DNA of 64,000 nucleotides, taken from assembly GCF_006345805.1 (NCBI RefSeq), contig NC_042997.1:182652001-182716000 (forward strand). Direction: 5' to 3'. The translations under genes and the position numbers were made by a program. The DNA comes from Octopus sinensis (lineage: Eukaryota). A model generated the notes under the pieces. The model was not told where the DNA came from and searched no databases. It worked only from the letters and a program-made list of their open reading frames with translations. This document shows positions 1-64,000 of this stretch, piece by piece. Numbering within the stretch: the first letter of the stretch is position 1; each line of letters begins with the position of its first letter.

Positions 1-398
1 CATGCATTGTTATATCGGAACATTATTTTTAACAGTTAACTAATAAGGTAACAAATTTACTTGAAAGCTAAATTATTTGGGATTGATTACATTTTATATA
101 AAGTTAAAATAAATATCACCAAATAGGTTTTCATTTGCTGTTTTCTTGAGTAGGGTCCAAATTTCATTTCATCCCCATTTCAGTATTCAAAATTAATTTT
201 TTAGGGTTGGGGGGATCCAAAAGTTTTTAGAATCCTATTAAATTTCTTTTCATTCCCTTTATTTTTTTCACCTACACATTTTATCACTATTTTGGTATTC
301 ATTTTGTATAGAATTGATAATAAAATAATTTTTGTCTTAGTAATAACAAATCTTTGATTTCATCATTAATATAATTCCCTTTTACGTCTGTTTTCCAG

Positions 399-658
399 TT
401 CAAACGTATATGCAAACATTTGGCTCCTGTGTGCAGCCTAATGCTACAGAATTAGCGCACATATCTCGCCGATCACTTAACTTCTTCGAGGCTGAATGGA
501 AACATCACCAGAAAGAGTTACATAGGTCAATATATCCTCGATCTAATACTATCAGTGTCATCTCTGATATCTCTAGTGGAAGTTCAGATAATACGTCTGG
601 CATTGGCTCAGCTGAAAATATGGGAACTCCTCCTGCACTTCCAGCTAAATTGGGACGA
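399..658 (+). CDS. RAPGEF1: RAPGEF1 exon: autoinhibitory YMQ segment and Pro-rich SH3-binding motif
   Basis: Acceptor ttttccag at 397-398, donor GTAAGT at 659. Encodes xQTYMQTFGSCVQP...MGTPPALPAKLGR; PALPAK fits the Crk nSH3 PxLPxK consensus. Phase 1 in, phase 0 out. Confidence 0.9.
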
Positions 659-3600
659 GTAAGTATTCCAGAAAATAACTGGACATTTTGAATATTTAAC
701 ATGCACAAAACACCACTGAGAAAATTGTTTGTAATTCTATTTTTGTTTAATTTATATATATATACTGTTTGGTAAAAGTTTTCTTTATAACCATGTGATT
801 CCAGATTTTCATTCTACTGCAATGCATGTTGGGTAAGGATCATCTATCATAGCTTCAGGCTGACCACTCTCTTACCAGTGAAATATAGTAGATCAAAACT
901 GCAGTCCACGTGTGTGTTTGTATATAGCAGTGTAAAATGCATATTTAAATCCATGGTAAGAGAGGTTACTCTCAGAAGGGACATAAATCTGATCAAATTT
1001 ATACTATTACATAAACATAGATATAATTAATAGCAGTCTACACCAAATAAAATAATGTTTCCATGTCATTTTGCCATCATTAACTGCTGCCTTCTTGATC
1101 TATGAGTCTTGAGGACCAAGTACTGCAGGAAACTTTTTTATGAATTAACTGGGATATCATTATTAATGCAGGAGCAGAAGAAGGAACTTTAAAAAAAAAA
1201 AAACATAAAAAATTGAGAGTTAAAGTGAAAATAGCAAAATGATTAATACTTAGAAATTTCATAGACTATTCATGAAGCAGTAGTATTAATTATGTGTCAG
1301 AATGTGTGTTGAATGTATGAATGACATTATTCTAAAATAACCAAATTAAGTTTGTAAAAATATATAACCAGCTGGAATGATAAAAGATGTATATGAATTT
1401 TTATATAGAGATTAGAATATAAGGCAACCTGAGTCTTATAAACACAAGATTAGAGTCTGGATTATTGGCAGAAAGTGATTCAGGTGCTGCATTGCTGTTT
1501 AAAATGAACTGCAAACATCTCTGTTACAAGCATGTTTCCTTGATTTATTAGTATTTTCTAAGAAAACAATGTTTTTCATATAAAATAATACCAGTTATCA
1601 TTGCCTTCCATGCTGGCATGTGTTGGACTTACTCCAACTCACGATGGTCTTTTTTTTTTTTTGTTGGAAGTCACTGTTTTCATAGATTGGTGCTAATACA
1701 TGTCATTTGACTTGGCTTCTACAGTTGGATGCTCTTCCTATTGCCAACCTCTTTACTGAGTATGTTGGTGCATTTTCTTGTAGCACTAACACAGGAGCAG
1801 TTGAATAGTCTTTGGCACAAGCTGCATAATATTATATATTATTGGCTAATAACTCATTTTATACAGTGATATTTTTAACAAAATTTAAATAACCTTATAT
1901 TTCAAATTTTTAGAGAAGTTATGAGGCAAAAATTATTTAATAGACTTACATAAGAGCATTTTAAATTGTATACAAAATACTAAGATATAACTAAATAAAA
2001 TAAGTTATAGCTTTATGAAACCAGTCAAAATTATGATTATTTGTGAATTTAATCAAAAGCATATAGGGGCACATCTTACTTAGAAGTATAGTAACAAAAC
2101 TTTTTGTATGTGTGTGTGTGTTAATACCAGCTGGTGAATTCTCATAATGATCTAAATATATCAATCAAATTTTAAATTAATTTGCTGATGAAGAAGACTA
2201 TGAATGTCAAGCAAAAGCATCATTTATAAAATATTTTCAAGAAAGGGCCTGCTAAAATTGAGCCCTAAATATACTTTTTGAGTCCTGATTATACTTTCCA
2301 ACACAGCATTTTACCATTTATTGTGTTCATTTATCATCTTCTCTATGAGGGTTGACATTCTGAGATTAAATTTCACCATTTCTGTCCATGCATGTCTTCC
2401 TTGATCTTCCTCTTCCACAGTTTCCTTCTACTTGGAATTTTTCTAGCTCTGTACCCATTTAGCATCAATACCAATGTCTTCAACTATCAAGCATTCTACA
2501 TCTGATGCCATTTTTGCCTATTTTTCTCTCAGCTCATTTACTTGATTCATTCAATTATTTTAACAAACCATTTTTGTAATTAGTCTTCTAACAGACAGAG
2601 CCAAGCATCTACAATATCCAGCCAATCAGATGCCTCAATTGAAGGTCCTGCAGAAGTAGTTCGAGAAAAATCTGCTAGTATGATAGAACCGCCAGTTGTT
2701 CCACCTACAACTCCTGAAATGTAAGTAAAATACAATATACACTGATTCATTAGTATAACTATGTTAATGCTATAGTCATACAATGGGGTTTTAGAGTCAA
2801 ACTCTTTTTTTATTTATTTAACTTTTCATCTCAGAAAACCTATGTGTATGTACATATATTTCGTAACCAGTGGACAAAGAGGTACTTGCCTAAAATAATG
2901 TACTAATTAATTATTATACATTCAGTGTACATATACTTTTGTCAGTGTCAAATTTTGCTTTGCCCAACATAGAATTTTGGCATATGCTTGACTATTAAAA
3001 ATTAGAAGGAAGTTACCCCATTGCAAAATTTCAGTTATCCAAGTGAAAAACTGATTTTACAACTTAGAATATTCAGCAATACACACCTTCACTTTTATAT
3101 ATGAAGATTACTTTTGTTATTCAAGCCTTCATAGAAATCAATTGTCTTATAGGGAACTGAAGCGGTCATCAGCCCCTGCTGAAGTTAGTGAACAGACGAA
3201 AAAAAATGATAAATCCGTATCTCCAAAATCGGAAATCCTTAAAGATGCTGACTCAGACTTTATAGAATTGAAACCATTAGATGATGTGGATGTTTCTGAT
3301 CAATTGATCAGAAAAAGACAAGTAAGTATTGCATTCTCTATTTCTACACTAGAATAAGAACTTGATACACTCACCACTCTTTAAAATGAAATTTCTCCTA
3401 ATCATCCTTCTTCTCCAATTTAGATATCTATAGCCTATATAGACATAGATATCTAAATTGTAATGGATGATAAATGGAAAAAAAAAATAATTTGAATTCG
3501 TAAGTTTCTTGCTCTTATTTCTCTGATCCATCTGATGAAAAATAGAGCACTGGAAAACTGAGAAAATTGCAGGATGTTAAAAGCATCAGTTAGTGTTCAT

Positions 3601-5209
3601 GTCTGGGACACATACATTGAAATTTATATATGCTACTAAATGGTAAGTGTTGTGTAAACAGTACAATGTGCCTGTCAGAGGAAATAGTATGCTCACAAAC
3701 AAAATGAGATTTGTAGAGACTTGCTATGTTACAAATAGTCCAACTTTAACACTGTGGAAAGGAATCCGGAGCAGAGGTAGACCCAAGACATGGGATGAGG
3801 TGGTCAAGCATGACCTTTGTACATTGGGCCTCACAGAGGCTATGATGAAAGACCAAGACCTCTGGAGATATGCTGTGACTTCGAAGACCCAACAAATGAA
3901 GTGAGTTCATGGCTTGCAGGATGGCCTGCCATGCTGCCCTTGGATCATAGAGTGACCTGCTGTGCTTGAAGAGACCTATTGAGTCAAGTGCGTCAATACC
4001 AACATCAACCCATGCTAGCATAGAAAACGAATGTTAAACGATGATGATGATGATGAATAGCAACTGTGCCTCAGTTGCATTCAAATCATACACACATTAG
4101 ATATCTAGTATCTTTCCTTTCTTTTGTATCTACACAGATACTCAAAGAGAAAATATCAAATTCAAAATGTTTCTTCATTCCTATATAGATTGACACTATT
4201 TAATAGATAGGTATTTAACTCTTATTTATTACTTGATTTCAGGCATTCTTATATTTCTCAATAACTACTGACTCATCTAATTTTCCGTATTTGTCATGTT
4301 TCTATCTTTTAGACAGAAGTGGGACCAGAAATAAGAGGTGGATCAGTCGATGCTCTTCTTGTGCATGCTACAGTTGCAAGCAAAAGTGGTAAGTCACTTT
4401 AAACTTTTTACTTCCTAATTTCATCTATTATTATGAACTTACACATTCAAAAATATTAGTCGTATTACTTGAGACATGGATTATTTTTCTCTATTCTTCA
4501 TTCCAATAAACCTACCATCTACCTTTGGTTAAATTTATACTCTTGAAGATTATTTTATTATTGTTTTATATTTATCACAATTTTACTTAATTATAGCCAT
4601 TTTTACTTTTCATAGAAAATTTATTCAGTGATGAAATATTTTGGTTTCATGGATTTCAATTGCTCTATATATTACCAAGGCAGTTTCAATTATGTTTTTG
4701 TAATTGATTTCATTTCTGTTTAACCATTATATCATTTATTATCATTACTGTGGGCACTCTGAGAATTGCATCCTGTTAAAAAAGATTTTCTTGGCCATTC
4801 TGCAAAATGTTGAGAATTCACCTATACATGTGTGTAGAAAGGTGGATGCACGGATAGAAAGAAGGAAATGAAATAGCCTAATTCTATTGCTTCTAAATGA
4901 AATTTTTTAAATACTTAAAGAATAATTTCTCTTTTCCACAAACTCAACTTATTTTGTAGAGTAAAATTTCTGAACATTTTATTTAGTTTATTAAAATTCT
5001 ATAACTTGTTTACATGTGACTGTAATTTATTTCAGATAAAAGAACAAATTTTCTCTATCCAGCCTTTCTTATTATGAAATATATAATCAAATTTAATATG
5101 CTCATTTCTTTAGTTATCATTTGACAAAAATCCATTTAGTGGATATAGTTTTACCACCATTTTCACACAATTTTGCTTTCTGATCAATTTTAAATCTCCT
5201 TGTTTTACA

Positions 5210-5254
<45 letters not shown>

Positions 5255-8200
5255 GTTAAACGGTGATGATATATATATATAAGCAATTTCATTGTGTTAA
5301 TCATTATAACTTTTAACACATATATACTACTGTATTCATTTTTATTATTATTTCATAAAAATACAATATTCATTTGCATCAAACACTTTCATTGGACATC
5401 TACAATCTAGTCGCAGTGAAATACTTTGATAAAGTAAATACAGCAATATAATATACATACACATCTTTATTTTTCATTAAAATTTTCTTACTCATAACTT
5501 TTATTTAATTTTCATCACTTTTGTTTCTAAAAAAATTTTTATAGGCACAGGTATGGTCAATGTCCAAGACTGGAATCAGTAAAATTTTATGTGTATGTAT
5601 ATATATTGAATGTGTGTGTGTATTGTTTAATGTACACAGTTGAAAAATACAAGCCACTAATAGTGTTTCATGGATTAGTAGCTCATATCTTTACACTATG
5701 TATATTAAATTATATTTATCTCACACTGGATGGAGTAGTTTTTTTTTAACTTTAACAGGACAATAAACTATATATATATATGTATATATATATAGACAAA
5801 CATAACTGTGTGGTAAAGAAGTTTGTATCCCAACTACATGGTTTGAGTTCAGACCCAATGTGTAGCATGTATATTCTACTATAGTACAGGCCAACCAAAG
5901 CTCTCAAGGCCTTGGTCACTGGAAACTAGAAGATCCCTATTATGTGTGCGTTTGTATGTATACTGTTCTTTCTGAGATAACATTTAAATATTTAGCCTAG
6001 TCTTGAGAAAGAAATCAGCCACAGGCATGACTGTGTGGTAAGAAGTTTGTTGCCCAACCACATGGTTCCGGGTTCATTCCCACTGCATGGCACCTTGGGC
6101 AACTGTCTTTTAATATAGCTTCAGGATGACCAAAGCCTTGTGAGTGGATTTGGTAGATGGAAACTGAAAGAAGCCCATTTGATGTGTATCTCACTACCAT
6201 TGACAATTAGTGTTGCTTTCTTTATGCCCTTGTAACTTAACAGTTCATCAAAAAGAAGCTGAAAGAATAAATATGAGGCTTAAAAATAAATACTGGGGTT
6301 GATTTGTTTGACTAAAGCCCTTCAAAGTGGTATCTCAGCATGTCAATAACTGAAACAAGTAAGATAAAATAACTCTTAGATATATTTATTCAGGTTAACT
6401 GTTGTTGCTTCACTCCAAATTAGCCCTGCTTGAATATTTGTATGGCACATACAACTAGATGTGATCTTCATATCTATTGTCCCAGATAAACCATGCCTAG
6501 GAGACTATGCAGTGGTATACTTTATAGTTTGAAGCAACATAGATGTCAATAAACTTATTTAATCTTATTTAAACTTATTTAATGTGCTCGATAACATACT
6601 GAGGTATATTTCTATATATCTATATTGACATGTAGGGACATCAATTCAGAAGTACCTTAATCTGATTCATACTTAGCCAAGGTACATGGCTCAGTGGTTA
6701 GTGTGTCAGGCTCACAATCATGAGGTTATGAGTTTGATTCCTGAACCGGGCTGTGTGTTGTGTTCTTGAGCAAGACACTTTATTTCATGTTGCTCCTGTT
6801 CACTCATCTGTAGACATGTGTTGCAACATCATTGGTGCTAAGCTGTATCGACCTTTGCCTTTCCCTTGGGTAACATCAGTTTTGTGGAGTGGGGAGGCTG
6901 GTATGCATGGGTGACTGCTGGTCTTCCATAAACAACCTTGCCTGGACTTGTGCCTCAGAGGGGACCTTCTTATGTCCAATCCCATGATTATTCAAAACCA
7001 AAGGGGGTCTTACTCTTTACCCTTATTTAGCCAAATACAATCAATAATAATTAATTGAAATTTAATTGATTCAATTTGGATCTTTTTATGATGATTTTGA
7101 TTGAATTCCTCAGTTTTCCTGACTTTAAAAAAAAAAAGAAAACAAATTGGTAAATTCCATGTTTTCAGCACATTCACATTTCATATCATTTTCAAAGTAA
7201 TATCTGATGTCTTTATGTTATTTTAGAAGTTGTATTTTAATAATATTTCCCTCCCAACCATTACTAATGATATGTCTATGCATGAAGCAATATCAGGTAA
7301 TATTATTATTTCATGCTTGCATTATTTACAAGTTTATTTTCCTTGTCTTGATTTTATTTTTAATTGTGAAAATTAACTTGCTGAAAGAGGTGCATACCAC
7401 TACTATTTACATTTTATACTCATTACATATAATTGAATAATTCATGTTACAAAATTGCATGGTAATTTAATAGTACCAGTTACACTATTCATGCACTCAT
7501 GTTATTGTATGTACATATTCAATGGAATTACGTAATATATACTCATTTTGGATTGGACTGGAACTTGGAGGGTCTAATCCATAGTGAGTATTTCAAATTT
7601 ATTTCATGCAAGTGTATTCACTTTAATGAGAACTATTACTAGATTTTAATTTCAATTTTGACTGTTTAGTAAATATAGATATTGTTACAAAAAATCTACT
7701 CATATTAGTAAAATGTAGAATAATTAATGAATTTTAATAACCTGCTACTTGTTACAAGTAACTAACAAACTCAATAAAGTTAATGTAACTAAATACTTGT
7801 TATACAGAGTCCAAAATAAGCTTCTTCTGATCCAGTTCTATATTTAAGAGATGAGGAATTGTGTACATTATTTATATTCGACGGATAACAACAAACAAGA
7901 TGAGGGCAAATATCTGTCGAATGTAAATAAAGCGTCTTCTGATTCTCTTGTTAAAACTCTATTCATGTTAACTAAGTAGTCTCTAATCATACCTGCAATT
8001 CAGGCTCTATTTGTAAGATGTATAGCACTGATTTTTCAGCTGTAAAATCAGTTTCAAAGACAAAAACGCTTTGTAGCTTCAGAAAGATTCGAAGCAGTTT
8101 ATAAGCAGAAAACCTTTTTCTAATTTTTTTTCCCTCTATTTTAAGGAAGATAAAATATTATATACCAATAAGGAACCACAGGAAAGGATTTTTTTTTTAC

Positions 8201-8541
8201 TTTAATAAAACAAAAGCTGAAGTGTGCATGAAATTAGTAAACCTTTTTTTTTAATATATAAGAATCAATGTTCTGGATTAAATTCAAAACTTATTTCCAA
8301 CTGTTTATTTCATTTTAAATTACTATTTTGAACCATTTCATTCTATGCTTTAAAAAAATTAAGTTAAAGCTCCATCATCATTTCTTCATACTTAAGGCTC
8401 ACAAGAAGACTTGGTTAATGAAGAAGGTAAGGTTTTGCCTACTCTATCAATATATGACTACAGACTAACCCTAGCCCTAGTCAACAAAATAAGAGAAGCC
8501 TTCATCTGCATTTTTATCATTGTTTGCAATATAGGTGTGTG

Positions 8542-8576
<35 letters not shown>

Positions 8577-11134
8577 ACACATGCATAACTAACTCTTTTT
8601 TTTTTTACTGTTTCTCACACTCATCATTTATTTTGTTCTTTTTTATTTAACTTTAAGTTACATGTTATTGCCTTTCTGCTTATAACCATATCTTTATAAT
8701 ACTAATGCTTGTTTATTTAACTTTTTATTTTAACCCTGCTAAATTTCACTTTGCTGCTAAACCAATTTTTATTATTGCAAGTGTTTAATAATTCTAAATA
8801 ATGCTTTTAGTAATCACATGGCCAATATGTACTCTATTATTTTCTCTAAAATCAAATTTATTAGGAACTAAAAAGCATCTTGGAAGAATTTATATACGAT
8901 AACTTATAAAACCTTAGTAGTATCTAAAAGTACTTTGTGATTACCACATTTAGTAATATTATAGAAGATATCTCCTGAATAGTTAAATGGTGTAGCATGT
9001 AAAAGAATGAAATAAGGACTAAGCAGTTTTGAATGTAAAGTTCAGAGTTCTCCTTTTATAAAACTCTGAAGAAAAAAATTTTCTTAGCTTTTATAAATTA
9101 AAACATATCAATTTAGTGCATTATCTAAAATTCTGGCTTCAGTAATATCTATTAAAGCCAACCAGTGTTGTTGAAACAATATTCCTTTTCCCTTTAGCGG
9201 TGGGTAAATTAGGATAGAATAGTAAATATTTATGCATTAACATTTTCTATATCTACAGAAAAACACTTTCTTTGGAAAAATGTAGACACACATAATTAAT
9301 ACCATTTTCATTCTTATATAATAATGGAATGACTGGACAATTAGTGAACTTCATTCCCTGATAATGTTTTATTGAACTTCAATGATTTCCATGAAATAGT
9401 TATAATTTTAGATGTTTAGGTTTTTGTAATAAAATTATTTGCTCTGTTTTGTATCACATTCAAAGAGCAACAATCTTGTCTTGTACATCTCTGCTAATAC
9501 ATTATTAACCCATTTTGTTAACATATTTCTGTTTAAATACACTACCATTGTTTAATCTAATTTTGAAGTAATGCAGAATTTATTAAAATAACTTTGTCTT
9601 TATTAAACTGGTGTTTGGAATATAAATTAACATGAAATTTTGATAGGAGGTTTGAATTTAGACCACTTTAAAACAAAATTTATATCATAGAAACAAGGGT
9701 GGTTTTGAGTGGATTAGTAGCAACAGGGTGAAGGGGAGAACCCAATAGCTTTCTTAACAATAAACACTCATTCACCTGGTTTGACACCACTACCTAGCCT
9801 GTCCTTGCATATCTTTAGCAGAAGCTACTCTGTCGTAAGTATTCAAACTAAGTCTCTAGTTTGAAGATTAACCAATATCTTGATGTGTTGCTTTCTATTG
9901 CTGCAATTCATGAGTTGTGGTTTCTTCCAAACCAGTCTTAGAGGCTCTAAAATTTAATTAAGGCATCTAAAAGTAAAAAAATATTTTTTAAACTTTTACA
10001 AAATAAATCTTATTTAGACTTTAAATTTACTTCATGTTAAATTAGCTATTTCATTAAATGTAATAGGTAAAATTTCATCATATAACTTTTTCTTTTTATT
10101 ATTTTTCTTTCTTTCTCTTGATCCTTGTTTTCTGCAAGTTGTAAATTTAAAGAGCTTTGAGTCAATTATTTAAAACTATATTAGTAAAATTGCCTCCCCT
10201 AAATAATTGAGTGACAAGTTTGAAGTTGTACTACTTAACATATTGAAGCTCACATACAAGCCATTTAGAGATGGCTACAAATATATGCTCTATGTTATGA
10301 GAAAATAGCATTTGATTTTTATTCATGAGTTTTCATTCGATTTCAGTTACTCTGAATATCATCTTTGCTTTCTCCAAAATTAAAAACAGAATGTTATTCT
10401 TAAGTGAATTCTGAAACTGAAACTTATTCTTTATAATTGGCTAAAATGTTATTTTGAAAGTTGGTAGTGTTACAAACTATATATATATATAGGTTCTTAG
10501 TTATTGTTTTTCCCATGTTAATTTTGTTTCTAGATTACAAAGTTTTTTTTCTAATGTAAAATAACTCCAGCAAGCAAATATGACTATAGTTAATTTTATT
10601 AACTCACTATTCTCTTAAGATTGTAGTCTACACATAGGCTTTGTATAGTCCATATGGAATTCAGCCCTTTTTAACTAGGTTCTAGATGCATGAATATAAA
10701 ATTAGTTTTTTATTTTTTGTTTTCTAATTTATTCTTTATCCGTTTTATTTTTAATTTTACTACTAACTTAATGTTCTTGAGCACTTTTGTTAAATGTTAT
10801 TTTCCCATCCACCCTTATTTCTGCTTTTATCAATTTAACATGCCTTAATACACTTAACACATCAGTGAATGCTTCTCTTAGTTTTGTTTGAATAACTTTT
10901 TTTTTTAACCATAAAGGTATTTGCTTGTAATGGAATCACCTTCATCCATTTGTATTTGTTGTGTTTTGCATGTTTGACCATGTTTTTGTCTCACTTCACC
11001 CTTCATTATTTGGCACTGTAGCAGTAACTTGAATGTTTGCTAATTCACTTGTAGATTTCACAAAAATGAACACATTCCATTTTATAGAAATTTATTGCCA
11101 ATGATATATATATATATAGATATGTGTGTGTATG

Positions 11135-11179
<45 letters not shown>

Positions 11180-14100
11180 ATATATATATATGTGTGTGTA
11201 TAAGTGGGTGTATATAAGTACGTATATATGTATATATATATAGCTTATTTGGCAATATTTCTTAGTGGTTTATAACCCTAGGCCACAGTGGTCATGTCCT
11301 TGATGATAGCTTCTTCACTGCTTAGTTCAAGAGCTTTTTTTAAAATTTTTTTTTTTATTTTAAAGCTACCAAAAAACTTGTGATGATAAGAAGTCTCTTA
11401 TTCACTCCTTTTAGCTTTTGAAATTTAATATAAACAGAATAATGTTGATAATGATTATTTTTGACAAATTAACATCCTAAAAATATTGATTCTTACCTCA
11501 AACAAAATTTATCTAATCTGTTTCTTAAACAATTTGTAGAAGTAGCCTTGGTATACTGTTGTATTCAGTGACTAACTAGGAACTTAAATCTAAATTTCAA
11601 ACAGCAGAACCATTAGATTTTTATTAACAATCTTATAAAATACATCACCAACCTTACTTTTTAATTTCTCTTCAAAAAATCATTTCAGAGTGCTACCTTT
11701 AAATGTATACAACTTATTATTCTAATTGCATTCTAAATTGCCAAATAATAAGAGCTGAAATCATCTACTTACAAAATAACACTCACCTTGGGGGCCTATT
11801 TATTTGTGGCTTTCATTTGTTACTGCCCACTCTATTTCTCTCTCTCTTTTTTTTTTTTTACATTAGAAAGGTTTTTTTCTTCGTCTAATCATTGTCTTGT
11901 TTTATTTTATCATTGTAAATTATTCAAAATTAATATTTTTCTCTTCAATGCTGGTGCCTTTGCTTTCCTGTCTATATATTGTGTTACTCTTCCTGGAGAC
12001 TGCTGGTATTAGCCAAATGGTTGTAGTATTAATTTTACTTTCTTGTGTGTTTTATATGTATATAAAAAGTTCTTCAATTATTATCTATTTATTGACTAAG
12101 GTTGGTGTCAGTTAAAAATAATTCTGTTGACATTGCAGCTTAGAAAGTTTATCTTCACTTTTTTTCTCCTTTTTTGTGTTGTTTGTTTTGGTGTTGGTGT
12201 ATTTTTATTTTTTTATTTTTGATTGTTTTTATTTTGCTTTTGTAAACTCAAATGCAAATGTTTCATAAAATTAAAATAAATATTAATCTAAATGTAAAGT
12301 ATTTTGAATCTCAACTTGATGTTAACTAAATTGCAAATTGATATAATCTCAGAACAGTGAATATTCATGTAAACTTAAAGTAGTGTGAGAAAGAGAAATT
12401 ATGAATTAAAGAAATATAACATAAGAACTTATTTTCTTATTTGAGAGTTATATAAAAATTTTTAAAAACCTTCAAAAATTTGAATGAAAAACAGTTTAAA
12501 GTATTGAGACCCAACATTCTAATCAATATGCTTGTTACTGCATTATTGGAGATCTGAATAATAATCACAGGTATCTTACTTTTCCCCCTACTGTAATTTA
12601 TATTCCTCACTTATAACTCTCTCTTCTTTTATATAATTAATTCACTTATTCAAACACTCAATGTTCCAGTTTTTGTCTTTGCAGCATTCAAAATATGACT
12701 CTGTTCATCTGAATCAGCTTGCAAAGTATTTATCTTAGATATGTCAATAAATCAGGAATAGACTTATGAATTTACACTTACTAATGAATTCAAATTTAAA
12801 CAGAACATTTAAACCAGAAATTTGTAAAAACCATTTGTGTATGAAAAATATGTGTAGAAAGAGTAATTGAATAGGTTAACAGATATATTAAAGCAGTCTA
12901 TAAAAGTTGAAAAATATATATTCTGACATGTTTTAATAGATATAAATATATTCATAAGATCTACATTAGTAAACTGAATAAGGATTTAAATATTTTTTTC
13001 TATGTAATATTGTTTTTATGTCTATATGTATGTACATATGTTAGTGTGCATGTACATTTTAAGAAAACTTGATTTTTATCTTCAGGATACTTATTCTACA
13101 ACCATTAAAAGTAATATTTTATTGTTTTTCTCTGACCAAGCCTAAACTTTGAACTCACTATCAACCTTTCCCTTGTAAAAGTTTAATAAGCCTATGTATG
13201 TGTATTGTGTGTGTGTGTATATATATATACGTAAAAAGCACCCACTACACTCACGGAGTGGTTGGCGTTAGGAAGGGCATCCAGCCGTAGAAACACTGCC
13301 AGATTTGACTGGGCCTGATGAAGCCTTCTGGCTTCACAGACCCCAGTAGAACCGTCCAACCCATGCTAGCATGGAAAACGGACGCTAAACGACGATGATG
13401 ATATATATATATTGATAAAAATGGTAAGACAACAAAAGAATGAAAGAGACCTCGATATTATGTAAATAGAGAATTTATTTTTAAATGTAATATGTGACAA
13501 TTATTCGGTAGGCGGCGTGGATTTCCATTTCAGCATCCGAAGCTCGGAGTTTTATCATGGCTACCGAATAATTGTCACGTATTACATTTACAGATATATA
13601 TGTGTGTGTATCTGTGTATCTGTGTTTATATAGTTAGGAGAATAGTTTATAAGACAATGTGTCTAATATGCACTTAAATACTTTTCATGTTTTTTAAAGA
13701 ATGTATTTTTTTATATTTTAATTTTCCTTTTCTTTAAAAGATTTAATTTCAGAAGAAAAGCTTATGAACTTAAGATTTATTCATGCAAACATTTATTTTA
13801 TAATTCATTATATAGAAATGGATTTATTTATTTATTTATTTATTTATTTTACTTTTTAGAGATATTTTGCTGTTATGATTTATTGTACGGTGCTCTACTA
13901 AATGTTATTGTTATATAGTAAGATGTTCTAAATATTGTAGTTTGATAGTACAGTAGTTGTGACTGGTCCATTGTGGTGTCAGCAAGTTCAATGAGCTTAT
14001 GAATTTTCTTGATTAAAATTCATTGACATTAAAGCCAAATATACATTGAGTTATTTAATATTTTTTACCAAATGCATCTGTTGCCAACACTGAATTTGTG

Positions 14101-15810
14101 ATATAAATAATTAACTAAAGTTAGCATATTGATGCGATCAGTTCAGAAAGAGAAAAAAAAAAAATTGCAAATTTTGTTGTTTATGAGATAATATATTACG
14201 TATGGTTGGTTTGATAAAATAAAAATAAATATATTCTTAGATTATTGAAGTAATCTTGGTGTATTTTACTAGTGAATGAGCACTTAATTATAATTTCTTT
14301 CGTAAACTTAAGTATGCAAAGTTAACTAAAATAAACGACTGTAATTAGCAACTTGTGGGAGAATTAGTCTTTTGAAACCCTTTCTAACTTCAGCTATCAA
14401 CTTGAAATTACCAAAATATTAGGAATAAATTATATCCTTCTTTTCGTTTGTTAAGTTTTTTTTGTTTTGTTTTTGTTTATTTCATACATTAGTTTCAAAT
14501 TTACATTTTAATCCTTTTTTTTTTGTTTTACAGATTTTATGTATCAAGAAGCATTTTTGACTACATATAGAACATTTATTACTCCTAAAGATTTGATTGA
14601 AAAATTACTCTACCGTTTCCACAAATTTCAACATGTTTCTGATACAAGCAAAAAACGGTTGGCACGTAATGCCTTTTCCTTATTGATACGTGTCCTTGAT
14701 GAATTGAGGTACTTGCCAAATTTTTATATAAATATATTTTTATATATTTTGTTATATGATGCTCGCATATTATATATTTGCATATTATGTGTATTTCATA
14801 TCTATGTATGTATACACACACACACACACATCTCAGAAATAAAGAGACACCATCATTTTTTAAATACCTACTTCTAGAAACAAATTGTCACTTGATGCAT
14901 TTAAATACTTAATCTAGTATTTAGTAGTTTTTATGCAGTTTTTACTGATTTTAATCTGTTGGGCATGCTTCACAAGTAAAACAGTATAACAAGAGGTGTC
15001 TATTTAATTTTGAAATATATATGTGTGTGTTTCTACCACTGAATAATTATTTTGACATTTTGCTGAAACATGTTTACAAAGTCTGATCAAAAAGTAACAG
15101 GACTGGTGTTATAAAATGTAAACCATAACATATATCAATTTGGTAGATAATCTTCTTCGAAGTAGTCCCCTTCTGGAGCCACACACTTTAATCCAGTGTT
15201 GTTTCTATTGATAGAAGCATCCCTTTTGGGGGATAGGGAGCAGCTGCTTTATCACATTGTCTTGGATTTCCTTGACATCTTGAAATCTTGTTGGGGGTCT
15301 TCCACTTCAAAGACTGAGCCTTGATTTCAGGATCATGACCATAGACCCATGATTTATCACCTGTTATGACTGTTTTCAAAAGGTTGTCATCTTCCACAAG
15401 ACAATCCTGCACAACTGAAACCTGATCTTTTTTTTTGAAATGACCACACTCTACACACTTAACTTCCAAGCACTGCTATAAACAATGGGAGTGAGAAAGA
15501 ACATTATAACTTAGTATGCATACACAACAGAGTTCAAGTTCAAGCTGTGTTAAGGAGCTTCAGTCTGTGTACTTTGGCTCTGTTACCATAACAACAGTCT
15601 TGATACTTTTTGATCAGACCTCATATGTCCTATAATGCTTTGAATGTCGTATCTGTTTTCTACTTACTTTTTTGTTATTTGGCTCATACTCCACACTCCA
15701 GCTTATCCCCAATTTAGTGTCCTGTGTCATATCATACTGGATATCAGAGTGGATTATGGAGCCCACTACTAAGTTCAGCCTTGGTTGCATGTCACACTTT
15801 ACTGTGCCTC

Positions 15811-15850
<40 letters not shown>

Positions 15851-18800
15851 TGTACTACATGACAGTGAAACATGGTCGTAACTGCTGAGTACATACAGAA
15901 GCTTGAAAGAAATTAAGCTAGTATGCTCCGCTGAATGTATTATATCAGTGTGCATATATGATAGAGTGTAAGCGCCCTGAGAGAAAAGTTGGACATAAGA
16001 AGCATCAGATGTGGTGTGCAAGAGAGACAACTTTGCTGGTATGGTCATGTGTTGCATATGGATGAGGACAGCTGTGTAAAGAAGTGTCACACCCTAACAG
16101 TTGAGGGAACCTGTGGAAGAGGTAGACATGGGATGAGGTGGTGAAGCACACCCTTCAAATGTTGGGCCTCACAGAGGCAATGACAAGCAACTGTGACCTT
16201 TGGAGATAAGCTGTGCTTGAGAAAACCTAGCAAGCCAAGTGAGATCGTAGCCATAGCTGATGCCAGTGTCGCATAACCTGCCTGTTTAAAAGTACCTTTG
16301 AATCATCAGGCAATATGCTATGCTTGAGAAGACCTGTTGAGTCAAGTGATGTCATAGTCATGGCCAATGCCAGTGCTACCTGACTGCAAAATAAAAAGCA
16401 CCCACTACACTCTCGGAGTGGTTGGCATTAGGAAGGGCATCCAGCTGTAGAAAACATCCAACCCATGCCACCATGGAAAAAGGATGTTAAAAGGATGATG
16501 ATATATATGCATGCATTCATGTATGTATGTATGTAAATCAGCCATGATATGCAATCAAATATGACTTTATAGCAGAAATCTATGTAAAATTATGTTGTGC
16601 TCATTTCTCATAATTCATGTGTTTCTAATACAATGAAGATGACACCAATGGAATCGATAATATTATTTTTTGCAACTTCTTTAACCTTTCTGAACAACTT
16701 TGTCCTTAGTCTCCTTATAGCCTAAAATTCTGGATATTTTCTTTTTTTATTGTGTTAATATTTTTCAAGTTACCACAGGTAGATATTGTTATACTTCAAA
16801 TTTCAATATCTCGAAACCTTTAGCAGATTACATAATGATTACCAATTTTAGATTTCAAAATGTGATTACTGAACTTTTGATCCATTAGGTTGTTGTTCTT
16901 ATTGCGATAATTTTCACCAAATTTTCATAAGACATGTCTTTGAATTTAAAATCTAACTGGATTGAATCTGTTTTTCTCTGTTTCGAGCACGGTCTTTCTT
17001 ACTCTTAACTTTCTTAGACTGACTTCTAATTGCACTAATTTAATACTGAAAATTATGCAAATTTGTATATCTTTTGAGTTGTTAACAACTTAAATTTCTC
17101 TTACTTTTTTTTCTATTTTCTATTTAGCTTTCAAAAATTACCTAAGAACTAAAAATTCTTTCATATTAAATATGATACACAGCTGAGTACAAAATAATTT
17201 ATTTTTGGTAGGGGAAAATCATGAATATATATTAATTTTAAAATGATAATTTAATAATCATAACATATTGTCTTTTAACCTTATTTCTGTTATTACTAGC
17301 CTATCTTTTATACCTGAAATTTCTCCATCTTTTTATCCCAATACTATCCCAAACATTTTTTGAAACCTATCAATTCTCTAAAATAGCATAAAAACAAAAC
17401 AAAAGAAACGAAAAGAAAATTAGGCACTGACATGCAAGTTGTAATCTTTTTTTAAAAAAAAAATTAATTTTTCTTGTAAGTATTGTGGAACAATAGAAAA
17501 TACTCAGTAGACCAATTTCAAAACATAGTTTTATCTGCTTTCTTTATGTTGCTAATGGCTTTGGGAAAGTGATGAATATTCTAATTTGTTAAGACTCCTC
17601 AGGTCTTAAATCTTGTAAGTCAATCTTCATGATGAAAAATAAGCAAAATCATATACCATATCATCTAAAATAAAATCAGCTTTACAATTCAAACTTTTTT
17701 GCGCCAGATTTTTGTAAAGGTTAGGCTGGTTATGAATTGCATGAAAAGGGTGCTTTACACCTACTAGTTGTGTTGTTTAACAACTATTTTCTAATGGTTA
17801 TTTTTATGCTTTGGTCATAAATGTTATTCCTTGAGACTTTAAAATTTCTAAATGAATTTTTTTTAAATCACAGCTTCTAATTTAATACTAATATGAATTT
17901 CTAAAACTAAACATCTTTAGAAGAAACTTTAAGATAACCTATAATATATTAGTGATTAAATAACTAATAGCTTTAAAATAATGTGTTGAGTTATTTATTG
18001 ACTGAATAAGTCCCTTATATGAAGCAGTAAACTTTATTTTAAACTAATGAATTATTTACTAAAATAGTTTTCGCTACACTAATAACTAAAATGTTGTATA
18101 CATTTAATAATTTATTTCTATTTTTAAACCTAAAGCATCTGGATCATCTCTCTAGCTGCTAACCATTCAGTGAGTATTAAGCTCATATAAAAGTTTTTTC
18201 GTGTCAGCTGCTACTTTTCCCTTATATTTTAACAGCGTTTGGTGCAGACTTCGAGAAAAATGTGCATCTACTGTGAAAAAGAATCCTGCAGGTTTTCAAA
18301 ATAAGTGTGTATTTCTTAAAATTGTTTTGTGCATAAATTAGGTCTTTAAACATTCATAGTTTGATATAATTTGACTTCCATAAATATATAATAAATCTTT
18401 AATACTTAGTATTGATAATTTTTTTTAAAGCTTTCCAAACATTCCCCTCCCATCTAATATTTTAAGATTCTCAGATTAAGTAATAACCTTTTTCTCAGAA
18501 TACTACACTATATTGGATTGCTGTAATCATAAATAAGAAAATGCAAACTAATTAATTTTGCTGTTAATACAGTTTTACAGGTTGGCAGATAGTTTTATGC
18601 ATAAACTAGATTTTTAAATACTCAATTTCATTAATAACATAATATTAAACAAATAAAAAAGCAAAAAAGGGGAAAAAATAATATTTTATTAATTCATTTG
18701 AGGTATCACCAGAATACTGCATTGATTAGAAAAATAAAATTGTTTAAAAGATAAAGAAAATGAAAACTACACAGTCCCCTCCAGCAAACTAACCTGATCA

Positions 18801-19684
18801 TAAAACATCACCAAAGATAAATAGGATTATTCTACACTGAGCCAGTTATGTAAAAAAAAAAATGGAGGTGGTATCAATCATAGTTAACAGGCTCACTCAG
18901 ATATGCATTGGCATGTTTAATTAAATTATTTCAACAGCAGTCAATTTACATGAAGCGATTTTTATATTTGTATTTGTTCAGAGGTTAATGTTTAAATCAA
19001 ATGAAAAATTAAAATCAAAATGTTAGTGCAATTTGAATCAGTGAATACAGATTTAATCCCAATGTTTAATTTTTCTGCCTCGTGCTTGTTAGTTTTAGAA
19101 AATAAAATTCTGCAGAATCACTGGTGTTAGTTTTCAGCTGTTCTTGAAATTGTTACTCATTATCAGGCTTCTGGACTTGTATGTGTGTGTCATAGGTATA
19201 CACATGGCTGTGTGATTATAAAGCTTGCTTTCTAACTTTGTGGTTTCAACTTTAGTCCCACTTCACTGCACTTTGGGCAAGTATCTTCTACTGTAGCCCC
19301 AGGCTGACCAGAAGCCTTGTGAGTGGGTTTGGTAGGTGGCGATTGAAAGAAGTGTTTGTGTGTGTGTGATATCATCATTATGGTATATATCATCATTTTA
19401 ATGTCTACTAGTCCATGCTTGGACAGTTTATTGAGGCAAATTTTTTATGGCCTGATGGCCTTCCTGTCACCAGCCTCACCTGTTTCCAAGCAAGGTAATG
19501 TTTTCCCATGGCCAGACATGGAGACACAAGCCATCATACATTCATACACACACACACACACAGACTTCTTTGAGCTTCCATTTATCAAATCCAGTTTCAG
19601 TTTCCCTTTACCAAAATCAGTGAAACTGAACCTGGAGCCATGTATTTGGGAAACAGAATTTTTAGCCACAGTCACACACATGCC

Positions 19685-19717
<33 letters not shown>

Positions 19718-19954
19718 CATGTGTACCCATCACATCTTATGATGGCTGCAGAATAAGCATCACTATCATGCAAGTGATGTTGTTCATTTCCAGTCTTCTG
19801 TGAAAAGCATTTCTGACCAATGGCAAATGTTACCTTGCTTGTTAACAGACAAGGGTTGGCAACAGAAAGGGCATCCAACTGTAAAAAATCTGCCTCAGTG
19901 AAATTTATATGACACATACAAGCATGGAAAAGTGAATTTGAAATGATGATGATG

Positions 19955-19996
<42 letters not shown>

Positions 19997-22900
19997 TTTT
20001 GTGCAGGGATTTACTTTCAAACAGTTTTAAAGTGATCAATATCAGCTTTTAAAACATTGTCTGAAAAGAAAATATATCCATTGTGCCATGTTTTAATTTG
20101 TTTCTTTATAGTTCTTCTTGCAGTAGCACATCCTCAGAAATAGATGATGAAATCAGCCAAAAAATGATGGATTTAGTATTTGAATTGCTCTGTCAGGGAG
20201 AATTGACTCTTGCTAAGCTTCTTCGGCGGAAAATTGTCGAGAAACTTGAAGCAAGAAAACACATGGAAATCACTGCTAAGACTAATAATCTACCCTCACA
20301 CAGTTTAACACTTCAGTAAGATTCTTCTTTGTTTTTTTGTTCCTATGTGGCTTCTATATAACAGAGAGCTTTGTGTTGAAATAGCTTAAATGTTGTTTGA
20401 TAAGTGTTTGAATAAATTATAAATCAGCTGTTACTTATGTTGATCAGTTTCTCTATATATATATTTTACCAAATTTGAATAAGTTTTTGCTGATCCATCT
20501 TATTTTTAAGTTTGCTTACTTTGTAACTGACACTATTTTTTATGCAATTATAACATATCATTAACACATAATACTGGTGAAACTTTTGTATTATTTTCAA
20601 TGGGGAATCAAGGTTACAACTTACATATAAAAATGTGGAGACGAGCTGTCGTCTCTTGGTGGGCCAAGATTCTGTGGTGTTTTAATAGAGATGACTGCAG
20701 AAAGAGCTTTGCCAGAGTGCAGCTTATGATCCCTAATGTACTAAGTCAATGTACTTAAAAATAATTACCTTCTGTACTTATATATCTGCAACAAAAAAAT
20801 ACAGAGGAGCTTTAATTAGAGATACACTACACAATATTTATTGGAATACTTTGGAATTAAAAAAAAAATAATAATTTTGGTTTTTATTTTTTTTTTATGA
20901 AAGGTATACCTACAATTTTATCACAACTGAAAAATGTAAACAATTATAAACAAATGTTTTTATCTCTCCATCTACAGAGAAATTAGGGTTGGTCTGACCA
21001 CTTTTGTTTTTGTTTAGAGACTCATTAAATAAAATGTTCCAACTTCCTCTGTCCCTAGAGAGATTGGTAACTTATAGCTTTTTATACTGAATGCAAACCA
21101 GGACTCAGCTAAACTGACCAATCATTGGTGCATTAATTGATTAGTGATTCTATTGATGTTTCCTTGGCCAAAGGAGTTGGTTACTTGTTCTATGGTGAAT
21201 CTTTAAATAGAAATTAGGGCAATACCAATTTTTGTGCATATAGGGAGCTTAAATATGTTAACTATGATAAATTGTCTAGAAGGCAGTCATGGTGAGATGA
21301 CAGCAAAATTAGTTAGCAAAAGGCTGCCATATACACACACACACATAACTTTTTATTTATCTAATCACACACACACATTTTTCCATATCTCTAAGCACTC
21401 ACATATATGAAAGGCCATGTAAGTTCAAATATGCACCCCCACGTATAAACACAGAGTTCAAATCTATCTCTATATACACCCGATCAGTCTGAAAACTCTG
21501 AGATACTTATCAATTCAAGTTTAAATAAAATTAAAAGATTTTATCGTTGATTTAGGTTTTAGGTGGTGATGTGTATTCTTACTTATTTATTCCATAAAAG
21601 ACTTTTAACCTTATTTATGAGTTATAACCTGTCTGTCTCTTTCAGTTTGGAGTATAAAAAAGGTAAATTTTCTCAATGTCACCCTAGATTTGAATAGCAA
21701 CCTATATTTTCTTTTCCACAAACCTAATGTAAATCTTAACTACATAGATAAAAATTCTAACCACCCAAAATTTATTAGAAATTTTGTAAAGTATTTCTCT
21801 TAGAATGTCCAAATTATCTTCTAACAAAGAAATTCCTAATAATAATACCGAGTATTATAATGAGGCTCTGTTGAAAAGTGGTCATAATAAAATAAAATTT
21901 ATTACTCCTACTGATAGAACTACTCTAAATATAGCATATATTCTAGATCTAAACATATGAAATGTATCAATACACCACAGAACCTCTAATTCAACATTCC
22001 AAACATAAAGATATTGCAAATAAGTAGGGAAAAAATTATAATGGCAGTATAAATACATCAAATATAATTACCTAGGATAAAAGTGTAACTATCAGCAAAT
22101 CTAAGAATAAAATTAAAAACCCTGATATTAAAATAAATGAAATTAGCAAAACTAAATCTCTTGAGAATGAATGCACCCTGAAGCATAGAGTTAAAAACTA
22201 ATAACATAAGACATACAAAAATTTTATTATAAGGCTGAATTCCAACAGCCACAACATACATAATATGAATGTTAAAAATTCTAACTTGAAATGTAGAGTA
22301 AGAAATAACTTAATCCATTCTGACATATCCCAAGTTGCATACTCTAGCAACACATCATCAAATAGAGCCACAAAGGGCAATCACAATATTCCTCCTCTGA
22401 AAATAATTGCCATACATGAAAAAGGCAGAAAAAGTAAAACTAAAAAAGGGAGTGTAACTTGATTTAATGCATCCTGTGCAAAAAAAAAAATTAAGACAAA
22501 TATACCTAGTTTTCTTTGGTATATTAGGTAGGATTTTTTTCTCCAAACCACAAATACCACTGTACTTTTAATAAATACACAATTAAATTCTCTTATCTAT
22601 AACACCTGCTCTTGCTGATATTATCAAATACTCTAATGCATATAAAATGAATTAATATAAGGACAACACACAAAAAAATAACAAACTTTCAAACTTACCC
22701 TACTAATGTAGTTGGTGAGATTCATAATCTAATGGGTGAGATTCATAATGCTGGAGGCGAAAATACAGAATCCAAAATATGCCTCCACAACGCTAGTACT
22801 AACATCCCTTAACATGTCATCAAAATGATGGTAATGTAATAAATGAATATAATATAAAAGATGATAATTCTGTACACCTAGTGAACAAAATAAGGAAAGA

Positions 22901-23858
22901 AATTAATACTAGTAACTATAATCCTAAAAATAGAAATAATAAGTTAATACATCTGAATCCCAACTCCTTACAATCTACCTATGTATATAGTAATGTCAGA
23001 AAATCGAATAAGAAATTCAAAATAGAATGTGAATAGGAAGGTAATGTAGCTAATGGCAGTAGAATCCTTACAGTAGAAACAAATGGTGACCATGAAAATT
23101 CATGCCATATAAACAGGAGTCAACTTTTTAAAATAATGTATTTAAATTATAACTGTAGAGCAACTTCCACTTGTCCCCTTAGAGTAGCCTCTTATTGTAA
23201 TGTCACCTACAGATATGTCATTACTTCAATGGATACCCATTATAACATAGGGTCTATATTGAATCCCATTAAATGATATTATAACTTACATACTCAGCTA
23301 TAGGAGTAAAATTTTATGTAATTCAATTAGACCAGTTAATTATTTATTTGATATTAACTCTTTGAATGGTAAGTATGAACTACCCTGAGATGTACATTAG
23401 AAACAAGAAAGAGTGCAAACTATGCTCTGCTGAAGCATATAATAGGTGACAAAAAAATTACTTAGCCTTAAGAAAATGAATACTTTTTCTCTTGTAGATA
23501 TATAATTTTCAAGTCATTTAAAACTATAAAAACACTTCTACCCAGGTAAGATAATAAATAGTAATTTGCAAGGTAATACTCTACAATATATGAGATATGG
23601 AGATATATCCAAATATATATATTGGATAATACCTCTTTATTCCCATTCTATAAAAAATTATACGTACACTTTTTAATCATTTATATTATTATTTATCTTA
23701 TGAACTGGACCAATATATGAGTAAGAATACACACTACTTCGTGGTACCTAAATCAATGACTACATCTTTTTATTTAAACTTGAATTGATAACTCTCAGAA
23801 TTTACAGTTGGGTATCTTTATTTTTAAGTCAGATGTGTGTATATATGATCTTTGTGTA

Positions 23859-23889
<31 letters not shown>

Positions 23890-26800
23890 CTTCTTATATA
23901 AAATAGACCTGTGTGTATGTATTCACTTTTCACGCTACAATAGCTGCACAAATTGCTTCCATACTTGGGATACATGAATAATTTGACCTCGGATACATAA
24001 TAGGGTCGTCAGTTTATTTTTTTATTAAAAATAAATAGTATTGTTTTATATATATGATTCACTTCTTTAAAAAAGATTTTCAATGTCAACTTTTGGTATT
24101 GACAGAGCAATGGCAAAATTTTCCGTTTTCATTTGCAAAATCTCTCACTCACTATTTTAATGTTTTAATTCACTATTTCCAAACTAGTACGATAAATTAC
24201 TGAAAGAAATATTTATTAAGTTCACAAATTTAAATATTCGGTACAACAGCTTTATTTATATGATTTTTTCCATTTCATGTTTATTTCATTCATTGTTTGC
24301 AATGTTCTCTCTCCCCTTCTCTCTCTCTCTCTCTCTCACACACACAAGTCAGTCACACACACACACACACACGTGTTTTTGTAAGTACATTTATATGTGT
24401 GTGCGTTTGTGAGAGAGAGAAAGAGAGTGAGTCAGTCAAGGAGTGTGTTGTCATATATACGTACATAAATAAATACATATGCATACATCTTTTTTGTATG
24501 TATGTGTGCATATGTGTAAGAGAGACACAGAGAAAATGATGTGTACGTGTGTGTGTGTGTGTAGATAAATAAGAAAATGGGGGAAATGTATGTATTTACA
24601 GCTACGTTTCATTAACTAATTTTGCTGCCCACACTTACTCTTACTGCCCTCTAAATTATTTATTATGGTTAACTTTGAAATGTCTTTGAACTATGACAGC
24701 TTAGACCTTCCTTTCTTCTTAGATATGGAGAGTACATTACTCCTTTTTTTTTCTTCTTTATTTCACTGAATTTTCTCTGTCAGCTCACACCTATGTTAGT
24801 ACGAAGTACTGAATTGAACTATGAAATTCTTCTAAAGATCTGACATTTCAATCTTACTATATGGTCATTTACATAACAATTATCACAAACATACAAACAG
24901 TATTTGCTGGTTAAACACACGTAAGATTAAGTGATTCATGATGCTCTAATAAAAGTGCTTACACCAACTCTCCAGGTTTGTTGTTCTCAGATATACACTC
25001 TGTAAATTATTCAAATGTATATAATACCAAACAAAAATTGAAGTACAAATAGCATTTAACACTTGATTGAAATTTGGATGTACGAGGATTTACATGGACT
25101 TCTAAATGTTGGTTAACTGCTGTGCTGTCTCAATTGAGGTAGCACAACTTGATTACATATATGTATGTATATTTGTATCTATGTACACACATATACATAT
25201 AAATCTCATAAATATATAAAATTTCTCTTGCAAGGCTTCCTGATTTACTTCACTTTAAGTCACAAGATATAGCAGAACAAATGACTTTACTTGATGCTGG
25301 ATTATTTCAGAAAATTGAGGTTAGTATCAGTTTCACTAAGATCACTAGCATTTTGTTGATATGTCTGTATTTATTAGAACTGACTTTAGCAATGTTTATT
25401 TGATGACATAATAAAAATAAATCTTCTGATAATAATTTTAGATCCCCGAGGTGTTGTTATGGGCAAAGGAACAATCAGAAGAACTAAGCCCAAACTTGAC
25501 CTTGTTTACAGAACATTTTAATAAAATGTCCTATTGGTAAGTTATTTGAAGCATGTGATTATTTCATTTACCTTATATTGAGAAAAATAACTGTTTCTGT
25601 GCTGGCATTAGTTATGCTACATTGTACTGATGAAGCATCAAACTCTCATCTGAAGTAGTGTTGAATCAGAATTTATAACCAGTGCCAATTTAGAAACAAA
25701 CAATGTGGCCTAATCCTAGCATGACAAATAATACTGTTGCAAGAACCAGTGTAGAATCTGACATTAACGTCTGCCAATTGATATAATATAAGAACCAGTG
25801 CTGATGTGATCAAGAAGATCAATGATCAACAGCATTCAAGCTGTGGCAATTTCATCTGTTTGTGTATAAAGAACTACATTGTCCAATGTGTTCCACCTTT
25901 TGTAAAACACTAAAGTGTTATTTTAGAGAGATTTGGTTGTCATTTACAACAGCTTGAGAAACTGCTAAGAGGCTCTCATATTGGTTTATGGTGTGGCATT
26001 ATAGCAATTACTGCTGTGACATCTGACACTGGTGTGTAATCTCATCTTAGCCCAGATAGAGCAGACTGCTTGCATGTAAGTAGCTTGTCGAATGAATAGG
26101 TATGATCCACAGGTCTAAATGAGGAGCATATTGCACATTCTGAGAATCAGTGGTTAATTGTATGTAGTGTCGCGTTGAAACCTGGGCATACTGTGCTCTT
26201 TTCACTATTCAGTTTGTTTCTGTATGTCTCTAGATTCTAGTGTTATCCTGATGGAAAGAGGTAGAGAGAACTTGATCTGGATGTGACACTTGTTGTTACT
26301 TTGTATTTAATATTGGTTTTATGCAATACAAATGTTTAGGGCTAATGATGCTGCTGCTATTTTTGTGTATGTGTGTATGTATTTTATATTTGTCCAGACA
26401 GGGGAGATAGTGTTCTTAGAATACTGTTGTTGTATTGAACTACAGTGTTGCAGAGACATTTAATTGGCCATGTTATGGGATAGGTTTTAATGCTTTGAGA
26501 GTTAGTTTGGTACCCAGTATTTTGTCTTTTTTCTTGGTAGCAAGAGATGGGGTCAAAAGCCTTGCTGATGTAAATAGTAAATTAAATGATACATAGGTTT
26601 TTGTCAAAGCTTGTGTATATTTTGTAGATGGTTTGTGAACGGTGTGATAGTTGAGTAATAGTGTTCCTAATAGTGGTGAGAGAAATGTATGAGTTAATTA
26701 TATCAAAGCTGGGTCATTACAAAATTTTAAAATTTATACCAAGTCTTTTAGTTAGAATGGCTTTATTGAAATTACATATAAACAAGACTCAATGTAATAA

Positions 26801-29800
26801 AAGAGGTAGTGATTTATAACTCTCCATCAACTTCAGAATGCTGATAAGTTTATAGTTAACAGAGCCTAAGATGTTGCTCTTTTGAAGGCTATGATAGACT
26901 GTCATATTTCTAAAAGCTAGGTAGTTAAAGAATTTAGTCAGGATAGAAACTAATTCAAGATATCTTTTTACCTCTGAGATATACAATGATAAATCCAACA
27001 TTTTGATATTCTCTAGGTGCCGAACAAAAATACTTATTCAGGAAGAGCCTAAAGACAGAGAAAAATATTTAATGAAATTTATAAAAATTATGCGAGTGAG
27101 TATTATTAATTATGTCTTTTTTTAATGTAAGATTTATGTAAGTGTCAGTACTGAAAAACCATTTTGGAAAACCAAATTGTCACTAGTATGAGTTTAGTTT
27201 CCACTTGGATCAGTTTAGCTGAATATACTTTTCCCTCTTATAATATATTAAAAAACGCTGTGTAACTATGTAATTCAGATACACAAACTTTCTGTATATT
27301 TTTATCATACATTATTTTCATATAATCATTTATATATATTAACATTTTCCTGTAATTTCCCATGTTGTCTTTGATTACAAGGGCATCATAATATCCCTTC
27401 TCACTCTAGTTGTTTTTTGCACAAACTTCAACTTTACTCATTTGTCATTGAAGAAATTATCTAGATTTTATGTGCAACTAAGTTAGATCACATTTTATTT
27501 GAATTATAAGCTATAATTCATTATTCTTTTAAGATTTAATACTTAATACATCTACACTTGTTATGCTCTCCATTGGAATTCTTTAAAAATGTCCACTTTT
27601 TTATTTCAACAGCATCTGCGAAAAATGAGTAATTTTAACTCATATTTGGCTATTTTGTCTGCCCTGGATTCTGCCCCTATTAGAAGGCTGGAATGGCAGA
27701 AACAGAATATGGAAGTAAGTTGTTTTTCTTGTTGCATGAATTAAGAGACTAAACTACAGGTTCAGTATTATCATCATCATCATTGGTCTTATATTGGTTT
27801 GTTAACAAATTGGCAATCATTAGAGCATCAGATAAAATACCTTGTGGTATTTATTTCAGTTCAAATCCCATCAAGGTGAACTTCACCTTTCATCCATTCA
27901 ATGTCGATATAAACAAAGTACCAATGTAGAGCAGGAGACTGGTGGAATCATTAGTGTGTCTAATAGAATATCTTGTGGTGCAGGGGGCTCTTTGCTTTCT
28001 GAGTTCAAATTCTGTTGTAGCTTACAAGGGTTGTAGACTTAATCTATCAGCTACGTCAGAATCCTTAATGAAGTCCACCACTGCAAACATTGGATTTGAA
28101 GATACCTTATTCTCTGCTTCCCAACCTCAGAAGCCCTGTAAAGAGTCATGAGCAGCACCCATTCTTCTGATTAAGTGATAAAAACAGTCCTTTTTCATCG
28201 CAGGCATAATGTGCCTAGATCTGGCATTTAAAAAAAACTGTTTTGGCTTCAGATGAAAAGGACACAGCCCCCTGATCTTCACATGCAGGTCCTGCAAGTT
28301 TGTTGATAGAGTTTATATTCAGCTTGAACATGTCACTGGCACAGGTGGCAGAGGAGGCTGGAAACAGCTATGATCGGTTGGTGCTTTTTATGTGCCGCCG
28401 GCACAGAAGCCAGGCAAGGCGGTGCTGGCATCGGCCACATTCAGATGGTGTTTTTTACATGCCTCTGGCATGGGTATCACATTTGATTTTTATTTTGATG
28501 TTGATGTACTTGGTTTTATAAGATTTGGATTTTGGAATCTGAGCATAAAGACGAGTAGTATGGGATAAATACGTCGTAATTAGAATTTTTGTTAGGATGT
28601 GTAAAGAGAGAAAGAACCCTCAATATGTTGTATATACAGTTTATTGATGGACCTTTATTTCATTGTTTTCTCAGGCGTTGAAAGAATTCTGTCAATTAAT
28701 AGACAGCTCTGCGTCATTCCGGGCCTATCGCCAGGCTCTATCAGAGACAGAACCCCCTTGTATTCCATACTTGTGAGTATACAGTTTCCAATGACACTAT
28801 TATTTACTATTGTTGTTTAATATTTGCTTCCACACTTATAATGATTTTGTGATTATATAGAGTAAGAGTTCAGCCTATAAGTTTAGTACTTTTTTTTTTT
28901 TGATTCATAGAGCCATGTTATGTAAGTTTAGGATTTTCCATTCTTAACTGTTTTTCTTTCTTTTTATTTCTTGATCTAATTTTTTGTTTGTCTTATTCAA
29001 ATTTTTTGTTCTTTTGATTTTACTTCATATTTCTAATTATAGATTACTTATACTGTCTAAGTGGCATACATGTAAAAATTAGTTCCTTTTTTTTTTATGT
29101 CACTAATATTTCAATATTTAGAATCTACAATAAAAACAATTTGCTTATAGCATACAATGAAATTGTTAATTTATCTAATTTTATAATAATAAAAACAAAG
29201 ATATTAAATATTTTAGTTCTTAGCAAATCCTGACTAAAAGATTATATTTAACCCTCTCTTTAGTTAGGTTCTCATGTATGCATACATTCATAAACTTGAG
29301 CAAAATGCAGGTTTTGATTTTATCAATTTTCTTTTTACAGAGGATTAATTCTGCAAGATCTGACTTTCATTAATATTGGAAACCAAGACTTACTACAAGA
29401 CGGTAGCATAAATTTTGCTAAAAGATGGCAACAATTCAATATTCTTGAGATCATGCGCAGGTTCAGAAAATGGTAAGTAAATTCAGGTTATGGTTTCAAA
29501 AGAGTTTTATCAATAATCAGCTGAAATTCAAAGTTATCTCAGTGTGCTTTGATTCTGTTTGTTAGTGAAATAGATTTATATTTTAATATTTAAATTTTAA
29601 TTGAATTATTTCCATTTCAGATATTAAGTCTGAACTCCATTTTCTCTCTATCTGTAACAAATTTCAATTGCAAAGATTTTATATTCATTTGTAAATCAAC
29701 ATCTAAGACTTATTAACAATGGAAGTGTAAAGTAAGCTGAATGTAGGGAATAACTTAAGATTTTTGTGCATTAAATTTAAAGAAGAAACTTGTTAAAGTA

Positions 29801-31060
29801 GCATATCCTCGGGAATAGCTGTGTTGTTTAACCCCTTAGCATTTAAACCAGTCATATCTGACCCAAACATAGGTCTGGTCAGTGTTTGTGAGAGATGCAG
29901 CATTGAGGATGAATGAAGCCACCTTAACCCACCCTAGGTAAATGCTGTCACAAACCAAACATTCTACCTGTTTTATTTTCAAACCAGCTAGATACAACCT
30001 CTCACATCAATAATGTCATTCAAGAAATAACAATCACATTATTGAAAACTCAAAGCTGCAAGATAATTCATGATTAACTCATCAATAAATAAATATTACA
30101 TTTGACAAAGCAATCTGAATGCTAAAGGGATTTAACATCTGCTTACTAACAGGAGGGACACTGTTGACAAAGATGAGAATTTAGCTGAAGTAGAATAAAA
30201 TCATTTGTCTTGAATAGGGTTGTTAACATAAGGAGATAAAGAAAGAAATTCATTGTGAGCTATGCAAATTATTTTTTTAGCTCTGACAAATAATCTGACA
30301 AATAATCTGTGGTGAAAAAAAAAAAAAAGACTATGCAATAGATGAAAGCAAGAATTTTAATTTTGAGTCTATATGATTTTGTTTCATATTGTTATTTAGC
30401 TGCAAATTAACTGAAACTGAACCTCTGGCACTTAGTCACACTGCTGTTATCCACTCATCAGTTGTTCCAGATTTATCATATATTTACCTCGTTTTGGTAT
30501 ACACTAAATATTCTGATATGTAGTGGTTAATCAACTTGCATATAGCAAGAATTTTAATTTTGAGTCTATGATTTTGTTTCATATTGTTATTTAGCTGCAA
30601 ATCAACTGAAACTGAACCTCTGGCACTTAGTCAAATATGTAGTGGTTAATCAACTTGCATATAGCTTTATATATATACATACATATTCATCATTTGCCAC
30701 CTTTCCATCCATGACCATACTGTCTTCTGTTCTGGCATACTATATTCAGATTCAATTAACTATTTCATTCATTAGTTTTAGGAACAGTGGATGGTTCAGT
30801 TCAACATCCATGTAGAGGATCTCATATTCAATTTGTTCCTTATTTTTGTTGGTGCATTAATCCTCCTTGCCTTTTCTTTTCGCATTATATATGTATTTTT
30901 TTTTTCTTTCAGTAATTTTGATTTCAAGAAAAGCGAGAAAATCCTCGCTGTATTCGATGGTTTTGATGACTACAAATGTGAAGATGAACTTTGGCAAATA
31001 TCTGAGAAAATCAAACCCCGAGGGGGTAAAAGAAAAGCAACAGAACCTGGTGAATCCTGA
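399..31060 (+). CDS. RAPGEF1: Rap guanine nucleotide exchange factor 1 (C3G) ortholog, 5'-partial, 13 core exons: 399-658, 2584-2720, 3153-3321, 4313-4388, 14534-14708, 20124-20315, 25235-25319, 25442-25536, 27017-27095, 27613-27714, 28675-28772, 29341-29472, 30913-31060
   Basis: All introns are GT-AG with matching phases and the joined frame is open to TGA at 31058-31060. The peptide has C3G hallmarks: YMQ, PPALPAK, GPEIRGGSVDALLVHAT, YQEAFLTTYRTFI, MDLVFELLCQGELTLAKLLR, IAEQMTLLDA, IPEVLLWAKEQ, NFNSYLAILSALDSAPIRRLEWQKQ, EPPCIPYLGLILQDLTF, INFAKRWQQFNIL, LWQISEKIKPR. Confidence 0.96.
2584..2720 (+). CDS. RAPGEF1: RAPGEF1 exon, Ser/Pro-rich linker
   Basis: Acceptor tttttgtaattag, donor GTAAGT at 2721. 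Encodes SSNRQSQASTISSQSDASIEGPAEVVREKSASMIEPPVVPPTTPE. Phases 0 and 2 match both neighbours. A second in-frame acceptor would start the exon at 2599. Confidence 0.8.
3153..3321 (+). CDS. RAPGEF1: RAPGEF1 exon, linker into REM
   Basis: Acceptor ttgtcttatag, donor GTAAGT at 3322. Encodes (M)ELKRSSAPAE...LKPLDDVDVSDQLIRKRQ. Confidence 0.88.
3745..4055 (+). mobile_element. 5'-truncated RTE-clade LINE 3' end
   Basis: Encodes GRPKTWDEVVKHDLCTLGLTEAMMKDQDLWRYAV, typical of an RTE ORF C-terminus. Followed by acccatgctagcat...ttaaacg and a (GAT)n tail. Confidence 0.8.
4313..4388 (+). CDS. RAPGEF1: RAPGEF1 exon, start of REM domain
   Basis: Acceptor tctatcttttag, donor GTAAGT at 4389. Encodes TEVGPEIRGGSVDALLVHATVASKS; phase 1 out. 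Confidence 0.95.
5545..5550 (+). CDS. RAPGEF1: Candidate 6-nt microexon (adds GT)
   Basis: aattttt-atag|GCACAG|gtatgg, with a T-rich tract upstream; symmetric phase 1. Confidence 0.4.
5800..6370 (+). mobile_element. Two copies (one partial) of a tRNA-derived SINE
   Basis: Related heads actgtgtggtaa(a)gaagtttg at about 5805 and 6030, a B-box-like ggttcattccc, and a shared gtgagtggatttggtaga body. Another copy at about 19200-19350. Confidence 0.65.
6681..7022 (+). mobile_element. tRNA-derived SINE, second family
   Basis: A-box-like tggctcagtggttag and B-box-like gagtttgattcc, followed by a cttgagcaagacacttt core. A GC-richer island in the intron. Confidence 0.6.
8397..8426 (+). CDS. RAPGEF1: Candidate 30-nt microexon (adds GSQEDLVNEE)
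   Basis: tttcttcatacttaag|GCTCACAAGAAGACTTGGTTAATGAAGAAG|gtaagg. Near-consensus donor, purine-rich, symmetric phase 1, no stop. Confidence 0.65.
9198..9203 (+). CDS. RAPGEF1: Candidate 6-nt microexon (adds AV)
   Basis: ttccttttccctttag|CGGTGG|gtaaat. Strong polypyrimidine tract, symmetric phase 1. Confidence 0.45.
9505..9732. mobile_element. Degenerate piggyBac-type MITE
   Basis: Ends TTAA-ccca...caggg-tgaa; the internal sequence resembles the MITE at 43674-43886. Confidence 0.5.
11871..12005 (+). CDS. RAPGEF1: Candidate hydrophobic cassette exon or alternative first exon (ATG at 11948)
   Basis: 30-nt polypyrimidine tract, then cattagaaag; donor CTG|GTATTA at 12006. 135 nt, symmetric phase 1, open: GFFLRLIIVLFYFIIVNYSKLIFFSSMLVPLLSCLYIVLLFLETA. 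Confidence 0.3.
13231..13402 (+). mobile_element. RTE-related 3' tail fragment
   Basis: aaaaagcacccactacactc...ggaagggcatccagc...acccatgctagcatgg...(GAT)n. The same tail recurs at about 4000, 16400, 49130 (-) and 51620. Confidence 0.75.
14534..14708 (+). CDS. RAPGEF1: RAPGEF1 exon, REM core
   Basis: Acceptor ttttgttttacag, donor AG|GTACTT at 14709. Encodes DFMYQEAFLTTYRTFITPKDLIEKLLYRF...LLIRVLDEL. Phase 1 in, phase 2 out. Confidence 0.97.
15075..15625 (-). mobile_element. Internally deleted mariner element
   Basis: TA-flanked TIRs (tacaaagtctgatcaaaaagta / tactttttgatcagacctcata). The minus-strand relic LLKTVITGDKSWVYGHDPEIKAQS matches the mariner ITGDESW motif. Confidence 0.85.
15852..16502 (+). 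mobile_element. 5'-truncated, decayed RTE LINE
   Basis: Relic coding sequence (...GHVLHMDEDSCVKKCHTLTVEGTCGRGR...WDEVVKH...) with stops, followed by the 3' UTR and GAT tail shared with the 3745 and 13231 copies. Confidence 0.8.
16770..16778 (+). CDS. RAPGEF1: Candidate 9-nt microexon (adds SYH)
   Basis: taatatttttcaag|TTACCACAG|gtagat; symmetric phase 2. Confidence 0.35.
18236..18304 (+). CDS. RAPGEF1: Candidate 69-nt cassette exon (SVWCRLREKCASTVKKNPAGFQN)
   Basis: Acceptor acttttcccttatattttaacag, donor AA|GTGTGT at 18305. Symmetric phase 2, open frame, more GC-rich than its flanks. Confidence 0.5.
   Translation, partial: RLVQTSRKMCIYCEKESCRFSK
19420..19995. repeat. Repeat fragments, (TA)n and (GAT)n/(ATT)n microsatellites
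   Basis: gggttggcaacagaaagggcatcc tail variant ending in gatgatgat followed by (att)n at about 19955-19995. Confidence 0.6.
20124..20315 (+). CDS. RAPGEF1: RAPGEF1 exon, REM C-terminal part
   Basis: Acceptor ttcttcttgcag, with alternative in-frame starts at 20112 and 20127; donor GTAAGA at 20316. Encodes STSSEIDDEISQKMMDLVFELLCQGELTLAKLLRRKIVEKLEARK... Confidence 0.93.
21640..23510 (+). mobile_element. Decayed Penelope-like element (RT C-terminus, linker, GIY-YIG endonuclease)
   Basis: Relic motifs in the expected order: VNFLNVTLDLN...NSNHP (21663), (W)FNAS...PNHKYHCTFNKYTIKFSY (about 22460-22600), NCRATSTCPL (about 23150), ECKLCSAEAY (about 23410). Many stops. Confidence 0.7.
24300..24562. 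repeat. Compound (CT)n/(CA)n/(GA)n/(TG)n microsatellite
   Basis: Visible directly in the sequence. Confidence 0.9.
25235..25319 (+). CDS. RAPGEF1: RAPGEF1 exon, start of CDC25H domain
   Basis: Acceptor tttctcttgcaag, donor GTTAGT. Encodes LPDLLHFKSQDIAEQMTLLDAGLFQKIE. Confidence 0.95.
25442..25536 (+). CDS. RAPGEF1: RAPGEF1 exon, CDC25H
   Basis: Follows a 122-nt intron; donor GTAAGT. Encodes IPEVLLWAKEQSEELSPNLTLFTEHFNKMSYW. Confidence 0.97.
25700..26950 (-). mobile_element. Highly decayed non-LTR retrotransposon RT fragment
   Basis: Minus-strand tacatcagcaaggcttttgacccc = YISKAFDP, resembling the RT motif DxSKAFD. A/C-rich sense composition. Clade not resolved. Confidence 0.45.
27017..27095 (+). 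CDS. RAPGEF1: RAPGEF1 exon, CDC25H
   Basis: Acceptor attctctag, donor GTGAGT. Encodes CRTKILIQEEPKDREKYLMKFIKIMR. Confidence 0.96.
27613..27714 (+). CDS. RAPGEF1: RAPGEF1 exon, CDC25H
   Basis: Acceptor ttatttcaacag, donor GTAAGT. Encodes HLRKMSNFNSYLAILSALDSAPIRRLEWQKQNME. Confidence 0.97.
28290..28520 (-). mobile_element. RTE-related 3' UTR fragment
   Basis: gtgctttttatgtgccgccggcacagaagcc... is shared with 49330-49520 and 51250-52050. Confidence 0.7.
28675..28772 (+). CDS. RAPGEF1: RAPGEF1 exon, CDC25H
   Basis: Acceptor ttgttttctcag, donor GTGAGT. Encodes ALKEFCQLIDSSASFRAYRQALSETEPPCIPYL. Confidence 0.97.
29341..29472 (+). CDS. RAPGEF1: RAPGEF1 exon, CDC25H helical hairpin region
   Basis: Acceptor ttctttttacag, donor GTAAGT. 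Encodes GLILQDLTFINIGNQDLLQDGSINFAKRWQQFNILEIMRRFRK. Confidence 0.97.
29828..30135. mobile_element. piggyBac-type MITE carrying an 84-bp insertion
   Basis: Ends TTAA-ccccttagcatt...aatgctaaaggga-tttaa. The insert at 29871-29954 is flanked by an 8-bp duplication, ccaaacat. Confidence 0.65.
30348..30665. repeat. Local tandem duplication in the last intron
   Basis: A block of about 90 bp (agcaagaattttaattttgagtcta...ggcacttagtca) at 30348 and 30544, and a 30-bp block (atatgtagtggttaatcaacttgcatatagc) at about 30517 and 30636. Confidence 0.9.
30913..31060 (+). CDS. RAPGEF1: RAPGEF1 last coding exon
   Basis: Acceptor tttttctttcag. Encodes (C)NFDFKKSEKILAVFDGFDDYKCEDELWQISEKIKPRGGKRKATEPGES*. Confidence 0.94.
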
Positions 31061-31494
31061 AAAAAATAAGGGACAGCGGGGAAATTTTCTCCAGAGGAGC
31101 CACTACAGTAGACATAGCTCTGACTGCTGCTATGACAATTGCTGCTGCCACTGCTGCTGCTACTGTTGTTGTCCCCACCCTACTGCCTGCTGCCACCACT
31201 GCTGCTACTGCTGTAATCAGTCAAAATTCTGCCTAATGAGTAACAGGAACTGGAATATGGTTAATGTGAAATATAACAGGAATGAAAAAAGTTTAATAAC
31301 AATGATAATACTGATAAAAAACAACACAGGTGTGTTAAAAAAAAATATGTGTTCTATGAGTACTACCAGGTTTATGATGAACTCTACAGGAATATGATGA
31401 AAAAACAAATCCCTATACAACCTATAAGATTGCAGCTGACTCTATTAGTTGCAGATTTCTGAGGAGAAAAAATTCTCTAGTATAGTAGAGAAAT

Positions 31495-31497
31495 ATA

Positions 31498-31556
<59 letters not shown>

Positions 31557-31932
31557 CACACACACACACATACACAATATATTTACACATACACATGTAT
31601 CTAATATGTACACACACATTTATATATGCACACATACATTCACACACATATATAAAAATATGTATAATTTATATGTAAGTATAAATATAAATTATATACT
31701 ATATATAACATATATATGTGTTTGTGTGTATGCATATTGTGTGTGTATAAATATATACAGATATATATATAATTAATATATTTATATACATATATGTATT
31801 TGTTGATTTGTTTTTCCATGTTAGTGGAAGTTATATATATATATATATATATATATACATACACACACATATATATATATGCAAGTATGTATGTATGCAT
31901 GTGTGTGCGTGTATGTATGTATATATATATAT

Positions 31933-31964
<32 letters not shown>

Positions 31965-31987
31965 TGTATTTATAATCACATATATAT

Positions 31988-32036
<49 letters not shown>

Positions 32037-32124
32037 TTATATACTTGTATATAATTTATAATATATGTATATAATTTATATTAATATAAAATTTTATGCA
32101 TACTTACGTACATATGCAGTATTC

Positions 32125-32155
<31 letters not shown>

Positions 32156-32510
32156 TACATCTATATATATAATATATAATAATATATATATATATTTTAT
32201 ATATATATATATATACACACACACATACATCTATATATATATATATATATAATATATATAACTTACATTTATATACGTATGTATATATATACTTAATATG
32301 CTTGTGTGTGTGTATATATATATATATATGACATATATAATGTATAGATACACACACATATATAAATTAGCTATATGATACATGTTATGTATCATATATA
32401 GATACATGTATATATATTTTATATATATGTATATATATATTTCATATATATATATTTATATAAACATATACATGTGTGCACAAGTGCACACACATACACA
32501 TATTAGTATA
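31495..32510. repeat. About 1-kb compound (TA)n/(CA)n/(TG)n microsatellite
   Basis: Visible directly; it explains the YI-repeat ORFs in the ORF track. Confidence 0.95.
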
Positions 32511-32629
32511 TCTGTGTTGCTTTATTTTTTAGTCATCTTATAGTTTCTTTGTCTTGTCTTTAACATCCTATCCATTCTCCTGTAACTCACCTTTGTCCTG
32601 TCCCTCATCTTTTCTACACTTAACACCAG

Positions 32630-32682
32630 GTGCAGTGCGCCAACCTTCCTCGAATATTAGATGGACAGCTAAACAGATATAG
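32630..32682 (+). CDS. RAPGEF1: Candidate alternative terminal coding exon (GAVRQPSSNIRWTAKQI*)
   Basis: Long pyrimidine tract ending taacaccag at 32628-32629. In frame with the internal donor CTG|GTGAAT at 31049/31050 (phase 1). GC-richer than its flanks. Confidence 0.45.
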
Positions 32683-35600
32683 ACTGCCCTCCACAGAGAT
32701 AGCAGCAGCGGTTAATAATCAATTTCTCTCTCTCTCTCTCTCTCTATAAAAATATATATATATATATATATATATAGATAGATATATATAGATATATATA
32801 TCTGCCTCTTAAGCAGAATACAAGTCCAATATAGCTCCTCCTTCATTGACATTGCAGCATTTGTTCTTCGACTTTGTTTACATTGTCCATCTCTGACACT
32901 GCATATTATTTTGTCTTCTATTTACTATTACATTACTATAATTAAAGTGTTTAAAAAAAAGACGATGATGATGATGATCATAGTTATTTTAGTAACAAGT
33001 GAGAAAGATTGCTAGGCCATAAGCCAATGAGTTTTAATAACTGATGAATATAATTCTCTGGTCTGTAAATGAATGAACACAAAAGTTTATTTACAGTCTA
33101 ACTAGTAGTTTTAGCTGGGCTTTATTTATTTATTTTTATTTATTTTTTTTTCTCTCTTCCAATATTCCTCCCTTTAAAATGATTCAAAAATGAAAATAAA
33201 AAATGGTTTGCTCTAAGTCAGGATTACAAATTGTATTTAAAAAAAAAAAAGAAAAGAAAGAAAAGTAAAAAAAAAAAAAAAGAAATATTTTTCTGGTAAA
33301 AGAAGAAAAAGAAAGTTTTACACTTCAGATTGGATGATGGTGATGATGGTGCTATGTTCCTTAGCTGCTACACTCAACTGAAAACTAAAATAATGAACAA
33401 TAAAAATAATATATTGTTTAGTCCCTCTTATGCAGATTTCCTCAAAGTTTTTTTTTTCTTCATGAAATTATATTGTTGGGTTTTTTTTTTTACCTTTCTT
33501 TTGTCTTATTCTGCCCTCCCCCAATTATGTTTGAAATATTTTCTTGTTTATTTCTTGCATTATCAAACAAAACAGTTAATATGAATAATAATCCTTTTGT
33601 TGAACATCCCTGTTCTCTTCCCCTGCCCTGCCCCATCTTGTTGTTTGTTAATCAGGCATGGTTGCTGGCTATTTATTTAAAACATCTAGTTTTTTTCTTT
33701 TTTTTTTTTTCAACTCCTTGTAAAAAAATTTGCTCCTGTCAGCATTTTGCCTTACTCGTTGAAGATGTATTTTTGTGTGCAGAGAGTGCTTAAAGTGCAA
33801 CTTTTTTCTCTCCCCTTGTGAACGATCTAGTATCATGGTATCCTTCTCTTTTGCTTGTTCAGTCAACATAAATTTATTTATAATGTTGCTATTATATTCT
33901 ATTCAACCACTCTTTCAGATATTTTGGTTCTTGAAAGAATGATTTTCATTTAACATTTTGAAAAGAAAAAAAATCAAAGTTTTGTAATTAGCTTTTGATT
34001 TTACCTCCCATTTTTTTAGGAATGACCTAAGTCAATCAAACATTTTTATTTTTTTAAGGTTTCATTCAAAATTCCATTTGTTTTCCTCAAAATTTCAAAC
34101 ATCTAAGAATTATCTGAACATTTCATTTCCATAAATGTGATGTTTTGATGATATTTTAAAAATTTATTTATTGAAATATTTGTATAGTGTGGAATAATTT
34201 TAGCTTCATTTCTAAAACCTTTTATGTGCATATCATTCTTTTTACTAAATCTTAGACATTTGAATTTGTATTTCTCATTTGAAGCTCTTTGTAAACTTTA
34301 TTTCATTTAGAGCTTTTCATATTGGATATTTTGTTTCATTTTCTTCTTAGTACTATGGATGAATTTGACTCCTCGTGCAAGCAGTTAAGGAGAAAAACAA
34401 AACAACTTTTTAAGTTACTGAAATTTGATTATTACTAAGTCCAAATCCATGAGACTGCACAAACTTCAAAGAAAAAAAAATTGCATTTTTTTGAAAATGT
34501 ATATGAAGTACAAGCTATTAACTGGATCCTTCACTCAGATTTTGTTAAAATATTCTGTTGAAAGGTGTGTAATATGGACTGAAAAGACTGGTGCTACTTA
34601 CTCATGGTTTGAGTACAGTGAGAGAAGTTTAGAATTCAATAAGCTTCATCCAAACTATTTAGCAATGCAAATAGTGATTTTAGTTTCTTTTACAGAAAAA
34701 TCATCTATTGGTTCTTGGCATAATAAAACTGCTAAGATCTATATTAATTTTTTCTGCTACAACTTTAGAATTGTCATAGCTAGTTGTTAATATTTTGTTT
34801 ACTTAAATCCTCTATTTTTTAATCATTTGTGAAAAAGAAAATTCCAAAAATTTTGGAGAAGCTTACCTGTTGGTTTCAGTGTCTGAAGTATTGGAAAATC
34901 TCCATTATTCTTGCCAAAGTGCACACTAGAATTTTGAAGTAAAAGTAGTTTGATATTAGAATTTGTAATTTTAACCAACTTGATGCAGTATTTTGCTTTG
35001 TAATTCAGCTGTCTCTTCTATAATAGAAAAATGATTCTATTTAAGAATTTATTATTTTAATAATAATAATAAATTAATTTTAAAAGCTTTTACTAAAAGT
35101 TTTTTCTTTTCTGATTGTTTTATAATGTAGTTAATACTTAAGAACAACAAAAAAACAATAGAATAGAAAAATTAAACACATTTTTGCTTGTTAATTTAGA
35201 ATTTGTTACATCATTTAAAAACTAACAATTGAGTCTTTAGTTTCTTTGAATCAGTTCACTATTCAATTTAGATGGACAATTTTAGTTTTTGATACCCTCA
35301 TAACATAATTTTCAATATATTGAATCAGGAAAAGGAGCTCTAAGTGTACACATAAAAATTTACTATTTTGTACAGTTTATATTGTGTGCACTATGCTTTC
35401 ATGAGAATTTCCAAATCAAAAACTGATTCTTATCCAAATATTTATTCTTCATGAACATCTATGGATGACTCTTCAGTCTGACTATACAATGCTAAAGACG
35501 GTACTTTATATTCACATGCAAAACTATTGTTGGATACCTTTAGTAGCAGCATAAATTTGAGCGAGAAATAATAATTCTCATTGGGAGACACTTCATGAAG

Positions 35601-38600
35601 AGTGCAAATCTAAGGAGCCACACTTATTGTAACAAAACTTGATTCAACTAAACAAATGTTGTTGTAACAGTTGAATCAGAGGTATTCATACATGCATACA
35701 GCTATGCATGAACACATTCACTTAAACTTTCTTCAGTTTAAAGTTGAGACCTAATGGCTGGTGTTACCAATTTTCATTTGCTGCAGTCTTCCCTTTGATA
35801 TTTAATACTAGATGTGGTGGCTTCCTTATGGTCTATTCCTCCGTAGCAGTTTACAATTTGTTTCCTCCTAGCTAAATCCTTTTCTTTATTTTTTCCTCCA
35901 CTCGGGCATTCTTTTACATATATGTATGTTTAGAGGTTTGAGTTTTAAGATCATTTGTTCATTTCAACATACATCTAAGTTCAATAATTGGTTACCTTCA
36001 ATTAAAATTGAGAAACAGCCAGTGCAATCCTACATTTCTTGTTTTATCTTCTCTACATGACATAGATTTCTTTTTGTAAAGGTGATAATAATTTATTAAT
36101 ATGTTGCATTTAAATGGTACAGCTAACCTACCAATGTTCCATAACTTTTTCTTACCTCCTTTTTGTTGCTTACCTGCATATTCATCAACTGATATAGTTT
36201 CTGTTTTGTTTCTTTATATAGCTTCCAAATATCCTAGATTCTAAACTTTTCCAGGTCTCTTTGATACTTGTTTAAATTATATGCTGTAACCTTTAGAAAA
36301 ATCACTTTGAATACTGTATTGCAGTTGATTCCAAGTTGATTCCACTGTATGATAATGACAGTATTTTAGGCTTCTCATTTCAACAGATTAGAATGGTTAA
36401 GTTTAAAGATATTTCATAAGTTAAAAAACTAACCACTGCATAAAATACCTACTGTCATATGAAGTATTTATGTCTGAAGGTTTTCAGTGCCTCACAGAAA
36501 CTTCAGCAAAGAATAACGTATATTCAAGTACTGGTGCTTCAATATACAGATAATGTAGTAGAACCAAAAGCTTGAGTGAGGTTGCGAAAGACAATGTTCA
36601 GCCCTTTTCATGCTGTTCTCAATAGTTTGTTTCAAATTTCTAATAACAACCGTCCATACTCATAAAAGCTTTTTTCTGCTCATTAAATGTATTTCTTGAT
36701 GTAGTATTTACACTTGGAGCAGTAAAATTATGGAAATTGTAGTTTGCCTATAAATACTCTTTACCCTTTCACCATCATATAAAAATATTAAATTTTTACA
36801 AGATTATTTCTCTTAGGCTAAAATATTTTCCATCTAATGGACAGAAGAACCAGTTACTAGAACAACTTATTCTTCTAATAACTGCCCAAATTCAGTTGGT
36901 GTGTTCTAATTTTGCTGATTCTTCTCATTTTTTTCCCCTTTTTTAGTTTCATTTGTTAATTTCAATAGTTTTTCTTTTGATACAAATATCCTAGGAGCAT
37001 CAATTTAAAAACTAAATCATTACAAAATTTACTCATATTACTTTGTCAATCTTCAGAGTTAAGTAATGTGAAGTACTCAGGTGCTTTTTATTAGCCAATC
37101 TTAATATTATTGTTTGATATGATTCATTAGATGCCTACCAACGTACTTATATAATTCTTCACAATCTCATATTTCTCCAAAAGACAATAGGAACTTTTTT
37201 TGAAGGCAGCTTTTTAAAATCGTATTTCTGGAAATGGTCTAGATTTTGCACTTATTCACTGAAAATTCAGTTACTGAGCACTATATAGACTATTTCATTT
37301 ATACAGAAAATGTACTTGGAAGTGAATTAAAGCTGTCTAAACCAGAAAACTGTTTTTATTATAACATTTCTATACAACTCTGATGCTTCCTGAAGGATAA
37401 TTTGATAGAAAGTTTTAAACTTTACACTTGCTAACATTGAAACTAAGGTTTGGAGCTGAAATAGCTACTTAAGCCCTTGCACATAAAGATTCACTTTCAC
37501 TTTATTTGTATAAAGCGGGTTATTGGTTCATCCTGCCTCCTAGGCAAAACTCATTAAAATAGCCTCTAAGCTTCCAGCAGTAAAATATTAAAATTGTTTA
37601 CTATTGTCTTCTAATATTCTACACTTTTTTCTACAAAAGAAGATAACTTTAAATCAGCTTATTGATATAAACTGGTTTAAAGTTTTAAGTAAAAATTTCA
37701 GTGTTCATAAGATGATACACCATTCCTGTGGTTCTTACCTCAACATTGATGACTTCTGTAAAAGTGTCAACTTATATCTGTAAGCATTCAATCATAATTC
37801 TGCCTGGTGTTGTATTATGTGATCATATATAATGAATGTACTACTGGTTGGGATAATCTCAGGGTTTCATATTTCCTGGGACTGTGGATTTCAAGATAAT
37901 CCATACAAACAGAACATCCATTTGATTCCTTAAGTTAATGATCACAGGATATAGTATGATACAATACACATTAATAAAACAACAGTAAAATTTTTTTATA
38001 GTATCTAATAGAATTTCAGTTAATCTTCTCTTCACTCTCCATTCATAAAATCTCAGAAAAAAGAAACAAAGATTAATGCCAATCAGACATCCATATTATA
38101 TCATTATTAGCATGCATTAAGAGCTAAAATTGCTTTGAAATAATAGCTTATATTAGGTGCTAAAGCTGCTTCATTATGACAGCAAACAAGGAGCTAAAGT
38201 TACTTCAAGATCATTGCTTCTATTCTCTCTCATATCAACAGACTTCTACAGTTGGTTTATTCAATATTTAATTCTTGAAGATCTATCAAAAGAGCAATCC
38301 TTCTTCAAATCAATTAGCTAACTTAGCAGAGAGGATACTTCAATTCAATGCTCTCACTGCCACCAATTATTATACTTGTGTTTAATTGCTTGCATTAAGT
38401 CTTCAGAGAGAAGGAAGTCTCTCCTTCCTTATTCTCCTCACTTCTGATTTTTTTCTCTTTTTTCTTTCCTGTTTTATCTTCCTTTTCTTCTCTTTATTTA
38501 TTTTTTTCTGTACACATTATGGCCAGCCAAGCACATTTTCAGGTTACTATCTAACTGCTTAAAATAATTAAAAGCCTTTGCTAACTTTATAAAGAAGCTG

Positions 38601-39339
38601 ACCTGAAAGTATAGTTCCTCCAGTGAATGGCCAAAATGTTGTGAAAAGTCTGTGTACTACAAAATGGTTCTTTGACAATATTGACTAGATGTTTAAATTG
38701 GCTTCATCGAAAGGAGCTAAAGATATATTGTCATATAAAATATGTGACCAAGGGCTAGTAGAGGATTGTATTTATCTTCAGTGAGCATATGACTGTGTGT
38801 ATGTGTGTAAGCATTCGTGTGACAAATATGTATGTATACTGTGTTCAAGATAATTACATGATTTGTTTATAAAACAATATTACATTTCCCTTGCACACTT
38901 TCCTCTATCATCGTTTTAGAATGGTTTGAATGAAACCTTGCTATAAAACAATCCTTTTCGTGTTTCTTCACTTTTCTGAAATGGTAGCAAATTGGAGTAA
39001 ACCAAGAAAAGTCTTTTGTTCAGACTATTTTCATATTCCATTATTTTCCTTTCCATTATTTATTTTGATAATTTTTTTTTCATTTTATATACATTGTTTT
39101 TCTTTACTGTTCCCATGTCTATCTTCTCCTTCTCTCTCCTGGCTGCAGACACTTCATTGCATTTGACTGCATTTATCATTATTGTTTCAGATGATGATGA
39201 AGTGGTCATTGACAAGTTTAGACAATACATTTATGTATAAAGCAAAGAAAATGAAATCTGATATATAATGTACATGTGAGCATGCATGTGCATACAAAGA
39301 GTGAAGATATTTTCTTTACCTCCCACTTCAATAGGCAAG

Positions 39340-39910
39340 TGCTGCAACATTGAAACTACTAGGATACTTACTGTTTAGTTTATTTCCTCTTGGCAACCAA
39401 TAAAAAAAAAATCATTAACCTGCCAAGGTCAATTCTGCCTTCCCTCTTTCAGGGTCAGTAAAAAGTACTGGTCAAGTACTGGGGTTGATTTAATCAACTT
39501 ACCCCCCCCCCCACTCCTTCCCTTAAAATTGCTGGCTTTGTGCCAAAATTAGTAAGAATTATTACTATTATTATTTATGTTCTAATTTCAACCCCCACTG
39601 AGGTTAATGCACTCTCCTCAGAATTTCAGGCCCTGTGCCTATGGTAGAAACAATATAAAATAAATCACTATTATTATTATTATTATTATTATTAATATTA
39701 AGGCAGCAAGCTGGTAGAATCTGAGTGTCAACAAAATGCTTAGTGAAAATTCTTCTGGCTCTTTATGTTCTGAGTTCAAATGCTGCCATGGTCAACTTTG
39801 CCTTTCATCTTTTCAAGGTTGATAAAATAAGTACTAGTTTAGCACTGGGGTCATTGTAATCAACTTATTCATGCTTCCCTAAAAATGCTGGCCTTGTACT
39901 TGCAGTAGGA
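39340..39910 (+). mobile_element. SINE fragment cluster with (ATT)n
   Basis: Core gttcaaatgctgccatggtcaactttgcctttcatc...gataaaataagtactag recurs at about 27855, 39430, 39775, 43580 and 59090. Confidence 0.6.
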
Positions 39911-42900
39911 AGGATTATTATTATTTAGGTACTTCATTTGATTAACCTCACAGTGCCAATATTCAATAAGGAGGTGCATAGTTAATAGGTCTGATGTGGT
40001 TGCAGAAGGACAGTCTGGCAGGGCTTGAATAATTAAGTTCCCTCACCAAAAGTGGTGCATTCACCAGAGGGATTTTTTTTTACACCCGAGCAACAGTTCA
40101 ACATGATTAGTCAGTTTGAAAGCAGATGCCCTTCCTATTCTCATCATTATTATTTGTGCACAATACCAAGAGGAATCACTAACTAAGGATTCTCAACAGA
40201 ATCCAATCAGTTGACTGATTTGGCAGCAAAAATTACTTAAGTTATCTTACAACAGATATCTGGGGATTTTTAGAAGAATATATTACATAACAATCGCATA
40301 CATACACTTCATACCAAGTTAGGCCACCAATGCTGACATTCAATCACCACCTGGAAATTTGCCATATATTTAGATGTGACAGTCTTAAGAGCTGCTCATA
40401 TTAATGACTTTGTGATAATAATTTAAACCATAGTCTAGAAACTTCATTAGATGGTTCAAAGATTCTCTCCATGTAAGTATTATGTTGAATCTAATGGCTG
40501 TTGGATCAACATTTTCATGATCAAATTCGATGAGGTCTATGATATTGATCCGAAGAAGGATATCCTTAAACTGCCTTGTGGTGTTTATTGTAAAGAAAGG
40601 AATAACTATATCTCTCACCTTTGCAAACATTGAATGCACAATCAATCCTCTGGTGTGAAGAGTAAATAAAAACTAAACCTTCTCTGAAAACGTCTGCCTT
40701 TGACTGATTTAAGTCAGCAAAGATTTTACAAGCAGTGAAATCCATATGCTATGTGGACAACTTGTCACGGTTTGTAAGTGGTTCTGATATCAACATGGCA
40801 GTAGTTCTGTTTTGGAAGAAATTCTCTTTAGTGCTTATTCTGATCAACCAAAATATCTTTGTATTAGATGGCACAACTGCAATTACAATGAATCACTGTT
40901 TGCATTTGTTGGCTGCTGCTCCAGTGAAACCTGGCCTGTAAACATTAAGAATTGATTTAAATTGCCTCCATTGAAATGTTTGAACCATGAATCCCCCTCT
41001 CCCTCCTCCCCCTGCAAGAATCTCTATTAGAATATTTCTAAAGTTGAAAGACTTCCTTCATCTGCCTTTGATAGTAAAGAAGTTGTCAGATAGTAAAGGC
41101 TTCATTGGTTTGGTCATCTGCAACACATGGGGGAAGAGAGGTGTTAACTAAAGGTGCTCATTTGTACAGGAGACGGCCAAAGTCATGCTGGATTTTTTTT
41201 TTTTGGATGGGGTGACTGGCACAAGACTAAGAAAAATGGAGGAAGAAGAGTATACAACCATATCGACTTGATCTCAATGGCATCCACACCTCATGTATAG
41301 GGAACAATGGATGGAAAAAAACTGTGCAATTGTATTAGTGATAGTAGTAGTAGTAATAGTAGTAGTAGTAGTAGTTGTAGTAATATCAGAATGGTGAGCT
41401 CCATTGAGTAGTGGTAAACTCCTGCCAAGTTAAATCCACGTCCCAATTTCAATTCCCAGCTGGAGCCATTTCACTTCACTTTCATCACTTATGCCCTTGG
41501 GAAAAGCATGACCATTACAACTTCCTATTTCCCCTTCTCCCCAAACATTTCAGGCTTCACATGTCTATGTAAGAAACATTATTAGAAGATTAGTATGGAA
41601 TTGAATGATGTAAGCTGCTATTGGGTATAACTTTTTTTTTTATAACACAGAATCATGGTTCAAATTATTGTTTTTCATCTTTAAAGAGAAAACAATAATG
41701 ACTTTAAATTGACCTGCATACTGACAGCTATATATGTATATTTACATATAATCTTTACTAGCATTTAGTTCTAGTATATATAAAGCAATATATGCTTTAA
41801 TTTACTGACTAAATGTAATTCTATGTTTAGTTCTTGTTTCAAGAAAGAGACTTACAGTTATTTGTTACTTTTTTTTCCAATTTGGTTTTCCTTTTTTTTT
41901 TTATATTTTGTTTCCCATTCTAATCTAAATCTGTTTTATAATTTTTAATTCTTTAAGCAAAAACTATCATTATTAACCATTCTGAAAGAACAGATAATGG
42001 TAGTTATAGTAATGATGGTGATGATAATAATAATTATATTAAGATTGAAATAACATCTACAAGTTTTAAAAGGCCTAGAGGCTGCAGAATATTATTATTT
42101 TGCAATTGTTTTTTTTTTTTGCTGAACATTTTCACAGATTTGTTTTCTTAGTGTAGCTCGTGATTAAAATTGTTTTTAAACCTTTATCAATTAATCCTGC
42201 CTAATTTACATTTTTATACTTTTTCTATTTTTCGTCTTTGCTCCAAAGATACCTGTTAGACATTATGTTCATCTCGATATATCTGTGTAATATAAATGTT
42301 CTAGAAAACACTCAGTACTTGCATTTCTGTCTATGTAGCAGTCTTGTATACATGCCCATAGCATGATTCATGTGATTTTATCACTTGGTAAATTGGTCAC
42401 TTACAGGGTGGGGTTTTTTTGGGTTTTTTATAAACCCATTTACAAAAATATTCATTGTCACTTTGTTCACAAAAACCTGACAGCTGGTGTCTGCATCAAT
42501 GCTAAGGTTTTCAAAAGAAAAATTATAATTGTGGAATGGGTTGTTTGTGATAAGAAAAAAAAAAGTGAGAGAGAGAGAAAAGAAAAGAAAAAATTCTAAA
42601 ACAAATTAATTGGTTAAATACAAATGCTTGAAATATAGTTGTTATGAATTTGTATGCTTTTTATTTTTTTTTTAATCATTATTTTTTCATACTTTTATTG
42701 AATTTGGAACTGATTTTTATAATAAAAGATTTTTATTTATGTATTTTTTTTAATTAAAAATTATTTTCCCGATTTCTGCAAAGTAAATTTAAGGAAAATA
42801 CTAACATTTAACTGCTGTCTAAGTAGTCATACTTAATGTTCTTCTAATGTCATAATTTCTTACAATCATTTCAAAATAGATATTTATATGGAGAGAAGCT

Positions 42901-43673
42901 TATACAAGCTGAAGGGATCCAAGCCATACCTGGGATAGGCTTTGTTAGACAGTTTGACAGCCTCAACTTGACCAAAAATTGCTGAGGTTGAGAAAGGGTC
43001 CTTTTATTTTATTCCCTTGATCATTTTTTTCTTTTTTCTTTTTTTTTTTTTACGTTCATCATTTGCTAAAGCTAATGTGATGATGGAGACTCCTTTATTT
43101 TACAAAAGACGAAAGACTAAGAGGAAATCTGTGAAAGCCACCTTCTTCTTGAGCTCTATGGTAAATCCAGAGAATTGGGGTCCAGTGTTCTTTTTTAGCA
43201 CTGGAAAAAAAAATGTTTTAAACAGCATGTGTATATCTGTATTGTAGCAGCTGTCCATGTCTGTTTTGGACACTGTTCCTGAAGGCTGTAGCGCCTTCAG
43301 TGTGATGTCTCAGTGATGGAGGTGCTCTCCAATAATTGTAACTTTAACAATGGTGGCATTAATTTTTGACATGTAAAATGCAGTGATAAGCTTGCCTATT
43401 AAAATTTTCTTTCAACATGTACACTGTGATGTCTGTTGCTTTCTTTTTTCTTTTCCTCTCTCTCTCTCTCTCCCTCTCTCTGTTGATTATGTCAATTACA
43501 GGTGGAAAATTGGAGGAATCATTTGAACATCAGACAAACTATTTTGCAGTATTTGTTCCTGTGTCTTTCTACATTATGAGTTCAAATCCCACCAAGGTCA
43601 ACTTTACCACTTATTCTTCTAGGGTACTTGTTAGAGTGTTGGACAAAACACTTTGTGATATTTGTTTTAACTT

Positions 43674-43886
43674 TTAACCCTTTCGTTACTGTATTTATTT
43701 TGAGATGCTCTGTGTTTCTTTCAATATAACAAAGAATTTAGTAAAATAACTTAGTTATCATTAAGCTAGTATTAGGAATATAAATTGCGACTAAGGTGGT
43801 ATATTTGATGCAAAACTTATGAAAACAAGACATTTGTACTACAGAGCCAGAGCCGGTTTTGGCCGGGTTGGTAACAAAAGGGTTAA
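43674..43886. mobile_element. piggyBac-type MITE, about 205 bp
   Basis: TTAA target sites at 43674-43677 and 43883-43886; TIRs ccctttcgttac / gtaacaaaaggg. Confidence 0.85.
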
Positions 43887-44986
43887 ATATTATGAGTGTC
43901 AAAACAGGTATCAAACTTCTATCTGACAAGACAGTGTCTTATAAGAATTACCTGGAGGAAGGCAACAAGAAACACCTTGGTATTCCTCAAGGAAGTTCCC
44001 AGGAGTTGTCAACCCGATGGCACAAAGTAAGGCAGGATGTCAATTGCTGTTTAGTTTCAGGTCAACTCTAACTGAACAGACTTAAGATTAAAATCCTTCC
44101 AGCCATTTTTGAACTGTCTTTCTTTTTAAGTTATTCATATCTAAGACTACATTATCCAAGGTGAGCCTCTCCTGTCAAAACAGTACAGAAAGATTTGGCT
44201 GCTATATTCCAATTCAACAACCATGTAGAGGCTCACTTCTTTGGCTAGTATGTCATTTACTTTAATTAGAAGGTATACATATTCATGCTATATAGAGGTA
44301 GTGATGCAGATAAACACAATCAAGCTTGACATGTATATCAATATATAGTTTGATACGGCTACATATATTCATGAAGATATATATATATACATAGAGCATA
44401 AAAAATACAGAATACTAAAAAGAGAATACAGAGTTTCTTAACTCGACAGCTGTTTCAGATTTACATAATGTGCAAAAAGTCTTGAATGTGTAACCAGTAA
44501 ATAGACACACATATTACAATAAATCTGGTTCCCTTTATCAAGAGAAAATTGGCAAAAGCTTTTGAATTTGGTCCCAGTTAACTCAACCCTTTGCCTGTCC
44601 AAAGCATTTTCATAATTTTGCCCTAAACATCCATACTTGTTCTCAGACATTTAGTTCCGAGTAATATAAAACTTGCCTTCCATAAGTCCCAAGTTACCCT
44701 GGTAACTTGGCACTTATGAAAGGCAACACAAAATTTGGGGAATGTGTATGATATATGATGCATGGATGCCAGGGAAATATGTCCTGTGTATCATATGTGA
44801 TACACAGGACAGATAAAGAGTTGATAAAGTTTATTCCAAATGTATGATGATCTCACTGCTGCTAGTTCCATGTAAAAAGCACCCAGTACACTCTGTAAAG
44901 TGATTGATGTTGGGAAAGACTTGCCATAGAAAACAGACATTAAATGATGATATTTTCTATAGATTGGTCAACAATACCAAATTATA

Positions 44987-45485
44987 TACTGTAAATCCTT
45001 GAGTATAATCCACATTTTTTCCCCAAAATTTAAAGGTCAAAATCCCTAGTGCGTACTATATGCGAGGTTAAAAATGAAAAATATTTTCTAAGCAATGTCC
45101 GAGTCTCTATTTGCTGACCGGCAATGTTTATTCAGACGCATTTTATGATGTCGGGCTCGAAAATACCTTACGCTAAGCCTGAAAACAATGAAGTCATAAA
45201 AGAGTCATCCATAACTTGCAGTAAGCAACATTTATTAAACGTTATTACTGTTATTTCTTTATTTTCTGCAAACAAAATGCACAAAGACGCTACACATTTG
45301 CATCATGTTATATATACAATAATAATAAAGGATGTTACCGTATACATTTTTACAAACCAAGGACGTTATATAGACCTCCTTGACTCAAGTTAGAGAAGGG
45401 GTGCATATTATACACAAGGTTTAGGTTTTTCAGAGGTACAGCCCCCTAAAAATCCCCTGTGTATTATACTCGAGGATTTACGGTA
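44987..45485. mobile_element. Tc1/mariner (pogo-like) MITE, about 495 bp
   Basis: TA-flanked TIRs tactgtaaatccttgagtataat / attatactcgaggatttacggta; no transposase inside. Confidence 0.8.
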
Positions 45486-45912
45486 GATAGATAGATTTAA
45501 TGGTAGTTATATTATCACTTATAATAAAATCTTTTAATCACCAGCTTATAGTCAAAATGAATAATGGCTGCAAATATACGTGAGAAAGTGTGATCACTGC
45601 TGCAACTTATACAGGTGAGTGTAATATTACAGTTGGAACTAAATAGTATTTTACATCACTATTATAATACAGTATACACAACTACCTGCTCATTGTATCA
45701 ACGAGTGACCAAGTATTGTACTCTTGTGTAATTTTCAGGCAGAAACTGACAGAGCCAGACCTTTGAATTAAAGGTACAGGCCTTTATGGGCTTTTAAATA
45801 TTCCAAATAATAAAAATTAAGAAGTCTAAAGGCATAGACATGACTATGTAGTTAAGAAGCTCACTTTACAGCTATGTAGTGTCAGGTTGGGCCAACCTGC
45901 ATAACAATTCTT

Positions 45913-46445
45913 TTTTTACCATCATCATCATTGTTCGACCGTGGTCGAGACAATGGAATTTACCATGCTACGCCAGACTTCACGGTCCATCATAGCATTA
46001 CGGAGGTCCTGTTGCTGGATGCCTGTATCCCTGGAGATTACCTCAGGGTAGGAGAGTGTGCGCCCTCTGGTATCGCAAGTAGATGGCTTCCAGAGGAGAA
46101 GAGTAGAAATTGCCTCGTTTTCAGCTCTACAACAATGTCCAGCAAACTGGACTCTCCTACCTTTCACAAGAGATGACACAGGTGGTAGTTTCCCATATAA
46201 TTGCATTTTGGTTGGATGATGCTTCCACGAGATTTTGAGCTCTTCATCATTGTCGTTGACTATGTGCTACGTATGTCAGTTGATACCATTTCTGGCAAGG
46301 GCTTTGAAATAAAACCTAGAAGAAGTTCCAGACACCTAACTGAATACTTGACAGACACTGACTTTGCTGATGACATCGCTCTTATCAGTGATTCACTCTC
46401 CAATGCCCAGTCTCTTTTACAATCTCTCGAACAAGTTTTTACCAT
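45913..46445 (-). mobile_element. RTE-like LINE insertion with an inverted 5' segment and 10-bp TSD
   Basis: The minus-strand 3' end (QLYGKLPP...RRVQFAGHC...DREVWRSMV, TGA tail) abuts a plus-strand RT core (LFIIVVDYVLR...TDTDFADDIAL). TTTTTACCAT is present at 45913-45922 and 46436-46445. Confidence 0.85.
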
Positions 46446-46559
46446 AACCTATGGCTGAACAGTGGAATTTGATGGAGGAAAACTTTGCAGAAACCCATTG
46501 TATGCATGTGTGTATGTAGGAATTATTCTAATGAAAAGCACTGTGACTGGGATTCAAAA

Positions 46560-48400
46560 GTTTTGTTGGCAGTGGGTTATCAGACCATTAGGTAGTTTGT
46601 GGCTAGAATAAGTATTAGGTGGAGTGAGAGAGGTTATAGGGATGTAGGGAATAAGGATTAAATGAGAGAGGAGTTGCAAATTAACATGTGCACACAAGGT
46701 GGAAGGAGAAGGACACAAGGATGTGTTGAAAGAGAAGGTATTATGCAGATATATGTAAGTATGCAAACTGTCAAATATGTAGATGCATGTCCACTCAGAC
46801 ACATATAGACAGGTGTGGGTGTGTTTAAAATTTACAATGAAAATAACAAGACAAAGTATAAGTATTATTTTAATGCTCAGTGAAAGATTAAGAAAGTAGA
46901 AGTATTTTTAATGGTTTGAGCTAAAATACTTATTCTGATAGAGAACTAGAAAGAAGAAAAATATGGGAATAACAGAAAAATAAATATTGTTCTGCTCAAG
47001 TCATGTTGAAAAATGCAGTTTGAATGACCATATGTGACCCAGAAGGATTGAGGTTTTTAATTAAAAAACAACAGAGGTGATTATGCAAAAATTATATATC
47101 TGTATGTGTGTCTATTTTTATTGTGTATTGTGCACTCAATACACATGGGATAGTATGTATGGTTCTATAGTCATGACGTGTGTATATATATGAGTATGCC
47201 ATTTACATGTCTATGTTATTTAAGGTTGTACATGCACATTTTGATTGTAATTATGCTCTTGTGGAAGTGATATGAGGATGTAAGTCACACTGTGTATGTA
47301 TGTGCTTACGTAGTATGTGTATGGACTTTTGTTGAATGTATGTTTAGGTGTATTAGGGCGCATACAGGTTTGAATATGCTTGTATACATGAGAGTAGGGA
47401 GGAGGATGTGTGCATTAAAAATTGTAGTGGTTGAGTTCATTAGGAATGAATGTTTGAAAAGTGAAAAGGAATTTCTGGTTGTATTAGTGACCAGAGCCTG
47501 GAGAATTATGTAGGGTTCCACTGAACACAAGAGATACCAAAGAGTGGACTGATTAACAGAGCAGAAATGACATGAATCAGAGAAGTCATTACATGTATTT
47601 GTATACATGCATACTCAAAGACAGGTACACACACACACACACCAGAAAATATCCATTAAAAATGTCAAATGACAACCACAAAGGAATATGTAAATAAAAT
47701 TAGGTATGTATGCTTTGAACTGGGGTATGAGTAGAAGAGTAGGGGAAGGTTGAGGGTGGGAACTATTGAAATTTAGATTCAAGGTATCTTCTGAAGAAGC
47801 AATGATTAGGTAAGTGAGGGAATGAGGTTACCTAAATACAAGAACTGAGATTTAGAAGAAAGGAGAGGAAAACAAATTTTTCAAAAGTTTGGGAAGATTC
47901 ATTCAGATAGATTACTTAATATGGGGGAGAATGTGAAAAATATGAAAATATTTAAGCATTTAAAAGTTAAATGGTTATTCAGTGTAGAAAGAAAAAATAT
48001 TTTTAATGATATATCAGAAATAAGGGGATATGAAAGTGCAGATGGACAATGACAGGGGACAAGCTAATTTGATTAAGATCAACTTAATCTTAACAGACAT
48101 AACAAATCAAGCAAAATGCAAAAAAAAAACAATTTAAGTTGGGAAAACAAAAGAGATGGAAATAGCAGAATCATTGAAGAGATAGAGAGAACTCATGAGA
48201 GAAATAGAGAGTGGGAGTAAAAAAATGGAAGATTCTAAGAGTGAGAAGCAGAGTAAAAGTGGGAGTAGAAGTAAACATGCAAGAGGAAGAGTGAAAGTAA
48301 TATTAAGATTTAAACATAATAAGGGAGAAGGAGAAGGAAGAATATCAAAATATTGTAAAATTTGAGACATCACTGTGTCTTTAGTTATCTCATTGTCTTA
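46560..48400 (-). mobile_element. Possible highly decayed Penelope-like element, second family
   Basis: Minus-strand relics KSQFLYL (similar to YSQFLRL) near 47850 and LIHVIS (similar to LIYCISC before GIY-YIG) near 47580; strong strand skew. Confidence 0.35.
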
Positions 48401-49119
48401 TTCTTTCACTCTCTGCATTTGTTTGAAGTGTTTTTGAATTGTATCTTGGTATATAAAATAATGACATGTATAGTCAAAAGCATTATTTCAGTATAAAAAT
48501 GAAAAAAATTATGAAAGCCTCACTCCATGCAGACTTTTAAGCTAGCTCCTGCAGAGGGCTAATTGGACCTGCAGCTCAAAACTAAAAATAGCTAAATAGC
48601 ATGACTATAATACGTCTATAATGACTATATCCCCTGGTGGTGTTTGATCAGAGGTTAAGGACGGATGAGAATTAACTGTGTAATGCAATCATTCTATTGT
48701 TCCAGTCCTAAGTTGAATCCCAACTATTGGACAATTTATCCCAAGGTTCTTATCTCAAACGTAAACTTAACACAGATTTCATTTATCTCCCCCTTGATCT
48801 CTGACAAATGCCAACGAAGATGGCATAAATCAGCCAAGCTTTACCTGCTAGAAATAGCAACCCAAATGCTTTTAAATCAGATCCCAATGCTGGATGTTCA
48901 AGAACCAAATGAAGGACAGATTTTCAATCCTGTGATCATCATGATTCCAAAAAGGTATAATATGTCTATGTGGAGCAAATGTAAACTGAGAAACAGGGAT
49001 CCAATATGGACAGACATAATTTCACCTCTATTAATATAGATATGCATATACATTTATCTAGGTCTGTCTATCTGAAATCAGAACCATGTGATAAGGAAGC
49101 AAACTTTTCACCACACAGC

Positions 49120-49520
49120 CATGCCTGTCATCATCGTTTAACGTCCGTTTTACGTGCTAGTATGGGTTGGACGGTTCGACTGGGGTCTGAGAAGCCAGGA
49201 GGCTACACCAGGCTCCAGTCTGATCTGGCAGTGTTTCTACCGCTGGATACCCTTCCTAACGCCAACCACTCTGTGAGTGTAGTGGGTGCTTTTTACGTGC
49301 CAGGGGAGGCTAGCAGCGACCATGATCAGTTGGTGCTTTTTACGTGCCAGGGGAGGCTAGCAGCGATCATGATCGGTTAGTGCTTTTTACGTGCCACCAG
49401 CACAGAAGCCAGTCAAAGCAGCGCTGGCATCAGCCAAGTTCAGATGGTGCTTTTTACATGCCACCAGCACAGGTATCACAACTACAATTCCCATTTGATA
49501 TTTATTTTGATGTTGATTCA
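49120..49520 (-). mobile_element. RTE-related 3' UTR/tail with a 42-bp internal tandem duplication
   Basis: catcatcgtttaacgtccg tail; gtgctttttacgtgccaggggaggctagcagcga..catgatc is repeated. Confidence 0.75.
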
Positions 49521-49605
49521 CTTGACTCAATCAGAAATCATATATATATAGAGAGAGATAGAGAGAGTAGGGGGGAGGGAAAGAGAGATAGTGTACATAT
49601 ATATA

Positions 49606-50760
49606 TATTGGGTCATCCCATAAATAATGCAGTGTTTTCATTGCATGAACTAAAAATTGGAGTGGGCAGGATAAACTACCTGCATTAACATGCTATAAAA
49701 GCAGATAGTATTTTTACCTTGTCCTTATTCTTAGTGCAAGATTTGAAGAGTGCAGTTCGATTTTAACAGTTATTTTTTCAAAACTATAATGAAAGTAATA
49801 AAGGAGCATGTTCAGCATATTTTGCTTTATGGGTTCAATAAAGACAAAAACGCAATGGAAAGTGTGAGGAATATTAATATGTGGAGATTAGACAGTAAGT
49901 GTAAATGAGTGTCAACGGCCGTTCCAGAAATTTCGAGTTGAAAACTACAACCTAGAAGATGAGCCTCATCCTGGAAGATCTGTAGAGCTAGATGAGGATG
50001 TCCTGCAAACCCTAGTGGAACAAAATCCCATCGTAACTGTTGAAGAACTAGCAGAGAAGCTTGGATTTGGTCATTCAACCATTCATCAACACCTATGTGC
50101 CGTCGGAAAAGTCAGCAAATTGGATCAATGGGTTCCTCACAAACTTTCTAAGTCTAATCACACACAGAGAGTGAATGTGTGCTCTTCGTTGCTATAACAT
50201 CTTGAAAATTAACCTTTTTTGGACTGAATAGTGACTGTTGATGAGAAATGGGTTCTCTATAAAAATGTCAAGTGCCGAAGACAGTGAGTAGGGAAAGGAG
50301 AAACACTGGCACCCCAGGCTAAAGAAGGTCATCACCCACATAAGGTATTGTTATCTGTTTGGTAAGATATGAAAGGTTTAGTCCACTTTGAACTTTTAAA
50401 CCCAAACCAAACAATAACAAAGGAGATCTACTGTGAGCAGCTTGAGCAATTTAAGTCAGTGCTAGAAGAAAATAATCCTCTTTGGTTTCAAAACGAAAGG
50501 TGTTCTTCCATCAGGATAATGCCACATACAGCAAGGATGACATTCCAAAGGCTGGAGCAGTTTGAATGGGAAACAATGCCCCACCTACCATATTTGCTGG
50601 ATATTATCCCATCTGATTATCATTTATTCCACAGTCTTCAAAATCATTTGGACAGAAAAAATATGAATTCTGTAGACAAGATCAGAACTGTATTTTTCAT
50701 CATGAGCAAGTCAATTTTGGAAGAGGAGCCTTGCAAGTCTACCAGATAGATGGAAGAGCA
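49606..50760 (+). pseudogene. Decayed mariner (DD34D) transposase with 5' TIR
   Basis: TA-ttgggtcatcccataaataatgc TIR; motifs WVPHKL, VTVDEKW, PSDYHLFHSLQNHL; stops and frameshifts; 3' TIR not found. Confidence 0.9.
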
Positions 50761-50769
50761 TAAAATGCA

Positions 50770-51035
50770 AGAGACACACAATCTCATATACTGCATTACT
50801 TACCCCAACTGCAAGGAAAATTACATTTGTGATACAAACAATTCCCTCTGCCAACGTGCAAGAATCTACAGACAACACATCCAACAAGAGGAATTGTGAA
50901 AGACTCCACTGAGCAAGCATCTAGAAACATGCAGTAAAAGAAAGTTCAAAATCTTTCCCTTTTACAAATGTTCGAGAGTTGACTCAGAATTCTGAAAAGC
51001 AAAGGAGCTACAGCTTGTCAAAAAATTCTCTCCAA
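50770..51035 (+). mobile_element. Penelope-like GIY-YIG 3' fragment
   Basis: Relic NLIYCITYPNCKENYICDTNNSLCQRARIYRQHI, then ...FKIFPFYKC...KKFSPKFN. Confidence 0.65.
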
Positions 51036-51102
51036 AATTTAATGTTTGAAAGAGAACCAGAGGAGCTACATTTTTTCAAAAAGATTGGAAAGAGAAAATA
51101 TA

Positions 51103-52100
51103 TACTTTGGATGGGGCTATGCGAAACTTGTGCAGGGCTGGGGCTATCCTGCACCAGTTTTGCATAGCCCCAGCCCATCCAAAGTACCTTAGATTGCAGA
51201 ATGACCTGCTGTGCTTACTTTGGATTGTAGGGTGACCTGCTGTGCTTGAGGAGACCTATTGAGTCAAGTACATCAATATCAAAATAAATATCAAATGGAA
51301 ATTGTAGTTACGATACCTGTGCCAGCGGCACGTAAAAAGTACCATCCGAACGTGGCCGATGCCAGCACCACCTTGACTGGCTTCTGTGCCGGTGGCACAT
51401 GACCTACTGTGCTTGAGGAGACCTATTGAGTCAAGTACATCAACATCAAAATAAATATTGAATGAAAATTGTAGTTGTGATACCTGTGCTGGTGGCACAT
51501 AAAAAGCACCATTCGAATGTGGCCAATGCCAGCGCCGCCTTGACTGGCTTTTGTGCCATTGGCACATAATAGGCACCAACCGATCATGGCTGTTGCCAGC
51601 CTCCCCTGGCATGTAAAAAGCACCTACTACACTCATGGAGTGGTTGGCATTAGGAAGGGCATCAAGCTGTAGAAACACTGCCAGATCAGACTGGAGCCCG
51701 ATACAGCCCCCTAGCTTCCCAGACCCCGGTCAAACTGATTTGACTAAGGACTGTGAAACAGATGGCTGCACCAGGCTCCAATCTGATCTGGCAGAGTTTC
51801 TACAGCTGGATGCACTTCCTAATGCCAATCACTCCGAGAGTGTAGTAAGTGCTTTTACGTGCCACCGGCATGAGGGTCAGTCAGGCAGTACTGGCAACGG
51901 CCACACTCAAATGGTGTTTTTTAAGTGCCATATGCACGGGAGCCAGTCCAGTGGCTCGAATGTTTTTTTCACATGCCACCGGCAAAAGTGCCAGTAAGGC
52001 AGCGCTAGTAACAATCATGCTCGAATGGTGCTTTTTACATGCCACCAACATGGAAGCCAATCAGCTGCTCTGGCAATGATCACACTCAGAAGGTGCTCTT
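51103..52100. repeat. Cluster of RTE 3' UTR copies in both orientations
   Basis: Tandem duplication of about 165 bp (51256-51600) and a head-to-head pair at 51612-51698 / 51774-51858. Confidence 0.8.
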
Positions 52101-53060
52101 AGCATTCCACTAGCAAGGATGCCAGTCCTCAAATTTGATTTCAATTTCAATTTCACTTGCCTCAACAGGTCTTCGCAAGCAGAGTTTAGTGTCCAATGAA
52201 AGAAAGGTATGTATAAGTGGGCTAGTTACACCCCTGGCATAGGCCACATGTTATGGTCTTACTTAGCTTGCACAGCATATTTCCAAAGGTCTTGGTCACT
52301 AGTCATTGACTTGGTGAGGCCTACTATTCAAAGGTCATGCTTCATCACCTCATCCCAGGTCTTCCTGGGTCTGCCTCTTCCACACATTCCCTCAACCACT
52401 AGGGTGTGGCACTTTTTCACACAGCTATCCTCATCCATTCTCACCACATTATCATACCAGTGCAGTCATCTCTCTTGCACACCACATCTAATGCTTCTTA
52501 GGTCCAACTTTTCTCTCAAGGTACTTACACTCTGTCAAGTATGCACACTGACATTACACATCCAGTGGATCATACTGGCTTCATTCCTTGCAAGCTTACA
52601 CATGCCCTCAGCAGTCACGGCCATGTCGCATGGCTGTTCATACACATGCATCATACAGTCTACCTTTTACTCTGAGCAAGAGGCCCTTTGTCACCAGTAG
52701 AGGTAAGAGCTCTCTGAACTTTGCCCAGACTATTCTTATTCTAGCAGCTACACTTTCAGTGCACCCTCCCCCGCTACTGACTTGGTCACCTAGGCAACCG
52801 AAGCTATCAACTACTTATAGTTTTTCTCCCTGGAATGTGGCAGAAGTTGTTCTCTGCACATTTCCAGTGTTTATTGCTCCTGAGCATCTGCCACATACAA
52901 AAATTATCTTCCCAGTTAGCCTTCCTTTGATATTGCTGCACCTTTTATGTGTCCATAGCTTCATACTCTTTTATAGCACCTTTTATGTGTCCCTGTCTTC
53001 ATACTCTTAATTTCTTTATCTACCAAGGTACTGTCAATTCGGATATATGGTCTCTCTGTT
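52100..53060 (-). mobile_element. Decayed RTE LINE, 3' part of the ORF
   Basis: Reverse complement of the coding relic at 15852-16250 (ctcatcccaggtcttcctgggtctgcctcttccaca = CGRGRPRKTWDE), extended further 5'. Confidence 0.85.
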
Positions 53061-53065
53061 GATAT

Positions 53066-53095
<30 letters not shown>

Positions 53096-53097
<2 letters not shown>

Positions 53098-53961
53098 GGG
53101 GTTGGACAAAATAATGGAAACACCTTAAAATTTCAAACAGTAATTACAGCTTGAATTCTATGAGATAAGGACTCATACAAAGTTTGAATTGTTTCCGAAG
53201 GAATTTTTGTCCAATCTTCAGCTAAAACAGTCTCCAGTTCTTGTAGTGATGATGGTGGAGGATATCGACTCATTACTTGTTTTTCTAAAATGTACCATAA
53301 ATGTTGAATAATATTGAGATCTGGGGACTGTGGTAGCCAGATAAGATGTTCAACTTCACTAGAATGTTCCTCGTGCCATAACTTTAGCTGTGTCAATTGG
53401 TTCATTATCATCCTGAAAGATTGCGCTTCCCTCCAGAAACAGTTCCGCAACCATTGAATGAATTTGATCAGATAAAATGCTTAAATAGTCTTGACTATTA
53501 ATTCTGCCATGAAGGGAAACCATTGAACCAACGGATTTCCAAGAAATAGCCCCACAGATCATCAGAGATCCTCCTCCATGTTTAACAGTTGGAAGAAGGC
53601 AGTCCAGATCAAATGCTTCTTTTGTCTGTCTCCACACGTATACTTGGCCAGTGGCCAGAAATATGGTAAAGGATGACTCATCCGAGAAAATAACATTCTT
53701 CCACTGCTCTAGGAGCCAATTCTGTAGGTTTTTACTCCACTCTAAATGTTTTGCAATGTTTGTTTTTGAAAGTAGTTGTTTTCTGATTGCAGCCCTCTCG
53801 TGAAATCTGGCTTTGTGCAGCTCCCAGCAAACAGTTTTTGTAGAAACTGGGTTCTCAAGGTGATCATTAAGCTCTGCAGTAATTTTGGGAGCTGTACTTT
53901 TGTGATCCTTTCTAACAATTCGTGTAAGAGTTTAACGGTCCCTATCTGAAAGTTTTGGTTT
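53096..53961 (-). pseudogene. Tc1-like (DD34E) transposase relic, 5'-truncated
   Basis: TIR caggggttggacaaaataatggaaacacc at 53096; motifs FSDES, PTVKHGGGSLMICG, FQDDN, WLPQSPDLNIIQHLW; frameshifted. Confidence 0.92.
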
Positions 53962-54660
53962 GGATCAAAGGAAACATCTAAATCAACTTTTGACAGATTA
54001 GTAGAAACAGTGAATTGCCAAAAAGTATCAATGAGATTTTTCCTAAATTTATCAAGAGTGTGATCATCACAGCCTCGAGATATTCCCAATCTATCATCCT
54101 GGTATTGGCCAATATCATGGCATTGGAACTTGGATTTAAGTGTTTTTAATATAAACAGACCTACAAGATTGTAGATGTCAGCACTACATCAATACATCAA
54201 ACAATTCATCTTTATCTGATTTTTTAACCTATGCTGAGCTCTTACAAAACAGAAGTGTTTTTCTCACATGCATAATGTCTAAATCTATGTAGTCTATGTC
54301 AACATATGTTTTTGCAAACTCAATTGCCTTCACAGACATCAAGGGATAAAAATCTATAATATCAAACTGTGTAAATCTGGCCCTATGCTTATTCTTTAAA
54401 TCTTTAAACTGATCCATTACAGTATTGCTATTATCCCATTGCTGTAGCATAGTGGTCTCTCTGATTCTCATTCCTTAGTACTTTTTTGAATACCAACCCC
54501 ATTTCAGTCCTCACTGGGTTTAACAATCTTTTAGAGTAATGAAAGCTTACTCTTTTGATAAGCATTCTAATCTATCATCAATAGCAGTATTACCCCTGCT
54601 CCATGTAGATCTCTCAGATGTTTTGGTAAAGTATTAAATAACCATGTGTCCTTCAATCCC
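53962..54660 (-). mobile_element. Penelope-like reverse transcriptase fragment
   Basis: Relic QWDNSNTVMDQFKDLKNKHRARFTQFDIIDFYP...HVRKTLLF, then DKFRKNLIDTF...VDLDVSFD. Confidence 0.75.
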
Positions 54661-55090
54661 AAGCTACAGCAGATCTTCACTCTAGATTGGACAGCCGAGA
54701 CCTTTGGATCAGAGCAGTGACATCCAGTTCAGGGGCTGGTATAGTTCTCAATGCTAAAGTTTGGTGCCAACCCCTCCAGGATCTTCCATACGTATATCAC
54801 AGTATATCTCTCCCATCTTTGCTCTAGGGAGTAGAGTGTAGCTCTTTCAGTCTCTCTCAGTTGTTCAGCTGTTCCATTGATGCAAGTCTTCCTGATGTAG
54901 CACTGATGAACTGTCTCAAGTTCTGCCATTAATCTGATACTGTGGGGTGACCACAGTTGAGAGCAGTAGTTGAGATGGCTGAGGACAAATGTCCTTCATA
55001 GTTTCCAGTCCCTTGTTCTGAAAGTTCTCAGAATCCATCCAGTCATTAACCTGTACACTGCCACCATCTTGATGATACACACCAGCCTAA
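54660..55090 (-). mobile_element. CR1/L2-like LINE C-terminal fragment
   Basis: LYSLEQRWERYTVIYVWKILEGLAPNF resembles the CR1 motif LYSLERRRERY. Confidence 0.7.
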
Positions 55091-57563
55091 TATATCATTA
55101 TGTTGCCTTAATCAGTATTATTAGGGAAGGTTTCAAAAGATCATCTAAATAAATGCATACAGCATAACAATAATGAGTTTCCCTCCATTAAACAGTAGCA
55201 TACTACTTGTAGAACATACAATACTGTTCCTAACATTCTTTACTTTTACGCTCCTGATAAATTTACATATAGCAGTGAAGTTTTCTAAATTTTTAATATT
55301 TAAGCAATGATATATGATTATATAATTTTGATTTAAATCTAGTTGCACAAGTTCCTATTTCCCCTGATTTAATGAATATTTATGAATTATAAATTATGCA
55401 TTTTCTTAAGCACTGGCTATTCAACATATGGTTTAGATGATTGTTACTACATTGCTGGGTAAGACTATTTCAATTATTAATTATATCATTATTATTATAT
55501 GAATGCTAAACCCATTTCAACAAACTCTCTTAATTTACAAGCATTGTGTGCCACTATAATTTCAGCCAAATTTCTGGTGGCTGAATATGCTACCTACTAA
55601 ATAACTTACCATATTTACTTGACAGTGGGAGAAGCTTGGTGAGGCCTTGAAAAATTTACTTTGTATATGTGTGGCTACTTGGGCTCAATATGGAGCATTA
55701 TATCATGCAACCTTTCATAAGCAAGTCCTTCACTTTCTAGCAGGTAAATATTATAGTTATTATTGCCTCACATATTCCCTGTGTGCATATAACATATAAA
55801 ATATATATATTTGTATAATGCATAATGTATATATGTGTGTGTGTATATATATGTATATTAAGAGTTATTAAGATGGAACAAGCATCTATACATGGCATTT
55901 TATCGGTCATAAAACCTATTACATAAATGTAACCATAGATATATTTAGAGAAGAAAAATAGTCTTTGATATATCTTTACAGCTATTTCAAAAAATCCAGT
56001 GATTTGTGAAGGTAGTAATGTGTATTATGCTAACAAGTATATTTGTTTGCATAATAGTATACAGTGAACAGGTAGAATTTATTATTAACACCTATACATG
56101 ATACATTAATATGATCAAGCTGGAAACACTGAGGTGCCAAATTCTTTTGTTCAGATGGATGAGTGGCAAAAGGCAAAAAGCAGATTTTATAGAAACCTCT
56201 ATATATGAGTATAGAAACATCAATAAAAAGATAAAGGAAGAGGGGGTTAATGTATCATGTTTATCATTGATTATAATTTCTATTTGTTTGATTCTTTGTA
56301 ATGTCACTTATGAATAGTACAATGCCATATATACATGTTAGTTCATCTTTTATCACTTTATTATACATTTCTTATAGCCAACTCTTCTGTGGAATTATTT
56401 CTACAATTATTAGGTTGGATTTTAAGAACCTGACTATTCTGAGTACTAATCTGGTGTTCATTTACAATACACTTATATTAGCATCTTTTCACCCACTATG
56501 TGTGTATGTGTGTGTAGTGAATTGGGGAGAAAGAGATGTATGGAGATGGAGGAGAGATAATTTGGTGGCATACAAGGGTGATCAATATAAAATGTGGGTG
56601 GAGAAGACAGTATTAAGAATAAAGATGGATAACAGTGAAATGGTTTGGATAATAAAAGGCTGTAAATGATATCAAAGAAAATCTGAAGTATGTATTCTGC
56701 TCACATTTCAGCAGCAGAATATTGTAGTTAGAGGGATCATGGCTGGTGTGAGTGTCTTGAGGAGGGAATTTGGTGAGTAGTGCAGTTGCACACACATACA
56801 CACACATATTAAAAAATACGTAATCAACTGCAGAAAACTAAAGAATAAAAAATCAAAATACTTCTGCTACATAATAGTTTTTATTGTCTAATTAATGTTC
56901 TTGAGCAGAATGCTGATACCATTGAAAGGAATAACATTGTAAGAACATAATCTATGACAATTAGTATCACATATAACAGTTCTTTCTCTGGTATTTAAAT
57001 GGATCCATTTCTGCTGTTTAACTAGCATAACACCATCAGTTGTGCTATATACACAGTGCATATAATGTTGAATCATTCAGATTACAGCTTCACTTTGAAG
57101 GAAAAGAAGGAAAGAAAAACTTTCAAAAACTAAAATAAGCCATTATTTTTAAAATGTTTGAAGGAATAATTTTGTTGTTTCAAAAATAATTGTTCACAAC
57201 TGAATTTTCTTTTCTTTAATAGTAACCATAATAATTTCATTACTTTTTCTTGTTTTTAGAAAGACTCATTGTTGAAATGATTTCTTTAAATCTTGAAACA
57301 TCACAATTTTCAAAATTTTTTTGTAAAAATTTTCTTGATTCTCTGTTTGTTTTGAGGTTGGGTTAGCAAATTTTTTACTGTTTTTATTATATTTTTTTTT
57401 CAGCAAGTATCAACAAAGAAAAACAAAATATTGAGCTAACCATTCCAGTTATAAGGTAGGGTTTTAAAAAGACATATATTTTGGGCTGAACTTTTCACAA
57501 CCCCCCAAATGCTCTTTTTTTTTCTTTTAAAATTAAAACACAACCATTTTTTCAGTTTCTTCA

Positions 57564-57617
57564 ATTGGTGCTACAATAAATATTGGTGCCACAATAAATA
57601 TTGGTGCCATAGTAAAT
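57564..57617. repeat. 18-bp tandem repeat, about 3 copies
   Basis: Unit attggtgc(c/t)acaataaat. Confidence 0.85.
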
Positions 57618-60600
57618 AAACAATAATAATCTAGTTTTAACTAACCAAGTTTTTTTATTTTACCTAAAGGTTATTCAACTTTAACTGATCTTTGTTTTTT
57701 GTCTATTATTAATAGAAATCGATAAGAATATATTGTTTTTCTTCACAAAGAAAAGAACTAATTAAAAAAATTTTAGGATTAATAACTGAAAAGAATAACC
57801 TTGAAATAATGCTATGTAGAATCTAAAAACAAGACACACAAAAAAAATATATATCTCAATGACAGAAGTAAACTTTAGCATAAAACCCTGAAAATATTAG
57901 TCATAAAACATTGGGTATAAAATTACTCAACCCAGAGCTCATAACAAAAAAATATCTTACTTAGTCTCTTCTATCTTGTATACTTTTTTACCCAAGTATC
58001 ATACTTAGCCAACTTTTTTTTCCGTAATCTAGCCTCTTCATGTCACACACATACCAGTGACATATTTACATTTTTTTTTTCCTCAATGAATTTATCTTTT
58101 GTAAGGACACTTTTCCCAATTTAATGGGATTATTACTAATAAACAAAACTTATTCAAATGTTTTCTTTTTGGTATTTCTTCAACCCTTTGTGGTAGTGGT
58201 GTTGGAGATGCTGAAGTCTTGGCCTTTCAAAATTAAAACACAAGACCAATGTTTTTCTTTCTTTAGAAAAGAAATTTGATATGCTAATTTTGACATTTTC
58301 AAATAGCAAAGCACATATTGAACAACAAAATGAAAATAGTTTCTATGAGCACTACAACTAGACACAAGAAACAGATTTTAATACTAAGGAAAATAGTTTA
58401 AGAAACAAAATCTAAGGTGACAAACTAGTAAAATGCTTGCTCTATCCATATTGTATTTTGCTCATTTGCACACAATAATTTGACAGGCAGCAGTAAAGTG
58501 TAATGACAAGATGATAGCAAGAAAATCTCTCTGTCAGGATATATTATATTCCAATTTGCAGAGAAATATTCATATATTGCTAATTAATGGATTATCCTCA
58601 GTTTTCTCAAATATATACAAACTCGTTTTTGATTTATAAATTGAAGTTATAAAAATCAACACCCTGACAATAAACTTCAAATGTCTAATTATATAAATGC
58701 ATAAAGTCATGAAACATGGAACCAGTGTTCAATAAATAGTAACAAACAAATTATTTCGACTAGATAGGCACAGCCTGTTGACATCGATTCGTTTGTTGAC
58801 TTTTATCTGGAGACAGAAGTAGGCTTTCTTCTTGTCTAAGATAAATTTGACCATTAAACATATTTGCCAGCATACAAGCATCACAAGACTTATTCTATGT
58901 ACAACTTTTTCCAAGAGTATTTTGATAGAAGAGATGTACTTTCTACCTATAGTTACTGGAATAAATAATGTCCCATGTCAAAAAATTTTGAGAGAAACAT
59001 TTTTTGGAATAAAAATGTGTCTTATATGCTGTCAGATATAGAATCCAGTTTTATTACTGGTACTTGTTTTATCGACTCCAATAAATTGAAAGGCTAAGTC
59101 GACATTAACAGGAATCAAACAGTATGATAAGGTGCCAAATTTGGTGCTGTATCAATAAGCACCAACCAATTTTAATTTTAAAAAATTAGTTTCATTTTAT
59201 ATTTTTTCAACGTGCTTTAAAAAATATTTGTTTTAAAATTCAATAACAATGTGATATCTCTAGTAGTTGATCTATAGCAATGGCTAAGGGATATATTAAC
59301 AGTTAGAAAACTCTTAAAGAGATTTAAATTGTATTATAGTTGTTAAAGAGAGTGAAATTTTAAAATTTAACTGAAATAAAATTGTACCAAATACATATTA
59401 AATAAATATTGATAAATATATACTTATGCAGGGACTCTGTAGTGCAATTAGCAATGCAGTAGCCTGGAAACCAATAGATACATGGTTTGAATCCTAATAG
59501 TGAACCTGTTTCTATTTTATTTCTTAAATTGGTGTTTATAATATCTAATATCATTCAAATAAATATCTTTTTAGAATTATGAATTTGAATTAAAATTAAA
59601 ATTTATATAGTCAACTTGAAATAAAAGTGAAATAAATATTTCAGTTAAAGCAAACTTATTTTGCTCATTCTGAACTCTAGGAAAAAACCAAGAGAACTTT
59701 GAAAATGAACTAAGAGGACTTCCTAATATATATTGTAAAATTGAGGAAAGAACAGTATATGTTTTAGCTTTACTCTCTGTAAAACCTTTCAAAGTGATTA
59801 CATTATCAAATAAATAATAAAAAGTATACACTGGATAATTTGTACCACTAATTATCATTGGTTTACAAATATACTGGATATCATAGCCTCGTTGTTTAAA
59901 AAATTGCTCTTCTCTATCTCCCTCACTCACTTTCACATCAATATGCATAAATAAATCCACAAATAAATATATTTACATAAGATATTAATCCAATGCATGT
60001 TCATACACAAAAACAAAAACATACAATCATAAGATAGAGAAAGGATCATACAAAAAATGCTACAATACAGGATCATTTTACTTGGTGCTTGCATAGAGTC
60101 TGAGATGTACAAGTGTCTAAGTAACAAAACATTTCAAATTACATATGTTGGGTTTTTAAAGGGGCATTTAAGAACCTATATCCCACACATGCAGAAAGAA
60201 AGGAAAACAATAGAAGTAGGTTGTAGCAAAACTATGTCAGAGTTCAAGTACTGAACTATAGAGTTCAACAACTGAAATGTGTCCTAAGTGTAAATTTTAA
60301 TACTTTGCATGGATAAAAAAGTTCTTAAAGATTTTTGTTTCTATATGTGTATATTGTATAACTGAATTTGTTCAAAACTACTTCAATGCTTTATTCCCTT
60401 CCTTTTCAAAATGTAAAAGTTAAAACAAGGGAAATAATTGAAGCACTTGATTGGAAACAATCAATGCAGTAATAACAAATGTATAGAAAGGTTTGTTTTT
60501 TGTTGTATTATTCTTCACAAATAATTATAGCACTAGTGACTTGATACGGAGTATTTTAATGCAAATGGACACAATAATAATTAAATTTATAAAATTGGTT

Positions 60601-63189
60601 TTTGTTTTTTTCTTTTTTTTTAGGCTTTGAAACCAATTAGAAATTCTACAATATGGATTCATTCTATGTGAAATACTTGTTTTAACTAACAAGCAAGTAG
60701 TTTAATAGTTATTTTGTTTGGTAGAGAAGCTATTGACCGTAGGGTTCAATAATAAAATATTGCATTTTGTGTGAAATCATCTCTAACGTATGTGTTTATG
60801 AGTGTGAATTTTTTTTCTTCACTTAAATCTTCATGGATGTTATCTGTAAAACGATAAGACAGAAAATTCTTATTGATTAGCTATTTATAAAGAATTTCCA
60901 GTCTCTTATTGTGGCCTAAATACTACTGAGTGGTATTTACATCTATTCTAATAATAACAATTTTCATTTTTCAAATCCTACTGAGTACTATTCAACTATT
61001 AAAAATTCAAGGTTTAAAACTATAATTTTATCTCTTTTGAATCATTAGACAAGCTCTAATATTTACATACTCATTATCATATTACTAATATTTCTTTGTA
61101 ATTTGAGGGATAGTTGGTAAAAGAAATAATTTATAATGTTTAGATTATCCTGTTCAGAAAGTATTCAGTACTATTGGGTAGAATACTGCTTCAGTCAGTC
61201 TCCATCAAACTGCGTGCGTGAGTTTTTGTGTGCATGCATGTGCATTGTGCATGCATTCATGTGTATGCACAGGTACACAATAATGTACATTTCAATGGGA
61301 AGTACACACAATATCAGCTATGAAATGACCTACATCCAACATCCCCTAAATCCATCTATAAAAACCTTTTAGCTAAAGTTATAAACAACACACAGACACT
61401 GCTTACCAAATATATAAAAAAAACACCCAGAACTAAAACTATTTTATCAGAAATTCTTTAAACCTCTACTTACCAATCACTAGTTTCGATCTGTATGAAC
61501 ATTTGTAAATTCCCCAAAGGGTCATTCAAGAGAATTCTTCATTGAATTTTTCACACAAATTTTTCAATGAAATTTTATAAAGATGACCACATTATACATA
61601 GATGTTGGTTTTGAAATTTTTTAATATATTTTTATATAAGACTAGTGATTCTCACCAAGTTCTTTTCAGCATTATTGAAATAGATTCAGTTGATGCCTTT
61701 CTAATATATTTAGATTTTTTCAGTTGCATTCAAAGTAACCTGCTTCACTCCTTTATCTTTCCTGATCAGTTTATATATTAACCACTTGTAATGTTAGCAA
61801 GTGTTATATATCATGTGGCTGACAAGTAATTGTCTTCAGTCCAACAGTGGCTGAGGAAGTGAATAATCATCAAAACATCTAGAGGTTCTACAAGATAACT
61901 TGTAGTAAATATTCCAAACCTAACTAATGCACTCACTCCTCTTCTCATCAACTGTAGTTTTTGCTTTATTCTTCAAGAGCTGTTATTCTTGCTGTTGTTT
62001 ATAACCTCAAGACCTATGATCAAAGCCATTCCAGTTGTAAACATTCAGTCTTTCGTTTTTACCTCAGCCACAATGTATCTAAAACTACATTATCCAGTAT
62101 ATGTTGCCTTTTTCTGACACAGCATGGTTTAATTTGATATTGTAGTTACTATTTTTAAAGTTCATGCATGTTCATAGTGACTCCATCTTTAGCATGTTTG
62201 TAGAGGTTTTTTCTTTGTGTAACACCAAATCAGCTTTGTAAGAAAATTCATGGTATGCAAGTAGTCAGCCACATAACAAGGTATGTAGGGCAGATATTGC
62301 TGGCAATTTGGCTGCAGTTATTAGCAGGTTAGCTGACTGCACAGTGCAACAATTCTCAAATGGTGTGTTGCAGCACCTTGGTGATTTACAAGGATACCTA
62401 GGTGCACCAAAGGTTTTTAAAATGAAATTTAAGGCTATAGAAAATCCTTACGAATGCTTGAGTGTTTTGAAAAATTTGTTATAAACAAATTTATAAAACA
62501 TAGTAAACAATAATTTTCTATATATTTTTCTTTCAAATTTTAAAACTTTAAAACAGTTTTATTAACTTTCCATGGGAAGTGTGCCAGTAAACTTTTGATT
62601 TCCAGAGTGTCATGAAATCAAAAAGATGGAAAGTATTTGTGTAAGGGCTCCCTCATTTTTTTTGTGTTTTTGATAAATGTGTATATACATCTACATATAT
62701 ATTGATTATATAGTAACGCTTTTTTTTTTTCTGTGTATCATTTTTTATCCCGACAAAGAGGGTTTATTAAAGATGTATATTAGTCAAAGGAGCAGTTGTT
62801 AATAATTCTTTCTATATTCTTTAACACAACTGCAATGCTCTTATTCATATAGTAGCTACACCTATTACTATAAGAACTATCATACATGATATCATTACTA
62901 TAGGGACTACTTTATTATTTAAGAAAAGACAAACTGTTTGCAAGCTAAAACCTCCAAAAAGTAAAACTGCCAATATTGAAGATATATGCCAGTTTGTGAT
63001 ATGTTTTGGATAATCAATAAGATGTAATAATAGCAGATGCTACATTTGGAATTTACTAACAATCTTGATGTCCTTACAAAAAGGACAGCTGAAATTTCCA
63101 GAAGTTATATAATAAAACATTTTGTATGTTTGGTAAAAACACAAATCTAAATGTATACATCAGAAAATTATAATAAATAATCTGTCATG

Positions 63190-64000
63190 GAAAGTAAACA
63201 AACACTTTAGTTACTTCGTTATAATAAATACTTCACCATATTGAATAAACAAACAATTTAACCAATCAGTTATAGTTTATCACAATTAGTAAACAAACAC
63301 TATAGTCAGTTATAACAAACAGTTGATTAGACACACTGTAATGCTTTAGTCATTTGAAATCAGTGAATGAAATGGCTTTAAGGAATAAGAGGTACACTAA
63401 GATCTGTGAGGCTCAGTTTGAGGAAGAGTGGAAAAGGTGTGGAGGTTAGATACTATAAGCACCCCCTATGCACACCTATCTCTGAGCTGAGAAACAGGGA
63501 GACACCCTCTCTCTCTGTGTACACTCTCCATCTCTGGTTTGAATAAATAGTTCAAGATTCACAGTAAACACTAGTTATTTAGTTATAAGAAATACGTTGC
63601 TATACTCATTAACAAACACTTTGGTTCATTAGTTATAATAAATAAATCATACAATGAGTAAACAAACATTTTACTCAGTTTTAATAAATTATTAATCATA
63701 CTGAGTAAACAAACGGTTTAGACAGTTATAATTAATAGTTCACTATACTGAGTAAACAAACACATTACTCAGTTATCACAATATAGTCCACCATATTCAG
63801 TTAACACACTCTACCCATGTCTGTAGCAATAACTAGTTCCTCATACTCAATAAACACACTAATATGTCAGTAACAATAAATAGTTAACCACACTCAGTAA
63901 ATACACTCTAGTATGTCAGTAAAAAGTTTGGTCATTAGTTTACCATACACTGTAAATGCACTGTAAAATGTCAGTTCACCATGCTTAGTAAACAAACACT
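63190..64000 (+). repeat. Degenerate 47-bp minisatellite, interrupted at about 63345-63560 and running off the window edge
   Basis: Unit approximately gagtaaacaaacactttagtcagttataataaatagttcaccatact; unit starts at 63656, 63703 and 63750 are 47 bp apart. Confidence 0.85.

Follow-up and report, generated by a model that had tools for sequence, protein, structure and literature searches.

A 30-nt segment, mx2, within the long intron that interrupts the REM domain of the C3G (RAPGEF1) gene in the window (the whole 64,000-nucleotide stretch of Octopus sinensis DNA analyzed here) is probably a real exon, because one comparator species, a distant relative represented by the locus L003, retains it with a conserved sequence, equal length and phase, and the splice sites at either end. 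The best explanation as a whole is that mx2 is a conserved cassette exon and that two 6-nt segments proposed alongside it, mx1 and mx3, are chance splice-site pairs, a reading that we consider about evenly poised between right and wrong. We infer both that mx2 is used in mRNA and that it is alternative rather than constitutive. If used, it would represent an undescribed, deeply conserved way to alter the folded REM domain of C3G, and would extend the list of conserved microexons to invertebrates beyond the insects and vertebrates in which these exons have been well studied.

The C3G locus and its REM-domain intron

The initial annotation had identified the gene as C3G/RAPGEF1, and its domains, an upstream Crk-type motif and the names given to orthologous fragments all agree with this. 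In the spliced model comprising exons E_c to E_m, PF00618 RasGEF_N (43-51 bits) is followed by PF00617 RasGEF (183.6 bits, E 4e-54), and this order of RasGEF_N (REM) and RasGEF (Cdc25-homology) at the C-terminus is the C3G/RAPGEF1 layout. An exon that ends at 658, before the catalytic region, encodes ...GTPPALPAKLGR, in which a proline-rich Crk-SH3-binding motif of the PxxPxK type (PPALPAK) is predicted, and the closest orthologous fragments found in a protein search, which are genomic exon fragments, include two that bear the JGI name 'Rap guanine nucleotide exchange factor 1'. Exons E_f to E_m (Table 1) encode the end of the REM domain and the Cdc25-homology domain, and all are collinear with L003.

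A phase-1 intron had been placed in the REM domain between ...HATVASKS and DFMYQEAF, and reading of the sequence bears this out: E_d ends in ...AGC AAA AGT G, directly followed by the donor, and E_e begins as acag/ATTTTATG (a slash marks an exon boundary), where G plus AT gives Asp and FMYQEAF follows. E_d is kept in L003-L015, with a collinear blastn block (4304-4399) against L003, and the ORF fragments of other animals end right before DF[MIL]YQEAF, which supports a common intron position. Three AG...GT segments of 6, 30 and 6 nt are present in this intron, as had been described. All three are no longer than about 30 nt, are multiples of 3, have canonical AG/GT ends and keep the frame when skipped, and the peptide expected upon inclusion of all of them (KS-GT-GSQEDLVNEE-AV-DFMYQEAF) could be reproduced from the sequence. 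The pyrimidine-rich acceptor attributed to each segment, however, is good only in mx3 (83% Y), being moderate in mx1 (56% Y, with the tract broken by an A7 run) and replaced by AAG in mx2. Nor does phase 1 require the final G that the three segments have in common; this base only keeps the following codon as Asp. As for the donors, that of mx2 (GTAAGG) is strong and that of mx3, in spite of its good pyrimidine tract, lacks G at +5.

Table 1. Positions of the C3G exons, the REM-domain intron and the candidate microexons in the window.
Feature	Position	Strand	Description
E_d	4313-4388	+	REM helix 1, TEVGPEIRGGSVDALLVHATVASKS plus first base of next codon; donor GTAAGT at 4389
Intron	4389-14533	+	10,145 nt, phase 1; position common to many animals
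mx1	5545-5550	+	tatag/GCACAG/gtatgg; judged a chance splice-site pair
mx2	8397-8426	+	cttaag/GCTCACAAGAAGACTTGGTTAATGAAGAAG/gtaagg; encodes (G)SQEDLVNEE; judged real, probably cassette
mx2 splice sites	8394-8396, 8427-8432	+	AAG acceptor and GTAAGG donor, respectively; sequence reading
mx3	9198-9203	+	ctttag/CGGTGG/gtaaat; judged a chance splice-site pair
E_e	14534-14708	+	REM helix 2 onward, DFMYQEAFLTTYRTF...RVLDEL; PF00618 RasGEF_N
E_f	20124-20315	+	First of the remaining C3G exons, E_f to E_m (20124-31060)
E_g	25235-25319	+	Remaining C3G exon
E_h	25442-25536	+	Remaining C3G exon
E_i	27017-27095	+	Remaining C3G exon
E_j	27613-27714	+	Remaining C3G exon
E_k	28675-28772	+	Remaining C3G exon
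E_l	29341-29472	+	Remaining C3G exon
E_m	30913-31060	+	Last C3G exon, stop included

Conservation of mx2 in a distant ortholog

The closest ortholog obtained, L003 (ENA analysis ERZ25069866, contig ctg4876_20x_l, 1,335,125-1,355,328), is that of a deeply diverged invertebrate. Synonymous sites are saturated with respect to the window and only 42% of third codon positions are identical, while amino-acid identity is 78-94% in the Cdc25-homology-domain exons E_g to E_l and 57.5% in the C-terminal E_m. The same intron of L003 contains, at 5707-5736, the segment tataAG/GGTCTCATAGTGACTTGGTTAATCAAGAAG/GTAAGC, which is as long as mx2 and in the same phase, likewise has an AAG acceptor and a GTAAG donor, shares 23 of its 30 bases, and would encode GSHSDLVNQE where the window has GSQEDLVNEE. 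The block common to both can be written as AAG/...GAYTTGGTTAAT.AAGAAG/GTAAG; among the substitutions are three at third codon positions and one that affects a whole codon. Conservation of the AG/GT pairs in other species had been set beforehand as a test of the three segments, and it separated them, with mx2 retained at both sites in L003 and mx1 and mx3 having no counterpart there.

Several comparisons single out this match from the background. When the two introns were compared by blastn, the 50-nt mx2 block was one of just two matches outside low complexity, the other being a non-collinear piece of a SINE, and the intron flanking mx2 was otherwise unalignable. Among all ungapped intron-intron pairs, mx2 provided the top 38-mer (31/38, with a maximum of 28 in the reverse-complement control). 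It was also the sole outlier among AG..GT pairs of the same length, where one of 1,273 real pairs scored 0.767 and the best of 58,161 control pairs reached 0.667. In a blastn comparison of the whole locus, 32 kb with 20 kb, conserved collinear blocks corresponded to the ten constitutive exons and mx2, and to nothing else.

A conserved block in an intron could also be a non-exonic element, such as an enhancer or an RNA-binding site, or a chance match, with nothing being spliced in. The use of one comparator species and the many weak matches that AT-rich introns yield would favor such an explanation, which we nevertheless regard as decidedly improbable: the boundaries of conservation fall exactly at AG and at GTAAG, length and frame are kept with no stop in either species, the substitutions show the codon pattern given above, and the identity of mx2 is not attained by any control pair. 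On the minus strand, in addition, the frames are broken and the flanks are unfit as splice sites, and a non-coding RNA was rejected given that the block has no Rfam match and no stable fold (z = +0.64) and that a tRNA scan returned nothing.

Whether mx2 is regulated is a separate matter. Its overall nucleotide identity (0.77) lies above the range of the constitutive exons (0.60-0.75), the conservation of the GACTTGGTTAATGAAGAAG block is extreme, and 17 of its 3' 18 nt are identical, a figure that only 2 of 629 windows in constitutive exons attain. This suggests an added constraint at the RNA level, as is typical of regulated exons. The same conservation would also be expected if mx2 were constitutive in this lineage, that is, a fixed ten-residue extension of the REM alpha1-alpha2 loop common to the window species and L003, with the 6-nt pairs again due to chance. 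The strong donor fits with this possibility, as does the finding of an AAG acceptor in the constitutive exon E_g, so that a weak acceptor is no proof of regulation of mx2; no known regulatory motif is conserved either. Against it, mx2 is a symmetric exon (phase 1-1, length 3n) whose flanking introns are the two longest of the region both in the window and in L003, its 3' half is more conserved at the nucleotide level than the catalytic-domain exons, and the form that skips it has a loop of canonical length. Moreover, the 30-nt exon is absent from L004, L005/6, L007, L009-11, L012, L014 and L015, seven lineages in each of which the whole intron is visible, which implies that the REM fold works without the insert. 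On balance, constitutive use seems possible, though on the unlikely side.

Three further loci, L001, L002 and L013, are on contigs that do not extend over the full intron. No further copies of mx2 turned up when JGI metagenome contigs were scanned twice for its pattern, and the exon-junction peptide, used as query in a protein search, matched genomic exon fragments alone, with identities of up to 81%, and no transcript from a close relative.

The search for regulatory signals around mx2 was centered on motifs of known splicing regulators. The UGC-containing enhancer that shortly precedes the 3' splice site in Srrm4/eMIC-dependent exons, and is one of their defining features, was not found at mx2, there being no UGC within 50 nt upstream of its acceptor in the window or in L003, a difference from such microexons in both species. 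The nearest TGC in the window is at -51; L003 lacks one within 100 nt, as does the sequence upstream of mx1. No Rbfox motif (GCATG) is common to the window and L003, and four clustered YCAY motifs that precede mx2 in the window have no equivalent in L003, so that UGC, YCAY and GCATG motifs provide no conserved signal between the two. Because of the lack of a near UGC and of a common Rbfox motif, a neural Srrm4-type program for mx2 is not indicated by the sequence.

Probable chance splice-site pairs and the proposed three-exon array

The number of AG...GT patterns in the intron is that expected by chance. The segments had been selected as starting after AG, having a length multiple of 3 of up to 51 nt, being open in phase 1, ending in G and being followed by a GTA donor, and roughly one such pattern was thought to arise at random. 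This figure is about ten times too low: 13 segments of this type exist in the intron, compared with 13.6 per 10.1 kb in non-coding DNA elsewhere in the window, counted on both strands, and 11.5 +/- 4.1 in Markov-1 simulations of the intron. In-frame AG..GT segments of 6 nt are likewise frequent, with 26 in the window intron and 22 in that of L003.

These data bear directly on the two short segments. The L003 intron has no AG/GNACNG/GT upstream of mx2 that could be the counterpart of mx1, and its sole downstream AG/CNGTNG/GT (5742-5747), which could correspond to mx3, overlaps the mx2 donor region and has a weak donor, GTTGTG. For neither of them did the flanks show similarity in L003, although 6-nt exons are undetectable by similarity at this divergence and their absence there is compatible with lineage-specific use. 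Thus, mx1 and mx3 look like chance AG/GT pairs, and the combinatorial array of three microexons originally put forward is not supported.

According to that proposal, two or three of the segments would be combined variously to give up to eight isoforms of the REM loop. All three do have usable AG/GT sites and in-frame lengths, the pyrimidine tract of mx3 is good, mx2 itself is probably real, and the mammalian RAPGEF1 gene uses three cassette exons combinatorially, in another region (bioRxiv 10.1101/2024.04.07.588436). Even so, the lack of conservation of mx1 and mx3, the abundance of equivalent 6-nt segments in both introns, a pattern count equal to chance and the defects in the mx1 acceptor and the mx3 donor make it improbable. 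A more elaborate version, in which mx2 would be the old core of a regulated REM module to which the lineage of the window added two 6-nt microexons, the resulting eight variants at most grading NTD-REM activation of Rap1 exchange in neurons, is one we would hardly expect to be correct. A transposon-derived origin is not supported either, none of the three candidates being within a repeat seen in the window, which is the 64 kb that this check covers. In long AT-rich introns, in-frame AG...GT patterns appear at the chance rate, and it was cross-species conservation alone that sorted the probable exon from the decoys.

The REM loop and comparison with known systems

Since mx2 has 30 nt and both begins and ends in phase 1, its inclusion would add ten residues in frame, GSQEDLVNEE, with a net charge of -4. 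The insert had been assigned to a loop of the REM domain, and the site is right: the skipping form gives a gap-free alignment with the REM domains of SOS1/2 (TYHMYA/DPNFVRTFLTTYRSF), by which the insertion point falls between residues 619 and 620 in the chain of SOS1 entry 3ksy, in what would be the surface loop between helices 1 and 2 of the C3G REM (RasGEF_N) domain. Skipping of mx2 would leave the canonical short loop, as in SOS and in the C3G of other animals. The RasGEF_N score is 51.3 bits for the skipping form and 43.3 bits with the insert, both over the cut-off. To our knowledge, no insert or alternative exon exists at this REM loop in SOS.

The REM domains of C3G and SOS have the same fold and act as allosteric modules beside the Cdc25 domain, with different inputs. 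In mammalian C3G, the N-terminal domain (NTD) makes an activating contact with the REM domain, which transmits this input (PMC7849780). SOS, a GEF for Ras, is controlled by Ras-GTP, which acts where REM and Cdc25 meet. Inclusion of mx2 would alter the surface of the REM domain and, given the activation of mammalian C3G by its NTD through this domain, could modulate GEF output. If the exon is used, a ten-residue acidic insert in the first REM loop would offer a testable handle on how the allosteric NTD input is set.

Mammalian RAPGEF1 has cassette exons 12-14 and a brain-specific 175-kDa isoform; in mouse, several combinations of these exons occur in brain, heart, muscle and testis, with no variants reported between exons 19 and 27, in the 3' part of the transcript (PMC7606606; bioRxiv 10.1101/2024.04.07.588436). 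The likeness to mx2, taking the latter as a cassette exon, lies in the gene family and in the addition of residues to C3G by in-frame exons. In contrast, exons 12-14 encode long serine-rich segments, are not microexons, and correspond to the disordered Crk-binding/SH3b region beside the autoinhibitory region, while mx2 has 30 nt, belongs to the folded REM domain and has no sequence relationship to them. As far as we know, the vertebrate C3G isoforms described so far vary only in the disordered linker.

Papers linking C3G/RAPGEF1 with microexons were not found in a literature search. The neural microexons of bilaterians are reportedly Srrm4/eMIC-dependent, 3-27 nt long and located in surface loops of signaling proteins. 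Besides the absence of a near UGC, mx2 differs from them in being just over the 27-nt limit of some microexon definitions; it resembles them in being very short, symmetric and in frame, in its long flanking introns and high conservation at the nucleotide level, and in that it would bring a few charged residues into a surface loop of a signaling protein.

The C3G gene and the intron in its REM domain

The + strand of the window holds the 3' half of a gene read as C3G/RAPGEF1, an activator of Rap1. Eleven exons (E_c to E_m) were placed using the reading frame, splice sites and orthologs (see table). The spliced product matches RasGEF_N and RasGEF in Pfam (E 4e-54), and two related protein fragments carry the JGI name 'Rap guanine nucleotide exchange factor 1'. 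Upstream, the exon with its 3' boundary at 658 contains the Crk-SH3-type PxxPxK motif PPALPAK (GTPPALPAKLGR, 632-652), and a serine/proline-rich linker, weakly conserved even with respect to the closest ortholog locus (L003), is encoded by exons at about 2595-2721 and 3153-3321. The end of E_d and the start of E_e define a phase 1 intron of 10,145 nt (4389-14533), and database exon fragments indicate that an intron position preceding DF[MIL]YQEAF is common to many animals. Since the REM domain of SOS1/SOS2 aligns without gaps to the junction formed when this intron is removed as a whole (LIERLTYHMYA/DPNFVRTFLTTYRSF), the intron falls in the loop joining the first two REM helices.

Positions of C3G exons and of the three candidate microexons (mx1 to mx3) in the window; slashes mark exon boundaries
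Feature	Position	Strand	Sequence details
E_c	3153-3321	+	
E_d	4313-4388	+	ends ...CAT GCT ACA GTT GCA AGC AAA AGT G, then GTAAGT
mx1	5545-5550	+	tatag/GCACAG/gtatgg
mx2	8397-8426	+	cttaag/GCTCACAAGAAGACTTGGTTAATGAAGAAG/gtaagg
mx3	9198-9203	+	ctttag/CGGTGG/gtaaat
E_e	14534-14708	+	preceded by ttttacag; G+AT = Asp, then FMYQEAF
E_f	20124-20315	+	
E_g	25235-25319	+	constitutive; opens Cdc25-homology domain; AAG acceptor cttgcaag/G, AAG at 25232-25234
E_h	25442-25536	+	
E_i	27017-27095	+	
E_j	27613-27714	+	
E_k	28675-28772	+	
E_l	29341-29472	+	
E_m	30913-31060	+	stop included

Chance segments and the conserved segment mx2

The initial annotation had read three short AG...GT segments in this intron as a combinatorial microexon array. 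Sequence reading located them where its peptide implies, and recovered the loop KS-GT-GSQEDLVNEE-AV-DF when all three are included. On its own, the in-frame AG...GT pattern is uninformative, being not above chance. Thirteen segments in the intron satisfy the definition used there (an AG, then a stretch of 3n nt, at most 51, that is open in phase 1 and ends in G, then a GTA donor), four of them using the mx2 donor, while the control rate is 13.6 per 10.1 kb (reverse complement, two other introns and 13 kb downstream, both strands) and a Markov-1 simulation of the intron gave 11.5 +/- 4.1 (n=200). The earlier figure of roughly one by chance was thus about 10 times too low. If the end-in-G and GTA requirements are dropped, the intron contains 233-260 in-frame segments, 26 of them of 6 nt.

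Comparison with other animals was based on a protein database in which their C3G is present only as exon fragments (at most 81% identity to E_e), and the loci compared were the genomic contigs of matches, limited to those where the contig is long. In L003 (ENA ERZ25069866, 2.78-Mb contig; E_d 3206-3277, E_e start 10028), tblastn with the 10-residue mx2 peptide gave a match within the 6.7-kb intron (tataAG/GGTCTCATAGTGACTTGGTTAATCAAGAAG/GTAAGC, against cttaAG/GCTCACAAGAAGACTTGGTTAATGAAGAAG/GTAAGG in the window). Both segments share length (30 nt), phase, AAG acceptor and GTAAG donor, are in frame with the flanking exons, and have 23 of 30 bases identical, encoding GSHSDLVNQE in L003 and GSQEDLVNEE in the window. 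The E_g acceptor is also AAG, so that such acceptors are not confined to the microexon in this gene.

Only two non-low-complexity matches were obtained by intron-versus-intron blastn: the mx2 block (76% over 50 nt, E 1e-5) and a non-collinear SINE piece. The block also ranked first in an exhaustive comparison of ungapped 38-mer pairs (31/38; reverse-complement control maximum, 28), and mx2 was the sole outlier among all same-length in-frame AG...GT pairs, with one pair at 0.767 identity in the real comparison (n=1,273) against a maximum of 0.667 in control pairs of 24-36 nt candidates with around 300 kb of unrelated sequence (n=58,161). Between window positions 1-32,000 and L003, collinear conservation is confined to mx2 and the ten constitutive exons E_d to E_m. 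Constitutive exons show a nucleotide identity of 0.71, falling to 0.42 at third positions, which indicates that neutral sequence is saturated and that the two species are far apart. The identity of mx2 (0.77) equals or exceeds that of the catalytic-domain exons, and identity as high as that of its last 18 nt (17/18) was reached in just 2 of 629 windows from constitutive exons. The block showed no match to known RNA families or tRNA, no stable folding (z = +0.64) and no repeat copy within the window. From these comparisons we conclude that purifying selection appears to act on mx2 as an exon.

The 6-nt candidates and the distribution of mx2

The L003 intron contains 22 in-frame 6-nt AG...GT segments, none of which encodes GT upstream of mx2, and the sole one encoding AV downstream overlaps the donor region of mx2, its own donor (GTTGTG) being poor. 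No similarity between the window and L003 was found around mx1 or mx3. The acceptor tract of mx1 is interrupted by A7 (56% Y; donor GTATGG) and that of mx3 is good (83% Y; donor GTAAAT). Nothing distinguishes them from the other two dozen chance 6-nt pairs; a 6-nt exon would be undetectable by similarity at this divergence, so both might still have a lineage-specific use. Of the three AG/GT pairs, that of mx2 is conserved in L003, and mx1 and mx3 lack a counterpart there.

An mx2-like exon is absent in seven other lineages whose whole orthologous intron is visible: L004 (1.3 kb), L005/6 (about 0.1 kb), L007 (3.5 kb), L009-11 and L012 (about 0.5 kb each), L014 (3.4 kb) and L015 (about 58 nt). 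As L003 is the locus nearest to the window in every exon, mx2 marks a clade holding both species. Scans of JGI metagenomes gave no match to the mx2 exon pattern. Some distant C3G-like genes (proteins P0029, P0030, P0032) have no break between E_d and E_e (…TIKNDFLYQ); their intron splits DFLYQ/EAFLTTY, so that the placement of introns in this REM segment varies by lineage. One distant ortholog in JGI (P0003) carries a low-complexity insert of around 40 residues (GSSQGSSTSTASRSATNPNPTNPTNPTNPSSSNNKTA) exactly at the loop site of mx2, which therefore tolerates long insertions.

Predicted role of mx2 and neighbouring repeats

Inclusion of the exon would lengthen the REM alpha1-alpha2 loop by ten residues, an acidic peptide in which DLVN-E forms the conserved core. 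REM does not need the insert to complete its fold: when the exon is skipped, the loop is of canonical length and RasGEF_N scores 51.3 bits, versus 43.3 with the insert. Several features make mx2 a probable cassette exon: its two ends are both in phase 1, so that this 30-nt exon is symmetric; nucleotide conservation is in excess in its 3' half; other lineages lack it; and in both species it has the longest introns on either side. Constitutive use, with these same features against it, seems less likely. In mammalian C3G, contact of the N-terminal domain with REM raises GEF activity (PMC7849780), and this input could be adjusted by an insert at the surface of REM. Neither Srrm4-type UGC nor a shared Rbfox motif is present at mx2 in the two species, so the sequence gives no indication of a neural programme. 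In the window, the 25 nt preceding the acceptor contain four YCAY motifs (CCAT, TCAT, TCAT, TCAT; 8372-8386), an arrangement that is similar to a Nova-type cluster and is missing in L003.

Mammalian brain, heart, muscle and testis use RAPGEF1 cassette exons 12-14 in various combinations, and the mouse transcript showed no variants in its 3' part, between exons 19 and 27 (PMC7606606; bioRxiv 10.1101/2024.04.07.588436). Those cassettes sit in the disordered SH3b region, whereas mx2 lies in the REM loop. A literature search found no link of C3G with microexons. As read from the sequence, mx2 would belong with the conserved in-frame microexons of signalling proteins, and it may already be annotated in the source genome.

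Several repeats were observed around the locus. A tRNA-like SINE fragment (TGGCTCAGTGGTTAG...GGTT.GA..CC, with conserved tail GTGTTGTGTYCTTGAGCAAGACACTTTA) occurs at 6687-6782 in the window and 9679-9770 in L003 (72%); its non-collinear positions point to a related repeat family and not to orthologous sequence. A repeat translating as ...KSTHYT(H/L)GVVG(V/I)RKGI... is present in at least three copies (13153-13287, 16358-16447, 51544-51669, +), and self-blast of 13229-13408, within the studied intron, gave up to 3 further copies. Downstream of C3G there is a mariner-type transposon remnant with two + strand ORFs, 50366-50746 matching Transposase_1 (PF01359, E 1.7e-8) and 49892-50194 with weak HTH matches below cut-offs; being in different frames, they suggest a broken copy. 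Long TA/TG-type microsatellites, translating as IYIYIY or CVCVCV runs, are frequent (8529-8587, 11100-11240, 31450-32500), and one of them begins around 100 nt downstream of mx2.
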